NCBI GenBank assembly: GCA_000002435.2
Contig: CM018790.1
Direction: 5' to 3' (one strand)
DNA: 64,000 nucleotides
Source of the DNA: Giardia intestinalis
Lineage: Eukaryota
Shown here: in pieces, positions 1-64,000 of the stretch
How positions within the stretch are numbered: the first letter of the stretch is position 1
Layout: the number at the start of each line of letters is the position of its first letter
Made by a program: the position numbers and the translations under genes
Notes under the pieces: generated by a model
What the model saw: the letters and a program-made list of their open reading frames with translations, nothing else
What the model was told of the DNA's origin: nothing
Databases searched by the model: none

Positions 1-592
1 GGGGAAGCTTGCGACACGATTCGAAGTTTGATAGAACAAATTGGAGGTTTGCTATCCTTACTTGCTTGTTTGGCTCCACGAGATCTAGCTTCACTGATGA
101 GTTGTTTGTGTAATCAACCTCACGGAGGTAGATATTTGCAAGCTTGATGTCACGAAACACGTATCCTTTGTCATGGATGTGTTGCAAGGCAGAAGAAATA
201 TCAAGGAGAATTGCCCACAAAAAGGGCTCCGAAAAGGTTTTCGATAACTTTTTATAGCGCTGCATTTGCCTCTGCATGTCTTTGTGCTGTAAGTGTTCAA
301 GAGCAATTAAGCCAGTTGTACCCTCCTGTGCATATCCACGTATGGTGAGTATGTTGCGATGTGGCCCAAGATCCAAAAGTGTTTCAGCCTCCTTCAGTGT
401 GTTTTCCAGTACATCCATCTCGTTTGAATAGCGCTCCTTTAGAAGAACTAATTCTCCTGTACGAATATATGCTGCAACCATTTCTCGTCCACGACGAGAA
501 CGCGCTACTATATTTGCAATCTTAAAGTCGTCGAGAGATGCAAAGCACAGCGTCTGGAACCGCTGCCCACAAGAGTGAACTTGTGTACTCAT
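1..592 (-). CDS. Protein kinase catalytic domain, N-terminal part. The gene runs off the window start, so the 3' end is missing. It has an HRD-type catalytic loop but no obvious Gly-loop or DFG, so it may be a NEK-like pseudokinase.
   Basis: Hand translation of the minus strand from ATG at 592 to position 2 is open with no stops. Motifs seen: LGPHRNILTIRGY and HDKGYVFRDIKLANIYL (HRDxKxxN-like). It is absent from the ORF track because there is no in-window stop. Giardia has a large NEK family, many catalytically inactive. Confidence 0.6.
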   Translation of the reverse strand, partial: MSTQVHSCGQRFQTLCFASLDDFKIANIVARSRRGREMVAAYIRTGELVLLKERYSNEMDVLENTLKEAETLLDLGPHRNILTIRGYAQEGTTGLIALEHLQHKDMQRQMQRYKKLSKTFSEPFLWAILLDISSALQHIHDKGYVFRDIKLANIYLREVDYTNNSSVKLDLVEPNKQVRIANLQFVLSNFESCRKLP

Positions 593-737
593 TGGTTAGT
601 CACTAGGAGGTTTGAGAAGCTCGTGAATGCTGCCTGAAACAAAGACTTGAGTTTAATTTAAAATTTCAGCATGCCGAAAATACATGCAGGGAACAGAGCA
701 GGGAGCGGAGCAGGGGATTCAGAAAATAATAATAAAG

Positions 738-1085
738 CTAGGCAAACTTCATAAAACCTATCATGGCCCCAATAGAGTAAAGGAATAATAGCCATGCAAG
801 GATTATACTAGGGCGTAATTCCACCAGGTCATAGATGTAGAAACCAGAATAAAGAAAATAAAGAACAACCCCGAAGATGGACGAAACAAGGCTTCCCATT
901 ATTATGCTGGCGAGGAGATAAGTTATAGGAACGCTTATGTACGCGAAAAACCGTTTATTATCTTTTGGAAGTTTAGCGGCGAATATTAACCCTGTAAGTA
1001 GATATGCCGGCACCAGAAACGTTAAGGAGAGATAGATAGATGACGTTATCGTCTTTGTTAACGTTCCATCGGCACTATTAGCCAT
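738..1085 (-). CDS. Small hypothetical protein (115 aa) with 3-4 predicted transmembrane helices.
   Basis: Complete ORF with a true ATG at 1085. It is hydrophobic throughout. It is divergent from ArfGAP, with only 10 bp between the two ATGs sharing an AT-rich initiator. Confidence 0.4.
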
Positions 1086-1095
1086 TTATTTTAAA
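1086..1095. promoter_or_regulatory. AT-rich 10-bp spacer (TATTTTAAA) between divergent start codons at 1085 (-) and 1096 (+). Putative shared bidirectional initiator.
   Basis: Sequence cat|TTATTTTAAA|atg. Giardia promoters are short AT-rich elements sitting immediately at the start codon. Confidence 0.35.
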
Positions 1096-1587
1096 ATGGA
1101 GTCAGATCTTCTGCGAGATAGACTCCTCGCGGCACAGAAAGCACTGGGGCCCACGTGCTTCGATTGCGGCGCAAAGAACCCCACATGGGCCTCTATCAAG
1201 CTGGGAATCTTTCTCTGCATGAATTGCGCAGGTCGTCACAGGAGCTACGGTACACATATCTCCTTCATACGATCTTTAACACTCGACAAGTGGACAGAAG
1301 ATCAGGTGAGGCTTGTCGAGGTGGGCGGCAATAATGCGTTTCGCCAGTATCTTCAGCAAGAGGGGATATCACATCCGCTTCAGTATCAGCAAACAGATCT
1401 GGGTCCCTATAGGGAGCTTCTTCAGGAAAGGGCCTCTGCATCATATAGAAACACTGACCCGGAAAAGCAGCCGTGGTCGGGATCTTCAGGCTTAAAAACA
1501 AAAGCGCAGCCGCAAGCCGTTGTGAACACGATGGTTGAGGATTCGCCGTACCGGCGTACGCTGGGTAGAATTGTGCGTCTTGAGTAA
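1096..1587 (+). CDS. ADP-ribosylation factor GTPase-activating protein (ArfGAP domain protein).
   Basis: ArfGAP zinc finger [32 protein letters not shown] (C-x2-C-x16-C-x2-C, arginine finger). True ATG at 1096 preceded by AT-rich sequence. Confidence 0.85.
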
Positions 1588-1673
1588 ACGATTCTGGACT
1601 GGATGGTGGAAATCACTCAGGGCGTTTTGAGCACTGATGTTGGAGTTTGTCTTAGGTTGGAAAAAATAGACAC

Positions 1674-3515
1674 ATGCTGCCCAACGATTTTTCTCTTCCA
1701 AAGGAGCTTCAATGGCTAGAGACGATCGGTACCTCTGCTACGTTAACGGGCGATGTACTGGCAGATAAGATCGTCGACATTCACAGCACAACTTACTCAT
1801 CTGAAGCGATAAATAGCGCCCGACGGCTTTGGGCTCGGGTTGGAGCCCGCGCAACTCATATGGGAGATAAGTATAAGGACTTGCTGGACGCCATTTATGC
1901 GAAGCATACGATTGTCACCATCTCTCTGGTATGCTACTATTGTAAAAGGAGCAATCCGCGGGACTTAGTATGTCAGGATCTTGAGCGGTTCTTTCAAACA
2001 GTCAGTGACGTTCTTTCGCTATCTATCACCGATGAGATGCTACCGATTTCCGACTCCCATGTTAGGCTTCTACTTCAGCATTTGTTGAGCAACGACGAGA
2101 CCAAGTTGGCGTTTTTCGATTTTATATTTGACTGTAATACCTGTGAGGAGGGAACCACGCAAGTCACATTTGAAAATGCTTGCAGGGTGCTTTTGGTATT
2201 CTTTTCTAGACACAAACTTTTGTCCAGCCTTTTAGAGTACTTTAGAAACAGTGGCACAATGATGGTGAGTAAGTATCTATGGCCAATGATCTTCAACTTT
2301 CTATCAACGTATTCCAGTGTAGAGGCTATTTCTGACAATTATAATTTCAGTTCGTCAATCTACCCCTTAATTATAGATAAGTTCTGCAAGTACATTACTG
2401 GCATCTCTGGAGTAGATGGAGCAGCAAGTAGAGTAGGCCAAAGATCAGAACTATCTGATATGCCAACCAGAACTGGTTCTACTCGGCAATGCTTGGAAGA
2501 CATAGACTCGGTGTTGTTTCAGCAACATGATAGTGCCAGGACAGACCTGACTCCGCAACCGGAGTCGTTGATAAGAACCCCCACCGCTACCAAACGAGTG
2601 CAGTTTGCAGGACTCAGGGATGACTCTCTTCTAGAGCATCCATCGCCTCCAAAGATTAACATTACTCCATCTTCTACTAAGGTTGACGCTCCTGTCCATG
2701 TTATAACCCCACTCACACAGCCGAAAAAGGATCGGCCTCCATCAGCGCTTTCTCAAAAGCAAATGGAGCTAGCTGCCCGTTTAGCTGCATTTAAGGCATC
2801 AAGCCAGCGGCGCTCATTGGGCTCTACGATACACGAGTCATCTCATAAGACAGATAACGCTAGCAGCGGTACATCCAATGACGCAGACGGCTCTAAAGCT
2901 ATTGTAAAGGCAAGCGGAAGTGTCTCTCGGGATAGATTGGCTCGAATCCATTCACTAGTTACAAATCCATATAAGTACCTCTCTCCTGTTGCAGAAATAA
3001 TACTGGAAGCGAGACAAAAACTTGCAGCACGTCAATCGACTCGGGAGCAAGAGTATCCCAGACAGCTCCATAGGAATTCTGTGACAGAGACAATGCAGTC
3101 GTCCACTGTGCCGTGCGCTGCAACACCTTCTATTTCGTTGCAAGGTTGTAGTGCAGACAGCTTCAATCAAACGTCAAAGCTAGCCACCTCAGCTATAACA
3201 ACGCCATTGGTGACCGATCACTCTGCTAGCAGCATTGTGCCTACTCCACTACAGCACCAGAGACAGTCTCACCCAACGGTTTCTGATATCGCTACCAAGT
3301 ATACTGCACGGAGGAGCTCATTCAGACCGGATTGTATTACTTTACAACCAGCACAGAGCGTCGCTGCACCTAGTATATCTCTCACTCCATCTGTGGGAGC
3401 TTCATCTACACATAGCGGTGGACCTATTACTGGTATGCGTCAACTATCTGCCACTGCTGCTAAGTACATTACTACTCAGATAAGTCAAACAAGCAAAGTT
3501 GATCAGGATAAATAA
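1674..3515 (+). CDS. Hypothetical protein (613 aa) with a Ser/Thr-rich C-terminal half.
   Basis: Long ORF with ATG at 1674 preceded by AAAAAATAGACAC. AGTAAAC motif 43 nt after the stop. No recognisable domain. Confidence 0.5.
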   Translation: MLPNDFSLPKELQWLETIGTSATLTGDVLADKIVDIHSTTYSSEAINSARRLWARVGARATHMGDKYKDLLDAIYAKHTIVTISLVCYYCKRSNPRDLVCQDLERFFQTVSDVLSLSITDEMLPISDSHVRLLLQHLLSNDETKLAFFDFIFDCNTCEEGTTQVTFENACRVLLVFFSRHKLLSSLLEYFRNSGTMMVSKYLWPMIFNFLSTYSSVEAISDNYNFSSSIYPLIIDKFCKYITGISGVDGAASRVGQRSELSDMPTRTGSTRQCLEDIDSVLFQQHDSARTDLTPQPESLIRTPTATKRVQFAGLRDDSLLEHPSPPKINITPSSTKVDAPVHVITPLTQPKKDRPPSALSQKQMELAARLAAFKASSQRRSLGSTIHESSHKTDNASSGTSNDADGSKAIVKASGSVSRDRLARIHSLVTNPYKYLSPVAEIILEARQKLAARQSTREQEYPRQLHRNSVTETMQSSTVPCAATPSISLQGCSADSFNQTSKLATSAITTPLVTDHSASSIVPTPLQHQRQSHPTVSDIATKYTARRSSFRPDCITLQPAQSVAAPSISLTPSVGASSTHSGGPITGMRQLSATAAKYITTQISQTSKVDQDK

Positions 3516-3557
3516 GCACACAAACTTGCACCATTGAATTTCTTTAACCACTGATGG

Positions 3558-3564
3558 AGTAAAC
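3558..3564 (+). promoter_or_regulatory. AGTAAAC, putative Giardia-type polyadenylation signal for the 1674..3515 gene.
   Basis: Matches AGTRAAY 43 nt after the stop. Confidence 0.35.
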
Positions 3565-3939
3565 TGACTTTGGTAAACCAACTGTGCAGGCACAGACTAG
3601 GATTTGCCAGGCTGCAGATGTACACTGTATCCATTAACAGTGTGGGCGCGTATTTGGTCAGGCTTTAGGTCCTTACTAATAGATGATTTTGCACATTTCC
3701 TAAGGGATATCCATGCAAGGATCAATCAATTAAACTTTGGACAGCCTTCGATACTTTTGTAGTTATAAGATGAGATCGGTATCTGCCAGGAACACCGTAT
3801 ATCACAAATTAACCTCATGAAATAAAAGGCAGATGAAACCATATTGCCATGCAAGAAAGCATATCTTCTAATTTTGATAGACTGCAGAGTATAGTGCAAG
3901 TCATAAAGTGGTTAGCATAGGTTTACTCTATCCACCGGG

Positions 3940-4990
3940 ATCGGTTTGCTAGCCGCGACCCGAGCCAGTCCCGCGGAAGAAGAGCTTTGTGCTTCCTCCG
4001 AGGCAATAGCGGATGCACCGGAGACCCTGAGGCTGGCAGTGGATGCGCCAGTCACTCACCACCCGAGCCGAGCTGGTCTGGACAGACTCACCACGCGACC
4101 CCTACGGATCCCTCGGAGGGCAGGCCTGCCCTCTGGACGCCCGGCTCGAACAACAGTGGACCGAGCTCCTGGCTACGCAGGACAGCGGCGGTCGGGAGTC
4201 CACCACAAGCAGCTGCGCGGTGCCTGACACCTCGACGTGAGACGTGGCATCACAGCAGGCTGCCGAGCGGGACAACCAAGCGGCGAACCGGTCCTGATCG
4301 CTTCTGATGCTTTGGACGATGCCTCGACAGACCGAATCATTCCCCCAAGCGTGCTGTGCGGTGCAGATGGACCAGCCCACACGTCACTGAGCCAGACGCA
4401 CTGCACAGGGTGAGCGCTGACATGATCTCGTGCTGGGTGACGGACCACCTGCAAAAGCGCCCTGCGATCCGTGAGCAGAGGGCCGGACCTCTCCCCGACA
4501 CAACGCATGGGAGTACTCCATCGGCATCCACGAACGCGTACTATGACTCCAAGATGGAGGCGTATGGGGAGCGCACCTCCGACAATAGGGTCGATGATCC
4601 ACGTCATGGGGAGACAAAGAGGCACCCGAGGAACGGGGTAGACACCCGAGGTCGTGGCGTGCGATCCTCGTCGTAGAGCACCAGGGCCACGTGGAGGCCA
4701 GGCTGCTGTGACCGACGGCAGGCCCGGGACAGCAGGTGCTCAATAGCTATCAGGCGATGGTTGACCCCGACGAGCCAGAGGAAGGGGGAACCCTGGAGGC
4801 ACCGCGAGGAGCGGCAGCTTCCAGGGGAGGGGGGCATAGAAGTTCTTCCGCCGGGATCCGAGGACATCCGACTCCCGAACTCTGGATTTGGATTCCAGCC
4901 GATGCAAGGGCGAGAGAGACCCGCTTGCCCAGAGCGGCGGTGGCTCGCACGAGGGGGTTTACTCGGGTAGCAGCCGGCAAACAAATTTCG
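3940..4990 (+). repeat. Truncated, diverged third copy of the GC-rich dispersed repeat found in both arms of the large inverted repeat. The core 4258..4872 is near-identical to 38533..39147; the flanks are only ~70% similar.
   Basis: ORF translations in 4102..4984 are identical to those in 21487..22415 and 38340..39268 up to defined break points. GC-rich (>60%) against ~45% for the surroundings. Direct nucleotide comparison of the flanks shows diverged homology. Confidence 0.7.
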
Positions 4991-5047
4991 GTAGTGCCTT
5001 CTTACATGTGAATTTACAGTTACTGTAGAGTATAGCCTCTAAGAAAA

Positions 5048-6415
5048 ATGAGCCAAAGAGGGCGAGCTAAGCTCAACCAATACAGTAAAGGAGTCTCTCA
5101 CTCCTCAAGGCTAAGTAGGACGGTTAACGACTTCTCCCAAGCTAGTACCCTCAACGATACTCTTCACATTCAGCAAACTCACTCAATGGATAATTACATG
5201 TACCCAAAGAAACCACCAGAGGTCTCACAATATATCGCAGAGCGCTATGGAATGTCGTGGGCTGACAGCGAAGGCAAGATGCGTAGATCGCTGACTACAC
5301 TAATAGCACGCTCTCAATCATCTCATGAGGGACTTCTGGAACTTGACGCCGAACTGAAGACGCTTGCTAATAAGGTGAATAGCTACGCTTCATCTTCCTT
5401 AGATCAGCCCGATACCAGCAAACGAGCATGCCTTCTATTAGAACAGGTTATAGAAATGAAAGCAGAGTTCTATGAAAGACTTGACAGCGCGCTCAATCAA
5501 CTTAGCAAGTTATCTACTGCTCATAGCAACACCCTTCAAGTGCTAGACGCAGAAAAACAACGCGTAGAAGCTCTCACTAAAGAGGTGGACCAGCTTCGTG
5601 TAGACTACAGTATGTGCAGAGATGCCAATGCAGCTCAAGCAGCAAGTCTCACTGATACTCAAATGAAATTGCTCGAGACGTCCTCATTTCTGGAAACCGC
5701 GAAGAAGAATATCACAGTCCTTAATGATGAGAATTCCCAGCTCAGAGACTCCCTTCAATTCACAAATCATGAACTGGCAGACATCAAAACTGTACACCGT
5801 AGCCAAACTGAATCCTTCGAAGCGCTTCTTGAGCGATCCTCTGCCCGCGAGCAAACCCTTCTAAAAGAACTAGATGAACTTCAACGTGCCTACACAGAAG
5901 AAAAGGATCTATATGCAACGAGAGTTGAGCGTATACATTACTTGTCTTCTGAGATAAGTTCTCTTCAGAAACAAGTTTCTAAGCAACGGGGACATGCTAA
6001 AATATACAAAATCAAGACAGGACAGCTCCGCAGAATAGCAAGGGAATTAAAGGTAATGATACGGAACAACACAGCTATGAGTGCACAGGATACTGATCTT
6101 CTAACACAAAAGGATGCACAAATAGCAGCAATGATGAAAAAGCTAGAAGAGTATAGAGCACGAGCCAAAAGAGCTTCCAGCCATGAGTGTAAGCTCGCTA
6201 GTCAAAGAAGTGAAATAGAGAGATTATCTACGTATGTGGCTACCTTAGAACAGGATTTAGATCGCTATAAAGCCAGAAGACTCAAGTTTAGTGCACCCAC
6301 AAAGGTTATGACAGCATCGAAAGATGGGAAATCAATGCATTTGAGCATATCAGATGATGGGCCTCGGTCTGAGGGGTTCTTTGCCAGTACACGAAGCTAC
6401 TGTGCGGTACTTTAG
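5048..6415 (+). CDS. Coiled-coil protein (455 aa), function unknown.
   Basis: Long ORF with ATG at 5048 preceded by AAGAAAA. Heptad-rich, Q/E/L/K-rich sequence. AGTAAAC at 6441..6447, 26 nt past the stop. Confidence 0.55.
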   Translation: MSQRGRAKLNQYSKGVSHSSRLSRTVNDFSQASTLNDTLHIQQTHSMDNYMYPKKPPEVSQYIAERYGMSWADSEGKMRRSLTTLIARSQSSHEGLLELDAELKTLANKVNSYASSSLDQPDTSKRACLLLEQVIEMKAEFYERLDSALNQLSKLSTAHSNTLQVLDAEKQRVEALTKEVDQLRVDYSMCRDANAAQAASLTDTQMKLLETSSFLETAKKNITVLNDENSQLRDSLQFTNHELADIKTVHRSQTESFEALLERSSAREQTLLKELDELQRAYTEEKDLYATRVERIHYLSSEISSLQKQVSKQRGHAKIYKIKTGQLRRIARELKVMIRNNTAMSAQDTDLLTQKDAQIAAMMKKLEEYRARAKRASSHECKLASQRSEIERLSTYVATLEQDLDRYKARRLKFSAPTKVMTASKDGKSMHLSISDDGPRSEGFFASTRSYCAVL

Positions 6416-6440
6416 CATTATGCAATTATTAATCTGACCC

Positions 6441-6447
6441 AGTAAAC
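6441..6447 (+). promoter_or_regulatory. AGTAAAC, putative polyadenylation signal of the 5048..6415 gene.
   Basis: AGTRAAY consensus 26 nt after the stop. Confidence 0.35.
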
Positions 6448-6469
6448 CTAGAAATCGTCTAAGATAAAT

Positions 6470-7372
6470 ATGAATGTACCGACAACCGCAAAGGACTTAC
6501 TTTTGCTATATGCAAAGGAGCCCTGTGCATCCAGTTCGCTGAAAGAGGATGAGTCTGTACCTCAAAATTACCTTTCCAAACGGCACCTGCTCTTCTCTCG
6601 CTTTGACGAAGGAATACAGTTGACCCCTGAAATGTGGTATTCCGTGTGTGCTGAGTGCTTCGCACATACAATAGCAAAAGTGCTTAGCAACCATATTCAA
6701 CGCAGAGGATATGTTCTGGACTTATTTGGGGGTGCTGGAGGGCAGGCCATTGGGTTTGCTTTAGAAGGCCACAGTGTTCATTCCATAGAATACAGCGAAC
6801 AGCATTGCGCACTTATCCACAACAATGCTCGAGTTTACGGGGTCTCACATCTAGTTTTTCCAGTTTGTTGTGATGTATTTACTCAAGCTCTACGCTTTTG
6901 CACTTCTGGGGCAACTCCACAAAAGTATGACTGTGTGGTTCTATCTCCACCGTGGGGAGGTCCTGGATATTGGCGGAACGGTGATTTGGACTTCTGCAAA
7001 TTGAGAATAAATAAGTACAAGGGATCGCAACTTGTCAGCCTTATGTGCAGACTGGTAGATTCAGGAATCAGTAAGAGATTTATTCTCCACCTTCCACGAA
7101 ATACTACTACCCGTTCTATCTATTCTGTTGGTGCACGAGTTGCGCGACATATTTCCAGGGTTGCAATACAGGAGCTGGGTAGTACCAAAGCCGATTTCTT
7201 AACAAGCTCAGTGATAGTATCCGAAATGCAATTAAACGGTCGTGTTAGCTTCCTTGCCGTTTACATTGGTTGTTGGAATAAGAAATTGATCAGGGACATT
7301 GACAACCAAGCAGTCTTGTTCACACCGTCGGACGGCCATAGTAGCAGAGTTCCCTGTGGCCATCTCGTGTGA
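6470..7372 (+). CDS. TGS1: Trimethylguanosine synthase (TGS1-type RNA cap guanine-N2 methyltransferase).
   Basis: SAM-binding motif I VLDLFGGAGGQAIGFA and the TGS1 signature SPPWGGP (VVLSPPWGGPGY). Also a downstream LPRN motif, as in human TGS1. Confidence 0.85.
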   Translation: MNVPTTAKDLLLLYAKEPCASSSLKEDESVPQNYLSKRHLLFSRFDEGIQLTPEMWYSVCAECFAHTIAKVLSNHIQRRGYVLDLFGGAGGQAIGFALEGHSVHSIEYSEQHCALIHNNARVYGVSHLVFPVCCDVFTQALRFCTSGATPQKYDCVVLSPPWGGPGYWRNGDLDFCKLRINKYKGSQLVSLMCRLVDSGISKRFILHLPRNTTTRSIYSVGARVARHISRVAIQELGSTKADFLTSSVIVSEMQLNGRVSFLAVYIGCWNKKLIRDIDNQAVLFTPSDGHSSRVPCGHLV

Positions 7373-8501
7373 AGTTCACAAGCGCATAGTCTTCTAGATC
7401 ATTGTAGCCCTCCTTTTTCAAGCAAAGATCCAATATTTTGTCGAGCTCATAGTAATTGACCATCACCAGGCCACATGCAGATATCTCTTCATCCCAATCG
7501 ATGGTGAGACGAGGGCACGCCAATTGGGCAAAGAAGAGCACATCTTTATGGGGCAACAAATAATGTGGGAGGACTTCACTAAGAGATAGCACCTTTATCG
7601 GTACACAGAGACTGCGTAGCTTATTCAGGAGTGTCTCAAAAACAATTGGAGAGCCTTGCCGGCCCAGTGTCCCGAATACCACGCCAACTCTTTTTCCTGA
7701 GAAGCCTCCTGCAAAAGCTTGCACAGGCCTGTTTAGTAACTCGGTTAATGCCTCTGCACACTCTCTGATAGTTTTCAACCTGCTATTAATCTTACTATGC
7801 GTGTCATACCTAATGCTTTCATACACACCTGTCACAGGAGAGAGCCGGTATGCAGGGAGGTGAGAATTGCTTAGACAAGCTGCCTCGTAGTGAAAGTCGC
7901 CGTCTACAACGCTAACAACAGCGTCTGTTCCAGGCGGAAACTTCTTACAAGTACATCCAAGGATCTCATACTTCGGAAGAGGGCTCTGCTCTTCCCCAAC
8001 AATGTTGATCTTTGACCCTCTGTCGTCCAGAATCGGTTGCACGTGAAGTAAGCATGCAGCAAATTGTGCGGTGGTCACCAAACCAACTGTTTTGTAACTA
8101 TGTGTCCTACACATGTCCATGAGCCCGTCTGCAATCACAGTGGCACTTCCTCTGGTATCAATAACTGGGACATAGATGACATCTACTAGACTGGTTGGAA
8201 CAATCTTTGAATGACCAAAGTGAACAAGTACATCTACTCCCATAAGCATGGAGCCAATATCGTCAATATTGCATGCGCCATAAAGGACATCAGCGAAGAT
8301 AACATACTCTATCGCTACCCCGTTGGCTGCCTTAAGCATTCCTTCAAGGGCATTACAAACTTCTATGGCCTGCTCCATTAAGCCCTCAGGGAACTGTAGC
8401 CCTACTGCATAAAAGCCTCGAGACGTGGTACGACCCTGCAGAACTGACTTTACTTCATCTACTATGCACTCTAAACTAAAGTTCATTTTTAGACAATTCA
8501 T
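7320..8501 (-). CDS. DPH1: Diphthamide biosynthesis protein 1 (2-(3-amino-3-carboxypropyl)histidine synthase, Dph1).
   Basis: Blocks matching Dph1: GLQFPEGL, ADVLYGACNIDD, LVHFGHS, EILGCT, PAYRLSP, GTLGRQGSP, LACPRLTIDWD. Its 3' end overlaps the TGS1 3' end by 53 bp (convergent). Confidence 0.85.
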   Translation of the reverse strand: MNCLKMNFSLECIVDEVKSVLQGRTTSRGFYAVGLQFPEGLMEQAIEVCNALEGMLKAANGVAIEYVIFADVLYGACNIDDIGSMLMGVDVLVHFGHSKIVPTSLVDVIYVPVIDTRGSATVIADGLMDMCRTHSYKTVGLVTTAQFAACLLHVQPILDDRGSKINIVGEEQSPLPKYEILGCTCKKFPPGTDAVVSVVDGDFHYEAACLSNSHLPAYRLSPVTGVYESIRYDTHSKINSRLKTIRECAEALTELLNRPVQAFAGGFSGKRVGVVFGTLGRQGSPIVFETLLNKLRSLCVPIKVLSLSEVLPHYLLPHKDVLFFAQLACPRLTIDWDEEISACGLVMVNYYELDKILDLCLKKEGYNDLEDYALVNFTRDGHRELCYYGRPTV

Positions 8502-8697
8502 CCGGATATTGAGATACTACTGAGATACAAATAGACCTTTCCTCTAGACAGTGGATAATAAGAGAAGAACGCTGAGAAAAAACGAACAAAAAAGTAAAGC
8601 AAACCTGCTCTATCGGCTAGGACTTATGAGCCTTTCAGAGGATAAGAGTTAGCATCCTCGATATCTCCTAATGTTAAGGGATCGCAGGTAGAGGTAT

Positions 8698-9147
8698 CTA
8701 AGACAGATGGCCAGGGACGGTTGAAATAAGAGTGAAAAATGTGGTCTCATATTGATTCTGATCGCTTTCCTCCTTAATGGGGAGCTTAAGTGCAATAGCT
8801 ATCTGCACAGCGAGCAAATGCCTGCAAAAAGTGCACATGATACTGAACCGTGAACATAGGTTCTCCTTTGGCAATTTTGTTTGCAGCCGGAGAGGATGGC
8901 AGCAGCTACAGTACCCTTCATCTGGGAGGACAAGGCATATCTGAGCGTGATCCACGACGGTATAGAATACGCTGCCAAACAATCCGCGAGCAGGACGATA
9001 TACAGTTATGTGTTGTGTGGAGTCTAAGAGCATGGCTACATGCTCTAATTCTTCCGGATAAAAGCACTGCAGGTCGGAAAAATCCTGCTCTACTAGATGC
9101 CCGCGGGTAGCAATCCGTTGAAAAATTGCGTCAAGAATCCGATCCAT
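8698..9147 (-). CDS. SWIM-type zinc-finger protein resembling ZSWIM7/Sws1, a homologous-recombination mediator.
   Basis: Motif GYCSCCHP...CTFCRHLLAVQIA, compared with the Sws1/ZSWIM7 signature CxCPxF...CKHLLAV. The track start at 9174 is a TTG; the first ATG is at 9147, preceded by AT-rich sequence. Confidence 0.5.
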   Translation of the reverse strand: MDRILDAIFQRIATRGHLVEQDFSDLQCFYPEELEHVAMLLDSTQHITVYRPARGLFGSVFYTVVDHAQICLVLPDEGYCSCCHPLRLQTKLPKENLCSRFSIMCTFCRHLLAVQIAIALKLPIKEESDQNQYETTFFTLISTVPGHLS

Positions 9148-9281
9148 CAAATTAAATGCGTTTGCGCAAATCAATTTATAAGTTACCCAATTACATTAAT
9201 TGTAGAAGGCTAGCTCTGCGTTAGGATGCTTTACCTATGCATCATGACGTAGTACAGTAGCTCGCAGCGCAGATAGCATTA

Positions 9282-12200
9282 TCACTCTTGCTCATTCTTC
9301 ATTGTTTGAAAGTAGAGTCTGCATATGTCCAAATAGCTTTCGACACACCTCGTTGCTTGAGAATTGCACTCCCCGCACAATCGCATTATGGTCAGATGCT
9401 CCTCACTAAACACGATCAATTTTTGCTTTTTACTGAGGTTGAAAGTGCTTACTACGAAGGAGAGTTGAACACTGGGGTCACAGGTGGGGATGGATAGAAT
9501 AATCGCAAGAAATAGGCGTGCAAACCAGTCGTATTTATAAACACGCCTACTAATGTGATGAAGCAGCCTTACTCCCAGCTTCTGGTGTCGAAGAGTTGGC
9601 AATAAGAAAGAATGACACAATCTAGCATATAGGGCACGGCTATACTCCCTATCAGATACTCCTGATACAGGATACTTGACTCCATAGTCTCGGTAAGTGT
9701 ATCCAAAGAGTGCACAGGCTAAGATCCCCAAAGGAATAGAAGCCTCTCTATCTGCCTTCTGTAAAAGAGGGGTAAGCTCGAGACCCAGGAGCCGAACAAG
9801 GCAATCACTTACCGTTTGGCAATCGTCTTTTATACAATGCAAGATCACAGAGCTGAACAGATAAAATCCTGTCTGTGTGTCAAAGACGGCACAAAACTGG
9901 GCCACTATCTTCACTAGAGTTTCAACGACGTCACAGCGGTAACGCCAATCCGAGTTGATAAAGAATGTGTAGCCGGTATCGGGGGAATCCACACACCGAT
10001 ACTGATAGAATGGACCTGCAATTTCAAATCCTCGTTGCCTTGTGTCTACCTCAGTATATGTTAGTTCTGGAAGAGCACAGTGTGATCTGCTGTCCTCTGA
10101 GGCATCCACAAAACCATATAGACCCGTACCTTTTAGAGCCACATGGGAGGAGAATGATACCGGGGTGATAGAAACATATAAGTCTGGTGTGCATTGAAGA
10201 CAGAACGTTCCAGGCATCTGGTCAGCTCTGTTCTCCGCACTTACTTGCCCATGATGAAAGTGCACTTCTTCAGGCAATTGCAGAATATCGTAGTAAATTT
10301 TAATCAATAGCTTAGCAACCCTCAATAAGAAGCTCTGCGTGTCTGCTTGCACCCTACCATATTTAGTAAATGAGTAAAGAAAAACGATTTTGGCATCTCT
10401 AGTGCATTGAGAGGACATTAGAAGAGATTCCAAGCATTGTAGTAGAATCTCCTTGTTCTCCTGCGTGGTATTACGATTGGAGTATATGTCAGGGAGGGCT
10501 GAGATAAGTGAGTGGAGAGTTGACTGGTTGGAGGCTTTGTTTCGTAATGTACTTGTTATAATATTAATAATTCTGTTCTGATAGTCGCGTGAACACGCCA
10601 CAGTTTCGTACACACCCGGAAGCGTGCGTAGAAGGGAAAGCTCGATGTCTTTATATATCGGCTGAGAAATACATAATGTTGAGGGCTTGAGTAACTTCTT
10701 CAAATGGAATACATGATTCTCGGTGAAGTAACTGAACATTTCAAGTGGTGTCCGCGACTGAACTACGCAGTTTCCTGTTTTACTGCCGTGTAGCTCTAGT
10801 ATGGATGTACAGGGCATGCAATCAGAGAAAGGTGAAGTGAAATCGTTTGCAGACGCAGTATTCTCTAAAACTTGTTTGGTGGTCATCCCTTTAGTCAAGT
10901 TTCTTGCAGATGTGACAGCACACGATGGCTTAGTATAAAAGTTCTCCACTATTGGTTCTTCGGGTATATTAGAGAGGTTTCCGTCCAGTGCATTATTCGA
11001 TGGAGAGCTATTTTGGCTTACCGGATCTGTGTCAGTTGTATCTGATCTGCTAGTTGACGACTGCTTGTGTATATCTTTGTCATCTCCCCGTATGAGTATA
11101 GTAAGCATGCTCTTGGATGACTTGATGTGATTGTGTGGTGAAGGAGGTTGTAAGAGAAGCGGATTCCTCCCCACATACCTATCGGTGCTAATCAATCCAT
11201 CCTTAGATGACGCTTTTGAGCCCTCATAATATTCTAACAAGTTTTTATCTATAGACGACTTATCTAAATTTAACGGCAAAGTAATGGTGCTAGACAATGG
11301 ATCTAGTGTCAGGAGATTGCAAAAAAGATTAAATAACAATCGCAGTAAATAGTTTTCCCTTATGATGATACACTCCTCTTCTGAGATAGAGCACCCATTT
11401 GAGATGCCAGCCAACATGAAGCCTAGGTTCCTGCAGGCATTTTGCTGTACTGCAGGCACAAAACTGGTCACAAGCTTTACAAAAGTAAAGACCAGAGACT
11501 TTACCCTTTTTCGGAAAGTAAATGCCCTGCAAAACAATGGCAAGGCTTCTGCACAGAACACTAAGTTGGGTATATTATCCTTTGAATAAAGCCTATTCCT
11601 CACAAATGCAATGACGTCGTTTTGCATACCCTTAGTTGCCACCACAAATGCTTGTCTCGAGCTTCCAGGTTGGCCGGTTTGCGAGTATCGTTTCATCTCT
11701 GTATTCTTTAAGCAAAACGGCTTAGACTTTCTAGCCTGTAAATGTACCACATTAGTTGATAACGAGTGTGGGGGCAGTCCCAAAATGGTGACTTCTGTGG
11801 CATGAGTGTCCAACGACGGATGATTATTGCAAAGATAGGAGCGAAGAGAAAAGCCTTTATTAGTAGTATTATCAGTAGTATTATCAGTAGTGGATACTGA
11901 CATGCAGGGAGCCACGCCAAGTGACTGGCTAGATGGATTATTTCCAGGATAGTCTAAATACTCATGATACTCGGTCTCTGTCTCTGTCTCACCGCTGTGC
12001 TGAGTGGTTGACGAAATAACACGTTGAGAGGGCAAGGAGATAGAGGGACAGTTTGCGGAGCAAACAGTGTACAAAGCTCCAATTTGCTGAGAATGTTGGG
12101 TGAGTTGAGGGGACACGTCCTGTGTCACATCCTGCATCGTACCTTGTTCTTGCTCAGCAAAAGTTACGTAGGAGCTCTGCCTATATGCTATTTCATTGTT

Positions 12201-13916
12201 TTTCTCTAAACTCTCTGAGCGACTATGCCCCGATTTGGCCGTGTATACATAGAGTATTCGCGCCATATTCAAGATTGCCGCACGCTGGATTCTAGGAGAC
12301 ACTATCGTTGATTCTATGTTTTGATAGCTATATTCTGTTACCGGCTTAATTAGGTTACTAAGTTGGGATTGAGAGTAGATAAACTCAGAAGATATCTGTG
12401 TGTCAACAGACGGATCCAGGAAGCGATGCATATCACAGCAAGTTGTGTCTATTATAGCATCATGCTTCATATTGCTCTGCTGGCAATGCTGACACCTTAT
12501 AGGCTTTTGAAACTCCCACAGCCTCTCGGGTGTAAGGTCAAGACGCTGATAAAATGTCTTAGTTAATTCTAAATTGAGAATGTCCCCAAATTCCTTCAGG
12601 AAGGCGCTGTGCAAGGTGCGGTCAGTAGCGATTCTTCCCATGAGGATGAATAGGGCGTTGCACAGAGCAGGGCTAATACAGTATGAAATAGAGTAATGCA
12701 CCATAACGTCAATCAAATTCAAAAGCACATCTTCTAGCTCTGGAAGAGAGCTTAAGATTTTTTTTTCTTGATGGAAAATTTGGCTTTGGGCCTTAACAAC
12801 TCTTGATGTCTCCACACCATACTTTTCAGACCAATTACTATGAAATGACAATGTGTAACAATCGTTCCAGCTGGCATTGTGTGCTATACTTTGTTCGAGC
12901 TGTTCCATGTGCTCATCATCGTCCTGGAGGCAAGCGCACTCGTAGCGACACCTACATCTCAGGGTTGGTGGGTAATTTTCAGTATGGACACCTTTGGAGA
13001 CAACTCCCCCGAAGAGGGAGTGTATGCAACAATAGATATTGGCCTCACTATCGTATTTAAATGTTAAGTTGCAGAAGATTGCCAAGCAACGACAAAACTG
13101 GAAGAAGATCACCTCACGGAACAGCAGTAAGCCCCAGAGCTTTTGGTCAACTGGTGTATCAGCGATAGATGGGAGTGTGTATAGAACTCTAATTATATTG
13201 ATCATAGTATCATAGCAAGGAGTGCTACGAACTATACACTTTAACAGCGGAAATAGGATATTTCGAACTACATAGTCACGCTGCCCAGCTGACAGCTCTG
13301 GGTTTCGCATGAGTGCCTTCGCCATGTCCTCAAAGTGGAAACAAAGTAGATATTTTAAGAGGGAAAGACGTTCATTCGGTAGCAGCTCTCTAGCTTGTAC
13401 CTTACCGAGTGTCAGTGACCGAAAAATACCATCCATAAAGGGGTCTGCCGGCCCAAGAAAGTCCACTGCTCGAGCATCTCTAGCAGAGTCGTCATAAAAG
13501 TCCTCGTCAATTGGAAATACATTGGAACTAACGGGTGACCCGTTGAGCAAAGTTAATGGAACCACATCCTTCTCAGGAAAAAGTCCCTTAAGAAGTAATC
13601 CACAGCGGGTCTCACCTGTCCGAGTACAAGCCATGAGCCGCAACTGCCCCAGAAGGTGGTTAGATATTTCGTTCATGGTCCCAGCTTGCAAAAAAGAGGG
13701 CAGCCAATATATAGAAAGGATGTTGTGGAGAAACGAACTGGAGTGATAAAGAGAACTGAAGTGACTGAGAGGAGAGCTGATCGCTGGGTGGGGGAGTTCG
13801 TAAGTGCGTTGAAGAAGCTGAGCAGTTTCTTGGGTCATTTCCCCGTAGTCCTGTGTGTCTGGTTCGAGATCCAGAAGCTCACTCTCAGGGCTCAAATCGT
13901 CATCAAAGAAATCCAT
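9282..13916 (-). CDS. Large hypothetical protein (1544 aa) with an acidic N-terminus and no recognised domain.
   Basis: Uninterrupted 4.6-kb ORF with a true ATG at 13916. Contains a 12-bp in-frame tandem duplication at 11864..11887 (TTDNTTDN). Confidence 0.65.
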   Translation of the reverse strand: MDFFDDDLSPESELLDLEPDTQDYGEMTQETAQLLQRTYELPHPAISSPLSHFSSLYHSSSFLHNILSIYWLPSFLQAGTMNEISNHLLGQLRLMACTRTGETRCGLLLKGLFPEKDVVPLTLLNGSPVSSNVFPIDEDFYDDSARDARAVDFLGPADPFMDGIFRSLTLGKVQARELLPNERLSLLKYLLCFHFEDMAKALMRNPELSAGQRDYVVRNILFPLLKCIVRSTPCYDTMINIIRVLYTLPSIADTPVDQKLWGLLLFREVIFFQFCRCLAIFCNLTFKYDSEANIYCCIHSLFGGVVSKGVHTENYPPTLRCRCRYECACLQDDDEHMEQLEQSIAHNASWNDCYTLSFHSNWSEKYGVETSRVVKAQSQIFHQEKKILSSLPELEDVLLNLIDVMVHYSISYCISPALCNALFILMGRIATDRTLHSAFLKEFGDILNLELTKTFYQRLDLTPERLWEFQKPIRCQHCQQSNMKHDAIIDTTCCDMHRFLDPSVDTQISSEFIYSQSQLSNLIKPVTEYSYQNIESTIVSPRIQRAAILNMARILYVYTAKSGHSRSESLEKNNEIAYRQSSYVTFAEQEQGTMQDVTQDVSPQLTQHSQQIGALYTVCSANCPSISLPSQRVISSTTQHSGETETETEYHEYLDYPGNNPSSQSLGVAPCMSVSTTDNTTDNTTNKGFSLRSYLCNNHPSLDTHATEVTILGLPPHSLSTNVVHLQARKSKPFCLKNTEMKRYSQTGQPGSSRQAFVVATKGMQNDVIAFVRNRLYSKDNIPNLVFCAEALPLFCRAFTFRKRVKSLVFTFVKLVTSFVPAVQQNACRNLGFMLAGISNGCSISEEECIIIRENYLLRLLFNLFCNLLTLDPLSSTITLPLNLDKSSIDKNLLEYYEGSKASSKDGLISTDRYVGRNPLLLQPPSPHNHIKSSKSMLTILIRGDDKDIHKQSSTSRSDTTDTDPVSQNSSPSNNALDGNLSNIPEEPIVENFYTKPSCAVTSARNLTKGMTTKQVLENTASANDFTSPFSDCMPCTSILELHGSKTGNCVVQSRTPLEMFSYFTENHVFHLKKLLKPSTLCISQPIYKDIELSLLRTLPGVYETVACSRDYQNRIINIITSTLRNKASNQSTLHSLISALPDIYSNRNTTQENKEILLQCLESLLMSSQCTRDAKIVFLYSFTKYGRVQADTQSFLLRVAKLLIKIYYDILQLPEEVHFHHGQVSAENRADQMPGTFCLQCTPDLYVSITPVSFSSHVALKGTGLYGFVDASEDSRSHCALPELTYTEVDTRQRGFEIAGPFYQYRCVDSPDTGYTFFINSDWRYRCDVVETLVKIVAQFCAVFDTQTGFYLFSSVILHCIKDDCQTVSDCLVRLLGLELTPLLQKADREASIPLGILACALFGYTYRDYGVKYPVSGVSDREYSRALYARLCHSFLLPTLRHQKLGVRLLHHISRRVYKYDWFARLFLAIILSIPTCDPSVQLSFVVSTFNLSKKQKLIVFSEEHLTIMRLCGECNSQATRCVESYLDICRLYFQTMKNEQE

Positions 13917-14109
13917 TTAGAGCTTTAAAGATTGATATTTTTGACTCAGAGTATTTTTTAAATGGACACTATTAGTAAGTTGATCTGGCACCCTTGTTTC
14001 TATAATGATAAGAATCTAAGTAGATATATACGTAAATTGTAATTAGCAGCATATCGTTTGCATTCGCTAAATATAGTATACGCCCTTAAAGCCGAAAATT
14101 AAAATTCCC

Positions 14110-15105
14110 ATGACGAAGCCCGTTCTCCGTGTTTGCATTTCCGGTGCTGCAGGCCAGATTTGTTACTCTGTTCTGTTCCGCATCGCAGCTGGAGACATGC
14201 TGGGCTACGATCAGCCCGTCCACATTGTTATGCTTGAGGTTCCTGCCGCCCTAAAGGCAGCCGAGGGTGTGGCCATGGAACTAGTGGACTGCGCGTTCCC
14301 GCTGCTCTCTGGATTCACTCTTACATCAGACAATGCAGAAGCATTTAAGGACGTTGACTACTGTCTTCTCTTCGGTGCATTTCCGAGGAAGGCGGGGATG
14401 GAGCGTGCAGAGCTTCTTTCTAAGAACAAGGGTATCTTCCAGATCCAGGGCGCCGCTATCAATGAGCACGCGAAGCCAACGTGCCGAATCTTGGTTATCG
14501 GTAACCCTGCAAACACAAATGCCCTTGTTCTCTCTACACAACTTACCAAGATCCCTAAGACAAATGTCACGGCCATGTCTCGCCTTGACCACAACAGGGC
14601 AGTGGGCCAGGTGGCTGGAAAGCTGGGTGTCAGGACCAACCGTATCAGCAACGTTTGGGTTGCTGGGAACCACTCCAATACTATGGTTCCGATTGTGGAT
14701 TGTGGAGTGATCTATGATGAGGGCCTTAAGGACAAGCAACCTGTGAAGCCTATGCTTCCAGCGGATTGGATAAAAGGAGAGTTCGTTCCTTGTGTTCGTG
14801 GTCGTGGAACAGCTGTAATAGAGGCTCGTGGACACAGCTCAAGTGCATCGGCTGCTAATGCCGCAATCGATCATGTTAGGGACTGGCACATGGGGACTAA
14901 GCCAGGTGCTTTTGTTTCCTGTTCTCTCCTCATAGAGGAGGGCAACCCCTATGGAATTGCTCCCGGAATATTTTATAGCATGCCGTGCAGCTGTGTTGGC
15001 GGCAAATGGCAGATAGTTAAGCTTGACCTTCCAAAGGATGTTCTGGACGAGATGAAACTCAGTGAAGCAGAGCTGATGAAAGAAGCTGCGGATGCTCTCA
15101 AGTGA
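14110..15105 (+). CDS. MDH: Cytosolic NAD-dependent malate dehydrogenase.
   Basis: N-terminal Rossmann motif VCISGAAGQI and MDH catalytic blocks (IGNPANTNALV, HSNTMVP). AGTGAAT 33 nt after the stop. Confidence 0.9.
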   Translation: MTKPVLRVCISGAAGQICYSVLFRIAAGDMLGYDQPVHIVMLEVPAALKAAEGVAMELVDCAFPLLSGFTLTSDNAEAFKDVDYCLLFGAFPRKAGMERAELLSKNKGIFQIQGAAINEHAKPTCRILVIGNPANTNALVLSTQLTKIPKTNVTAMSRLDHNRAVGQVAGKLGVRTNRISNVWVAGNHSNTMVPIVDCGVIYDEGLKDKQPVKPMLPADWIKGEFVPCVRGRGTAVIEARGHSSSASAANAAIDHVRDWHMGTKPGAFVSCSLLIEEGNPYGIAPGIFYSMPCSCVGGKWQIVKLDLPKDVLDEMKLSEAELMKEAADALK

Positions 15106-15137
15106 CCTGGTTGACCTGCCCACTTGGAGCGTGGTAA

Positions 15138-15144
15138 AGTGAAT
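15138..15144 (+). promoter_or_regulatory. AGTGAAT, putative polyadenylation signal of MDH.
   Basis: AGTRAAY consensus 33 nt downstream of the stop. Confidence 0.4.
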
Positions 15145-15164
15145 GGATGATCTAAAAGGTACAT

Positions 15165-16589
15165 TTACATGAAGTCTCTGACAGCCACTGTGCGTGACTT
15201 CTGAATTCCGCTGATGGGTTCGAGGGTAGATGCTGCAGTAAGCGGATTTTCTAAGTCAACGCCGGCAAAAACTAGCAGATTGGCAGACGAAGAGGGGCCA
15301 AAGAGGCCTCGGAGAGTATCGCCAAAAGCTGCGTAGAGGGGATCATCCACTGATTCTGGAGAAGTATATGCTTTTACTGCCTCAGGACTATAAGTCTGAC
15401 ACAATCCTACTGTTGAAACACAAGTTGGTCCAGAGTAGATCTCGAAGACAAGCATTAAGGTGTCCAGTTCAAGACATACATCTGCTAAAATCGATGAGAT
15501 CAAACTCCGTGCATGAGTGTCTCCAGAAAAAATTAGCTTTGTGGCTCCGACAAGCAAGGGTATTCCAACCCCACCAGCAGCTAAGGCGGGCTGTGGAGAC
15601 GAAGGCTGAGCAGATGAGGATCTGTCAACCAGGTGGAAAGACTCCAAATTTTGGACAGAAATAACAGATACAGAATCATTTGCAGAATCGAGGAGATCAA
15701 TGATACCATTCCCCTGAAAAGATACCGCAGCTAGCTTAGCTGCTAATCTAGAAGTCGTCGTCCCGCCTGTTTGGTCCACCCCACGGGCTCGAAGCTCAGC
15801 CTCTATACTTATCAGCTGCACATTACGTTTCTGGTTGTCACTAATAAACTTTAGGTAGTAGTCTTCTGTGTCAATGCTTCTGTAATAAATTTGACTCAAT
15901 AGTAGGTCCAGTACGGATCCCTGTGTGTTGTCTGCAGTACCAAAAAGTGCCTGGGACCCCAAGACGGTGCCCAAGCCCAGAAATAGAACATTGGTGCCGG
16001 AGTAGATATGAGACCGAAGAGGAAAATTGGCCAATGAATCGTGGATTCTATCAATTGTATAAACATCCGTGATGTCGAAACTCATTGTATTGCTGGAAAA
16101 GAGCCCTTTGAACGGAGCCTTTGAAGATGGTAGAGTGACGGTAACGCTTGAATTCTCTATTTTGACGGGCAACCCATTCGGGGTCTTAAGCTGTGCGTAT
16201 TGCTCCACTGAGACGACAACATTAAGCTTTGCTGGCCCAATTAAGCCATCGAAGGTGTTGGTAAGCACAATGCGCCGCGCCGCTTCCTGAATGAGGCGCT
16301 CTCTTAGAAGTCCGAGTTCTGTTAATAGCTCCTTCATCTCCGTCTTGCTAACAGACGGCGGTAATTTATGGGATTCTACTATCCCAAGAAGATCATTTAG
16401 CCGCCGCTTTATGGCAGCATTTCCCTCGACCCGCTGAGACATTCCCATTATTGCCATGTGAAGTCTGTTAAGAAGCTTGTGTTTTCGGCTTAGCTCTGCT
16501 GTGGAGTGCTCTATTTGGGAAAGTGCTGTCCGCTTCTCCTCTTTTAAGAGCTTGAGTTCTGCTTGAAGCCCCTCAATATCCTGATTCAT
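15165..16589 (-). CDS. Hypothetical protein (474 aa) with an N-terminal coiled coil.
   Basis: Complete ORF with a true ATG at 16589. No P-loop or other diagnostic motif found. Confidence 0.5.
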   Translation of the reverse strand: MNQDIEGLQAELKLLKEEKRTALSQIEHSTAELSRKHKLLNRLHMAIMGMSQRVEGNAAIKRRLNDLLGIVESHKLPPSVSKTEMKELLTELGLLRERLIQEAARRIVLTNTFDGLIGPAKLNVVVSVEQYAQLKTPNGLPVKIENSSVTVTLPSSKAPFKGLFSSNTMSFDITDVYTIDRIHDSLANFPLRSHIYSGTNVLFLGLGTVLGSQALFGTADNTQGSVLDLLLSQIYYRSIDTEDYYLKFISDNQKRNVQLISIEAELRARGVDQTGGTTTSRLAAKLAAVSFQGNGIIDLLDSANDSVSVISVQNLESFHLVDRSSSAQPSSPQPALAAGGVGIPLLVGATKLIFSGDTHARSLISSILADVCLELDTLMLVFEIYSGPTCVSTVGLCQTYSPEAVKAYTSPESVDDPLYAAFGDTLRGLFGPSSSANLLVFAGVDLENPLTAASTLEPISGIQKSRTVAVRDFM

Positions 16590-16699
16590 GCACTGCAGAT
16601 TTTTTGGGGAGAGTTTGTCTTCAGGCTATCTAACAGTGCCCAATGTAAGAGCATTTTCTGTCTAGAGAACTCAGTGAGACCTTCAAATGTATTAACAAT

Positions 16700-17017
16700 C
16701 TAGTCTTCTCTCCATTGATGGGCACATTGGCAGCAGCGATAGAAACGTGACATTGGTTCGTCACTAGATCTTATTTGCATTTGTATCCAAAAGGCATCTG
16801 GAAATGCGCAAACTGGACATGGATTCTGTGTCTTATCGGCTCCTTGCCAAGCTGTTTCGCCTCCCAGGACAGGATCCACAGATTTACGGGTCAGGGTCAA
16901 ACTGCGAGAAATTTGACCACTAAGCGTGTATCGATAAGCACACGTCTTACAGTAAAACTGGACGTCTCCAGAAAGCTCAATAAGGAGTAGGTTTCCGCAA
17001 CAGGGACAGAAGAGCAT
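16700..17017 (-). CDS. POLR3K: DNA-directed RNA polymerase III subunit C11 (RPC11/POLR3K), TFIIS-type zinc ribbon.
   Basis: Near-colinear with human POLR3K: MLFCPCCGN, VLGGETAW, CPVC, QMQIRSSDEPMSRFYRCCQCAHQWRED (acidic hairpin plus C4 ribbon). The track start at 17020 is TTG; the ATG is at 17017. Confidence 0.85.
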   Translation of the reverse strand: MLFCPCCGNLLLIELSGDVQFYCKTCAYRYTLSGQISRSLTLTRKSVDPVLGGETAWQGADKTQNPCPVCAFPDAFWIQMQIRSSDEPMSRFYRCCQCAHQWRED

Positions 17018-17093
17018 CAATGAAATAAAAGCTTTAGGAGCGGTTCAACCCTTTCGAAAGTCGGCCCTTATTGAGCTCGTATACTTCTTTAAT

Positions 17094-20000
17094 ATGAGTG
17101 ATTCATATATTCCCGTCCTGTACACGTTGCAAAAGACCCAGAAAAGGAAGAAGTACTTAGATGGATTCATTTGTATAACAGGCCGAACACTTCGAGTCTT
17201 CGATGAAAAAAAGCGTTTCTTAGACTCTTACACCATAACTACACGGACTACTGTTGATGAAGACTTCCTTGAGCTTTCAAAGTGCCTTTTACAACTTGAA
17301 GATGAGCATCGAGAGCTTTTACACTCTGCTGCTTCTGCTTCGACGCCCGCCCATTCGCATCGTTCACCTCATCCAGTTCAATCTATATCAAAGCCGTCAA
17401 CAGCAACACGTGTCTCCCATAAGACTCGCCCCACTTGCGCTGCACCCCCTGATATGAAGACTAGTTCATCGCAAATGAACAATTCTTTATCGGTGAAACC
17501 AAAGTTTGATGAAGCAAGTATGTCCATTGAGATACCTCCTAAACCTTCCAAGACTGTCCTGACTGACCAATCTGCTCATCTCCATACTTTTCTTTCTGCA
17601 ATCAAGTCACTTATCTTCTGTTCTGGAAAGGTTACCTTCACACCAGTACGTGAGCTTTTGTCATCATTGATTTTTCAGCCCATCTCCTGCGATCTAGCCG
17701 CTCAATACATATCAACAGATAACTCGTGTGCACGCATACTTTATTATTCATTGGTGGCCACGTGGGCTGAGCTTTTGCTTCCTTTGCTGCAGAGCCTTGG
17801 ACAGGGTGGAGACACTCAACCAAAGAGCAACTCTTACAACATCTCCACTTACAAGAATGCAGTAGTTATGCGACGTGCTAATACTGCCAAAGCTCGACGT
17901 TTACAACTCTCTGAGGCAGAGCGCTTGGTCAAGATGAGGCAACTTGATTCCGTCACCCTTAAGCAGCTCCGAGCAGATGCCTCCTCAAATGTTGAGCGAT
18001 CGGACACATGGAAGTTATCTGCTGGTGAAGCCATTGCATACGCAAAAGCAGATCTTTTTGTGCTCGTGCCCCAATCTTGTTTTGTAAAGTTAAAGGATGG
18101 TAGCCGTGCTTCTTCTGGGTCAAGCTATACATGTTATTTTTTCACCGCTGACACTTATCAACCTACAGCTGAGGAGTGTCAAAATGAGCTTTTCATGGTA
18201 CCGTTAAGTGATGTGGGACATTGGCTTTCTAAACCAGACTCACGGGGAAGCAATTTCGCTAAGGACTATGATAGCTTCGGTGCTGTCCTCGAGAAAGTTG
18301 TGGTATTCCACTATGAAGGTTTTCAAATATCTTACACACTTTTAGATACTCTTAATACTGCATTTAGGACTATAAATGAAAACATTGAATTGTCACCTTA
18401 TTCTAGATGGATGCGTGACTCATTTCTTCGCTTTCTACACGCTTCCCACGGTCCCAATTGGAAAGAACTTCGACTCCTTCACGCCCATCTTTCATTTAAT
18501 AATTACTTTAAGTCTGAATTAGACAGTGACGTGATTAGTATAACCGATACTCCGTCTAAGGATTTATTTGCGGAGATAGTAGGTCACAGTAACTATAAGC
18601 AAAAGCCATACTTTACAAGTCTAAATCAGTTTCAACGTGAGGCTTTTGATCTTGTTATTTCTAGATTAACGGGGAAAGATGTTACTGGAGCGTTTATTGA
18701 CGATACAGGGTATTGTAGTTCTCACCTTTATTTGCTTCGTGGGGTATTTGGTAGTGGAAAATCTCGAGTCCTAACGGCGCTTCTCCTGCTGCTCCTAGAG
18801 GCCCTTCCGGAGGCCACGGACTCTTGGGTCTTCAGGCCGCGCATCCTCGTCGTTGCGAACACAAACGTGGCGGTCGACAACCTCCTCCGGCGCCTCGCCT
18901 CTGCAGCTGCAGGGCTTTCTATTGGAGAGCTTCTTCCAAAGGTCGTCTCCCGGGTTGGGTCGGGGATCACGGCCCCCGAGCTCCACGTTTTCGGCGAGCC
19001 TCTGATCGCCTTCGGCGAGCGCCTCGTCATCTTCACGACCTTTGCGTCTCTCAACCGCCTAACAGAGCTGGTCTCCGACTGCGACTACTTCCCCCTCGTG
19101 ATCGTTGACGAAGCCAGCCAGGTAACGGAGCCCCTCCTCCTTTGCGGGCTTGCAGCCCTGCGTTATCAGGTCGATCTGATGCTCTTGGCGGGAGACAACA
19201 TGCAGCTTCCCCCGGTCGCCGCCACAGCCACCCTAGGAGCATCGACCTTCGAGCGCCTTATCGGCCTAACAGAGGGCAAACATTCTCCGCGGCTTTGTCC
19301 GGCGACGACGCTGTGGGCGCAGTACCGCTGCTGCCGCCCCGTGGCAGATCTAGCAGGCGCCCTATTCTACGGCAGACGCGTTTGCACTATGGGCACAGAA
19401 CATCCGCCTGTCGTCAAGGGCCTCCCGCTCTTATCCTCTGTTCACCTTGGAAGCTCTTTTGACCGAACGGTCCGCGGGAGCAGAGAGAATAGTACAGAAG
19501 CCAAGGCAATTGTTCGCCTGGTCACAGCCCTGGTGCTGGACCACAAGGTACCTCCCTCCGAGATCGGAATTATTACTCCATTCCGGGCACAATCAAGTTA
19601 TCTCGAGGGGCTGTTGCGGCGGGCCCTCTCTGTCTTTAAGACAGTGCATGATGAGAAGAGCCTATTAGATGCAGACGGCGCGGAGCCTTCTGAGCTGACA
19701 GGGGTTGGCAGGGCAGCTGAGGAAGTTCAAAGACAAAATTCCCTAACAGACAATACCATCTTTCGATCATGCAGGACTGGCGCTGTATCCCCCCAAGCTA
19801 TACCTAAACTCTCAACTGTATCTGCAGCCACCGTCGATTCTTTCCAAGGAAGCGAGAAATTGGTGATCATCGTGAGCCTAGTGCAAGCGACGGATGGACA
19901 CTTTATTCGTGAGCCAGAAAGATCCGAGCATATCAATTTCCCTAATAGAGTCAACGTGGCCATCACACGTGCGGTTAGCCATCTAATTGTCTTTCAGAGC

Positions 20001-20420
20001 TATCAATTTAGCGGCGATAATCTATCATCCTATTTGAAGAAACTGACATTGAAAGACCTGTCTCTTAGTAGCACTGTGAGCCCCTGGACTAAACTGCTCG
20101 CATATACAACTGATATCGGCCAGTGCTTCATAGGCATAGCTTCTCTCCTTGAACAACTTGGGGTTAAAGAAGTAGAACAGGGTTTACCATTGTTCTCTGA
20201 ACTGACTAGCGCTCAAAAGGAGGATCCACCCACTGTCAACGAGCCACTCAGAAAGACGGCTGCAGTTACCAGTCCGATTAAGTTTGCATCTTCTCTTTCT
20301 GATCAGCTGCTGATAGACATGATTATAGAATGTGCAAGGGACAGGTTTATAGAAGACAAATGTGTTCTTTCCCAGGCAAAAAGCACAGAGCTGCTGCAAA
20401 TTTTAGGGGGCGAATGGTAA
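17094..20420 (+). CDS. Upf1-like superfamily-1 RNA/DNA helicase (1108 aa) with a ~550-aa N-terminal extension.
   Basis: Walker A GVFGSGKS, motif II DEASQ, VDSFQGSEKLVIIVS, and motif VI RVNVAITRA. The 3' 1660 bp lie inside the inverted-repeat arm. Confidence 0.8.
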   Translation: MSDSYIPVLYTLQKTQKRKKYLDGFICITGRTLRVFDEKKRFLDSYTITTRTTVDEDFLELSKCLLQLEDEHRELLHSAASASTPAHSHRSPHPVQSISKPSTATRVSHKTRPTCAAPPDMKTSSSQMNNSLSVKPKFDEASMSIEIPPKPSKTVLTDQSAHLHTFLSAIKSLIFCSGKVTFTPVRELLSSLIFQPISCDLAAQYISTDNSCARILYYSLVATWAELLLPLLQSLGQGGDTQPKSNSYNISTYKNAVVMRRANTAKARRLQLSEAERLVKMRQLDSVTLKQLRADASSNVERSDTWKLSAGEAIAYAKADLFVLVPQSCFVKLKDGSRASSGSSYTCYFFTADTYQPTAEECQNELFMVPLSDVGHWLSKPDSRGSNFAKDYDSFGAVLEKVVVFHYEGFQISYTLLDTLNTAFRTINENIELSPYSRWMRDSFLRFLHASHGPNWKELRLLHAHLSFNNYFKSELDSDVISITDTPSKDLFAEIVGHSNYKQKPYFTSLNQFQREAFDLVISRLTGKDVTGAFIDDTGYCSSHLYLLRGVFGSGKSRVLTALLLLLLEALPEATDSWVFRPRILVVANTNVAVDNLLRRLASAAAGLSIGELLPKVVSRVGSGITAPELHVFGEPLIAFGERLVIFTTFASLNRLTELVSDCDYFPLVIVDEASQVTEPLLLCGLAALRYQVDLMLLAGDNMQLPPVAATATLGASTFERLIGLTEGKHSPRLCPATTLWAQYRCCRPVADLAGALFYGRRVCTMGTEHPPVVKGLPLLSSVHLGSSFDRTVRGSRENSTEAKAIVRLVTALVLDHKVPPSEIGIITPFRAQSSYLEGLLRRALSVFKTVHDEKSLLDADGAEPSELTGVGRAAEEVQRQNSLTDNTIFRSCRTGAVSPQAIPKLSTVSAATVDSFQGSEKLVIIVSLVQATDGHFIREPERSEHINFPNRVNVAITRAVSHLIVFQSYQFSGDNLSSYLKKLTLKDLSLSSTVSPWTKLLAYTTDIGQCFIGIASLLEQLGVKEVEQGLPLFSELTSAQKEDPPTVNEPLRKTAAVTSPIKFASSLSDQLLIDMIIECARDRFIEDKCVLSQAKSTELLQILGGEW

Positions 20421-20970
20421 TCAGGAATGGACACACGAACAACTCGTTCTATTAGAGGTTTATTATATTGGTTCTTCCACTACATGTGGTTGTTTCAAGC
20501 TGTGTGATATACTCCGTACAATGGCTACCCGTCGTGTTACCTGTGTATTGCAAATAGGTTGTATAAAAATTCTGCGCTTGCACATAATGCATAAACCATG
20601 TTAGTAGTTGTTTCCTTGCTTCACAATGACACTATCGGAAATCGTCTATCTATCCTTAGCCCCAGTACATGGTCTAACTTGCTTCTCTGTATCTTGTTTA
20701 GTAATACCAAGAGCTTCTACGATGATTGGTAGCGTGAGTCCTTATGTCGATATAAGTATATATGCTTGAGAAACCGTCATCAGCTCACCAAGAGGCTAGG
20801 AAAGCTCCAGCGCTTCAACCTAAGCGGTCATCGCCTAATGGAGCCGTCCTACCTGCAAGATAAGGGTTGGAGCAGACGTTACAAATTATGTATAGCGGAA
20901 AACAAGAGCTGTGACCTACTGCTCCTTATGACTAATATTTAATATGATTTTCATATGTCTGCACCGCCGT

Positions 20971-21042
20971 GCGGTCATAGTACAGTGGCTAGTATGCGTG
21001 ACTGTCACTCACGTGACCCGGGTTCGATTCCCGGTGACCGCG
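20971..21042 (+). tRNA. tRNA-Asp (anticodon GTC).
   Basis: Manual fold of the 72-nt sequence. Acceptor stem is 7 bp (gcggtca/tgaccgc). It has U8, A14 and a GG in the D-loop. Anticodon stem is cgtga/tcacg with loop cTGTCac (U33, anticodon GTC, A37). The T-arm is ccggg-ttcgatt-cccgg, and the sequence matches an A-box and a B-box (GGTTCGATTCC). Confidence 0.88.
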
Positions 21043-21484
21043 GCTTTGCTTGGTGCCGGCGCAGACGTCTTCACCGGGTCTTTGGGACCGAGGCTGGTTG
21101 CTCCAGGCTGACGCGGAGCCGTCACTTCTTCCTGGTGTACAAGCGTGTCAATCGATGATTATCCTCTCGCTTGAGCACCCATTTGTCATTCTGGTTTGCC
21201 ATCCAGCACTTGAAGTGATGGGTTAATGAGTTTTCAAACAACATACTTCATTGATCATTGCTAAGAATAGCATATCTTTTTGTATGAAGATAACCGTTCC
21301 TCTGTAGATCTTCAATCTAACAGTTAAAGATGTACTATAAAGACGAGCCTACAAGGTTTCTCATAAGAACATATCTAACAGTCCTTGTTCCTTGCAATAT
21401 GTTGTCTTATGATGTAGTTCACTGATAGTAGATACATTTCACCATCCGATCTTGTCACTTGATAAGTTTAGTACGAATGATTCC

Positions 21485-24400
21485 CCCTATTTACTCTCCA
21501 CTTCACCGGGGTAGGGCTGTCGCCTACTACCTGAGTGATCTCCCATGCGAGCCGCCATCCTGGGCAAGCTTCTCACCCATGCATTAGCTGAGATCCGGAA
21601 TCCGAGAGTCGGATGTCCTCGGATCCCGGCGGAAGAACTTCTATGCCCCCCTCCCCTGGAAGCTGCCGCTCCTCGCGGTGCCTCCAGGGTTCCCCCTTCC
21701 TCTGGCTCGTCGGGGTCAACCATCGCCTGATAGCTATTGAGCACCTGCTGTCCCGGGCCTGCCGTCGGTCACAGCAGCCTGGCCTCCACGTGGCCCTGGT
21801 GCTCTACGACGAGGATCGCACGCCACGACCTCGGGTGTCTACCCCGTTCCTCGGGTGCCTCTTTGTCTCCCCATGACGTGGATCATCGACCCTATTGTCG
21901 GAGGTGCGCTCCCCATACGCCTCCATCTTGGAGTCATAGTACGCGTTCGTGGATGCCGATGGAGTACTCCCATGCGTTGTGTCGGGGAGAGGTCCGGCCC
22001 TCTGCTCACGGATCGCAGGGCGCTTTTGCAGGTGGTCCGTCACCCAGCACGAGATCATGTCAGCGCTCACCCTGTGCAGTGCGTCTGGCTCAGTGACGTG
22101 TGGGCTGGTCCATCTGCACCGCACAGCACACTTGGGGGAATGATTCGGTCTGTCGAGGCATCGTCCAAAGCATCAGAAGCGATCAGGACCGGTTCGCCGC
22201 TTGGTTGTCCCGCTCGGCAGCCGGCACCCGTCTACTCGAGGGTGTCAGGCACTGCCAGCTGCTGCGGCAGACGCCTGGCGGGTGGCCCAGGTCACCGCTC
22301 TTCGGTGTGGGCAGGATCAGTCTGCCTCTGCCAACCAGACACCCCAGGGGCCCCATCTCTTGTCGAGGGATTCACATGGGTCACGTGTGGGTCCATCCCG
22401 GCCAGTGGGCAGTGATTGGTGCCATCACTAGTTTCGGCCCTCGATTGCCCTGGGAGCTCCTTCGAGACTAGTTAGAAAGGAGGCCTCCTGTCCCTCTGTG
22501 CTCCTATACCCAGTGCTGACCGTCGAGCTATAGCGTTTCGCCAGGCCTGTCGCCTCTGTGACTATCCCCGTCGTGTCACTGTCGTCACTATGGAAGCTGA
22601 GTGTGTCGTCGACATGGGCAGTGAGCGGGGCATCTCCTTCAGCTCCTGGTGAGCAGGTTCTGTCTCCCGCAGCACAGAAGAATGCTCAGGACCCCGAGGG
22701 ACCGAGCCCAGGGGTGCAGCGTGGCGCAGCCGGAGGAAGGCCTCGACGCAGCTCCTCGGGACTACCTTGTGGAGCGAATCATGATCGTCCATTGATTGTG
22801 GTCGCCCTGTCTCATTCTTGAGGAAGGACCAGACGGAACCGTACAGAGCACGCGTCCCATCCTATGGGTCGCGCTGATAATCTCGCTGAAGGCCTGTTTA
22901 GGGGCCCCGGAACGCCTGCACCCGGATGGGGGCTTGCCAGCGCAGGTCCAGGCCAGAGGGCCCGGGGACTTCAAGCCCCGTGGACTAGTCGCCCTGGCCG
23001 TCTCTTCGTCGGTGATCTGGTAGGGCCGTCCGTGCTCTCCGATGGCTGAGAGGGTCCGTATCCCTCAGGAGCCAGGCCGTCCTGATCCGGCCCTCTGGAT
23101 AGCAAGGTGCTGGTCGTCGGTGGCGCTGTCAGGGTGCAGCTCCCCCTCGAGGCGAGGCAGAGGCTGCAGGCCGGGCAGTAGGATGGTGAATGCCGCTCCT
23201 CCGCTTCCCCGCTGTGTGAGCGAGGCACGTCTCCTCGGCTCTCACCTGGGGCTCTGCGGGGTGCTAGGTACCTTCCCGTGAGCACGTTCGCACGATGGGT
23301 GCTGAAGGGGATGTCCTTCTCTATTCCTATTACTCCACTCAGTGGCGCCCTGCATCCGGTGTCTGTGCTGCATACGTCTGGACGGCCTCACCGCGGAGGG
23401 TCTTCGCTCAGGACAGGCATGTGCTCTTCCGCTCCTACTAGTTCAACGTTCGCCTGGTGCCACTCCAGCGTAGGGCGCTCCTCTCCATCAGGTTCCTAAG
23501 GTCCTCGTTCTTGGTGTGATACCTGATCTCTCCCCCGTGAGGGGTAGGGTTCACGGTGCACTGGTGTGTGTTCGGAGCGACGCCTCCCTTTTAGAGTTCT
23601 GCAGGTTACACGACCCTCTGGGGACAACCAGCGACTGGGACCCCTGTTTGAGGCAAGGGCTGACCTGGCTCCACCGGGCTGCGAGCAACTCAAGGGCGCT
23701 CTGGTGTTGCTGGTCTCTCAACCGCACAGACTTGGCCTGTCCTGGCAGATAGTTGGGGTCGTCCCTGAGCGCCTCCGAGGAATCTGGGAAGCGCTCCGGT
23801 CCGATGCTTTCTGTCCAGAGCATCGCGACGGGCAACGGTGAGGGCCCGCGTGGGACACCGCACTTGGGCGACAAGGCTCGGTGTGCGTGTGCTGGCACCG
23901 TCTGTCGGTCGCAAAGCTGCAGAAGGAGCAGCAAGAGGAGCCCAAAGCGGGAGAGGGTTCTCCAGACGTGCTGCTCGAGACCCTTTAGAAGTCGAAAGAG
24001 ACATGGCAGGAGACGCAGAAGTGGTCGAGTGGCTCTTCGTGCTGTGGATCGCGTAGGAGGTCCCCAAGGGTGCAGTCTCTTAGTGAACCCGGCGTTCTTG
24101 AGCCAGTTCATGTAGTCAGCGAGTGACCCCTTCAGGGCTAGGTGGTCTCCTAGAGAAACGGTCATTGAGAGCCCTGCCACCATGCAACCGTTCTCTGGCA
24201 CAGGGATGTTCGTTGGGGGGAGGAGAATGTGAGAGCTTCCCTGCTCTCATCTCCTTGCTCTTTCGTTCATCCTACTGGGCGCTTTCTTGGCGCTTCGCTC
24301 CAGAGTCCTATGGACCTTCCTCGGTGGCACCTTCATGGGAGCAGTCGCGGGTCTGTTATTTGTTAAAGGCTGGACGTCGGGGCTATCGGCTCCTTCGTCT

Positions 24401-24575
24401 GGGCTTCTTCTTCCGCCGGAGCTGGACGGCGCCCGATTCTCGGACTCTGGGTTCAGACATCGAACAGGTAAATGATCGAAGACCCCCCTGGTGTAGAAAC
24501 TCGCATAGAATTTGCTCGGACGGCAGCTAACAAACCAATCTCGGTGGACAGAGGTATGTTCATAGGGCGTTTGCC
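21485..24575. repeat. GC-rich ~3.1-kb dispersed-repeat element of unknown class (left-arm copy).
   Basis: Abrupt rise in GC. Many overlapping stop-poor pseudo-ORFs on both strands with no domain. Part of the element recurs at 3940..4990. Confidence 0.65.
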
Positions 24576-24669
24576 TTATAGTCATTATCTGGTCATGTTA
24601 CTTAATAAGGTGCTAGCCCTTCATTTTCAGCTGTGTCATTTGTGCTCAACGCTCTTGCTAACCAACTGA

Positions 24670-27590
24670 CTATGTTGGTAGTTTCACTTAAGGTTAGCCA
24701 GATCGCATAAGCATTAACAAAGAAATGCGTACCAGGAAAAGCAAGCTTAGATAAATGCTAAGCATGTGCCAGTGTTATAGACACAGACTTACGCTACGTG
24801 AGTATAATCGAGTGGTAACAGTCTTGTTAATACGGCATCCACCAGCTCCAAAATTATACTTGTAAGAATGAGATATCTATTCAGTGAGTAATATTTATTT
24901 TTCATACGGAAGAGAATGCAATAACTTTACTAGGACAATGAAAATATGTCTGAAGATGCAAGGGCGCGATTGGCAGAATAGAAGAAGTATATCTATATAA
25001 GACTGCCAACACACCCTTAAACATCCATGCCCTATAGAGATCAAGCAATCCTTTGCTGCTTGCAATGAAGTGGCTGGAACTGCGGTCAGTGACACCAGAC
25101 ATAAAAACGTACCTAGTTGTAGAGGACATAATCAGCTTATTAATAAGGTCATCGTGAACGTAAGTAAAATAGATAAAGCAGCTGTACACAAGTTCTATAA
25201 ATAAATGATGCAGATTAGAAGCGGCTACATATCGATGAAAGAGATAGTTGTCTGAATATGTCAGCAAGCCAAATGTACAGGGCAGTAATAAGTGTCATGA
25301 ATGTAAGAATGCAAATGATGGAGTGGGGAGCATCTGGATGTATAACCCCTAATTAACTCATTAATAAGCGCATAAATAAGATACAACAGGCTTTAATCTA
25401 CAAGCAGTGAAACATCTAGTATGGCAGATAAACTGAAGCTTATAGCGAGACCTAACTCCGTGAAAGTAGTGCACATGGTAAGAAGCAGTGCAGTCTATAG
25501 AATAATGTAACCAGAAACAGCACAATTGATGACATAGAATGTACCTTTCTAGTAATCTATTAAAAGCAGAGTCCCTAAAGGTTCCGTTTATATAGCTAGA
25601 ACAAGACCCAATGATGATTATCGTGTACATTGATATTATAACACCATCTGGCTCATCTGAGTGTTAGTTAGTTGATAGTAAAATGCTCTATCAGCAAATA
25701 CACATGCGAAGTGTAACGTATATCATATCATCGGTGAGTATCGATAGGATAGCAGTCCTAATTATAGAACTAAGGAGTGGCTGATATGGAATACTAGCAA
25801 GTGCGTCACAGGATTGTAATTTGTTACTAGATCAGATAAAGATTGATAGGCCAGCGTATGCAGAAGGGCGCTCTGCATGATGATAGGATGATATGAGAAG
25901 TTCTATGCGAATAATAACCACTCCCTTTTATGTTTGCCATTAGAACCTAGTCAAGGAGTGACAGGCTTCTGGAGTAATTGGCCCTTGCACTCTCTGCAGG
26001 GCATGCTGGGTGATAAGGAGCTTTTTGTGACGTTCAAAGAACTCATCCGGTTATACCTACTTTTCCAGAACCACAACTACTAACTAATAAAAAGGGCCTT
26101 GCGTTTAGTCTTACAATAGGGGATCTTATGCATATAAATTCAGTCTTAGATAGCTAGCTTGATGAATTGATATATGGCAAAACAGTACAAAATTAGCCTG
26201 TTTTTAGATTACTCCACTTCTTGTGAAAAGGCTGATCGATGGTCTGGACAAAGTAATACAAACGTCCCTAAGTTTAAGCCATCATTTGTCCATTATCTCC
26301 TAACGCTCCCATTGTAACTAGGTGACTAAAAGCAGAATCTTCATTATATTGCTATAGATTCATCGCAAGGGATTCGCTAACTTTCTTGCTGGACAAGAGC
26401 AGACTCACGCCTCTCCACTGACTCTTTTCCACCATGAACTGATAATAACGTCCTCTCTCTGAGACGTGTGAAGCAGATACTATAGACGCTCAGCCAAGAT
26501 ACTAATCACTATAGTTGTAGATGCATCAAAACTTATGGTAGAGACGGGAATATTATTCACATAGACCCTAAACGCTATACGAATGCCTTGTAAGTTAGTA
26601 TTTTGCGGAAACAGATAAGCGTAGCTTCCAGATCCAAAGTTACGCGCGGACAAGTTATGCTCCCAACACCTGAACTCTAGCATCCATTCCTATGAGTTTT
26701 TCTTCCCAATAACGTCTACCTTATGGGCTCAAAGCTGCAAGTAGTGTCCTTGTCATTGAAAGAAAGATGAACCGGGATAATATAGAAGATCGTGCCATAG
26801 AATACAGCCTCCGAGGATTCGTGTGCCGACGCTCTATAATGCTTGCAGATAACGACAACATCCTTAATGACGGGATACTCCATTGTAAACCTAAAACTAA
26901 AACATAAGATAATATTAGAACAGCAACTTCAAGAAAGACAGTTCAATATGTTCATCTGACTATAAGAAGCTTGGTGATCACCTGCAAGACTGATATGCGG
27001 AATGAGTATGGACACTCAATTCTACTCTTGCAGCTAAATATAACCACCAATCTACTGCCGAGTTCATGCTTCTCAATGAGGTTGTAATTCGATGCATGAC
27101 CGCCATATACCTTCGTTGTCAATGCAGAATAAAACTGTAGGGCTGGCATAGAAATTTATTATGTGTTGTAGAACAGCAAAGTTGGGAGGCGCAGCAGCGA
27201 TACTATATACTGTTAGATAACGTTACAGTAAAACTTCAAAGCAGCTTCTTCTAAGGAAAGAAGACACACAGAATACCGCTGAGAGCATTACTATACCACT
27301 TGGGTTAAGTTTAGTTAGATAGATACAGTCACGTTGTTGGCTCCACTTAGGAAGAGGATAGAGAATTCTGCTAGCAAGCTTGCGAAGCCTATGCTGCTGA
27401 AGGGAGCTTCCAACAACTTGCAGAGCCGCCCCAAGAACGGCCGGAAGGAGATTGGAAGCGACTAGCCACAGTGATCTTGGCGGGCCAAATTTACTTCAGT
27501 TGGGTAGGATGTGGAGGATTCTTTTAGCAGTGCAGATGTCCATAAGAGGTAGCTACAAAGCTGAGGATAAAGCAAGAACCCCAAATAGTA
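24670..27590. other. AT-rich ~2.9-kb non-coding tract (left-arm copy), lying between the GC-rich element and the HCMP 3' fragment.
   Basis: No ORF longer than 121 aa on any frame. Mirrored exactly at 33165..36085. Confidence 0.5.
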
Positions 27591-27591
27591 T

Positions 27592-27834
27592 TCAATTCAA
27601 CGGTGTAGTGATAGATGCAGTAGTGGGAATACGCTTCCGGCTAAGAGCAACGTGCTTCGCCCCATAGGGCTGCGTGCGTCTATACAGGAACCACCACAGG
27701 AGAAAGCCGACCACCGACCCAACGAGGAGAACCGCAGCCACGGACACTCCGGCTATCATGGCTGTCTTCCTTGTCGAGCTCGGGGCTGGAGCTGGAGCTG
27801 GAGTCGGGATGATGCTCGGGAGCGCATCAAAGGA
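27592..27834 (-). pseudogene. Inverted duplicate of the HCMP 3' end (C-terminal TM helix plus cytoplasmic tail) lacking the gene body. It has 3 Pro-Ala units, where the intact gene has 4.
   Basis: Translation YSFDALPSIIPTPAPAPAPSSTRKTAMIAGVSVAAVLLVGSVVGFLLWWFLYRRTQPYGAKHVALSRKRIPTTASITTPLN equals the HCMP C-terminus apart from a 6-bp indel. Upstream sequence is unrelated. Confidence 0.7.
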
Positions 27835-28212
27835 GTAGATATGAGTGGCCCTATCTGCTAGAGTTGGATGTCCATGAATATCTTGTAATTTATAAAGCAT
27901 CCCACCATTTTCATATGCTGAATCTTACCCGTTGCATATATGTATGTACTAACATACAGTAAGAAGGCCGAATATGAGTGTTTCTGAAAGAATTACTTGA
28001 TATCAAAACATTTCCTCTGGACGCAGAGATGTATAGCAGACCATTTTGATCTTCCATCTCACTACAGTTTCTATAAGACGGATGGTCTGAATACAGTGCG
28101 GGGAAAGTGCTGAGTGTTCTAAAACCCATCCGAAGTGGCTAGGTGTGACAATGAGCAAATCTCTATTCTAGATAAAGTAACCAAGTCGTGCTATCAGCAC
28201 TTGGCTTATGCC

Positions 28213-29301
28213 TCATCCCCTTCGACCGCAGATGACACCCCTACCTACAGTATTATGAATGGAGCCGCGGGCATTAGCCTCCCGTGCGAGGGTGAAAGCC
28301 ATTCGGTCAAGTTGTCGTTGACGCTGAATCATGTCCTCTTGAGATACTGAGTCTTTTGAATGGTTAAGCGATGTCTGTATTTCGGAAGGCACAATGAGAG
28401 ATTTGGCTCCGTAGTGGTCACGCATGTACTGCTCAAAGCTGGGACCTGCTCCTTCTATACGCTTGTTCATGTACGCGGCTGCCACGGACTGGGGCTGATC
28501 CGGGAGGGAAGGGGTCCTGCTTGCTGTGGGCAGAACAACAGAGCGCTTGGACAGGAGTTCATCTGCCGTCAAGGCGCGAGCTGGCGCATCCTCTGATTGA
28601 GTGGTTTTAGTTTGGGGAATGACGGCTGTTGACTTCCTGATGAGCGTCCTCTTGGTAAGCTCCGCCTCGCCCAGATACTCGCTTTCCCGGGTCTCTGGAA
28701 GTAGGTATGCATCTGGAATATAGTGCTTTTTGCTGCGCCTGTACTGCTTGAACTCAGCCCCCCAAAGACGAATGGATGCATCCAGCATGAGGAAGTTGTT
28801 GGGTTGGGCCTTGAAGTCATGCATGTCGTACACCTTCGAGAGGAAGGCCAGCAACTTCGGAGAGGGTCGATCGAAAGCCCAGCCCTGAGCGGAGATATGC
28901 GTGTGAAGCTCCATGGCGCGGAAGAGCCGTGTTCCGATCCCTCGGCGCTGCACCGTCTCATGGGTGTAGAAGTCCAGGCAACACATCGCGTCCATCTCGT
29001 GGGTCTCGTTCTGGCTGTCGAGCATAAAGAGATGCTTGATGCCTCCCTTCAGGATCCCGAGGCACTGGTCCTCATCGACAGCTAAGAACAGGAAGTGGTG
29101 GGAATCGCGAATGAATGCCAGGCTAGTTATGGGGCTCGGGAGACCTTGTGCTGCCTGAGACCCGCGCCCCATGCCGTCCAAGATGATCTCGACCTTCTTC
29201 TGCTGGCTGAGAGGCATACTTCTTAGTGATTGATCTGTAAGGAGGACCACCCCGGACCGCCGGAGTCCGAAGGCCTCTGCAACGTTACATCCAAACTGCA
29301 T
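28213..29301 (-). CDS. ATAT1: Alpha-tubulin N-acetyltransferase (MEC-17/ATAT1 family).
   Basis: Colinear with the human ATAT1 catalytic core: LPSPITS, CLDFYTHETVQRRGIGTRLF, AFDRPSPKLLAFLSKVYDMHDF, QPNNFLMLD. The track start at 29319 is GTG; the first ATG is at 29301. Confidence 0.85.
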   Translation of the reverse strand: MQFGCNVAEAFGLRRSGVVLLTDQSLRSMPLSQQKKVEIILDGMGRGSQAAQGLPSPITSLAFIRDSHHFLFLAVDEDQCLGILKGGIKHLFMLDSQNETHEMDAMCCLDFYTHETVQRRGIGTRLFRAMELHTHISAQGWAFDRPSPKLLAFLSKVYDMHDFKAQPNNFLMLDASIRLWGAEFKQYRRSKKHYIPDAYLLPETRESEYLGEAELTKRTLIRKSTAVIPQTKTTQSEDAPARALTADELLSKRSVVLPTASRTPSLPDQPQSVAAAYMNKRIEGAGPSFEQYMRDHYGAKSLIVPSEIQTSLNHSKDSVSQEDMIQRQRQLDRMAFTLAREANARGSIHNTVGRGVICGRRG

Positions 29302-29659
29302 GCTCGAGGCTCGACACACAAATCTGGACTACCTACTTCCTTTGCAAAAATCGATAAAAACGTCATAAACGCTGTAAAATTGAAATGTAGTGTAAGCAAA
29401 GGTATAAGGGTTGATGGCTATAAATCGAGCAATTCTATGCAGCATACCGTAGGGAGAATAACATGATGGCCTGGGCGATGTAAATCATGGGTTTGATTAT
29501 AACGGTTTACAATTTTGAAGAAAGCTTCGGAATCGTTTCTTGCAGGTAAGTGGTTCTGATTAGAATAGGTATGATTGTTGTGTATAGCCTGTAAACAAAA
29601 CCTCTACGCCTGTATTTTGTTAATTTTTATCCTATTATTTCGCAGGTTCATATATTTAA

Positions 29660-32600
29660 ATGATCATTCTTTTAGGTATACTTTTTGCCTCTCAAGCAGC
29701 GAAGTGTACGCACTCCTACCAGGTCAACGATTGCGCAGAGGACCATTGTGAGGAGATCAACGGCCATGAGCTGTGCACAGAGTGCAAGAACGATGGCTAC
29801 ATACCCTTCAATGGTTACTGCCTTAAATATGATAGTGGCCGATACTCCTCGTGCAAGAATGCAGATGGTTCAGCCATTACAAACCAAAAGAAATGTGGCA
29901 TGTGCACAGGCTCCATGCATCTATATAAAGGAGGCTGTTACTCGTGCGGCAACTTTTACCCCGGGAATCTTATTTGCAAGGAATGTGATAGAGGGGTTTG
30001 CACGTCTTGCACGTCTAACTTCTTCAAAAACCCTGCTGCGTCGCAAACGGTTGACTCGTGTGTTCGGTGCGATGACACAACGGGGGTGTCGGGCTATGTG
30101 GGTGTTACTGATTGTTTACGATGTTCGCTGCCGTCTAATTCTAAAGTAGCTAAGTGCCGCACATGCAAGCTCTCGACACACAAGCCCAATCTGGAAGGTA
30201 ACGCCTGCTATAAGTGCAGAACACCTGATTGCTATAGATGTAAGGCTGATAACGCTTGCGAGGTTTGCGGTAACTTTAAGTATCTTCAAGGGACAACTAA
30301 GCCCTATTGCGTTTCTGCATGTGGAGTAGGTTTCTACAGTGTATCAGTTCCTTCTCTCCAATGCAAGAAGTGCTCTGCTACATGCCGCGCCTGCGAAGGA
30401 CCTAATGAGAGAGATTGCACAGCCTGCCGTGAATCAGAGAATTATTTTTTGGCAGCAACAAATGGGGTAGGCAAATGCATTTCCTGTGGCGACGAACGTG
30501 GATACTCTGGCTGGATGGGTGTGGCAAACTGCAAGACTTGCTATCCTCCGAATGGCCCCGGAGTAGCTACGTGCAACAAGTGCGAGCGAGGCTATTCTCT
30601 TGTTGACGGAAAATGCAAAGCAGATTGTGATGACACCAGTGGTCAGTGTGCGGCAAAGGGGTGTCACGTTACTATAGGCGATAAAAGCTTCTGTTCTCTT
30701 TGTAATACGGGATATGCACCTGTCGACGGAATATGCACAACTGTTCAACCTGATAATCCGTCTGGCTGTGTTGCCAATAATGGACAATGTAACAAATGTG
30801 GCGCAGGCTATTTCCTTTATTATGGCGGATGTTACAGTGGCTCAACTGAAGTTCATAAGACCATCTGTTTGGAAGTTGGAACTGAGTCTGATCGTGTTGG
30901 GTTGTGTAAGACGTGCGCAGACGGATTTCAAAACAAAGATGGTGTATGTATACTCTGCTGGGACCCTGATTGTAAAGTGTGCAGCAAAGATACAACAAAG
31001 TGTGAAGTTTGCCGCGATGGATATTATGATCCTGAATTTTGCAAACGTTGTCATAGTAGCTGTAAGACATGTATGGGGGAAAGTTCAAAACAGTGCCTTA
31101 CGTGTCCTTCTAACCAATATCTGCGACCTATATACGATAATGCTGGAATGTGCGTAGAGAGTACAAACTGTGGCTATGGGATGTACGGGGACAGCTCTTC
31201 TTATAAGTGTGTCTCATGCAGCGCGGGATGTTTGACTTGTAAGGCGGCAGGGGACGACAAGTGCACATCTTGCCCTATTCGGACGCACTTTCTTGACGGA
31301 TCTGAAAGTGGTGCTGGACGCTGCATAGAATGCGGGAACACTACTAATGCCAAAGGGATTGATGGTTGTAGAGAATGTACCATGGAAAGTGACTCGGTTA
31401 AATGCCTTGTTTGCAAAGCTGGCTATACATTAGTTAATGGCAAATGCCAGTCCCACTGTCAGGATTCCAATTGCGCGGCGGGTTCGTGCGTGGTGGGAAT
31501 AGGCGAGAATCTGTACTGTAGCTTGTGCAAGACGGATGGACACGCGCCTGTGGACGGCATTTGCACTGATGTAACAAGCGCACACCCCAGCGGTTGCGTG
31601 ACTGGCGTAGGCTCTGACTCAGCGCGGAGCTGTCTTCAGTGTGGTGCGGGGTACTTCCTGTACATGGGTGGCTGCTACCAGGAGAACAAGGAGCCCGGAA
31701 AAAGCGTCTGTACTTGGGTCGGTATAGTTGGTTCTGTCAACAAAAACAACTACGGTCTCGGTCTTTGCAATGCATGTGCCGCCGGTTACGAGAACCAAGA
31801 CGGAATCTGCCGCCCCTGTACCACGGTGAATTGTGAGCGGTGCCGGATGGATGACCAGAGGGATGTGTGCACACACTGCATGGTCGGGTACGTTCTGGAT
31901 CAAGCAGGCACATGCACCACCAAGACCACAGGTTCATGTACGGTCCCAGATTGCGCCGAGTGTGCTGATGGCAGGAAGTGTCGGCGTTGTGGGCCCGGGT
32001 TCTTCCTCACCAGTGTGGGGACCTGCGTAGGTAACTGCCGAAACATCCCCGGGTACTACGCACTTGATGCCACGGGAGAGGCCCCCGCAAGGTGCGCTCT
32101 GTGTGAGATCCCGAACTGCAAAGAGTGTGGAGCCGGTAAGCTTTGTGCTGTGTGCTCGGACGGGTACTTCTCCGACAACGGAGTCTGCACTCCTTGCGAC
32201 AGCACGTGCGCCACCTGCGTAGCTAAGGGCCCCAGTAGCTGCGTGTCTTGCCCGTCGGGCTACGCGGTAACGTCTGAATCGGGGGTCGGGGAGTGCAAGA
32301 AACCGTGTACCCCGTCAGCCGACGGCTGCAAGAGGTGCGACGCGAGCATCGACGGGGCAAGCTACTGCTCTGTATGCAGCGTGCAGACCGCATTCCCTCT
32401 GAACGGCAAATGCGTCGGGCTCTCCGCACGGGCAGGGTCCGCGTGCGTCTCTGTGGTCGACGGCGCCTGCACGAGTTGTGCAGACGGATACTTCCTCCTG
32501 TCGGGAGGATGCTACCAGGTGGACACATATCCTGGACGCACCGTCTGCCATGCAGAGGAGAGGGGCGTGTGCACCAAGGGCGCGCACGGAAAGATGGTCA

Positions 32601-33163
32601 GCGAGTCGGGCATCCTTCAAGAGTGCTCGATCGCAAACTGCGCCGAATGCACGGCCGACGCCTGCGTGACATGCAGGCTGGGGTATGTGAGCGTGAACGG
32701 CCAGTGCCAGAAATGCGCCCAGGGCTGCGTCACCTGCACTGCCCCGGACAATCCACAGATGTGCACCCTCTGTGACACAGGGTACTACCAGTCGACAACT
32801 GGATCGGCGTTCACATGCACAGCATGCGGTGCGGACAACAACGGCATGAAAGGGGTCGACGGATGCACTTACTGCATGCCTCCTGAGGGCAAGGTCGGAT
32901 CCGTCCTCTGCTATTCCTTTGATGCGCTCCCGAGCATCATCCCGACTCCGGCTCCAGCCCCAGCCCCAGCCCCGAGCTCGACAAGGAAGACAGCCATGAT
33001 AGCCGGAGTGTCCGTGGCTGCGGTTCTCCTCGTTGGGTCGGTGGTCGGCTTTCTCCTGTGGTGGTTCCTGTATAGACGCACGCAGCCCTATGGGGCGAAG
33101 CACGTTGCTCTTAGCCGGAAGCGTATTCCCACTACTGCATCTATCACTACACCGTTGAATTGA
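29660..33163 (+). CDS. High-cysteine membrane protein (HCMP; non-VSP, no CRGKA tail), 1167 aa. It has a signal peptide, three ~280-aa Cys-rich modules, a Pro-Ala repeat, a C-terminal TM helix and a short basic tail.
   Basis: N-terminal MIILLGILFASQAAKC, with dozens of CXXC and three GGCY motifs. C-terminal MIAGVSVAAVLLVGSVVGFLLWWF is followed by YRRTQ... ATG at 29660 preceded by TATATTTAAA. The last ~250 bp lie in the right repeat arm. Confidence 0.9.
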   Translation: MIILLGILFASQAAKCTHSYQVNDCAEDHCEEINGHELCTECKNDGYIPFNGYCLKYDSGRYSSCKNADGSAITNQKKCGMCTGSMHLYKGGCYSCGNFYPGNLICKECDRGVCTSCTSNFFKNPAASQTVDSCVRCDDTTGVSGYVGVTDCLRCSLPSNSKVAKCRTCKLSTHKPNLEGNACYKCRTPDCYRCKADNACEVCGNFKYLQGTTKPYCVSACGVGFYSVSVPSLQCKKCSATCRACEGPNERDCTACRESENYFLAATNGVGKCISCGDERGYSGWMGVANCKTCYPPNGPGVATCNKCERGYSLVDGKCKADCDDTSGQCAAKGCHVTIGDKSFCSLCNTGYAPVDGICTTVQPDNPSGCVANNGQCNKCGAGYFLYYGGCYSGSTEVHKTICLEVGTESDRVGLCKTCADGFQNKDGVCILCWDPDCKVCSKDTTKCEVCRDGYYDPEFCKRCHSSCKTCMGESSKQCLTCPSNQYLRPIYDNAGMCVESTNCGYGMYGDSSSYKCVSCSAGCLTCKAAGDDKCTSCPIRTHFLDGSESGAGRCIECGNTTNAKGIDGCRECTMESDSVKCLVCKAGYTLVNGKCQSHCQDSNCAAGSCVVGIGENLYCSLCKTDGHAPVDGICTDVTSAHPSGCVTGVGSDSARSCLQCGAGYFLYMGGCYQENKEPGKSVCTWVGIVGSVNKNNYGLGLCNACAAGYENQDGICRPCTTVNCERCRMDDQRDVCTHCMVGYVLDQAGTCTTKTTGSCTVPDCAECADGRKCRRCGPGFFLTSVGTCVGNCRNIPGYYALDATGEAPARCALCEIPNCKECGAGKLCAVCSDGYFSDNGVCTPCDSTCATCVAKGPSSCVSCPSGYAVTSESGVGECKKPCTPSADGCKRCDASIDGASYCSVCSVQTAFPLNGKCVGLSARAGSACVSVVDGACTSCADGYFLLSGGCYQVDTYPGRTVCHAEERGVCTKGAHGKMVSESGILQECSIANCAECTADACVTCRLGYVSVNGQCQKCAQGCVTCTAPDNPQMCTLCDTGYYQSTTGSAFTCTACGADNNGMKGVDGCTYCMPPEGKVGSVLCYSFDALPSIIPTPAPAPAPAPSSTRKTAMIAGVSVAAVLLVGSVVGFLLWWFLYRRTQPYGAKHVALSRKRIPTTASITTPLN
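30000..32510 (+). repeat. Three tandem intragenic ~840-bp modules inside the HCMP gene, each ending in C(x)AGYFLxxGGCY.
   Basis: Protein-level repeats KCGAGYFLYYGGCY (~30800), LQCGAGYFLYMGGCY (~31640) and CADGYFLLSGGCY (~32480), with similar upstream CSLC/CSVC blocks. Confidence 0.5.
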
Positions 33164-33164
33164 A

Positions 33165-36085
33165 TACTATTTGGGGTTCTTGCTTTATCCTCAGCTTTGT
33201 AGCTACCTCTTATGGACATCTGCACTGCTAAAAGAATCCTCCACATCCTACCCAACTGAAGTAAATTTGGCCCGCCAAGATCACTGTGGCTAGTCGCTTC
33301 CAATCTCCTTCCGGCCGTTCTTGGGGCGGCTCTGCAAGTTGTTGGAAGCTCCCTTCAGCAGCATAGGCTTCGCAAGCTTGCTAGCAGAATTCTCTATCCT
33401 CTTCCTAAGTGGAGCCAACAACGTGACTGTATCTATCTAACTAAACTTAACCCAAGTGGTATAGTAATGCTCTCAGCGGTATTCTGTGTGTCTTCTTTCC
33501 TTAGAAGAAGCTGCTTTGAAGTTTTACTGTAACGTTATCTAACAGTATATAGTATCGCTGCTGCGCCTCCCAACTTTGCTGTTCTACAACACATAATAAA
33601 TTTCTATGCCAGCCCTACAGTTTTATTCTGCATTGACAACGAAGGTATATGGCGGTCATGCATCGAATTACAACCTCATTGAGAAGCATGAACTCGGCAG
33701 TAGATTGGTGGTTATATTTAGCTGCAAGAGTAGAATTGAGTGTCCATACTCATTCCGCATATCAGTCTTGCAGGTGATCACCAAGCTTCTTATAGTCAGA
33801 TGAACATATTGAACTGTCTTTCTTGAAGTTGCTGTTCTAATATTATCTTATGTTTTAGTTTTAGGTTTACAATGGAGTATCCCGTCATTAAGGATGTTGT
33901 CGTTATCTGCAAGCATTATAGAGCGTCGGCACACGAATCCTCGGAGGCTGTATTCTATGGCACGATCTTCTATATTATCCCGGTTCATCTTTCTTTCAAT
34001 GACAAGGACACTACTTGCAGCTTTGAGCCCATAAGGTAGACGTTATTGGGAAGAAAAACTCATAGGAATGGATGCTAGAGTTCAGGTGTTGGGAGCATAA
34101 CTTGTCCGCGCGTAACTTTGGATCTGGAAGCTACGCTTATCTGTTTCCGCAAAATACTAACTTACAAGGCATTCGTATAGCGTTTAGGGTCTATGTGAAT
34201 AATATTCCCGTCTCTACCATAAGTTTTGATGCATCTACAACTATAGTGATTAGTATCTTGGCTGAGCGTCTATAGTATCTGCTTCACACGTCTCAGAGAG
34301 AGGACGTTATTATCAGTTCATGGTGGAAAAGAGTCAGTGGAGAGGCGTGAGTCTGCTCTTGTCCAGCAAGAAAGTTAGCGAATCCCTTGCGATGAATCTA
34401 TAGCAATATAATGAAGATTCTGCTTTTAGTCACCTAGTTACAATGGGAGCGTTAGGAGATAATGGACAAATGATGGCTTAAACTTAGGGACGTTTGTATT
34501 ACTTTGTCCAGACCATCGATCAGCCTTTTCACAAGAAGTGGAGTAATCTAAAAACAGGCTAATTTTGTACTGTTTTGCCATATATCAATTCATCAAGCTA
34601 GCTATCTAAGACTGAATTTATATGCATAAGATCCCCTATTGTAAGACTAAACGCAAGGCCCTTTTTATTAGTTAGTAGTTGTGGTTCTGGAAAAGTAGGT
34701 ATAACCGGATGAGTTCTTTGAACGTCACAAAAAGCTCCTTATCACCCAGCATGCCCTGCAGAGAGTGCAAGGGCCAATTACTCCAGAAGCCTGTCACTCC
34801 TTGACTAGGTTCTAATGGCAAACATAAAAGGGAGTGGTTATTATTCGCATAGAACTTCTCATATCATCCTATCATCATGCAGAGCGCCCTTCTGCATACG
34901 CTGGCCTATCAATCTTTATCTGATCTAGTAACAAATTACAATCCTGTGACGCACTTGCTAGTATTCCATATCAGCCACTCCTTAGTTCTATAATTAGGAC
35001 TGCTATCCTATCGATACTCACCGATGATATGATATACGTTACACTTCGCATGTGTATTTGCTGATAGAGCATTTTACTATCAACTAACTAACACTCAGAT
35101 GAGCCAGATGGTGTTATAATATCAATGTACACGATAATCATCATTGGGTCTTGTTCTAGCTATATAAACGGAACCTTTAGGGACTCTGCTTTTAATAGAT
35201 TACTAGAAAGGTACATTCTATGTCATCAATTGTGCTGTTTCTGGTTACATTATTCTATAGACTGCACTGCTTCTTACCATGTGCACTACTTTCACGGAGT
35301 TAGGTCTCGCTATAAGCTTCAGTTTATCTGCCATACTAGATGTTTCACTGCTTGTAGATTAAAGCCTGTTGTATCTTATTTATGCGCTTATTAATGAGTT
35401 AATTAGGGGTTATACATCCAGATGCTCCCCACTCCATCATTTGCATTCTTACATTCATGACACTTATTACTGCCCTGTACATTTGGCTTGCTGACATATT
35501 CAGACAACTATCTCTTTCATCGATATGTAGCCGCTTCTAATCTGCATCATTTATTTATAGAACTTGTGTACAGCTGCTTTATCTATTTTACTTACGTTCA
35601 CGATGACCTTATTAATAAGCTGATTATGTCCTCTACAACTAGGTACGTTTTTATGTCTGGTGTCACTGACCGCAGTTCCAGCCACTTCATTGCAAGCAGC
35701 AAAGGATTGCTTGATCTCTATAGGGCATGGATGTTTAAGGGTGTGTTGGCAGTCTTATATAGATATACTTCTTCTATTCTGCCAATCGCGCCCTTGCATC
35801 TTCAGACATATTTTCATTGTCCTAGTAAAGTTATTGCATTCTCTTCCGTATGAAAAATAAATATTACTCACTGAATAGATATCTCATTCTTACAAGTATA
35901 ATTTTGGAGCTGGTGGATGCCGTATTAACAAGACTGTTACCACTCGATTATACTCACGTAGCGTAAGTCTGTGTCTATAACACTGGCACATGCTTAGCAT
36001 TTATCTAAGCTTGCTTTTCCTGGTACGCATTTCTTTGTTAATGCTTATGCGATCTGGCTAACCTTAAGTGAAACTACCAACATAG
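33165..36085. other. AT-rich non-coding tract, right-arm copy.
   Basis: Mirror of 24670..27590. Confidence 0.5.
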
Positions 36086-36179
36086 TCAGTTGGTTAGCAA
36101 GAGCGTTGAGCACAAATGACACAGCTGAAAATGAAGGGCTAGCACCTTATTAAGTAACATGACCAGATAATGACTATAA

Positions 36180-39100
36180 GGCAAACGCCCTATGAACATA
36201 CCTCTGTCCACCGAGATTGGTTTGTTAGCTGCCGTCCGAGCAAATTCTATGCGAGTTTCTACACCAGGGGGGTCTTCGATCATTTACCTGTTCGATGTCT
36301 GAACCCAGAGTCCGAGAATCGGGCGCCGTCCAGCTCCGGCGGAAGAAGAAGCCCAGACGAAGGAGCCGATAGCCCCGACGTCCAGCCTTTAACAAATAAC
36401 AGACCCGCGACTGCTCCCATGAAGGTGCCACCGAGGAAGGTCCATAGGACTCTGGAGCGAAGCGCCAAGAAAGCGCCCAGTAGGATGAACGAAAGAGCAA
36501 GGAGATGAGAGCAGGGAAGCTCTCACATTCTCCTCCCCCCAACGAACATCCCTGTGCCAGAGAACGGTTGCATGGTGGCAGGGCTCTCAATGACCGTTTC
36601 TCTAGGAGACCACCTAGCCCTGAAGGGGTCACTCGCTGACTACATGAACTGGCTCAAGAACGCCGGGTTCACTAAGAGACTGCACCCTTGGGGACCTCCT
36701 ACGCGATCCACAGCACGAAGAGCCACTCGACCACTTCTGCGTCTCCTGCCATGTCTCTTTCGACTTCTAAAGGGTCTCGAGCAGCACGTCTGGAGAACCC
36801 TCTCCCGCTTTGGGCTCCTCTTGCTGCTCCTTCTGCAGCTTTGCGACCGACAGACGGTGCCAGCACACGCACACCGAGCCTTGTCGCCCAAGTGCGGTGT
36901 CCCACGCGGGCCCTCACCGTTGCCCGTCGCGATGCTCTGGACAGAAAGCATCGGACCGGAGCGCTTCCCAGATTCCTCGGAGGCGCTCAGGGACGACCCC
37001 AACTATCTGCCAGGACAGGCCAAGTCTGTGCGGTTGAGAGACCAGCAACACCAGAGCGCCCTTGAGTTGCTCGCAGCCCGGTGGAGCCAGGTCAGCCCTT
37101 GCCTCAAACAGGGGTCCCAGTCGCTGGTTGTCCCCAGAGGGTCGTGTAACCTGCAGAACTCTAAAAGGGAGGCGTCGCTCCGAACACACACCAGTGCACC
37201 GTGAACCCTACCCCTCACGGGGGAGAGATCAGGTATCACACCAAGAACGAGGACCTTAGGAACCTGATGGAGAGGAGCGCCCTACGCTGGAGTGGCACCA
37301 GGCGAACGTTGAACTAGTAGGAGCGGAAGAGCACATGCCTGTCCTGAGCGAAGACCCTCCGCGGTGAGGCCGTCCAGACGTATGCAGCACAGACACCGGA
37401 TGCAGGGCGCCACTGAGTGGAGTAATAGGAATAGAGAAGGACATCCCCTTCAGCACCCATCGTGCGAACGTGCTCACGGGAAGGTACCTAGCACCCCGCA
37501 GAGCCCCAGGTGAGAGCCGAGGAGACGTGCCTCGCTCACACAGCGGGGAAGCGGAGGAGCGGCATTCACCATCCTACTGCCCGGCCTGCAGCCTCTGCCT
37601 CGCCTCGAGGGGGAGCTGCACCCTGACAGCGCCACCGACGACCAGCACCTTGCTATCCAGAGGGCCGGATCAGGACGGCCTGGCTCCTGAGGGATACGGA
37701 CCCTCTCAGCCATCGGAGAGCACGGACGGCCCTACCAGATCACCGACGAAGAGACGGCCAGGGCGACTAGTCCACGGGGCTTGAAGTCCCCGGGCCCTCT
37801 GGCCTGGACCTGCGCTGGCAAGCCCCCATCCGGGTGCAGGCGTTCCGGGGCCCCTAAACAGGCCTTCAGCGAGATTATCAGCGCGACCCATAGGATGGGA
37901 CGCGTGCTCTGTACGGTTCCGTCTGGTCCTTCCTCAAGAATGAGACAGGGCGACCACAATCAATGGACGATCATGATTCGCTCCACAAGGTAGTCCCGAG
38001 GAGCTGCGTCGAGGCCTTCCTCCGGCTGCGCCACGCTGCACCCCTGGGCTCGGTCCCTCGGGGTCCTGAGCATTCTTCTGTGCTGCGGGAGACAGAACCT
38101 GCTCACCAGGAGCTGAAGGAGATGCCCCGCTCACTGCCCATGTCGACGACACACTCAGCTTCCATAGTGACGACAGTGACACGACGGGGATAGTCACAGA
38201 GGCGACAGGCCTGGCGAAACGCTATAGCTCGACGGTCAGCACTGGGTATAGGAGCACAGAGGGACAGGAGGCCTCCTTTCTAACTAGTCTCGAAGGAGCT
38301 CCCAGGGCAATCGAGGGCCGAAACTAGTGATGGCACCAATCACTGCCCACTGGCCGGGATGGACCCACACGTGACCCATGTGAATCCCTCGACAAGAGAT
38401 GGGGCCCCTGGGGTGTCTGGTTGGCAGAGGCAGACTGATCCTGCCCACACCGAAGAGCGGTGACCTGGGCCACCCGCCAGGCGTCTGCCGCAGCAGCTGG
38501 CAGTGCCTGACACCCTCGAGTAGACGGGTGCCGGCTGCCGAGCGGGACAACCAAGCGGCGAACCGGTCCTGATCGCTTCTGATGCTTTGGACGACGCCTC
38601 GACAGACCGAATCATTCCCCCAAGCGTGCTGTGCGGTGCAGATGGACCAGCCCACACGTCACTGAGCCAGACGCACTGCACAGGGTGAGCGCTGACATGA
38701 TCTCGTGCTGGGTGACGGACCACCTGCAAAAGCGCCCTGCGATCCGTGAGCAGAGGGCCGGACCTCTCCCCGACACAACGCATGGGAGTACTCCATCGGC
38801 ATCCACGAACGCGTACTATGACTCCAAGATGGAGGCGTATGGGGAGCGCACCTCCGACAATAGGGTCGATGATCCACGTCATGGGGAGACAAAGAGGCAC
38901 CCGAGGAACGGGGTAGACACCCGAGGTCGTGGCGTGCGATCCTCGTCGTAGAGCACCAGGGCCACGTGGAGGCCAGGCTGCTGTGACCGACGGCAGGCCC
39001 GGGACAGCAGGTGCTCAATAGCTATCAGGCGATGGTTGACCCCGACGAGCCAGAGGAAGGGGGAACCCTGGAGGCACCGCGAGGAGCGGCAGCTTCCAGG

Positions 39101-39270
39101 GGAGGGGGGCATAGAAGTTCTTCCGCCGGGATCCGAGGACATCCGACTCTCGGATTCCGGATCTCAGCTAATGCATGGGTGAGAAGCTTGCCCAGGATGG
39201 CGGCTCGCATGGGAGATCACTCAGGTAGTAGGCGACAGCCCTACCCCGGTGAAGTGGAGAGTAAATAGGG
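36180..39270. repeat. GC-rich dispersed-repeat element, right-arm copy.
   Basis: Mirror of 21485..24575. Same orientation as the partial copy at 3940..4990. Confidence 0.65.
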
Positions 39271-39712
39271 GGAATCATTCGTACTAAACTTATCAAGTGA
39301 CAAGATCGGATGGTGAAATGTATCTACTATCAGTGAACTACATCATAAGACAACATATTGCAAGGAACAAGGACTGTTAGATATGTTCTTATGAGAAACC
39401 TTGTAGGCTCGTCTTTATAGTACATCTTTAACTGTTAGATTGAAGATCTACAGAGGAACGGTTATCTTCATACAAAAAGATATGCTATTCTTAGCAATGA
39501 TCAATGAAGTATGTTGTTTGAAAACTCATTAACCCATCACTTCAAGTGCTGGATGGCAAACCAGAATGACAAATGGGTGCTCAAGCGAGAGGATAATCAT
39601 CGATTGACACGCTTGTACACCAGGAAGAAGTGACGGCTCCGCGTCAGCCTGGAGCAACCAGCCTCGGTCCCAAAGACCCGGTGAAGACGTCTGCGCCGGC
39701 ACCAAGCAAAGC

Positions 39713-39784
39713 CGCGGTCACCGGGAATCGAACCCGGGTCACGTGAGTGACAGTCACGCATACTAGCCACTGTACTATGACCGC
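39713..39784 (-). tRNA. tRNA-Asp (GTC), second copy within the right repeat arm.
   Basis: Exact reverse complement of 20971..21042. Confidence 0.88.
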
Positions 39785-40334
39785 ACGGCGGTGCAGACAT
39801 ATGAAAATCATATTAAATATTAGTCATAAGGAGCAGTAGGTCACAGCTCTTGTTTTCCGCTATACATAATTTGTAACGTCTGCTCCAACCCTTATCTTGC
39901 AGGTAGGACGGCTCCATTAGGCGATGACCGCTTAGGTTGAAGCGCTGGAGCTTTCCTAGCCTCTTGGTGAGCTGATGACGGTTTCTCAAGCATATATACT
40001 TATATCGACATAAGGACTCACGCTACCAATCATCGTAGAAGCTCTTGGTATTACTAAACAAGATACAGAGAAGCAAGTTAGACCATGTACTGGGGCTAAG
40101 GATAGATAGACGATTTCCGATAGTGTCATTGTGAAGCAAGGAAACAACTACTAACATGGTTTATGCATTATGTGCAAGCGCAGAATTTTTATACAACCTA
40201 TTTGCAATACACAGGTAACACGACGGGTAGCCATTGTACGGAGTATATCACACAGCTTGAAACAACCACATGTAGTGGAAGAACCAATATAATAAACCTC
40301 TAATAGAACGAGTTGTTCGTGTGTCCATTCCTGA

Positions 40335-41994
40335 TTACCATTCGCCCCCTAAAATTTGCAGCAGCTCTGTGCTTTTTGCCTGGGAAAGAACACATTTGTC
40401 TTCTATAAACCTGTCCCTTGCACATTCTATAATCATGTCTATCAGCAGCTGATCAGAAAGAGAAGATGCAAACTTAATCGGACTGGTAACTGCAGCCGTC
40501 TTTCTGAGTGGCTCGTTGACAGTGGGTGGATCCTCCTTTTGAGCGCTAGTCAGTTCAGAGAACAATGGTAAACCCTGTTCTACTTCTTTAACCCCAAGTT
40601 GTTCAAGGAGAGAAGCTATGCCTATGAAGCACTGGCCGATATCAGTTGTATATGCGAGCAGTTTAGTCCAGGGGCTCACAGTGCTACTAAGAGACAGGTC
40701 TTTCAATGTCAGTTTCTTCAAATAGGATGATAGATTATCGCCGCTAAATTGATAGCTCTGAAAGACAATTAGATGGCTAACCGCACGTGTGATGGCCACG
40801 TTGACTCTATTAGGGAAATTGATATGCTCGGATCTTTCTGGCTCACGAATAAAGTGTCCATCCGTCGCTTGCACTAGGCTCACGATGATCACCAATTTCT
40901 CGCTTCCTTGGAAAGAATCGACGGTGGCTGCAGATACAGTTGAGAGTTTAGGTATAGCTTGGGGGGATACAGCGCCAGTCCTGCATGATCGAAAGATGGT
41001 ATTGTCTGTTAGGGAATTTTGTCTTTGAACTTCCTCAGCTGCCCTGCCAACCCCTGTCAGCTCAGAAGGCTCCGCGCCGTCTGCATCTAATAGGCTCTTC
41101 TCATCATGCACTGTCTTAAAGACAGAGAGGGCCCGCCGCAACAGCCCCTCGAGATAACTTGATTGTGCCCGGAATGGAGTAATAATTCCGATCTCGGAGG
41201 GAGGTACCTTGTGGTCCAGCACCAGGGCTGTGACCAGGCGAACAATTGCCTTGGCTTCTGTACTATTCTCTCTGCTCCCGCGGACCGTTCGGTCAAAAGA
41301 GCTTCCAAGGTGAACAGAGGATAAGAGCGGGAGGCCCTTGACGACAGGCGGATGTTCTGTGCCCATAGTGCAAACGCGTCTGCCGTAGAATAGGGCGCCT
41401 GCTAGATCTGCCACGGGGCGGCAGCAGCGGTACTGCGCCCACAGCGTCGTCGCCGGACAAAGCCGCGGAGAATGTTTGCCCTCTGTTAGGCCGATAAGGC
41501 GCTCGAAGGTCGATGCTCCTAGGGTGGCTGTGGCGGCGACCGGGGGAAGCTGCATGTTGTCTCCCGCCAAGAGCATCAGATCGACCTGATAACGCAGGGC
41601 TGCAAGCCCGCAAAGGAGGAGGGGCTCCGTTACCTGGCTGGCTTCGTCAACGATCACGAGGGGGAAGTAGTCGCAGTCGGAGACCAGCTCTGTTAGGCGG
41701 TTGAGAGACGCAAAGGTCGTGAAGATGACGAGGCGCTCGCCGAAGGCGATCAGAGGCTCGCCGAAAACGTGGAGCTCGGGGGCCGTGATCCCCGACCCAA
41801 CCCGGGAGACGACCTTTGGAAGAAGCTCTCCAATAGAAAGCCCTGCAGCTGCAGAGGCGAGGCGCCGGAGGAGGTTGTCGACCGCCACGTTTGTGTTCGC
41901 AACGACGAGGATGCGCGGCCTGAAGACCCAAGAGTCCGTGGCCTCCGGAAGGGCCTCTAGGAGCAGCAGGAGAAGCGCCGTTAGGACTCGAGAT
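40335..41994 (-). pseudogene. Truncated duplicate of the helicase 3' half (from the Walker-A codon to the stop) with no ATG or promoter.
   Basis: Identical to 18761..20420. An in-frame TGA lies 5 codons upstream of the break point. The track ORF starts on a GTG. Confidence 0.7.
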
Positions 41995-42073
41995 CTAAAT
42001 GATACACATCATGCTGCCAAGAAACGCATTTCTCAGATATAGATGACAAATTATCAAAAAAAATTTGGACAAA

Positions 42074-44347
42074 ATGCCTCCTGTTCCCAAGCCCAGTACA
42101 CAAAAACCAGCCATGGTTAGACGCAGTGCCAGTAAGTCTTACCTAGACCAACCTCAAAACTCTCAACCGCCAGCAGATGCTGTGCGTCAGCCAATTCAAC
42201 TTCGACTAACAGATAAGGAATTAGAAGAAGAGCAAACCAGGATGCTTTCGGCCAATTGTCCCAGTGCTCCAGATAATATTATTCACTTTTCATATCGTGA
42301 CAAGATGTTTAAAGCTGACGGTTTAGTTTCTCAAACAGAATTTCATATATCTGTTGACGGACCGTATCTCTTTGCTGATGAATCTTACGGATATAATAAC
42401 TACAAACAGGAAGCTAAAAAAGAGGAACTGCAAAGAAATCAGTTCAACTTTAGTAACAGAGGGACGCAAGCATCGATTCCGCTACCTAAGGATCAATCTG
42501 TGGCCACGAATCCCCCGCCATCTGAAACCACAAAAGGAGAGTTTAATCGTAGTGTTATTTATGATCGTTATAAGGAACAAAAGCGTATGCAAGCGGAGGG
42601 CGATGCTGTTGGTGGGGATGGGAAAAAAGGAAAGAGCGCTGTGATCAGACAAATAGGGGATGAGCACGACGATCCGCTGGTATTCACCTCAGGTGAAGGG
42701 CTTTCGTTGGAGACTCAAGCGCTCACCTTGCAAAAGGCTTCAGATAATTCTATTTCTGCCATATGTTCACTGAGTGCAGCAGACTTGGCTTTAGTTAGTA
42801 ATGCACTTCTACTTGCAGAGCGATTGGTGGCAGAGATCCTCTTTGCAGATGTAGTGTCAGACTACAAATTTTGGTCAGATCCATCAGACAGCTACAAGCA
42901 AGAAGGATCTTTGCTACCCCTTTGGAAATTCGCTACAAACTTTAAGGAGGTTCTGGGAATAAAAACAGTAAAGCCTGTTTCTTGCATCCAATTCCACCCG
43001 AAGTTCCACGATCTTTTCGCTGCTGCCTATGGCTCCTTTGAGTTCCAATCTACAAGCGTCTTTCCACCTTCGTGTCTCAGTGTTTTTTCTCTCAAAAATC
43101 CATTTTATCCCGAAAGAATCATTAAAACCCCCGTGGATATCCTATGCCTCGATTGGCATCCGGAGCGCTCGGACCTGCTTCTTGTTGGACTCTATGATGG
43201 TAACATAGCTATGTACAATGCGGCTGATGGTACCCAGATTGTCATTTCAGATTCATCGACTGGCAAGCACACGGAGGCTGTTTGGAGCGTCAGATGGAGA
43301 AAGGATCTTGTGGGATCTAATTCCCTTGCCTTCTTTTCTGCATCTACGGATGGGTGCATATGCTCATGGACGCTTGTTAAAACCGATCTGCGTTTAGTAA
43401 GTAAGATTGATGTCAGAGACAATATGACGGACGCAGACGTAACTCAGCCAATTTCATCAGGGAAGGATGCTGGGCTAAGTGCTCAGGCAACTACCCAAGT
43501 GACAACAACCCGTCTTCACTCGGACCCTCTTAATCCCGATTTGGCGGCTGCGTATACGTCCGCCACCGAAAAGGCAAGCAAATCTACGCTGCACACCAAG
43601 CCCCAGATTCTTATAACACAAAAGAACGATTTTGATAGCCAAAAGCGCTCGGCCGAGATTGCAAACCAAACATCTCCTACTGCAGGGATTCTCTCCATTT
43701 CCTTCAATCCGAAATACGACTGGCTCTACGCTATAAGTACTGACTCAGGTATTGTTAGACTCTGCTCCACAGCATACCACAATACATATGTGCAGACGTT
43801 CTGTCAAAATGGGCATAGTATGCCTGTGTATGGGATTTCTTGGAACACTTTTAATCCAGATCTTCTCGTCAGTTGCAGTGAGGATTTCACTTGTAAGATA
43901 TGGAAGCGTGATAGAGCAACGCCTGTGTATACAGTTGACTTTGGAAGGACAGTTTCTGATGTAACTTTCAGCCCACATGTATCCACAGAGATCATTGCAG
44001 GAACAGCAGATGGCAAGATTGTCGTGTACGACTTCAACATCCGGAAAGAAACGCCCCTGTGCATTCAGACGGCTGTCCCAATAGCTGCGCGGCTTACAAA
44101 GATAGAGCTTTCGAAGAGCTTCCCGATCATCGCTGTTGGAGACTCTCAAGGAGTTGTCCGTGTCTTCAAGCTGAGTCCCAATTTACTTAGACGCCATGTT
44201 GTCGAACAGCCAAAGGCCAGGGGGCCGAATGTCAAGACCTATACTCAGGAAGAGTTAGCTCAACTGTCTCAAGAGGGTGAGGAGCAGAAACTTGAAGAAT
44301 TTGTTCGCTGGTGCATCAAGGCAAACTCTGCATCCGGAATAGACTAG
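42074..44347 (+). CDS. WD40-repeat protein resembling an axonemal dynein intermediate chain.
   Basis: NQFNFSNRGTQA motif (dynein IC signature NQFNFSERASQT-like). At least 7 WD-like blades in the C-terminal half. The track start is TTG; the ATG at 42074 is preceded by CAAAAAAAATTTGGACAAA. AGTGAAT 24 nt after the stop. Confidence 0.65.
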   Translation: MPPVPKPSTQKPAMVRRSASKSYLDQPQNSQPPADAVRQPIQLRLTDKELEEEQTRMLSANCPSAPDNIIHFSYRDKMFKADGLVSQTEFHISVDGPYLFADESYGYNNYKQEAKKEELQRNQFNFSNRGTQASIPLPKDQSVATNPPPSETTKGEFNRSVIYDRYKEQKRMQAEGDAVGGDGKKGKSAVIRQIGDEHDDPLVFTSGEGLSLETQALTLQKASDNSISAICSLSAADLALVSNALLLAERLVAEILFADVVSDYKFWSDPSDSYKQEGSLLPLWKFATNFKEVLGIKTVKPVSCIQFHPKFHDLFAAAYGSFEFQSTSVFPPSCLSVFSLKNPFYPERIIKTPVDILCLDWHPERSDLLLVGLYDGNIAMYNAADGTQIVISDSSTGKHTEAVWSVRWRKDLVGSNSLAFFSASTDGCICSWTLVKTDLRLVSKIDVRDNMTDADVTQPISSGKDAGLSAQATTQVTTTRLHSDPLNPDLAAAYTSATEKASKSTLHTKPQILITQKNDFDSQKRSAEIANQTSPTAGILSISFNPKYDWLYAISTDSGIVRLCSTAYHNTYVQTFCQNGHSMPVYGISWNTFNPDLLVSCSEDFTCKIWKRDRATPVYTVDFGRTVSDVTFSPHVSTEIIAGTADGKIVVYDFNIRKETPLCIQTAVPIAARLTKIELSKSFPIIAVGDSQGVVRVFKLSPNLLRRHVVEQPKARGPNVKTYTQEELAQLSQEGEEQKLEEFVRWCIKANSASGID

Positions 44348-44370
44348 TTCCCTCTATCTGTGAGTGTGGG

Positions 44371-44377
44371 AGTGAAT
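44371..44377 (+). promoter_or_regulatory. AGTGAAT, putative polyadenylation signal of the dynein-IC-like gene.
   Basis: AGTRAAY 24 nt after the stop. Confidence 0.4.
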
Positions 44378-44431
44378 TTTGGAATACATTCTGTTCACTA
44401 CGCCCAAGTAACAACGTGATGCATGGCACAC

Positions 44432-45169
44432 CTATACAGTTGCTGGCAACCTCGCAATGAGCCCCTTGATTTCTTCTTCAGACAAAAGAGACTTGACAGG
44501 CGCTTTGTTAACAGGATCATAGCTGATAGTAGCCATTTCGACATTATCACCCCTTACTGTACTTTCCATTACGTCGCGGAGAATCTCGAGAGCAAGAAGC
44601 TTGGCATCATCGAGTGTCATGTCATCCCGGTAGCTATCTTGAAGAGTTTGCTGTGCCGTGGTGCTTCCAGCGCCTAATGAGCGTGCCATAGCCTCGGTCA
44701 CTGATCCGCTTGGTTCGGCACAAAATAGGCGGGGAGTGCTTCCGTCTAGTCCCCCAATAAGCAGAGAACATCCAAAAGGCCTACCAAGCTTCTTCTTTCC
44801 ACGGCCAAAGTTAATGAAAACCTCTGAGAGAGACTCAGAAAGTGCTTGGAGCGGCACAAATTCGTCGTAGAGAAAGCGATGAGACTGGGCCTCTGTGCGA
44901 GCAGACTGTAGAAGAAGCTTTGAATCGCTTGCGTGTCCTGCCACACACGCCATAGCATGATCATCGACGTGCATTATTCTTTCAAATCTCGTCTGGAGGC
45001 GGAGTGGAGATGATGTACGACGTTCAACAGCAAAGACTATGCCCGTATGCGTACGTATTGCCAGCGCCGTTGGTGAAAGCGTAACAGACTTCAGAGCATA
45101 TTCTATCTGGAAAATTCGTCCGTCGGGGCTAAATACGTTGGCATGTGTGTCGTGACTATTAGAGCTCAT
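44432..45169 (-). CDS. PSMA5: Proteasome subunit alpha type-5.
   Basis: FSPDGRIFQIEYA, RRTSSPL, and colinear with human PSMA5 through RPFGCSLLIGGLD...MTLDDA...VEMATI. Confidence 0.9.
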   Translation of the reverse strand: MSSNSHDTHANVFSPDGRIFQIEYALKSVTLSPTALAIRTHTGIVFAVERRTSSPLRLQTRFERIMHVDDHAMACVAGHASDSKLLLQSARTEAQSHRFLYDEFVPLQALSESLSEVFINFGRGKKKLGRPFGCSLLIGGLDGSTPRLFCAEPSGSVTEAMARSLGAGSTTAQQTLQDSYRDDMTLDDAKLLALEILRDVMESTVRGDNVEMATISYDPVNKAPVKSLLSEEEIKGLIARLPATV

Positions 45170-45329
45170 TTTTAATTAGATCAGGATTAGACTAAGACCG
45201 ATTCAATAGAATTCACTTAGTCATGCAGCATAGTACAGACTAACCTTCAGGATAAGTGGATAGATGATCGTGCTAGTAGCAAGTCACCTGCGAGAAGTGA
45301 ATGGAACCGGAGGAAAAGGTGGCAATGGC

Positions 45330-47711
45330 TTACTCAGAAGTAGGTGTGGAAGTTATATTTATGACTGAGTTCCGCTCGCTGTCTGATTCCTTTTCAAAAC
45401 TTGCGCTGTCGTTAAAACGGATAATGCTTCTGCAGCTACCATTGAAATCTGATGTTGAGGTTGTGCATGAACATGTACAACTATCGCTTGACAAAGAGTC
45501 TGGGCCATTATCTAATGATGCTGATTTCAGCAGCTCTCGAGGCTGACGAAATGCATTGTGCTGAACAGACCCTGGGCTTCGAGTAGAGGATGACTTCGTA
45601 ACTGAATCGTCACTAAATTTAGTACTTGGTAACGTAATTGATGTAATTGTGTTCTTATTGCTGGACTCTTCCGGCGTCTTGCATGGTATCGGAAGTGCTT
45701 CTGAAGTGGACGTTGCTTTGTCTGTTTCAGTGTTATCCAGCAAGACTATACGCCTAGCAGTATTCATACCAGTAATAGGGGAGTCAATAGCGTCGTCACT
45801 AGACGTATTAGACGCTATTTGTTGACTGTTAGTATTATCACATTCCTCCGTTCTCTCTGGATTGTCTTCGACCAAAAGATGCTGTACACTGTTTTTCCGC
45901 TTTTTAAAGCCGGTCTCTTGCAAAGCAGGTTTAGAGTCGCGCACATCATCCTCAGGCAGACTATGGAAAGTAGCATCATCCTCTTGGTTGCAGATGTCCG
46001 TTGATGATCTGACTAAAGGATTACTCATATAAGCAAGTTGTAAACGATTCTGTGACGATAAGGTACCAACACAAGTGGCAGTAGAGACAGTAGTAGGGCC
46101 CGAAGGTGGAAGTTCTGCAGCAATACTACTCAAAGAAAGACAGCGCCTGTGAAACCCTGATTTAGATGCTGATCGCACGGTGATATCAGTTGACAGTATG
46201 GGAGAGAGGTGCATTGACACTACACTTATAGATTGTCGAGCTGAAAGAGAAGAACATGGCTCTGTTACAAGATCTTTGTTTGCCGGAGAATAGGGAACTT
46301 GAGGCTTGGGATATCGCTCCTCGAAGTCTACCCAACGCTTCACGTGCTGCAAGAAAGCAATGTCCGGCGTCATGCTCGAATAGGTTCTACATATATTAAT
46401 ATAATCGTGTACAGCCCAGAGATAGACTTTCTTTGAATAGTGATACACTAGTGCATATATACGTGACCGTGCTTCTGCAGAAAGGGAGCTTGTTTGATAC
46501 AACACATAGTCTAATAATGTTTGTGACTTATTACCCTCCATGTTTATGTGAGCGCGTTGTTGTCGTTGTTGATCGCTTGTTAATTCACCAATAGAAGAAT
46601 AACAAGCAGTATAGACATTACCCAGGTCAATGATCTGATCATCAGATGAGTGTCCCTCAAAGGAAGATCTGGTGGGAGAGCTGTCATCCTTGATCGAAAA
46701 TGCATTATTCGACGGTGTTCGCGCTAACTTGTCTGGCTTCACTGTGGGCTTGGGTATCGACTTATCATAGAGCAGCATCTGTGCAAGCCGATACTTGAGC
46801 ATGTATCCTTCATCAGTCTCTGCATGCCTGTCACACATAACCAAGAATATCGTTTCGAGTATCAGATATGATCCACTATCTATACAGTAATGCAGACAGC
46901 TTTTCCCTTCCTTAGAAAGTAGCACAAATTCATGATGTAACAGCATCAGATCCCCACTTTGCAAGATTGCAGCAGCGGCAGCAGATGCACGCATAGTGCA
47001 GAGGAGCATTAGTGCCGACATTGAGCTAGCGTTTTGCAGCTTTAGCATGGAGCTCAACTTCTTACTGTCTTTTCTCCGATCCCTGAGCCAATCAATAATG
47101 TACTTGGCCAGCTTAAAGTTTCTCCGTACTATTGCTATCATCAGAGCAGAAGACCCTTTGTCCAGAGTAAATGGTTGACTGTTGTTACTGCTTGGCGTCA
47201 TTGGGGAGCTACTAATATAGTCAAAGCGATCAGAAGACATGCAGCTTATGGAATGTATCGACAGAGTAGTACATGGTCGTAGTGACCGAAGATTTGTGTT
47301 TGTGTCAAAAATCTCAGTATGAGATACAGCGGATTGGTGAGACCAAATTTGAAGATTGCTTCTTTTTTGCTTAGTCTTTGCTTGCTTTTCGATGGGAGCA
47401 CCTGCACTGAAGTGAACACCATGAGGAGTATCCACTTCCATGGGAGTAGAATGTGAGGGTGGATAGATTAAAACGCTATACTGAGTTACTTTGTCGTATT
47501 CTAAATCGAGTAGGCTCCGAACAACATCTAAACGATCAAAATATGATGCGTAATGTAGACCCACGAATCCTTTAAAAATTGATCCGTTTCCTGACGAGGG
47601 TCGATTATCATAGATGCCCTTCTTTCGTGCCTTTAACCGCTCGACTAACGAAATGTCTCCTTGTGCACACGCCCTAAACCAATTATTACCGGATTGAGAA
47701 GAGCATGGCAT
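45330..47711 (-). CDS. Ankyrin-repeat protein ('Protein 21.1'-like), 793 aa.
   Basis: N-terminal module WFRACAQGD...KGFVGLHYAS...LLDLEYDKV, with ankyrin-like repeats later (SALMIAIVRRNFKLAKYII). It is a paralog of 59099..60493. Confidence 0.6.
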   Translation of the reverse strand: MPCSSQSGNNWFRACAQGDISLVERLKARKKGIYDNRPSSGNGSIFKGFVGLHYASYFDRLDVVRSLLDLEYDKVTQYSVLIYPPSHSTPMEVDTPHGVHFSAGAPIEKQAKTKQKRSNLQIWSHQSAVSHTEIFDTNTNLRSLRPCTTLSIHSISCMSSDRFDYISSSPMTPSSNNSQPFTLDKGSSALMIAIVRRNFKLAKYIIDWLRDRRKDSKKLSSMLKLQNASSMSALMLLCTMRASAAAAAILQSGDLMLLHHEFVLLSKEGKSCLHYCIDSGSYLILETIFLVMCDRHAETDEGYMLKYRLAQMLLYDKSIPKPTVKPDKLARTPSNNAFSIKDDSSPTRSSFEGHSSDDQIIDLGNVYTACYSSIGELTSDQQRQQRAHINMEGNKSQTLLDYVLYQTSSLSAEARSRIYALVYHYSKKVYLWAVHDYINICRTYSSMTPDIAFLQHVKRWVDFEERYPKPQVPYSPANKDLVTEPCSSLSARQSISVVSMHLSPILSTDITVRSASKSGFHRRCLSLSSIAAELPPSGPTTVSTATCVGTLSSQNRLQLAYMSNPLVRSSTDICNQEDDATFHSLPEDDVRDSKPALQETGFKKRKNSVQHLLVEDNPERTEECDNTNSQQIASNTSSDDAIDSPITGMNTARRIVLLDNTETDKATSTSEALPIPCKTPEESSNKNTITSITLPSTKFSDDSVTKSSSTRSPGSVQHNAFRQPRELLKSASLDNGPDSLSSDSCTCSCTTSTSDFNGSCRSIIRFNDSASFEKESDSERNSVINITSTPTSE

Positions 47712-47775
47712 GCTTTTAATTTTTGAAGTGGGTGAAGTGGGTAGGGTTTACTGAGCGATGACAGCTGACGAACAA

Positions 47776-48762
47776 TTAAAGGCCATCACTAGGGATTTCA
47801 GAATCAGATAAGCTGTGGGCACCTTGGCCCTGATGCGTCTGCTTAGCGCCACCTCTCGAGAGTGTACCTGGCTCACGCAGTCGTCGCGGAAGTATCTTCT
47901 CTTCGCCTTCGCGTCGCGCAAAGTATTCGCCAGAAGCCAATTGCTGATCAACTTTTGATATTGCTGCCTCCTGCTTTTCGCGTTTACGCTTGGCAACCTT
48001 TGCTGGCTTGTAAGGCTTCGTGTTCTTCTTCTTAAACGTCGGAATAAACCTAGACCAGTCCTCGTTGGCCATCTCCGGGATCTTGGCGAGTTCTCGCTTA
48101 ATCATGAGTGTTTTGATGTGTTGAACTGGATGAATGTTCCGTTCAATGCAATCTGTGACTATATTACGCACGAGGCCAACTCCGCGACTTGCTCCCATGA
48201 CTGCAACAGTATTTCCCTGAACCTGGATCTTAGTGTCTGTGAGCAGCTCTATAGCCTTGAGTGTTTGAGCATTAGGGCCCACAAAGCGCGCTCGGCGCTT
48301 GATGAAGCTATCTTTGCGTGACGCCATGTTCTTAATCCGTATTATATCGCAATCAACCTCATTTTCGAAGCAGCGTTTAGCCTGTTCAAATGTCATTGAT
48401 CGCGAGAGCATCCAAATCATGTTTCGTGCCGACAAAATTGCGGCCGGATCCCATGTCTTGTCTGTTGTTTGAACGGTAATTGTCCCCTTCTGTAAGTCAA
48501 GCTCTGCAGCAATCCCATATTTGCTGCTCAGCATGTTAGCGAGATCCTTCCAGATACTAGTAATATACGGTTCACGGTACATTGGGAACAAGGTAGAGAA
48601 ACTAGAGACGTCGAGCAAAGCGCCTGACTTATTATCTTCCGGCCGAAACTCGGGCTCTCGCCAACCCTCGGGGACGTCAGTTCGCCCGGTCATATCCCTT
48701 TCCGGGTAGTTCCGCCTCTTTTCACGGCTAATCCGTTGGGGCTGGTCCATCTCGTCTTCCAT
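47776..48762 (-). CDS. KRR1: KRR1 small-subunit processome component (KH-domain ribosome biogenesis factor).
   Basis: EGWREPEF...SSFSTLFPMYREPYI and a KH-like core, ending in a basic C-terminal tail. The track start at 48834 is GTG; the first in-frame ATG is at 48762. Confidence 0.8.
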   Translation of the reverse strand: MEDEMDQPQRISREKRRNYPERDMTGRTDVPEGWREPEFRPEDNKSGALLDVSSFSTLFPMYREPYITSIWKDLANMLSSKYGIAAELDLQKGTITVQTTDKTWDPAAILSARNMIWMLSRSMTFEQAKRCFENEVDCDIIRIKNMASRKDSFIKRRARFVGPNAQTLKAIELLTDTKIQVQGNTVAVMGASRGVGLVRNIVTDCIERNIHPVQHIKTLMIKRELAKIPEMANEDWSRFIPTFKKKNTKPYKPAKVAKRKREKQEAAISKVDQQLASGEYFARREGEEKILPRRLREPGTLSRGGAKQTHQGQGAHSLSDSEIPSDGL

Positions 48763-48866
48763 CACTCTGCGTTGCGGTTGATGCCGGCCGACTTTTGGAG
48801 CCCTCTGGTGAAATACAAACCATTTTAAATTCACTTTACTTTTATTCCAGAATGGAGAGATGAGAG

Positions 48867-49760
48867 ATGGGCTGGGTTAAGGTTCAGAAGACGCGCTCCT
48901 ACTTCAAGCGCTTTCAGGTGCAGTTCCGCCGCCGCAGGGAGGGAAAGACTGATTATCAGGCCCGCAAGGCTCTGATCATTCAGGACAAAAACAAATATGC
49001 CACCCCGCGCTATCGCTTCGTGGTGCGCCGCACAAACAAGGATATCATCTGCCAGGTCACTGCAGCTGAGCTGACAAAGGACAGGGTCGTTTGTGCCGCC
49101 TACTCTCACGAGCTTCCCCGCTACGGGATCCCCGTGGGGCTGACAAACTATGCTGCTGCTTATGCCACAGGCCTCCTGTGCGGTCGCCGCCTCCTGGAGA
49201 AGCTCTCCGTCGGTATCAAGGAGAACGCTCTTGCGCAGCTTTATCCTGGATTAGACAAGGCGACAGGGGAAGAATATCACCCGGACGAGAACGAAAACGA
49301 GGAGGTCCACGCCTTCAAGGCGTTCCTTGACATTGGGCTTGCCCGTGCTAGCACGGGTGCTCGCGTCTTCGCAGCCATGAAGGGTGCCGTCGATGCCGGA
49401 CTGAACATCCCCCACAGTATGAAGCGCTTTCCAGGCTACTCGAAGGATGGCTTTGACTCCTCGGCTCTGAGGGATCGTATCATGGGGAAGCACGTAGGGG
49501 ACTACATGGCAGAGCTCAAAGCGGAGGATGAGGAGACCTACAGGAAGCGCTTCTCGAAGTACATAGCCGCCAAGGTCGAGCCGCTTAGACTTGAGGCCAT
49601 GTACACAAAGGCACATGCGGCTATTAGGGCCAACCCGCAAGCTGTCAAGGCGAAGTTTGAGATCAAGAAGCCGGTGCGACAGGCCAGACTCACGCTGAAG
49701 GAGCGAAAGGAAAGAATCGATGCCAAGAAGCTCGAGGCACTCAAGCAACTGACCAAGTAA
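48867..49760 (+). CDS. RPL5: 60S ribosomal protein L5 (uL18).
   Basis: MGWVKVQKTRSYFKRFQVQFRRRREGKTDYQARK and LTNYAAAYATGLL, colinear with eukaryotic RPL5. Confidence 0.92.
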   Translation: MGWVKVQKTRSYFKRFQVQFRRRREGKTDYQARKALIIQDKNKYATPRYRFVVRRTNKDIICQVTAAELTKDRVVCAAYSHELPRYGIPVGLTNYAAAYATGLLCGRRLLEKLSVGIKENALAQLYPGLDKATGEEYHPDENENEEVHAFKAFLDIGLARASTGARVFAAMKGAVDAGLNIPHSMKRFPGYSKDGFDSSALRDRIMGKHVGDYMAELKAEDEETYRKRFSKYIAAKVEPLRLEAMYTKAHAAIRANPQAVKAKFEIKKPVRQARLTLKERKERIDAKKLEALKQLTK

Positions 49761-49814
49761 ATTCTTGACGCAGCTCTTCAATCTTTAGTCAATTACTGAT
49801 CGAATTTACTGGCC

Positions 49815-52800
49815 TCAACCGGGGCCCCGGGATCCAGGTTGTGCCTGAACAGATGCTCGCCCAGTAGGTCGCGTGCGAGTTGTGACTTGCGGAACACTTA
49901 CGAGACGAGCATGCGTTGGGCGCTGTGCCGTTGAACGCCAGCCTGTTGAAGAAACTACGGCCCGCTGAGAGGAGCCCGGTCTCCGTGGAGCTATGAATGG
50001 CCCTGCATCTGTACTGTCAGCATTCTCACCAAAGGCTTGTTCCTTCATTACTGAAAAGCTATTCTGAGAGTACGCAAACGAATGAGATGCAGGAATTGTG
50101 CCTGCTCGTGTCTGCGAATCATCCCACACCCGCGAGCTTGTTAACCCCTTCTGGAGTCTGCTTGCTATGTTTGCAGCAACGCGGTCAACCGGAAGATCTT
50201 CTGCTGTATGGGTGACAATAGAATATGTCGCTAGACGGCTTGTTGCTTGCATTGCCTCTTGCATGTACTCTCGCTTCTCTGGCAAAATCTTATAAGGATT
50301 CTTTGCCAGTCGAGAGAAGAGATCAGCTTGTGATGTCTTACGTGTGGCCTTTTCTGTGCCTCCTCCCCAACTTGTCTTAAAGCCTTCGGTGGGAAGAATG
50401 CCTTCCGAAAAATCAGTACTGGTAAGTCCGTCAAGTGTCCGGCCACCTTGCTTACTATATTGGTCTCTACCTGAAGTACCTCGACTAGTGCGATCTTGCC
50501 GTTTACGAGTTGCATCTTGTGGTACACTGTCATGTTTAGAAGAAATCTTGGATTTGGCTTTGGACTGAGATTCCGCCTCACTGCTTTTCTGCTCTGCATT
50601 GCCTAGTTGTTCTGATGACTGATCTGTGTTAGACGTGTCAGTGACTGCAGATCTCAATGGAAGAGATTTGTAGACAAGTTTGCCGAACTTCTTGACAGAA
50701 AGGCCCACGCTTGGCCTCTCAGCTTGCTCTCTAGTGTTTATTTCACTTTCGAGAGCATTCTCGAGTTGCGCCTCATCTGTTTGAGCGGCAATGATCTCTT
50801 TGGCTAATTGCTCTATGCCTTCTGGAGAAACAGATGATCGTGATCCCGACATGGGTAATCCTGTGCCGGAGGATGAAGAGAGTCTCTTGCGTTGAGGTTT
50901 TGACTTGCTTGGATTGATAACCTCCACCTGAACGTCGTCATCAGAGCTGTGCCCGTCTTGATCCGGTTTTTGTGATTTAGATGCAGAAATACTCAGAGTG
51001 GATGGCTCTGGTAAAAGGGAAGTGATGGCTTTGACTTGCTCTATGATGTAGAGGTCTTGGTGTAGATCGTTCTCTGTGTATATGTACGGAAGAGTGATGG
51101 TCGATCCTATTGGTGGAAGATTGAGGAGAGACGGTGACAGTTCAGATGAGCCATGCGTTTCATTTATGTTGAGCTCTTTCCCCAATTCTGAGGTACAGTG
51201 CTGTGCGTTAGATGCCGTATCGACATCCATATTGAAACACACGGTCTTCTTTTTCGACGGCCCACGCTTGACAGCAGATGGAGCGGGAGTCTCTACTTCC
51301 TCCTTTGACTTATTGTCAGGTTTTTCACAGCTCCCTTCCTGTAATACATTTTCATGCACCCAGTCACAAAATTGATTATAAGTCCCAGGATCATTGAGTA
51401 CCAGTGTTCTGGAAGCATTCGGTCTGGATGCCAGTATAGATTCTGATCCGAACCATTGAATTATAAAGTTCTTTGTCTCTGCATTGTATAGAAGCGAGTA
51501 CATTTGAACAAGGAACTCATCTGCAAAATGGTGAAGAGATGCTAGCTGCTCCCCCTCTAAATAGAGCATATTTTGTGCAAGATCCCGGCCAACCTCAAGG
51601 AAGTCCTTCTGACACATTTGTAGGCCAAATTTGGGGCTTCCAGCCTTTGTTATCCCCCCAAATGTGGTCTCTATGCAATAGGAACGCTGGATATGAAAGC
51701 TGTTGTATGACACAGCACGTTGTGTGCACTCCTTTTGCTTTCCAATCGAATATCTGCAATCCTTTATGCTAAAATATGGCGACAGCCTATTCAAAGCTTT
51801 AAAATAAAAGTGCTCTTCGCTGTCTCCGTAGCATGCATAGCCAAAGACATTTGTCTTACGAGAATGACCATGTAGATCTATGTTTGCTAAGATGGCCTTA
51901 TTTGTTATAACAGTGGCTCTATTCTCAGAGCTAACTGTGCTTGCACCAGACACATTGTCTATTCGTTTTGTTGATGGCTTGCAAGTTGCTGGCCGTGTCT
52001 GGGGACCAGATTTTGGCTGCCTCGGTGGCTTGATGCAGGCATCGTCCGCCACCACTAAATCATTGAAAGCAAGGTCTTCTGTTTGCCCTGAACAGGTCTG
52101 ATAGAGGTGTTTTCCATGAGCTTTCTCTACACAATCTTTTGAGCCCGAACTATCGAAGCTACTGGAGCTACCAGCGCTGTCAGAGCGCTGCTGCTCACAC
52201 TGAGTGGTGCTCTTTATCAAGCTACCAGATGGACAAGACACAAGTGAGAGGAGAACCTTTTTAAAGCCATAGACACATGTGTGCAGTGCCATAGATGGCT
52301 GTACACACCGCCGATTAAGATCTGCGCCAGCTAGGTTACACCGGTAATTTCCTAATATAACTCCATCTGGGTTGATCATTGGGAAAACCTTAAAGACATA
52401 TAGTTTGCGCAGCAGACATGCTATCGGGGCATCAGAGAGCAGATAGTCAACAAGCCCCTGACAGACATAGCTGGATTGTGCTTCGCCAGGGTGAATCCTT
52501 GCAGATACTACTACAATCTTTCGAGCCTTTAGTTCCTGCATTGAAGTGGATGAGGATGTAATCGTAAGCATGTCGACATCGTTTCCCCCTATCGATTTGG
52601 TAACAACCTTATGGCTAAGAATAGGTATGTCTATGTTCTTGTGATCTGCCGAAGCCAGAAGCTTGGCCACGATCTGGTAGTTTGGACTGCTCCTAAAAGC
52701 AGCTAGCTTTTGTAAAAACTTGACCTTCAGACGAGAATAAGCGTAGTATGCCTTTGCAAATTCTAGCGTATATGCCTTATCCAAAGATGATAGGCCTCCT

Positions 52801-54530
52801 CCCTCGACCGCGTTATCTTGTGGTAAACTGTCCAGCTCACTATCCAACAGCAATGCCTTATTAAGGGCAGCAGTTAAACGATTATTAATATGACGGCGTT
52901 GCAACATATTCTTATGAATCAAGGAGTTGATCCAGAGTTGTTCATGCTCGTAGGTGTAGGGATATGTGTGTGCAAAATAGACAATATCTCCCGCATATTT
53001 GAAAATGTAACTGAACGAAAGTGTGTAGTAGCTCCCAAGAAGGCAGGAAACAGGTTTTACATCGGGGCCTGCATTGGTATCTGTCTTTTGTGGCACTTTC
53101 GAAGTGGCAGGCGCCTGAGAGTCGTCTTGGGAGTCGTCATAATCGGAGTTCTTTGTTTTCTTATCTTGAACAGGAGTAGTTAATGAACCTGAATCTGCAT
53201 TTAGATACCGGCTATTTGAATAGTAAGCTACATCAAAGCCGCCCCTCTCCCAGCCCCGACCGGAGAGCATGTACTCTGTTTCACTAAATATAACCGGTGA
53301 CATGCCATCAGAATACTGAGAGGACGTCTTGGTGAAGTTAGCGATGAAGAAATTGTATCTAATTCCTGGAATTGTGTTTCCGACGGCAAAATAATACCAC
53401 TGGGTGTTTCCCGTTGAGTTGGTGTCTGGTCTAAGCATAAGAAAGTAGGTCTGATCCGCAGCACAGTACTTGGCGGTGACACCAGTAGCATTTGTTATGT
53501 ATTCTGTCTTGTAAGGAAACAAATCTGACTCTGGAGTTCCCATCTCCGTACACATTGGCAGTCTAGTTGCCTGCAGTAGGTTCCCACTCTCAAACCGAGA
53601 CTCAAAGCGCAGTGTAGTATCTGTTAGTGCCTGAAAGGTAGTGCTCTCTACATCACCAGTTTCTGGGCGTAAATTGTTAGGTAATAAGCTTGAATAAAGA
53701 AAGCCGTGGGCGCGTTCGTGTGCGTGCGCTTTAGCCCATTTCTTACAGGTAATAGAGTGTTCTGCTGAAAGAGAGGTGTCGATTAAAGCAAAGATTCCTG
53801 GAAATGCACTTACTGTATCTATGGCTGTCTCCGGAATGGATGCAGCCTCCTCTTTATGAGGTTGATGATGCTCTATACCCTGGTCAGTCAGGGATGACTT
53901 TGGACGGGGTGCTTCAGCATTGAAAACAGATGAATAGATAATTGAGACGGATGAATGTGTAAGATCGTAGAGCTTGTTCTGAGCACGCATGGTGCTAAGG
54001 TTAAGGGGATACCACCACTGATATGTATGCATGTTTTGGGGCTGACCAGGATGGTTGAGAGTGTCGTTTGGCTTTGTGGCTTCAGCTGCCTCGGTAGTCA
54101 CGGACGAATAAGGCCTTCTATAGTGATATACACAAACCCCTTTCTGCAGCCGATAATGGATTTGTTGAGCGCGCGTTAAATTTGCTACGGAAAGACAACC
54201 ACAGGGACACTTAAGATCTAGAGAGTAGTTTATAGATGGTTCTCGCTGAGATACCTCAGGCTTAGATTTGGCCATAGGCTTCGATTTGGTCTCGGGAAGT
54301 ATTAAGGGTTGACTGGTATCGTCCAGCTCCACGTGTATAAGAGGCTTCTTGTCTTGGTACTTGAATCCACAGTAGGAAATGGTAATGTCCTTCGGCCTGG
54401 AGCCCACATCATAAAGTGCATCGGGGGGAGGAGGCAGCTCCTTGACGGTACGAAGATGCTGAGAAATAATCGTCGAGAACTCCGTGTAGTTTTTCACTGT
54501 GACTTTCCTTAAGGCGGCATTTCCTTCCAT
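49815..54530 (-). CDS. Cytosolic carboxypeptidase (Nna1/CCP, M14 family; tubulin deglutamylase-like), 1571 aa.
   Basis: CCP N-domain FESGNL, FLMLRPDTNSTGNTQWYYFAVGN, and the M14 zinc site ARIHPGE...NPDGV. Long low-complexity tails. Confidence 0.8.
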   Translation of the reverse strand: MEGNAALRKVTVKNYTEFSTIISQHLRTVKELPPPPDALYDVGSRPKDITISYCGFKYQDKKPLIHVELDDTSQPLILPETKSKPMAKSKPEVSQREPSINYSLDLKCPCGCLSVANLTRAQQIHYRLQKGVCVYHYRRPYSSVTTEAAEATKPNDTLNHPGQPQNMHTYQWWYPLNLSTMRAQNKLYDLTHSSVSIIYSSVFNAEAPRPKSSLTDQGIEHHQPHKEEAASIPETAIDTVSAFPGIFALIDTSLSAEHSITCKKWAKAHAHERAHGFLYSSLLPNNLRPETGDVESTTFQALTDTTLRFESRFESGNLLQATRLPMCTEMGTPESDLFPYKTEYITNATGVTAKYCAADQTYFLMLRPDTNSTGNTQWYYFAVGNTIPGIRYNFFIANFTKTSSQYSDGMSPVIFSETEYMLSGRGWERGGFDVAYYSNSRYLNADSGSLTTPVQDKKTKNSDYDDSQDDSQAPATSKVPQKTDTNAGPDVKPVSCLLGSYYTLSFSYIFKYAGDIVYFAHTYPYTYEHEQLWINSLIHKNMLQRRHINNRLTAALNKALLLDSELDSLPQDNAVEGGGLSSLDKAYTLEFAKAYYAYSRLKVKFLQKLAAFRSSPNYQIVAKLLASADHKNIDIPILSHKVVTKSIGGNDVDMLTITSSSTSMQELKARKIVVVSARIHPGEAQSSYVCQGLVDYLLSDAPIACLLRKLYVFKVFPMINPDGVILGNYRCNLAGADLNRRCVQPSMALHTCVYGFKKVLLSLVSCPSGSLIKSTTQCEQQRSDSAGSSSSFDSSGSKDCVEKAHGKHLYQTCSGQTEDLAFNDLVVADDACIKPPRQPKSGPQTRPATCKPSTKRIDNVSGASTVSSENRATVITNKAILANIDLHGHSRKTNVFGYACYGDSEEHFYFKALNRLSPYFSIKDCRYSIGKQKECTQRAVSYNSFHIQRSYCIETTFGGITKAGSPKFGLQMCQKDFLEVGRDLAQNMLYLEGEQLASLHHFADEFLVQMYSLLYNAETKNFIIQWFGSESILASRPNASRTLVLNDPGTYNQFCDWVHENVLQEGSCEKPDNKSKEEVETPAPSAVKRGPSKKKTVCFNMDVDTASNAQHCTSELGKELNINETHGSSELSPSLLNLPPIGSTITLPYIYTENDLHQDLYIIEQVKAITSLLPEPSTLSISASKSQKPDQDGHSSDDDVQVEVINPSKSKPQRKRLSSSSGTGLPMSGSRSSVSPEGIEQLAKEIIAAQTDEAQLENALESEINTREQAERPSVGLSVKKFGKLVYKSLPLRSAVTDTSNTDQSSEQLGNAEQKSSEAESQSKAKSKISSKHDSVPQDATRKRQDRTSRGTSGRDQYSKQGGRTLDGLTSTDFSEGILPTEGFKTSWGGGTEKATRKTSQADLFSRLAKNPYKILPEKREYMQEAMQATSRLATYSIVTHTAEDLPVDRVAANIASRLQKGLTSSRVWDDSQTRAGTIPASHSFAYSQNSFSVMKEQAFGENADSTDAGPFIAPRRPGSSQRAVVSSTGWRSTAQRPTHARLVSVPQVTTRTRPTGRASVQAQPGSRGPG

Positions 54531-54595
54531 AAAGGGACAGAGGGATATGAAGGCCCGTTACCAGTTCCTTTTTTCAGAAAGCAACACAAACAAAT

Positions 54596-57500
54596 TCACA
54601 TAGATGGTAGACCTGGGGTAGCTGCGCACTTAATACATATGGCATGTAGTGCAAAGAACAGCGTTCTAATTGGGGTTATCATATTATAACCTTTCGAGCT
54701 TTCCACTGCAATCCCCTGCATATCTGAGAAGGCAGAATTGACTAATGAAGTAAAATCTTGGATACCAAGAGCCTGAACTGCTTCTAGAACCTGAAGGCGA
54801 AAGATGTCTTGGCGGAACTGCAGCCCCGCCACAGAAATATCTTCTATATCGACAAAAACAACGTGTAGAAGTGCAGCAGCCAAATCAGAGATAAGATCTT
54901 CGTCCTGGACGGTTGAGAAAACGCAGCAAATAAGCTTACCGATAGATTTCTCAATGACTTGCACGTAGGCCCGGTTAACCTGCTCCAGTTGATCAGAGTG
55001 CACATAGCTGCCAAGGAGAGCATTGACAAAGGTGGCTATGCAGCCAAACAATTTTATCTTTAAAGACACGTGCGTCGGCGACAGGTTATCTAGAAAATCA
55101 CAGAGAGCGGTTAGCATACGCGTTGCTTCCTCTTGCTCAAGGGTATCATTGCTCAAATTTAGGATCATTGTGATCATATCTACCATTTTTGTAATGTCAT
55201 GGTCGTCTACATGATTCAGGATTGGGGTAAAGCTAAGGATAATATTCAGAACATTTGAAAACAGGTGAGAAATAAAGCTCTTGTAATCATCGCCCCGGAG
55301 CGTCAGCAAAGAAGGAATATAATTTGTTATTTCGTACAACATATCTACGGCTACCACAGACGCAGCAAGAAATACCAAATACAGTTGCTCATGGCCAGAG
55401 AAGGCAACAGACGTCACATCTTCCCCCGAGTAAACGTGCTGCAAGCTAGAGCATCGCTCGGAAGAAACGCTAGCCCAGTCCATGGTAGTTTGAAGGCTAC
55501 GACACAGAAGTCCGAAGGAAGAATCAATTAGCCGCTTGAAGAAGGACGCTACTTGCGAACCTATGCATTTAAGCCACTTATCTATTGTGATCTTCGCAAA
55601 AAGAAAGATGTCCCTCACCAGAAACATAGCTGACAGTATGTAATTGGTTCCATTGGGCAAGGCCTCAAGGTAAGGCAGAACCACATCATATGCAGCAAAG
55701 ACCTTGTTCAGAAAAGCATTCTTTAGCCCAGCGCAGTCGTCGATGCTCATATTTTCTAATGCTGCCAGCCCGCCAGCGGAAGCAGACAGAAGAAGTGTTA
55801 GAATCTCTATTATCAAGCAAGGGTTAGTCGTCAATTTCTGGGCTCCTGCTGTTGCCACTACGGACAGTAGGGAATCAACATAAGCAGTGAGATGAAAGGT
55901 CTCGTCCGGTCTTACATGCTCGATGAGGAGACTACTAAAGGTTAAGACGTTACTTTTGTATTTGAGAAGAAAATTGGTGAAGTCGCAAGTACTAGCAACA
56001 GGAACTTCTCTGCACATCGTGTCCAATTTCTTAATAGCTCTCAAGACAACGTCCAAAGGAAAAGCTGGCCTCTTCTTTACGATGTTCATGGCGTCAATGC
56101 ATAGCAAAAGAGTGGAGATAATGGCATCATTTAGGAAGAGCGTAGAAAGATGAACATGCCCAGGAGAGTCGTGGACGCTCCCTATGCACTTTAACACAGC
56201 AATAATTGCTTCGGATATGGCTGCACACGAGGCTGCACTCAGGCATTCGCTATAACTGGTCGCACACTCACTGTCGTAAAGCATGTACTGTACCCACTGA
56301 ATGGCTATCTGAGTATAGAAGCATGCTCTAACCACAGTACCCCAATCACATTCGCCAGAAAGTCCACGAGCAATCAAGCAAATGGCGGTTGACGCCAGCC
56401 TACACTGCTGCGAGATAAGCATCTCTGTCGGTGCCATGCAAAGATAAATCGGCTGCGCGCCTACAAACTCCTCTTCGTTAAATGAAAATAGCTCGTCACG
56501 TATGCCAAAGAAGAGAACAGAATTCAACACTACGATTGCTAGGTTACTGTCCAGTTTGGATGGGTCAGCTAAGGGGAGCGCGTTGCCGTCACGTATCCTC
56601 TCAAATATGGCACTCTCTTGGCAGAATCGTACAAAGCTAAAGCGCGCTGGGTCATTATTCTCTGGCATAAAGCAGTAGCGTACAGCCGTATGTAGATTGA
56701 TAGAGAAGTCACGAATTAATTGAACGCAATTATTACTGCATTTTTGCACATTGTACAGCCTCATATTTCGTGGAGTCGGCTCCTTATTAACCAGCAGATC
56801 CAAACAGCTAGCCATATATATCTGTATCTGGGAAATATAAAGGGCTGCAGAAGTCACAGAGTATATTAACAATAAGAACGAGTTAAGTGTCAGTACAAGG
56901 GAAGAGTTTTGCGCATTGCCTGATGAGACCAGATTAAGCGACGGGCCAATGATACAGGCTTGGTAGCTGGCATGAACTATAGACATCAAGGAGCTGAGAT
57001 AAGAAACAATAAAGCCCAGTTCTTGAGATACGGTCATATGCACAAAAAAGATAGTGAACGAGAATTGACAGAGTAGCTTTGTCAACTGATTTTTGTTTAG
57101 TATAGAAAGCATGGTCACAGGACCATTGGCGAGAATCAGAGACTGTATGATTTGCAGCGGGAAAAAATCATCTTCGGGATTGTGGGGAATATTGAACCAT
57201 GTGTTAGAGCAAAAGAAATTGCCAGCTATAACAATAGGATTGTATTCAGAAGGTCTGTATTCAGAGATAGACGCGCCAAGATCAAGCTCAAGTGTAGCCA
57301 TCTCCAGCCTGGACAAAATGTCCTCTTCATCCATTCTAGACAGCTGAAACTGATAGAAGCGTATCAAAAGGGCGATAACAAACATGCAAATAATACTGGA
57401 GGATTTGGCCTTGCTGTAGGTAACCGTCGCTAATGCAAAGAACAACTCTTGGCAGCAACTATAGACTAACTCATCCTTCCTCAAAAAAGCTAGAAGAAAT

Positions 57501-58261
57501 AGTTTCGCAGACCTACTATACCATGCAGTTTCTAATAAGTTCAATAACTCTGGCAAAGGCTTAGCTTGTGTGTCAAAGAAAGCATCGTCGGAATTAGTAG
57601 AAAAGGCCGGGCAGGTCTTGCTGAGTGCTCCCCACTTAACGGAGATGGTTATGATCTTCAGATGGGCAATGATGAAAACTTGGTGATTGCCTTCATTAAA
57701 CTTTGGGGCAGTATTGGAGGTGCAATAGGCGTCCATAAGGCGGTCTAGAGAGTCCAGTACGTGGTTAACTAGCTTGATGACAGACTCTCTGATTACTGTA
57801 TCTTGTGCAGCAACCTGCTTGGCAACGGCGGCGGTAGCAATATGGAACAAAAGGTCTTCAACTACACTAAGTAAAAAAGGGACTTCTGTGAAACGCTCGG
57901 TAATAAGCACTGTGCAGAAAGTGTGAATTTCATCTGACGAAAAACAGGCCGGAACAACAAACGCTACAAGTTTAGAAAGCGTCTTCACGGCGATCCCCGT
58001 TGCCAAAAGCGTCCTTCCTGCATCGAGCAAACGTGGCACGTAAGCCTTAAGAGTGTGATAAAGCGAGGGTTTAGCTGTTCCCGCTGTAACAAGCAAGTTA
58101 AGACCATGAAAGACAAAAATGTCCTTCGACTGTAGAGAGTCTAAAAGGACGCTAGAGAACGCAAGATAATATGTCGGGTCCTGTAGAGCCGCCTGGATTT
58201 GTGTAAGTCCGGAATAGTCCCCTTTGGAGGCAGAGTCTACAGCAGACTCCAGCTCTTCCAT
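54596..58261 (-). CDS. Large all-alpha hypothetical protein (1221 aa), possibly HEAT/ARM-like. Karyopherin-like is only a weak guess.
   Basis: Uninterrupted ORF with a true ATG at 58261 preceded by AT-rich sequence. Leucine-rich helical composition. Confidence 0.55.
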   Translation of the reverse strand: MEELESAVDSASKGDYSGLTQIQAALQDPTYYLAFSSVLLDSLQSKDIFVFHGLNLLVTAGTAKPSLYHTLKAYVPRLLDAGRTLLATGIAVKTLSKLVAFVVPACFSSDEIHTFCTVLITERFTEVPFLLSVVEDLLFHIATAAVAKQVAAQDTVIRESVIKLVNHVLDSLDRLMDAYCTSNTAPKFNEGNHQVFIIAHLKIITISVKWGALSKTCPAFSTNSDDAFFDTQAKPLPELLNLLETAWYSRSAKLFLLAFLRKDELVYSCCQELFFALATVTYSKAKSSSIICMFVIALLIRFYQFQLSRMDEEDILSRLEMATLELDLGASISEYRPSEYNPIVIAGNFFCSNTWFNIPHNPEDDFFPLQIIQSLILANGPVTMLSILNKNQLTKLLCQFSFTIFFVHMTVSQELGFIVSYLSSLMSIVHASYQACIIGPSLNLVSSGNAQNSSLVLTLNSFLLLIYSVTSAALYISQIQIYMASCLDLLVNKEPTPRNMRLYNVQKCSNNCVQLIRDFSINLHTAVRYCFMPENNDPARFSFVRFCQESAIFERIRDGNALPLADPSKLDSNLAIVVLNSVLFFGIRDELFSFNEEEFVGAQPIYLCMAPTEMLISQQCRLASTAICLIARGLSGECDWGTVVRACFYTQIAIQWVQYMLYDSECATSYSECLSAASCAAISEAIIAVLKCIGSVHDSPGHVHLSTLFLNDAIISTLLLCIDAMNIVKKRPAFPLDVVLRAIKKLDTMCREVPVASTCDFTNFLLKYKSNVLTFSSLLIEHVRPDETFHLTAYVDSLLSVVATAGAQKLTTNPCLIIEILTLLLSASAGGLAALENMSIDDCAGLKNAFLNKVFAAYDVVLPYLEALPNGTNYILSAMFLVRDIFLFAKITIDKWLKCIGSQVASFFKRLIDSSFGLLCRSLQTTMDWASVSSERCSSLQHVYSGEDVTSVAFSGHEQLYLVFLAASVVAVDMLYEITNYIPSLLTLRGDDYKSFISHLFSNVLNIILSFTPILNHVDDHDITKMVDMITMILNLSNDTLEQEEATRMLTALCDFLDNLSPTHVSLKIKLFGCIATFVNALLGSYVHSDQLEQVNRAYVQVIEKSIGKLICCVFSTVQDEDLISDLAAALLHVVFVDIEDISVAGLQFRQDIFRLQVLEAVQALGIQDFTSLVNSAFSDMQGIAVESSKGYNMITPIRTLFFALHAICIKCAATPGLPSM

Positions 58262-58683
58262 CTACATTTTTAGGTACTGAAAATTATTGGCCATAGAACA
58301 TATTAATTTTAGAGTGAACCACAGGTCGAGAGCAGAAAGCTACAGAAAAGGTTATTACCAAGCTTACGATATAAGATCATGGTCTATGAAGATTTTGTCA
58401 GGATCTGTTTTCTACGATTAAGCAACGCGTAATATAGCACCAAAGTATAGTTCTGATTAAATTATACTGTCGTTTCCAGTGGGCATCAAGTTCCAGAGAT
58501 TTTAGATAACGAGCCTCTAGGTGCAAAAAACTGTCATATTACTATATTGGATACCACAGTATAACAGGATGGTGCAAACTTATTCAAAATACTACCGGCC
58601 TAATGCTTCCCACTTCAGTACGAAGACAAAGAAATCAAAGGAGTCAAAAAATTGAAAGTTGATTTCCGCTATCAGACGGCCGG

Positions 58684-59010
58684 ATGACGGGGAAGGAGAT
58701 CGATACAGCAGCACAGGAATATGAGAATCTTAAGGGGCACGCACAAGCGCTACAAGAGAAGTTAGTGCACGTGACAAATGACCTCCGGGAGCACAAGCGT
58801 GTTCTGGAGACGATAGAAGATATCGATTCAGACCGAGTGGCCTATCGCCTTGTGGGCGAGGTTCTCATTAAAGAAACAGTTAAGGAGGTGAAGCCATATC
58901 TGAGCAATACGATCTCATCGCTCCAAGAGGTCGTTAAAAAGTTAGAGGAGCAGCTTGCTGGAACAGAGAAGCAGCTACTTGAGTTGCGTGACAAGATTGA
59001 GACAAAGTGA
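58684..59010 (+). CDS. Prefoldin beta-class subunit (PFD6-like).
   Basis: 108 aa in a coiled-coil / beta-hairpin / coiled-coil layout. YRLVGEVLIKETVKEV compares with PFDN6 FKLLGPVLVKQELGEA. Confidence 0.7.
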   Translation: MTGKEIDTAAQEYENLKGHAQALQEKLVHVTNDLREHKRVLETIEDIDSDRVAYRLVGEVLIKETVKEVKPYLSNTISSLQEVVKKLEEQLAGTEKQLLELRDKIETK

Positions 59011-59098
59011 ATTCCTAGGCTCTTTGGTGTAATTTTTATTGTTTGCGGCCATTCCCTGCACCATTCCCGGCGCAGGGAGATTGTTTTGCTAATTTAAA

Positions 59099-60493
59099 AT
59101 GAACATTTGTTCCAGGCCCAGGAAATCCGGGGCTGCCCGGGGAGCAGATCCATCGTGGTTTTCCGCGTGCTCGGATAATAAAACAGACGTCGTCAAGGCC
59201 CAATTAGGTAAATGCAAGAGGTCATTTGACAGACGCGACACAGACTTCAACGTCAAGGTTTACAAGGGGTTCTCTGGTCTCCATTATGCTTGTATGACTG
59301 GAGCCCTCAATGTGGTAACGACGCTCCTAGAGTATGAATATGATCTCTATACTCAGGTTGAAGCCGTCCTCACGATGGCAACAATGTCTTCAGGAGATAC
59401 GAAATTCAAGTGTGCAGCTGGAACTTCGCCTCTTATGATCGCAATAATATCAGGTAACATGGATGTGGCTCTTACCATCTTGAACTTTGCCAGTTCAAAG
59501 GGGGAAGATGTTCTCAAGCGTATGGTGGGCATTCAGAATGAGCGAGGCCAAACTGCTCTTATGTGCTTCTGCATGATAGATTCTACTAACGTATTAACGT
59601 TTTTGTATGCACACCAAAAGCTTCTTATGCGCTACGAGATAGGCGCTGAGACGATAGAAGGCCTTACGGCCCTCCAGATTGCAGCTACCTTCGGGAGAAA
59701 TTATGTGCTTGACAGTGTTTGTAAGACTCTTCTAAAATTGGACACGTCGAGTCTTTCAGATTTAGAGTTTAAGATGGATTTTGTTAAGGCTCTGCTGAAA
59801 CGCGATAGATCTGGACGCGATATTTTTTATTATGTTGAGAATACAGTCCAATATGAGCACTTTTCAACAAGCCTCCAAAACAAGCAAGCATGCAAAGTCA
59901 CCCTGCTGTCAGTCTTCAAGGACGTGGTTTTGTGGCTGATCACAAACCCTGTAGAGAAGGCCAAAGAGCTTATCAACTCGGGAACTCGTGTAGATTATTC
60001 GGTGTGCTATTTAAATGACGCCTTAATAATTAATGCCACTAATGAGGACTTCTTTATTAACAGTAAGATGACAACCGATCAACGGGTGCTGGACTTGGCT
60101 AATAAGCTGGATTGTTATGTTAATTGTTGTCAGTTATTGAACCAGAATCCTGATGAGATTCTCTTGGGAATAGCCAGAACATACTTAGATGAAAACGGAA
60201 ACCTTGTTATTAAGCCGGACCTCTCTGTAGTACCCGCGGCTATATTCGGTCAACAAGAAGCCGGACAAGATCGGGCAAATATAAGGCATGTTCGGCAGGA
60301 AAGCGGGCTGTCTACTGCCTCGGAAGATAGTCACACTATGAGTAGCTTTGATATCATTAGGAATGCAACTAGTCACAGACTGTACTTGAACGAAAATGGG
60401 ATGCTGGTGCTCCAGAGTCCACAAGGAAACGATATTTCGCTTAATGCCAGTTGCATCAGCCACCATCAGACTATAGACGATTTAGATAGCTAA
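59099..60493 (+). CDS. Ankyrin-repeat protein ('Protein 21.1'-like), 464 aa.
   Basis: WFSACSDNK...KGFSGLHYACMTGALNVVTTLLEYEYD, SPLMIAIISGNMDVALTIL, GQTALM. Shares its N-terminal module with 45330..47711. Confidence 0.65.
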   Translation: MNICSRPRKSGAARGADPSWFSACSDNKTDVVKAQLGKCKRSFDRRDTDFNVKVYKGFSGLHYACMTGALNVVTTLLEYEYDLYTQVEAVLTMATMSSGDTKFKCAAGTSPLMIAIISGNMDVALTILNFASSKGEDVLKRMVGIQNERGQTALMCFCMIDSTNVLTFLYAHQKLLMRYEIGAETIEGLTALQIAATFGRNYVLDSVCKTLLKLDTSSLSDLEFKMDFVKALLKRDRSGRDIFYYVENTVQYEHFSTSLQNKQACKVTLLSVFKDVVLWLITNPVEKAKELINSGTRVDYSVCYLNDALIINATNEDFFINSKMTTDQRVLDLANKLDCYVNCCQLLNQNPDEILLGIARTYLDENGNLVIKPDLSVVPAAIFGQQEAGQDRANIRHVRQESGLSTASEDSHTMSSFDIIRNATSHRLYLNENGMLVLQSPQGNDISLNASCISHHQTIDDLDS

Positions 60494-60555
60494 CTGTAAA
60501 TGCTGAGCACTAGTAAGACTAGTAAGCAAAGTCATGTCTGGACGAACGGTGAAAA

Positions 60556-61086
60556 ATGTCGAGGACTAATCTTCTCACCAAATTCAAGCATCTTCATTCA
60601 CCTGATCAGGGTATGGATGCTGCTGACCCTGTATTAGCATTATCAGAACACCTTCAAGAGGTTCCACAACTTTTAGACAGAGTGATTTCAAACCATGAGC
60701 GTTTGGTGCGTAGCAGACCTCTAGATTGTTCCCAACCCGAGTTTACTGACAGCTCCAAGATTCAGGAGCTCGTATCTATAGTCCAGGACGTGTCTATGCG
60801 TTTTCGTACTATCACAGACTGTTCCACGTGCCTTAATATGACCGTTAAAGAAGCCTTGAGACAAGGCTGCATCTATGCCCGAGGACAGATGAAGGAACTC
60901 TTTGGTGGACTCAAAGCGCTTGCAGAACTTCCGGAAGCTCTAGAGTCTATCCGTGGCAACCTTCTCTCTTGTGAGCGCGATATCCAGAGTGCCCGTGCTG
61001 AAGCCTCCAAGACAGCCCACTTATTTTTTACCATAGCAGATAGCAATCTGTCTGTGGTGCGTTCAGACAAGGCCCTGCTGGGATAG
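60556..61086 (+). CDS. Hypothetical protein (176 aa).
   Basis: ORF with a true ATG at 60556 preceded by GAAAA. No recognisable domain. Confidence 0.35.
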   Translation: MSRTNLLTKFKHLHSPDQGMDAADPVLALSEHLQEVPQLLDRVISNHERLVRSRPLDCSQPEFTDSSKIQELVSIVQDVSMRFRTITDCSTCLNMTVKEALRQGCIYARGQMKELFGGLKALAELPEALESIRGNLLSCERDIQSARAEASKTAHLFFTIADSNLSVVRSDKALLG

Positions 61087-61136
61087 AGCAAACTGCGTAA
61101 ATAGTTAATTAAAATCGGCTCGCGGGCTGTGGTCGA

Positions 61137-63365
61137 ATGACCTTCTCTCACAATTTATGGTTCACATCTAACATAACCCTTCAGTCGAATCAGAAACCTT
61201 ACAAGGTCAGTGAGGGCGTCTACAGGGTGGACAGTGAATACCTTCGGATGCACGAGGCGAGAGACCCTGCTTACATTGGTGAGTTACTGCAAAAAGCGGT
61301 TTATAGAGAACCCTCGGTAAAGCCACTTATCATGCATGCAACGTACCAGGTGCTTGTCTATAGCGGGTACATGGTGATGGATGGCTCTGGATATTGCTGT
61401 GACTATGTCGTCTACCAACCCAATCAAGATCATTCTCTCACATGTGTTCATGTCCTGCCATCGCCGGTGATTTCTGTGCACTCTCTAGTCCAGTATGTTC
61501 GCAGAGCTCAATCAGTTAAAAAGGTGACATGTTTAGCCTTTTGTTCGCCTAACCGTCAAGATTGTGCCCAGACAGTCGCACCTGCACCTACAGATGCAGA
61601 TACAGTATCACCCCCCTCATTCTTCATAGCTCCTCATATGCGTACTAATATACCTATCAAGTCAATTAAACGCACCGAAGCAGCCAATACTTTTGAGATC
61701 TCCGCCGACTACGGCTCCTTTTTCCTCCGCTTCCTTTTTATAGAGCACGTCTCAAAACGTGTGCACAAGGCAAAGGTCACTACAGATGCTGTCATACGAA
61801 TTGACAACGGGAAGACTATCCTACGTAGTAGTTCAAGAAACGATTCCACCTACTATCAATCCCCAGACGGTGTCGTGAGCTTTGGCTCTCAGTGTGCGAC
61901 TGTACTACCCATGCATTACATAGATCCTGTATCCATAGGAGAAGATGTAGCGTACCACAATTCGGTGCACGAATACTACAGGGTGATCCGCGAAATAAAC
62001 CGGTCTACGCACACGTTTCCCCGATGTCTGCATACTATCACCTGCGCAGAGCCCAACTCCTTTTACCGTTGGCTCGAGCAGAGAGAACTTGCCAGGCTGA
62101 CACCCAAGTCTCATTCTGACCTTCTTAGGGGAGTGATAGTGGAAGACGCTTTGGAGGCATATGATCGTGGACTAGGGTACACTCCACAACCTAACTGCCT
62201 GCCAAGCAATCTCATTGAGCAGTTTAGAGGCTATATACTTTACAAGTACCTGTGCAGTGGTAGTGTGTGGTCGTATCCATCGGGCGTGAAACTGGAGTGG
62301 GCTGCAACGCAGGACACAGGCCAGCGTGGTAGTGACTCTAATATGATGCTCACTTCTGCTGCAGCTGGAACTCTCAGAGAGATTGCCAAATCAATGGTTG
62401 TCTCTGAAGTTCTTTCGCTTGGTGTTCCACGGATGGAGATAGCAGGATACGTAAGTGCTCAAAAGACTTTACATGTGCATTGCTGTGCTCCTTCTTGTAA
62501 CCTGCTCTTTTCTACCTGTCCCGCTCATCTGTTTGACCGCCAGTCTTCTTCTCAAACTCTGTACAAGGATCTCTGCCCACTTAGTAAGCACATCCTCACA
62601 CACTTCCCGACATTCCCAACATGGCGCCCCTTTTGCTGCATTCACTGCATTGGTGCACTACTGGAAGCTTCTAGAGGGTCTATGAATCAGCCTGCTTTCC
62701 CCATAGACGAAAGTGATATGGTCAGTCACGCCAAGTCGACTCTTGGAGGCCCCATTCAGGAGGACATGGGCACAAATCAAAACATAACCGATGATCAAGA
62801 TAGAGATATCAATGGTGACGACGAAAACAGCTCTCCTTCTAGCTCTGCAGAACCCACGGAGACTCGACGCAAGCGTGGTCCGAAGTCTCTCGTCTATAGA
62901 GGTGATAGTTCGAAGAATGAAGCTCGCATGCCCATGATACCAGAAGCCGCCGTGTACTTGGAGTCTCTGGCTGATGCTCCCAGGACCAAAGGTGGCCAGC
63001 TGGTGGACGTGGACTTCATTAAATTTTATTTTTCTACGATTGCTGAATACACACTACATTTACAATTACACGGAATAATTACTCATAAGGGCCACTTTTC
63101 AAGGCTTGGTGAAGAAGAGCTCCTCACCACTTGGCGCTCGGGCATGTCACTGAGTCAGCACTACATCCCCTATCTTTGTCCTGTTTGTCACTTCAGTAAC
63201 ACTGACTACGACTCTGTCCTAGAGCATTTGCTTCTCCACCCCACGTGCAGCGCGCTCTTGGAGTCACCGGAGGCAATCCTTTCCCAACTTGCAATCAAGA
63301 ACTATAAAACTCACAAGAAAAAACTATTTATTTCGCGCCGCGCAGAGAAGAACGCCGACTCCTAA
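61137..63365 (+). CDS. Hypothetical protein (742 aa) with a C-terminal C2H2-type zinc finger.
   Basis: CPVCHFSNTDYDSVLEHLLLH (C-x2-C-x12-H-x3-H) plus an acidic/Ser-rich linker. Confidence 0.5.
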   Translation: MTFSHNLWFTSNITLQSNQKPYKVSEGVYRVDSEYLRMHEARDPAYIGELLQKAVYREPSVKPLIMHATYQVLVYSGYMVMDGSGYCCDYVVYQPNQDHSLTCVHVLPSPVISVHSLVQYVRRAQSVKKVTCLAFCSPNRQDCAQTVAPAPTDADTVSPPSFFIAPHMRTNIPIKSIKRTEAANTFEISADYGSFFLRFLFIEHVSKRVHKAKVTTDAVIRIDNGKTILRSSSRNDSTYYQSPDGVVSFGSQCATVLPMHYIDPVSIGEDVAYHNSVHEYYRVIREINRSTHTFPRCLHTITCAEPNSFYRWLEQRELARLTPKSHSDLLRGVIVEDALEAYDRGLGYTPQPNCLPSNLIEQFRGYILYKYLCSGSVWSYPSGVKLEWAATQDTGQRGSDSNMMLTSAAAGTLREIAKSMVVSEVLSLGVPRMEIAGYVSAQKTLHVHCCAPSCNLLFSTCPAHLFDRQSSSQTLYKDLCPLSKHILTHFPTFPTWRPFCCIHCIGALLEASRGSMNQPAFPIDESDMVSHAKSTLGGPIQEDMGTNQNITDDQDRDINGDDENSSPSSSAEPTETRRKRGPKSLVYRGDSSKNEARMPMIPEAAVYLESLADAPRTKGGQLVDVDFIKFYFSTIAEYTLHLQLHGIITHKGHFSRLGEEELLTTWRSGMSLSQHYIPYLCPVCHFSNTDYDSVLEHLLLHPTCSALLESPEAILSQLAIKNYKTHKKKLFISRRAEKNADS

Positions 63366-63413
63366 TCAAAAACACCACAAAGTATACAAAAGAGAACAGC
63401 TTCTGTTTTGATC

Positions 63414-64000
63414 TTAATCTTGTTTTTTATTCTTACTGCGGCTGTTTGCACCAAACACCTTCATGATCTTTGACTCGAGCACGCTAACGGTTAGGCCCGT
63501 GAAGGTAAGCCCTATCCCTATCCAGTTCTGCGTGGTAGGCTTAGTATTTGTCATGAACATAGAGATGACAACAGTTATTAATTTTCGTACGGTACTAATG
63601 ATGCCAGTCAGTAGTGAACCATACAGCTTCAAGCTGTAGATGATTGGTATGAGTCCCAGGGTCAAGAATATGCTTGCTAAATTCTGCTTAACAATCCACG
63701 AGGTGGTATGAGAGAGCATCACTATGTCGTTTATAGAATTATAGATTCCAGTCATAATTATCCCGGCAATGAGAGTGCAGACACCGCTAGCTAGCTGGAT
63801 AATGTTGGTCTTGATGAGCATACCCGTCTCCCGCTTGCACTGCATCACGGAGATGTCCTGGTATGTGCACCCAAACCCATTGCACAGCTCAGACAAGAGC
63901 ATGAGGATGTAGCCTAGGATGGGGTGTGGTGTAGTGCCGTTGTAGCTTCGCAACTCAGCATGGCTATAAACAAGTGACCCAGATACTATCGCAATTACGG
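63414..64000 (-). CDS. Multi-pass membrane protein resembling the C-terminal half of a nucleotide-sugar/TPT (DMT superfamily) transporter. The N-terminus lies beyond the window end.
   Basis: The reading frame stays open upstream of the track's TTG 'start' through to position 64000. Several hydrophobic helices. Basic C-terminal tail KNKKQD. Confidence 0.45.
   Translation of the reverse strand, partial: VIAIVSGSLVYSHAELRSYNGTTPHPILGYILMLLSELCNGFGCTYQDISVMQCKRETGMLIKTNIIQLASGVCTLIAGIIMTGIYNSINDIVMLSHTTSWIVKQNLASIFLTLGLIPIIYSLKLYGSLLTGIISTVRKLITVVISMFMTNTKPTTQNWIGIGLTFTGLTVSVLESKIMKVFGANSRSKNKKQD

Follow-up and report, generated by a model that had tools for sequence, protein, structure and literature searches.

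Proteins of the Sws1/ZSWIM7/Shu2 family help to load recombinases onto DNA in yeast and animals. In Giardia, where the existence of a sexual cycle is still debated, a short open reading frame (ORF) raises the question whether it encodes a member of this family. The ORF lies in a stretch of 64,000 nucleotides from contig CM018790.1 of Giardia intestinalis, called the window below, and an earlier note had proposed it, from the letters alone, as a candidate of the Sws1/ZSWIM7 type. The DNA damage response repertoire of Giardia is among the smallest of eukaryotes (PMC12134460). Searches with Giardia-only and ZSWIM7 profiles, hhalign comparisons and the predicted fold all support the proposed identity. 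The gene, GL50803_27024, is probably (with a probability of about 0.8) a divergent Giardia member of the Shu2/SWS1 (Sws1, ZSWIM7) family.

The ORF was found where the earlier note had placed it, on the minus strand, which the note did not give, and ends with TAG after 149 codons. The motif strings cited there, Y79-C80-S-C82-C-H-P and C105-T-F-C108-R-H110-L-L-A113-V, are correct.

8698..9147, minus strand: complete CDS of the Sws1/ZSWIM7-like protein (GL50803_27024), 149 codons plus TAG, by translation

9148..9281, minus strand: upstream intergenic region, 134 nt, with an A/T-rich stretch (TTATAAATTG...CATTTAATTTG) abutting the ATG, read from the sequence

The product is 100% identical to the public protein GL50803_27024 (GL50803_0027024) of Giardia duodenalis WB (assemblage A), which is annotated as a "hypothetical protein" of 149 aa. 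A mechanical ORF list contains a longer version of 158 aa with a TTG start at 9174. Since the orthologues all start at ATG (MDRILD...) and the public annotation has 149 aa, the ATG start was preferred. The upstream intergenic region is presumably a short promoter of the Giardia type, going by general knowledge of Giardia promoters. No candidate polyadenylation signal of Giardia, AGTRAAY, was seen in the 196-nt spacer 3' of the stop codon.

The bare motif CxC-x(6-30)-CxH is found six times when the 64-kb window is translated in six frames, and thus on its own it is weak evidence; the ORF might have carried a chance Cys/His pattern and not be a gene at all. The extended motif CxC..CxHxxA occurs once in the same translation, in this ORF only. 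However, nine genomes or contigs, G. muris among them, have an intact orthologous ORF. The pairwise dN/dS ratios between the five orthologues of the G. duodenalis clade are 0.04-0.18, with synonymous sites near saturation, which indicates that the ORF is under strong purifying selection. Judged by this conservation, and not by the motif, the ORF is clearly a real gene, and the probability of a chance ORF is negligible.

The Giardia family consists of nine sequences: five from the G. duodenalis clade, one from G. muris, and three from GC-rich Giardia-like relatives. The four other orthologues of the G. duodenalis clade have 75-85% identity to the window protein. G. muris GMRT_13389 and the three GC-rich relatives have about 33% identity over the full length. 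Three of these distant full-length relatives, including GMRT_13389, were found by an exhaustive profile search among 1.84 billion representatives (E 4e-13 to 9e-5). The fourth, P0010, came from a second profile search and is encoded on a GC-rich Giardia-like contig. One more match, the 328-aa tandem-repeat protein P0008 (E 6e-9) with five stretches matching 'DEG...CC', was dropped as a low-complexity/repeat artefact.

The gene order is the same in all four other contigs of the G. duodenalis clade: MDH (where the contig reaches), a large ORF, the Sws1-like gene, DPH, TGS1. The downstream neighbours of the Sws1-like gene are genes for a TGS1-type cap methyltransferase and for diphthamide synthesis, and the large ORF is its upstream neighbour.

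9282-13916, minus strand: ORF of 1,544 aa, directly upstream on the same strand, with 63-87% identity across the G. duodenalis-clade contigs

A Pfam scan of the 1,544-aa ORF revealed no domain. This ORF adjoins the Sws1-like gene in the G. duodenalis clade only, and not in G. muris. In G. muris (locus L002, 4403-6396) and the two GC-rich Giardia-like contigs examined (L001, 4114-6465; L004, 3557-5908), the Sws1-like gene is positioned head-to-head (divergently) with a gene for a CCT (Cpn60_TCP1) subunit, and KTI12 or DnaJ is near. The window contains no CCT homologue. Given the CCT pairing elsewhere as against the 1,544-aa ORF and DPH flanks in G. duodenalis, the Sws1-like locus has, as far as gene order tells, undergone a rearrangement on the branch of G. 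duodenalis.

The genes for the TGS1-like methyltransferase (6470-7372, plus strand) and for diphthamide synthesis (7320-8501, minus strand) are convergent and share 53 nt at their 3' ends, at 7320-7372. This overlap is also called in the other contigs of the G. duodenalis clade.

The Sws1-like gene is single-copy within the window and lies outside its repeated segments. One of these is a perfect inverted repeat with arms at 18761-27807 and 32948-41994, 9,047 nt each and 100% complementary, separated by a spacer of 5,140 nt. Complete identity over 9 kb suggests a very recent duplication, gene conversion, or an assembly artefact. A tie between the candidate gene and a structure implying recombination about 10 kb away had been hinted at. 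The inverted repeat indeed starts at 18761, 9.6 kb from the Sws1-like gene, but no link between them was found, and the 9,047-nt repeat is simply a neighbour.

The left arm begins at 18761 inside a gene for a helicase (17094-20420, plus strand; 1,108 aa) with a ZGRF1-like N-terminal domain and AAA_11/AAA_12 (Upf1/Sen1-type) helicase domains, and therefore the right arm contains a 5'-truncated copy of the 3' part of this gene (40335-41888, minus strand). Helicases of the ZGRF1 type are recombination-repair factors. The spacer carries two genes, one for a Mec-17 tubulin acetyltransferase (28213-29319, minus strand) and one for a VSP (29660-33163; PF03302, 356 bits). The last ~216 nt of the VSP gene extend into the right arm. 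Another segment, of ~630 nt, is present in three copies with 99% identity (4255-4887, 21593-22225, 38530-38829). One copy is upstream of the gene cluster and one is in each arm of the inverted repeat; the segment overlaps ORFs of 150 and 186 aa.

The Sws1-like protein is small and stand-alone, with 149 aa and no other Pfam family at E<=0.05. It can be divided into the following regions.

8911..9147, minus strand: residues 1-79, three N-terminal helices and beta strands in the AF2 model, stopping just before the first zinc ligand

8902..8910, minus strand: C80-S-C82, the first two putative zinc ligands (CxC), invariant in the 9 family and 71 ZSWIM7 sequences

8827..8901, minus strand: residues 83-107, the loop between CxC and CxH, 25 residues by the spacing count

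8809..8826, minus strand: C108-R-H110-L-L-A113, the last two putative zinc ligands and the family-specific Ala (CxHxxA), with C108 and H110 invariant

8701..8808, minus strand: residues 114-149, in the AF2 model the remainder of the SWIM helix, followed by a short strand (125-127) and a helix at the C-terminus (130-143)

The signature of the Shu2/SWS1 family is CXC...Xn...CXHXXA (PMC6316741). In the Giardia protein the motif reads C80-x-C82-x25-C108-x-H110, and all four residues are invariant in the nine Giardia-family and the 71 aligned ZSWIM7 sequences. The spacing between CxC and CxH is variable: the loop has 25 residues in all five proteins of the G. duodenalis clade, 8 in G. muris, and 10-14 in the other distant relatives. 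Loss of the Cys/His spacing in orthologues had been named as a ground for abandoning the proposal, and the four residues are retained in 9 of 9 at every loop length. The alanine of the signature, A113, is present in seven of the nine family members, the window protein among them, and is replaced by Thr in P0003 and P0004 of the G. duodenalis clade. The loop contains cysteines beyond the motif: within the G. duodenalis clade, C83 and C98 do not vary, and C105 is present in 4/5. Outside the motif, A119 and E134 are conserved in the Giardia family, and D42, P52 and V64 are invariant in all 80 aligned sequences (9 Giardia-family and 71 ZSWIM7). The latter three positions fall in a common stretch, LLDSTQHITVYRPARG..FYTV in Giardia versus LVDRQSITLISSPSGR..YQV in ZSWIM7.

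The Pfam SWIM model (PF04434) does not match the window protein even at E<=10, whereas it matches 12 of 12 vertebrate ZSWIM7 proteins used as a control (best 28.8 bits). Two relatives, the P15 orthologue (17.0 bits) and P0006 (15.3 bits), score below the gathering threshold of 19.6. The obvious reason why the window protein is missed is a limit of the model, whose 38 positions cannot span a loop of 25 residues, and not the absence of a ligand. Two other Pfam matches of the window protein, Zn_ribbon_PRDM4 (E 0.064) and Methyltransf_23 (E 0.17), were taken as chance.

Comparison with ZSWIM7 was performed in both directions. A Giardia-only profile run against 5.8 billion proteins produced only two matches outside the family, both of them lizard ZSWIM7 (E 0.02 and 0.05). 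The hhalign probability is 96.5% for the Giardia family against a single ZSWIM7 sequence and 97.1% against a ZSWIM7 alignment of 12 species (E 5.5e-11), where 109 colinear columns connect residues 3-126 of 149 in the window protein with residues 11-121 of 140 in ZSWIM7. The observed score is 64.4, compared to 12.9 +/- 2.9 (maximum 27.5) in 100 column shuffles of the query. Conversely, a vertebrate ZSWIM7 HMM applied to 1,556 ORF segments from the window and the orthologue loci ranks the ORFs of the relatives first (E 2.6e-6, 3.4e-6 and 0.0077). In the same set, the G. duodenalis copies score at the chance level (E 0.25-2.9), and thus the link of the window protein to ZSWIM7 is transitive, via the relatives with shorter loops. 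PDB sequence searches with the window protein, two Giardia profiles and a ZSWIM7 profile returned only fragments of ribosomal uL5 and designed repeat proteins (E>0.008), none of them relevant.

Most of the hhalign signal comes from the SWIM half, whose 37 columns alone score 48.7 (96.6% probability). The N-terminal half is colinear with ZSWIM7 residues 12-79, and its score of 16.1 is within the range of its shuffles (11.1 +/- 2.8, maximum 20.0). Since the N-terminal half, taken by itself, shows weak homology, one may also think of a SWIM protein specific to the Giardia lineage, having only the generic SWIM core in common with Sws1/ZSWIM7. It would then play some other role, unrelated to recombinase loading, such as a protein-protein adaptor, a ZSWIM8-like substrate receptor of a ubiquitin ligase, or a nucleic-acid binder. 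We consider this unlikely, and prefer family membership.

The fold was predicted from two alignments. AlphaFold modelling from the five close orthologues (the Giardia-only alignment) gave pLDDT 40, and this model was unusable. The AF2 model from the 80-row alignment of 9 Giardia-family and 71 ZSWIM7 sequences has pLDDT 81.6 and pTM 0.77. Its N-terminal part contains predicted helices at residues 2-15, 20-29 and 34-42 and strands at 47-50, 61-66 and 69-74, with pLDDT 83-94. The pLDDT is below 50 at loop residues 86-104 and the last three residues, and higher in the rest. The top Foldseek matches are Shu2 structures, 6dex_B and the S. cerevisiae 5xyn_D, with probability 0.97-0.98; all others have at most 0.16. 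As the alignment contained no Shu2 sequences and no templates were used, the match to Shu2 adds information. However, ZSWIM7 rows (71 of 80) dominate the alignment, which makes the match to some extent dependent on the sequence assignment.

The refuting outcomes named in the earlier note did not occur, and its proposal is supported. Of the two profiles it named, that of ZSWIM7 bore out the proposal (96.5-97.1% in hhalign) and PF04434 had no match to the window protein. No other zinc-finger family emerged, and the Giardia-only profile, hhalign and the reverse HMM search all point to ZSWIM7. The AlphaFold model predicts a fold of the Shu2 type, with helices on a beta-sheet and an embedded SWIM site, distinct from other zinc fingers. 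The results show a SWIM protein that stands alone, is conserved and under selection, and has its best matches, by profile and by predicted fold, in ZSWIM7 and Shu2.

MULE transposases commonly end in a C-terminal SWIM finger, and repeated segments are present in the region around the locus. The ORF might then be what is left of a transposase of the Mutator-like (MULE)/FAR1 type, with the C-terminal SWIM finger kept as a small domesticated ORF. However, the gene has no second copy in the window, lies apart from the repeats and is syntenic in the four other contigs of the G. duodenalis clade, and Pfam gives no match to a transposase, WRKY or MULE domain even at E<=10. This reading is thereby excluded. 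Strong purifying selection and best sequence and fold matches with ZSWIM7 and Shu2, not with transposases, also speak against it. We regard a transposase origin as highly improbable and effectively refuted.

From membership in the Shu2/SWS1 family, we infer a role as a recombination mediator and a Rad51-paralogue partner. Indeed, members of the family always pair with Rad51 paralogues (PMC6316741). The residues C80, C82, C108 and H110 would hold a zinc ion and thereby fix the beta-sheet/helix core. In Shu2, mutations of the zinc ligands abolish function (PMC5727457). The Giardia protein would have no enzymatic activity of its own and would be a non-catalytic, obligate partner of at least one very divergent Rad51-paralogue (RecA-fold) subunit. 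A Pfam scan of 10 ORFs of the window revealed none with a RecA fold. The resulting complex of the Shu type may bind single-stranded DNA or recombinase filaments and stabilise them against removal. Such stabilisation would promote homologous recombination at damaged replication forks and any meiotic-like exchange. Since Giardia is said, after Ramesh and colleagues in 2005 and later work, to lack Rad51 and to possess two Dmc1 paralogues, the client would be a filament of Dmc1A/Dmc1B. In mouse, SWS1-SWSAP1 is a mediator needed for the assembly of both RAD51 and DMC1 filaments (PMC6180034).

Yeast Shu2 has a 59-residue insertion domain between CxC and CxH, which contacts Shu1 (PMC5727457). The Cys-rich loop of 25 residues in G. 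duodenalis has the same position, and one may therefore speculate that it is a lineage-specific partner-contact element. A bolder version, possible though rather doubtful, is a minimal mediator system of the Shu type built around Dmc1 only, with no Rad51. There, the expanded G. duodenalis loop (25 residues, three cysteines) would be a counterpart of the Shu2 insertion domain. It would either bind a second metal or offer a lineage-specific surface on which a partner docks that is too divergent to be recognised as a Rad51 paralogue. If this were true, the 149-aa protein would provide a handle for the missing recombinase-loading machinery of diplomonads, and a possible role in encystation-associated nuclear exchange could be tested.

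The P15 and G. muris orthologues are labelled "SWIM-type domain-containing protein" in UniProt. Godin et al. 2015 (Genetics 199:1023) reportedly state in their abstract that Giardia lamblia, which branches early, has an orthologue of the SWS1 family. The Shu complex has been described as conserved in all eukaryotic lineages (PMC6821187). Given these three sources, the finding is of a kind already known, and very probably this instance of it is known as well. A literature search, outside of which Godin et al. 2015 fell, found no paper with a relevant link between Giardia and SWS1, Shu2, ZSWIM7 or the Shu complex, and the supplements of a 2025 DDR survey list no ZSWIM7, SWSAP1 or RAD51 paralogues. 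The Sws1-like gene would be one expected accessory factor in the recombination toolkit of Giardia, and no surprise. The useful gain is a better annotation of GL50803_27024 than "hypothetical protein", together with the finding that the loop is expanded; conceptually, little is gained. Retention of a strongly selected Sws1/ZSWIM7 homologue would imply that a mediator step of the Rad51-paralogue type is kept in the reduced system of Giardia, and the protein could serve as a small, tractable bait for its partner or partners.

Among known systems, ZSWIM8, MULE/FAR1 transposases and bacterial SWIM-helicase proteins are large and multidomain, and their likeness to the Giardia protein is limited to the SWIM core. 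None of them was retrieved by the Giardia-only profile among the 5.8 billion proteins. Fission-yeast Sws1 (with Rlp1-Rdl1) and C. elegans SWS-1 (with RIP-1/RFS-1) are likened to it by the family definition only, that is, CxC..CxHxxA and pairing with Rad51 paralogues (PMC6316741). Budding-yeast Shu2, a subunit of the Csm2-Psy3-Shu1-Shu2 complex (5XYN chain D, 6DEX chain B), has 14-19% identity to the Giardia protein and no detectable sequence match in the PDB searches with the Giardia protein or profiles. Shu2 is longer (~200-220 aa) and its 59-residue insertion domain is folded, whereas the Giardia loop has 25 residues and is predicted with low confidence. Vertebrate ZSWIM7 (SWS1) has the Rad51 paralogue SWSAP1 (and also SPIDR) as its partner. 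The Giardia protein differs from it by an identity of only ~20%, by the lack of a PF04434 match, and by a Cys-rich loop of 25 residues between CxC and CxH versus 15 in ZSWIM7. The PxF that follows CxC in ZSWIM7 is replaced by C-H/R-P-L in G. duodenalis, and is present as P-Y-F or P-Y-Q in the relatives P0006 and P0009. At the same time, both proteins are stand-alone, have ~140-150 aa and carry the CxC..CxHxxA motif, and in both the elements follow in the same colinear order: N-terminal helices, beta strands, and then YCSC...C(K/R)HLLAV.

What the first reader, a model, noticed from the sequence alone, without database searches (positions are those of the whole stretch)
21485..24575. Unclassified ~3.1-kb GC-rich dispersed-repeat family: two full copies in the IR arms and a truncated, mosaic third copy at 3940..4990
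The element is sharply bounded by composition (>60% GC against ~45%) and carries only short overlapping pseudo-ORFs on both strands. I found no RT (YxDD), integrase or transposase motif in any frame, and no rRNA landmarks.

The 1-kb copy at 3940..4990 (upstream of gene 5048) has a 615-bp core (4258..4872) almost identical to 38533..39147, but its flanks are only ~70% similar. Within the core it carries the 'A' variant of the right arm and the 'I' variant of the left arm at the two SNP sites. That is a mosaic pattern expected from gene conversion among family members.

It could be a dead retroelement (GilD-like), a satellite-like or subtelomere-derived block, or a structural non-coding RNA gene family.
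Basis: seen in the sequence. Interest (0 to 1): 0.6.

Follow-up and report, generated by a model that had tools for sequence, protein, structure and literature searches.

The report
Relic GC-rich repeat family in Giardia
The GC-rich 3.1-kb block is a real, non-coding, dispersed repeat of Giardia intestinalis, bounded by long imperfect inverted repeats; it is most likely the dead remains of a mobile element whose copies keep overwriting one another by gene conversion, which makes it notable for Giardia genome annotation but not a new kind of biology.

Summary
The window is Giardia intestinalis WB C6. A 61% GC, ORF-free block sits at 21485-24567, mirrored at 36188-39270 inside a 9,047-bp inverted duplication. 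A ~1.07-kb relative lies at 3922-4989, and its 615-bp core is nearly identical to the arm copies and mosaic at the only two SNPs.

The family is dispersed. ORF-based searches found members at three or more further WB loci, six DH (A2) loci and other assemblages. The copy-3 site is also occupied in P15 (assemblage E).

New here:
- Every copy with readable ends is bounded by ~155-200-nt imperfect terminal inverted repeats ending in AGAGTAAA.
- There are long (~3.08 kb) and short (~1.1 kb) forms, and the short forms share one junction, flanked in the long form by a 9-nt direct repeat.

I found no RT, transposase, VSP or other protein signal, no codon periodicity, no Rfam hit and no covariation.

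Orthologous WB/DH copies are mosaics of 97% and 49-65% segments within 95-99% flanks, so ectopic gene conversion is rampant.

Best reading: a relic non-autonomous mobile-element family. It may be the RT-less part of the "dead" GilD/Genie 2 element, but membership could not be tested. Interest is moderate to low.

The parts
36188..39270 (+). Long-form element, right IR arm (3,083 bp, 61.5% GC). The '+' strand is called 'sense' here only by convention: it is the A>T strand and ends in AGAGTAAA.
21485..24567 (-). The same long-form element in the left IR arm. It is a mirror copy that differs at 2 bases.
3922..4989 (+). Short-form family member ('copy 3', 63.9% GC), just upstream (58 nt) of gene GL50803_004245. 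The orthologous site is occupied in DH (A2) and P15 (E).
4258..4872 (+). 615-bp recent gene-conversion tract, equal to 38533-39147 and 21608-22222. It has one difference from each arm.
36188..36350 (+). 5' terminal inverted repeat of the long form (mirror at about 24405-24567). It is an imperfect inverted copy of the 3' end.
39105..39270 (+). 3' terminal inverted repeat (mirror at 21485-21650). It contains ACTCAGGTAGTAGGC at 39219-39233, a 13/15 match to the VSP extended poly(A) motif, and the terminal AGAGTAAA at 39258-39265.
3922..4010 (+). 5' TIR remnant of copy 3. It starts with TTTACTCT, the reverse complement of AGAGTAAA, and has an internal ~110-nt deletion relative to the TIRs of L006 and L018.
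36367..38299 (+). Segment specific to the long form (~1.93 kb; mirror at 22456-24388) and absent from short forms. It is bracketed by the 9-nt direct repeat CGAAGGAGC at 36358-36366 and 38291-38299.
18761..27807 (.). Left arm of the 9,047-bp inverted duplication that carries the element.
32948..41994 (.). Right arm of the inverted duplication. It is absent downstream of the HCMP gene in P15.

Best explanation
The block is one member of an old, non-coding, GC-rich dispersed repeat family of the Giardia duodenalis complex. Its copies are discrete units bounded by ~155-200-nt imperfect terminal inverted repeats (5'-...TTTACTCT ... AGAGTAAA...-3'). I read them as relics of a mobile element that no longer encodes, or never encoded, its own enzyme.

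Shown:
1. Units with the same termini occur at many unlinked loci.
2. They come in two size classes, and the short class shares one internal junction at three loci. It was therefore copied as a unit after a single 1.9-kb deletion, or before a single 1.9-kb insertion, between 9-nt direct repeats.
3. The copies exchange sequence by ectopic gene conversion faster than they accumulate point changes.
4. The two 'full copies' in the window are one insertion duplicated by a 9-kb inverted segmental duplication that arose after the split from assemblage E.

Inferred:
- The mobilising enzyme came from a lost or unsampled autonomous partner. That partner was either the 'dead' non-LTR element GilD/Genie 2 or an unknown transposase.
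- The high GC is inherited from the element and/or maintained by GC-biased conversion.
- Today the copies mainly act as recombination substrates in gene-poor, VSP/HCMP-rich, synteny-breaking regions.
For: Organism: exact protein matches identify G. intestinalis WB C6.

Dispersal:
- A spurious ORF from the core finds 30 ORFs; every named one is from Giardia.
- These map to loci other than the window, including GL50803_30984, GL50803_0027657 on another chromosome, and six DHA2 loci.
- Fetched copies L006, L007, L009, L010, L018 and L019 align to element positions 2155-3049, 1853-2880, 1129-2959, 2426-3087 and 2126-2894 at 76-82%.

Terminal inverted repeats:
- The 5' ends of WB-long, copy 3, L006 and L018 align with the reverse complements of the 3' ends over ~170-200 nt.
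- Significance against shuffles is 0-3 of 500 for three of the six pairs tested; the other three, including the WB long copy and the DH long copy against their own 3' ends, were not significant (27-116 of 500).
- The 28-nt 5' motif is found only at the three element starts, with 0 expected by chance.

Shared short-form junction and the 9-nt repeat CGAAGGAGC at both edges of the long-specific segment.

Non-coding:
- No Pfam hit in 6 frames of the WB copy, the three sense-strand frames of the DH and L009 long copies, or 6 frames of two L006 regions.
- No PDB hit.
- Period-3 z=1.0, against 7-49 for neighbouring genes.
- Substitutions show no codon-phase bias.

Gene conversion:
- WB versus DH identity is 95-99% in the flanks but 49-91%, with indels and interspersed 97% segments, inside the element.
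- Four-way comparison and the SNP mosaic agree.

Age: the P15 ortholog of copy 3 sits at the same site.

Setting: copies lie next to VSP/HCMP genes and at synteny or assembly breaks. RT, VSP and HCMP loci form GC-rich islands at synteny breaks (PMC3091692).
Against: - No target-site duplication could be identified.
- No autonomous copy, RT or transposase was found.
- There is no poly(A) tail.
- The TIRs are only ~65-70% alike within an element. They are no better within an element than between elements, which is unusually poor for a recently active DNA transposon.
- Only about a dozen copies could be sampled, because the whole genome cannot be searched with these tools.
- Conservation along the core is significantly uneven. 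That could reflect some constraint rather than pure decay.
Confidence: 0.65

Rival explanations
1. The family is GilD/Genie 2 itself: a dead non-LTR retrotransposon whose RT/endonuclease ORF has decayed beyond recognition in these copies, or whose unusually long 3' UTR is all that is left.
For: Published remarks on GilD:
[quoted passage not shown] Observed here:
- The same genomic setting.
- 3'-biased coverage of copies.
- An internal deletion at a 9-nt repeat.
- About ten degenerate copies.

From my own memory, not checked: the abstract of Burke et al. 2002 says that all Genie 2 copies carry inverted repeats of up to 172 bp, which would fit.
Against: - No RT or endonuclease signal in any frame of the WB long copy or in the sense-strand frames of the DH and L009 long copies. 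The same method detects a 31-residue VSP fragment in the same inverted repeat.
- The only YxDD-like motif lies in a WB-specific 24-nt insertion.
- There is no poly(A) tail.
- The 5' end is an inverted copy of the 3' end, which target-primed reverse transcription does not normally produce.
- GilD was discovered through its RT similarity.
Confidence: 0.3
2. It is a family of non-coding RNA genes or dsRNA-producing loci. Transcripts ending at the terminal AGTAAA signals fold into a panhandle through the inverted ends and feed Giardia's Dicer/Argonaute pathway, for example in VSP control.
For: - Poly(A)-signal-like AGAGTAAA faces outward at both ends, and a VSP-type extended poly(A) motif lies in the TIR.
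- Predicted 5'-3' end pairing is -32 to -54 kcal/mol, against -14 to -19 for shuffles.
- Conserved blocks exist within the core.
- Copies have been retained at the same site since the A/E split in a compact genome.
- Copies lie close to VSP/HCMP genes.
Against: - No Rfam match even at E<=1.
- RNAalifold covariation term is +3.18, with only 8 of 125 pairs showing any compensatory change.
- TIR complementarity is not maintained within elements.
- The interior is replaced wholesale between A1 and A2 isolates.
- The ts/tv ratio matches the genomic baseline.
- No expression data are available.
Confidence: 0.08
3. It is a decayed protein-coding gene family, such as pseudo-VSP/HCMP genes or another GC-rich Giardia family.
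For: - VSP, HCMP and RT genes form GC-rich islands (PMC3091692).
- 208 pseudo-VSPs are annotated in WB (PMC7000408).
- A VSP-like poly(A) motif lies near the 3' end.
- Long open frames of 130-300 codons occur on the T-rich strand in many copies.
Against: - No Pfam, PDB or large-database protein homolog other than the family's own ORFs.
- No period-3 signal and no codon-phase bias in substitutions.
- Indels between copies are not multiples of three.
- There is no homology to VSP 3' ends beyond the 13-nt motif.
- The open frames are expected on a strand with 16% A.
Confidence: 0.05
4. It is not mobile at all. A GC-rich recombination-prone sequence was spread only by segmental duplication and ectopic recombination, and its inverted ends are a by-product.
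For: - The window itself shows a 9-kb inverted segmental duplication carrying the element.
- 6.9% of the WB genome is duplicated (PMC7000408).
- No TSDs were found.
Against: - Flanks of different copies are unrelated right up to the same terminal nucleotides.
- Short-form copies with an identical junction sit beside unrelated genes.
Confidence: 0.1

Closest known systems
GilD (Arkhipova & Morrison 2001) = Genie 2 (Burke et al. 2002), the 'dead' non-LTR retrotransposon of Giardia
   Same: Degenerate, ORF-less copies number roughly ten per genome. They have internal deletions at short repeats, sit interstitially in gene-poor regions beside VSP genes, and are GC-rich. A long non-coding 3' portion is reported for GilD. 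By my recollection only, Genie 2 copies carry inverted repeats of up to 172 bp.
   Different: No RT or endonuclease remnant is detectable in any sampled copy, and there is no poly(A) tail. Sequence identity to the published consensus could not be checked.
GilM/GilT (Genie 1), the telomeric non-LTR retrotransposons of Giardia
   Same: Same host, and GC/G-rich composition (PMC10088271).
   Different: Those elements are ~5.5 kb, encode RT and form head-to-tail telomeric arrays (PMC7000408). Here there is no RT and no tandem array, and the position is internal. Published Genie 1 primers do not match at <=3 mismatches.
Non-autonomous TIR DNA transposons (Ds-like deletion derivatives, long MITE-like elements)
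   Same: Terminal inverted repeats, no coding capacity, size classes related by internal deletion, and dispersed single copies beside genes.
   Different: No TSD was recognised. The TIRs are long but only 65-70% matched. No transposase is known in Giardia. Copy number is very low.
Girep-1 transcribed intergenic repeat (PMC1950533)
   Same: A non-coding Giardia repeat linked conceptually to VSP genes and dsRNA.
   Different: Girep-1 is a tandem array of 222-nt units with VSP-complementary segments. Its primers do not match here, and there are no tandem repeats here.

Membership tests
GilD / Genie 2 | Recognisable reverse-transcriptase (and REL-type endonuclease) remnants | tested here: not met
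   Pfam gave no hit at E<=1 for the six X-masked frames of the WB long copy, the three sense-strand frames of the DH long copy and the L009 long copy, and six frames of two L006 regions. PDB phmmer gave no RT hit. The HVDD motif is not ancestral.
GilD / Genie 2 | Only degenerate copies, in low copy number | tested here: met
   Stops occur at random frequency. At least 5 WB loci and at least 6 DH loci were found.
GilD / Genie 2 | Internal deletions mediated by microhomology | tested here: inconclusive
   The long-specific 1.93 kb is bracketed by CGAAGGAGC on both sides. This could equally be the TSD of a nested insertion.
GilD / Genie 2 | Location in gene-poor regions next to VSP genes (PMC2861651) | tested here: met
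   In the window the element lies in arms holding ~6 kb of non-coding DNA beside an HCMP/VSP-like gene. VSP genes are called in the L006, L007 and L010 loci, from ~0.5 to ~5 kb from the copy.
GilD / Genie 2 | Nucleotide identity to the deposited consensus | not testable with these tools
   No eukaryotic nucleotide database or Repbase/Dfam is available, and the original papers are not held.
non-LTR retrotransposon (general) | 3' poly(A) or simple-repeat tail, and variable 5' truncation | tested here: not met
   Copies end at AGAGTAAA followed by unrelated, non-A-rich flanks. Their 5' ends are inverted copies of the 3' end rather than random truncations.
TIR (class II) non-autonomous transposon | Terminal inverted repeats shared by all members | tested here: met
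   The TIRs are imperfect, at ~65-70%.
TIR (class II) non-autonomous transposon | Target-site duplication of fixed length | tested here: inconclusive
   None is evident at the WB long copy, copy 3, L006 or L010. The elements are old, and no empty site is available.
TIR (class II) non-autonomous transposon | Autonomous partner encoding a transposase with the same TIRs | not testable with these tools
   The whole Giardia genome cannot be scanned. None was seen in the ~150 kb of loci fetched.
Structured ncRNA family | Rfam match or covariation-supported structure | tested here: not met
VSP/HCMP pseudogene | VSP-domain (CXXC-rich, CRGKA) remnants | tested here: not met
   No PF03302 hit in any frame, although a 31-residue VSP fragment at 27595-27900 is detected at E=6.5e-8. 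There is no homology to VSP 3' ends.

The most novel reading that the evidence does not exclude
The family is the relic of a class II-like (terminal-inverted-repeat, cut-and-paste or related) transposon with Ds-like deletion derivatives. It would be the first DNA-transposon-type element in Giardia, a genome reported to contain only three non-LTR retrotransposon families and no transposase. It would be unrelated to GilD/Genie 2.
Probability: 0.2. Interest if true: 0.6.

Novelty: new member of a known kind. Interest (0 to 1): 0.35.

Why it matters
For Giardia genomics this explains several things:
- Several kilobase-scale GC-rich, gene-free islands that are unannotated in the reference.
- At least one surviving and several deprecated 'hypothetical protein' models that are probably spurious ORFs on these repeats.
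- Why short-read assemblies of every assemblage break at these points.

It also gives a clean, datable example of ectopic and inter-arm gene conversion in an organism whose sexual and recombinational biology is debated. The conversion tract is 615 bp, with a three-way SNP mosaic. Orthologous copies are rewritten between A1 and A2 while their flanks stay 95-99% identical.

If the family proved unrelated to GilD/Genie 2, it would add a TIR-bounded element class to a genome thought to hold only non-LTR retroelements.

Tried and rejected
- Concatenating all 27 ORF segments (>=75 aa) into one 3,255-aa query for the search for homologous proteins returned nothing.
- The phage collection gave no match.
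- A metagenome scan with the conserved 20-mer GCGTACTATRACTCCAARAT gave 4 chance hits with no homology.
- RT hunt: Pfam on X-masked frames of four regions and PDB phmmer were negative. An 'AHVDDT' motif looked RT-like but sits in a WB-only 24-nt insertion. 'LADYMNWLKNAGF' is interrupted by stops in DH.
- The VSP pseudogene idea was rejected: only a 13/15 poly(A)-motif match, with no wider homology.
- The structured-RNA idea was rejected.
- A high transition bias looked like a hint of RNA stems, but it equals the genomic baseline.
- A 25-nt direct repeat flanking copy 3 (3870-3894 / 5011-5035) is not adjacent to the termini and is about what chance gives, so it is not taken as a TSD.
- Genie 1 and Girep-1 primers from PMC1950533 do not match.
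- The original GilD and Genie papers could not be read.
- The bacterial promoter/terminator scan is irrelevant to Giardia.
Full report
**Source and setting**

Large ORFs in the window include a Giardia VSP-domain protein. Exact-sequence look-ups place the window on a 1,539,535-bp chromosome of Giardia intestinalis WB clone C6 (GL50803_004245, DNA helicase KAE8302236, HCMP VSP-like KAE8302238). No protein in the collection is annotated on the GC-rich block.

**Check of the observation**

The block is 61.4% GC, against 40-44% flanks. It lies in both arms of a 9,047-nt inverted repeat, 18761-27807 / 32948-41994, whose arms differ at five bases. All six frames carry 22-39 stops per 1,030 codons, roughly what base composition predicts.

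Every coding and RNA test was negative:
- No Pfam family is hit at E<=1 in any frame.
- Rfam finds only the duplicated tRNA-Asp genes, even at E<=1.
- Period-3 power is at background (z=1.0, against 7-49 for neighbouring genes).

Within the window the block matches only its mirror copy and 4208-4979. The core 4258-4872 is identical to the arm copies except at the two sites where the arms themselves differ. Copy 3 agrees with the left arm at one site and the right arm at the other. The two 'full copies' are one locus duplicated by the inverted repeat.

**Is it a family?**

A 224-residue open frame from the core found 30 ORFs; every one that carries a name is from Giardia. They include:
- GL50803_30984.
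- GL50803_0027657, which is on a different, 1,485,438-bp chromosome and is still annotated as a hypothetical protein.
- Six DHA2 'hypothetical proteins'.
- ORFs from metagenome assemblies.

Most are 45-80% identical to anything I had fetched, so they represent additional loci. DNA fetched around seven of them, together with orthologous loci reached through neighbouring genes, gave eight further copies. They align to the last 650-1,950 nt of the long copy at 76-82%.

**Anatomy**

All copies with a preserved 3' end stop at ...CCCCGGTGAAGTGGAGAGTAAA, after which the flanks are unrelated.

The 5' ends of the WB long copy, copy 3, L006 and L018 are inverted copies of that same 3' terminal ~155-200 nt. 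Shuffle tests give 0-3 of 500 for three of the six end pairs compared; the other three, including the WB and DH long copies against their own 3' ends, were not significant. A 28-nt 5' motif occurs only at the three element starts in the window, with 0 expected.

The inverted ends are only ~65-70% alike. They are no more complementary within an element than between elements. The imperfection therefore predates dispersal and is not maintained by compensation.

There are two size classes:
- The long form (~3.08 kb) occurs in WB and DH at the IR locus, and partially in L009 and L007.
- The short form (~1.05-1.2 kb) occurs at copy 3, L006 and L018/L019.

The short copies share the same junction between the 5' inverted repeat and element position ~2,100. 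In the long form, the 1.93-kb long-specific segment is bracketed by the 9-nt direct repeat CGAAGGAGC. This means either one repeat-mediated deletion whose product then spread, or one nested insertion.

No target-site duplication and no poly(A) tail were recognisable.

**Coding or RNA function?**

- Substitutions between copies show no codon-phase bias, and indels are not in threes.
- Pfam is silent for the sense-strand frames of the DH and L009 long copies and for all six frames of two L006 regions.
- A PDB sequence search of the most protein-like sense ORF finds no polymerase.
- The one YxDD-like motif lies in a WB-specific 24-nt insertion.
- The method is sensitive enough to detect a 31-residue VSP C-terminus elsewhere in the same arm.
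- RNAalifold on eight copies of the core gives a penalising covariation term and few compensatory pairs.
- The transition bias (3.5-6) equals the genomic WB/DH baseline of 5-10.

Two observations keep a small door open for an RNA-level role:
- Conservation along the core is significantly patchy.
- The ends could pair strongly if co-transcribed (-32 to -54 kcal/mol, against -14 to -19 for shuffles).

The 3' inverted repeat also carries ACTCAGGTAGTAGGC. This is a 13/15 match to the VSP extended polyadenylation motif, which sits right after CRGKA* in the true VSP genes of L007 and L010. There is no further homology to VSP 3' ends.

**Evolutionary behaviour**

At the orthologous IR locus, WB and DH are 95-99% identical in coding and AT-rich flanks. 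Inside the element the picture is a mosaic: segments at 97% alternate with segments at 49-65% that are full of indels, while the element ends stay at 92-96%.

At the copy-3 locus the flanks differ by 0.4-0.8%. The DH core, however, is only ~80% identical to the WB sequence that WB copy 3 shares with the arms. The WB core resembles neither DH copy throughout.

Ectopic gene conversion among several family members therefore outpaces point mutation. The near-identity of the two 9-kb arms fits the same process.

The copy-3 site is occupied by a homologous, 63-80% GC element in P15 (assemblage E). Contigs of two further assemblages end just upstream of the same gene. The insertion is therefore older than the A/E split.

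In P15 the HCMP gene is followed by a different gene, with no right arm. The inverted duplication is therefore younger.

**Comparison with known elements**

Published statements say the following about GilD:
- It consists only of dead copies.
- It lies in gene-poor regions next to VSP genes.
- It is disrupted by microhomology-mediated deletions (PMC2861651).
- Giardia's retrotransposons have unusually long 3' UTRs (PMC5537684).

RT remnants, VSP genes and HCMP genes form GC-rich islands at synteny breaks (PMC3091692; PMC7000408). All of this fits.

From memory only, Genie 2 copies are said to carry inverted repeats of up to 172 bp, which would also fit.

I therefore do not file the family under GilD/Genie 2. 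I estimate about 30-45% that a direct nucleotide comparison would show it to be the RT-less portion or a non-autonomous derivative of that element.

It is not GilM/GilT or Girep-1: the published primers do not match, there are no tandem arrays, and there is no RT. Formally its anatomy is that of a non-autonomous TIR element, but no TSD or transposase was found.

**Verdict**

This is a real, correctly described feature. Its most likely nature is an ancient, non-coding, inverted-repeat-bounded mobile-element relic family that now evolves by gene conversion (confidence 0.65). It is worth annotating and worth one BLAST against GilD/Genie 2, but it is not categorically new.

Noticed in passing
window 18761-27807 and 32948-41994: The 9,047-bp inverted duplication has only 5 mismatches. 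Three of them cluster in the innermost 20 nt and two lie in the 615-bp conversion core. It duplicates tRNA-Asp (20970-21044 +, 39711-39785 -), a 3' fragment of the DNA-helicase gene (40335-41888, 517 aa) and the last ~70 codons of the HCMP gene (27592-27900). The right arm is absent in P15.
   Followed up: partly
window 24600-27590 (mirror 33165-36180): A ~3-kb, 40% GC stretch has no ORF above 121 aa and no Pfam hit. It lies next to the GC-rich element, so each arm holds ~6 kb of non-coding DNA, which is very unusual for the compact Giardia genome. It is 95-99% conserved between WB and DH.
   Followed up: partly
window 39219-39233 (+) and 21522-21536 (-); L007 664; L010 9422: The element's terminal repeat contains ACTCAGGTAGTAGGC. 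This is a 13/15 match to the VSP extended polyadenylation motif ACTYAGRTAGTRAAY found directly after the stop codon of true VSP genes. The two mismatches are A-to-G changes.
   Followed up: partly
other WB and DH loci (P0031 = GL50803_0027657 / KAE8301811.1; P0027 = GL50803_30984; DHA2_150205, 151666, 152276, 152867, 153228, 154570): These annotated 'hypothetical proteins' are open frames on the T-rich strand of family members and are probably spurious gene models. One of them survives in the current WB annotation.
   Followed up: partly
L009, L011, L012, L013, L018, L019; DH contig AHGT01000008: Short-read contigs from several assemblages end inside or right beside family copies or the IR boundary. 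These repeats are therefore systematic assembly breakpoints.
   Followed up: no
L011 1-800 (P15 ortholog of copy 3): The assemblage E version of the element is 63-80% GC, clearly higher than the 64% of the assemblage A copy. Meanwhile P15 genes are on average less GC-rich than WB genes (PMC3091692).
   Followed up: no
L006 1-549 versus 2195-2741: A 97% inverted repeat carries VSP-type poly(A) motifs at positions 41 and 2687. It encloses ~1.6 kb of 60-64% GC sequence with no Pfam hit. This may be one of the divergent VSP-pair arrangements described by Xu et al. 2020.
   Followed up: partly
window flanks versus DH (L002, L008): A1/A2 divergence is 0.4-0.8% around copy 3 but 2.7-2.9% around the IR/HCMP locus. 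Transitions outnumber transversions 5-10 fold in both regions.
   Followed up: no
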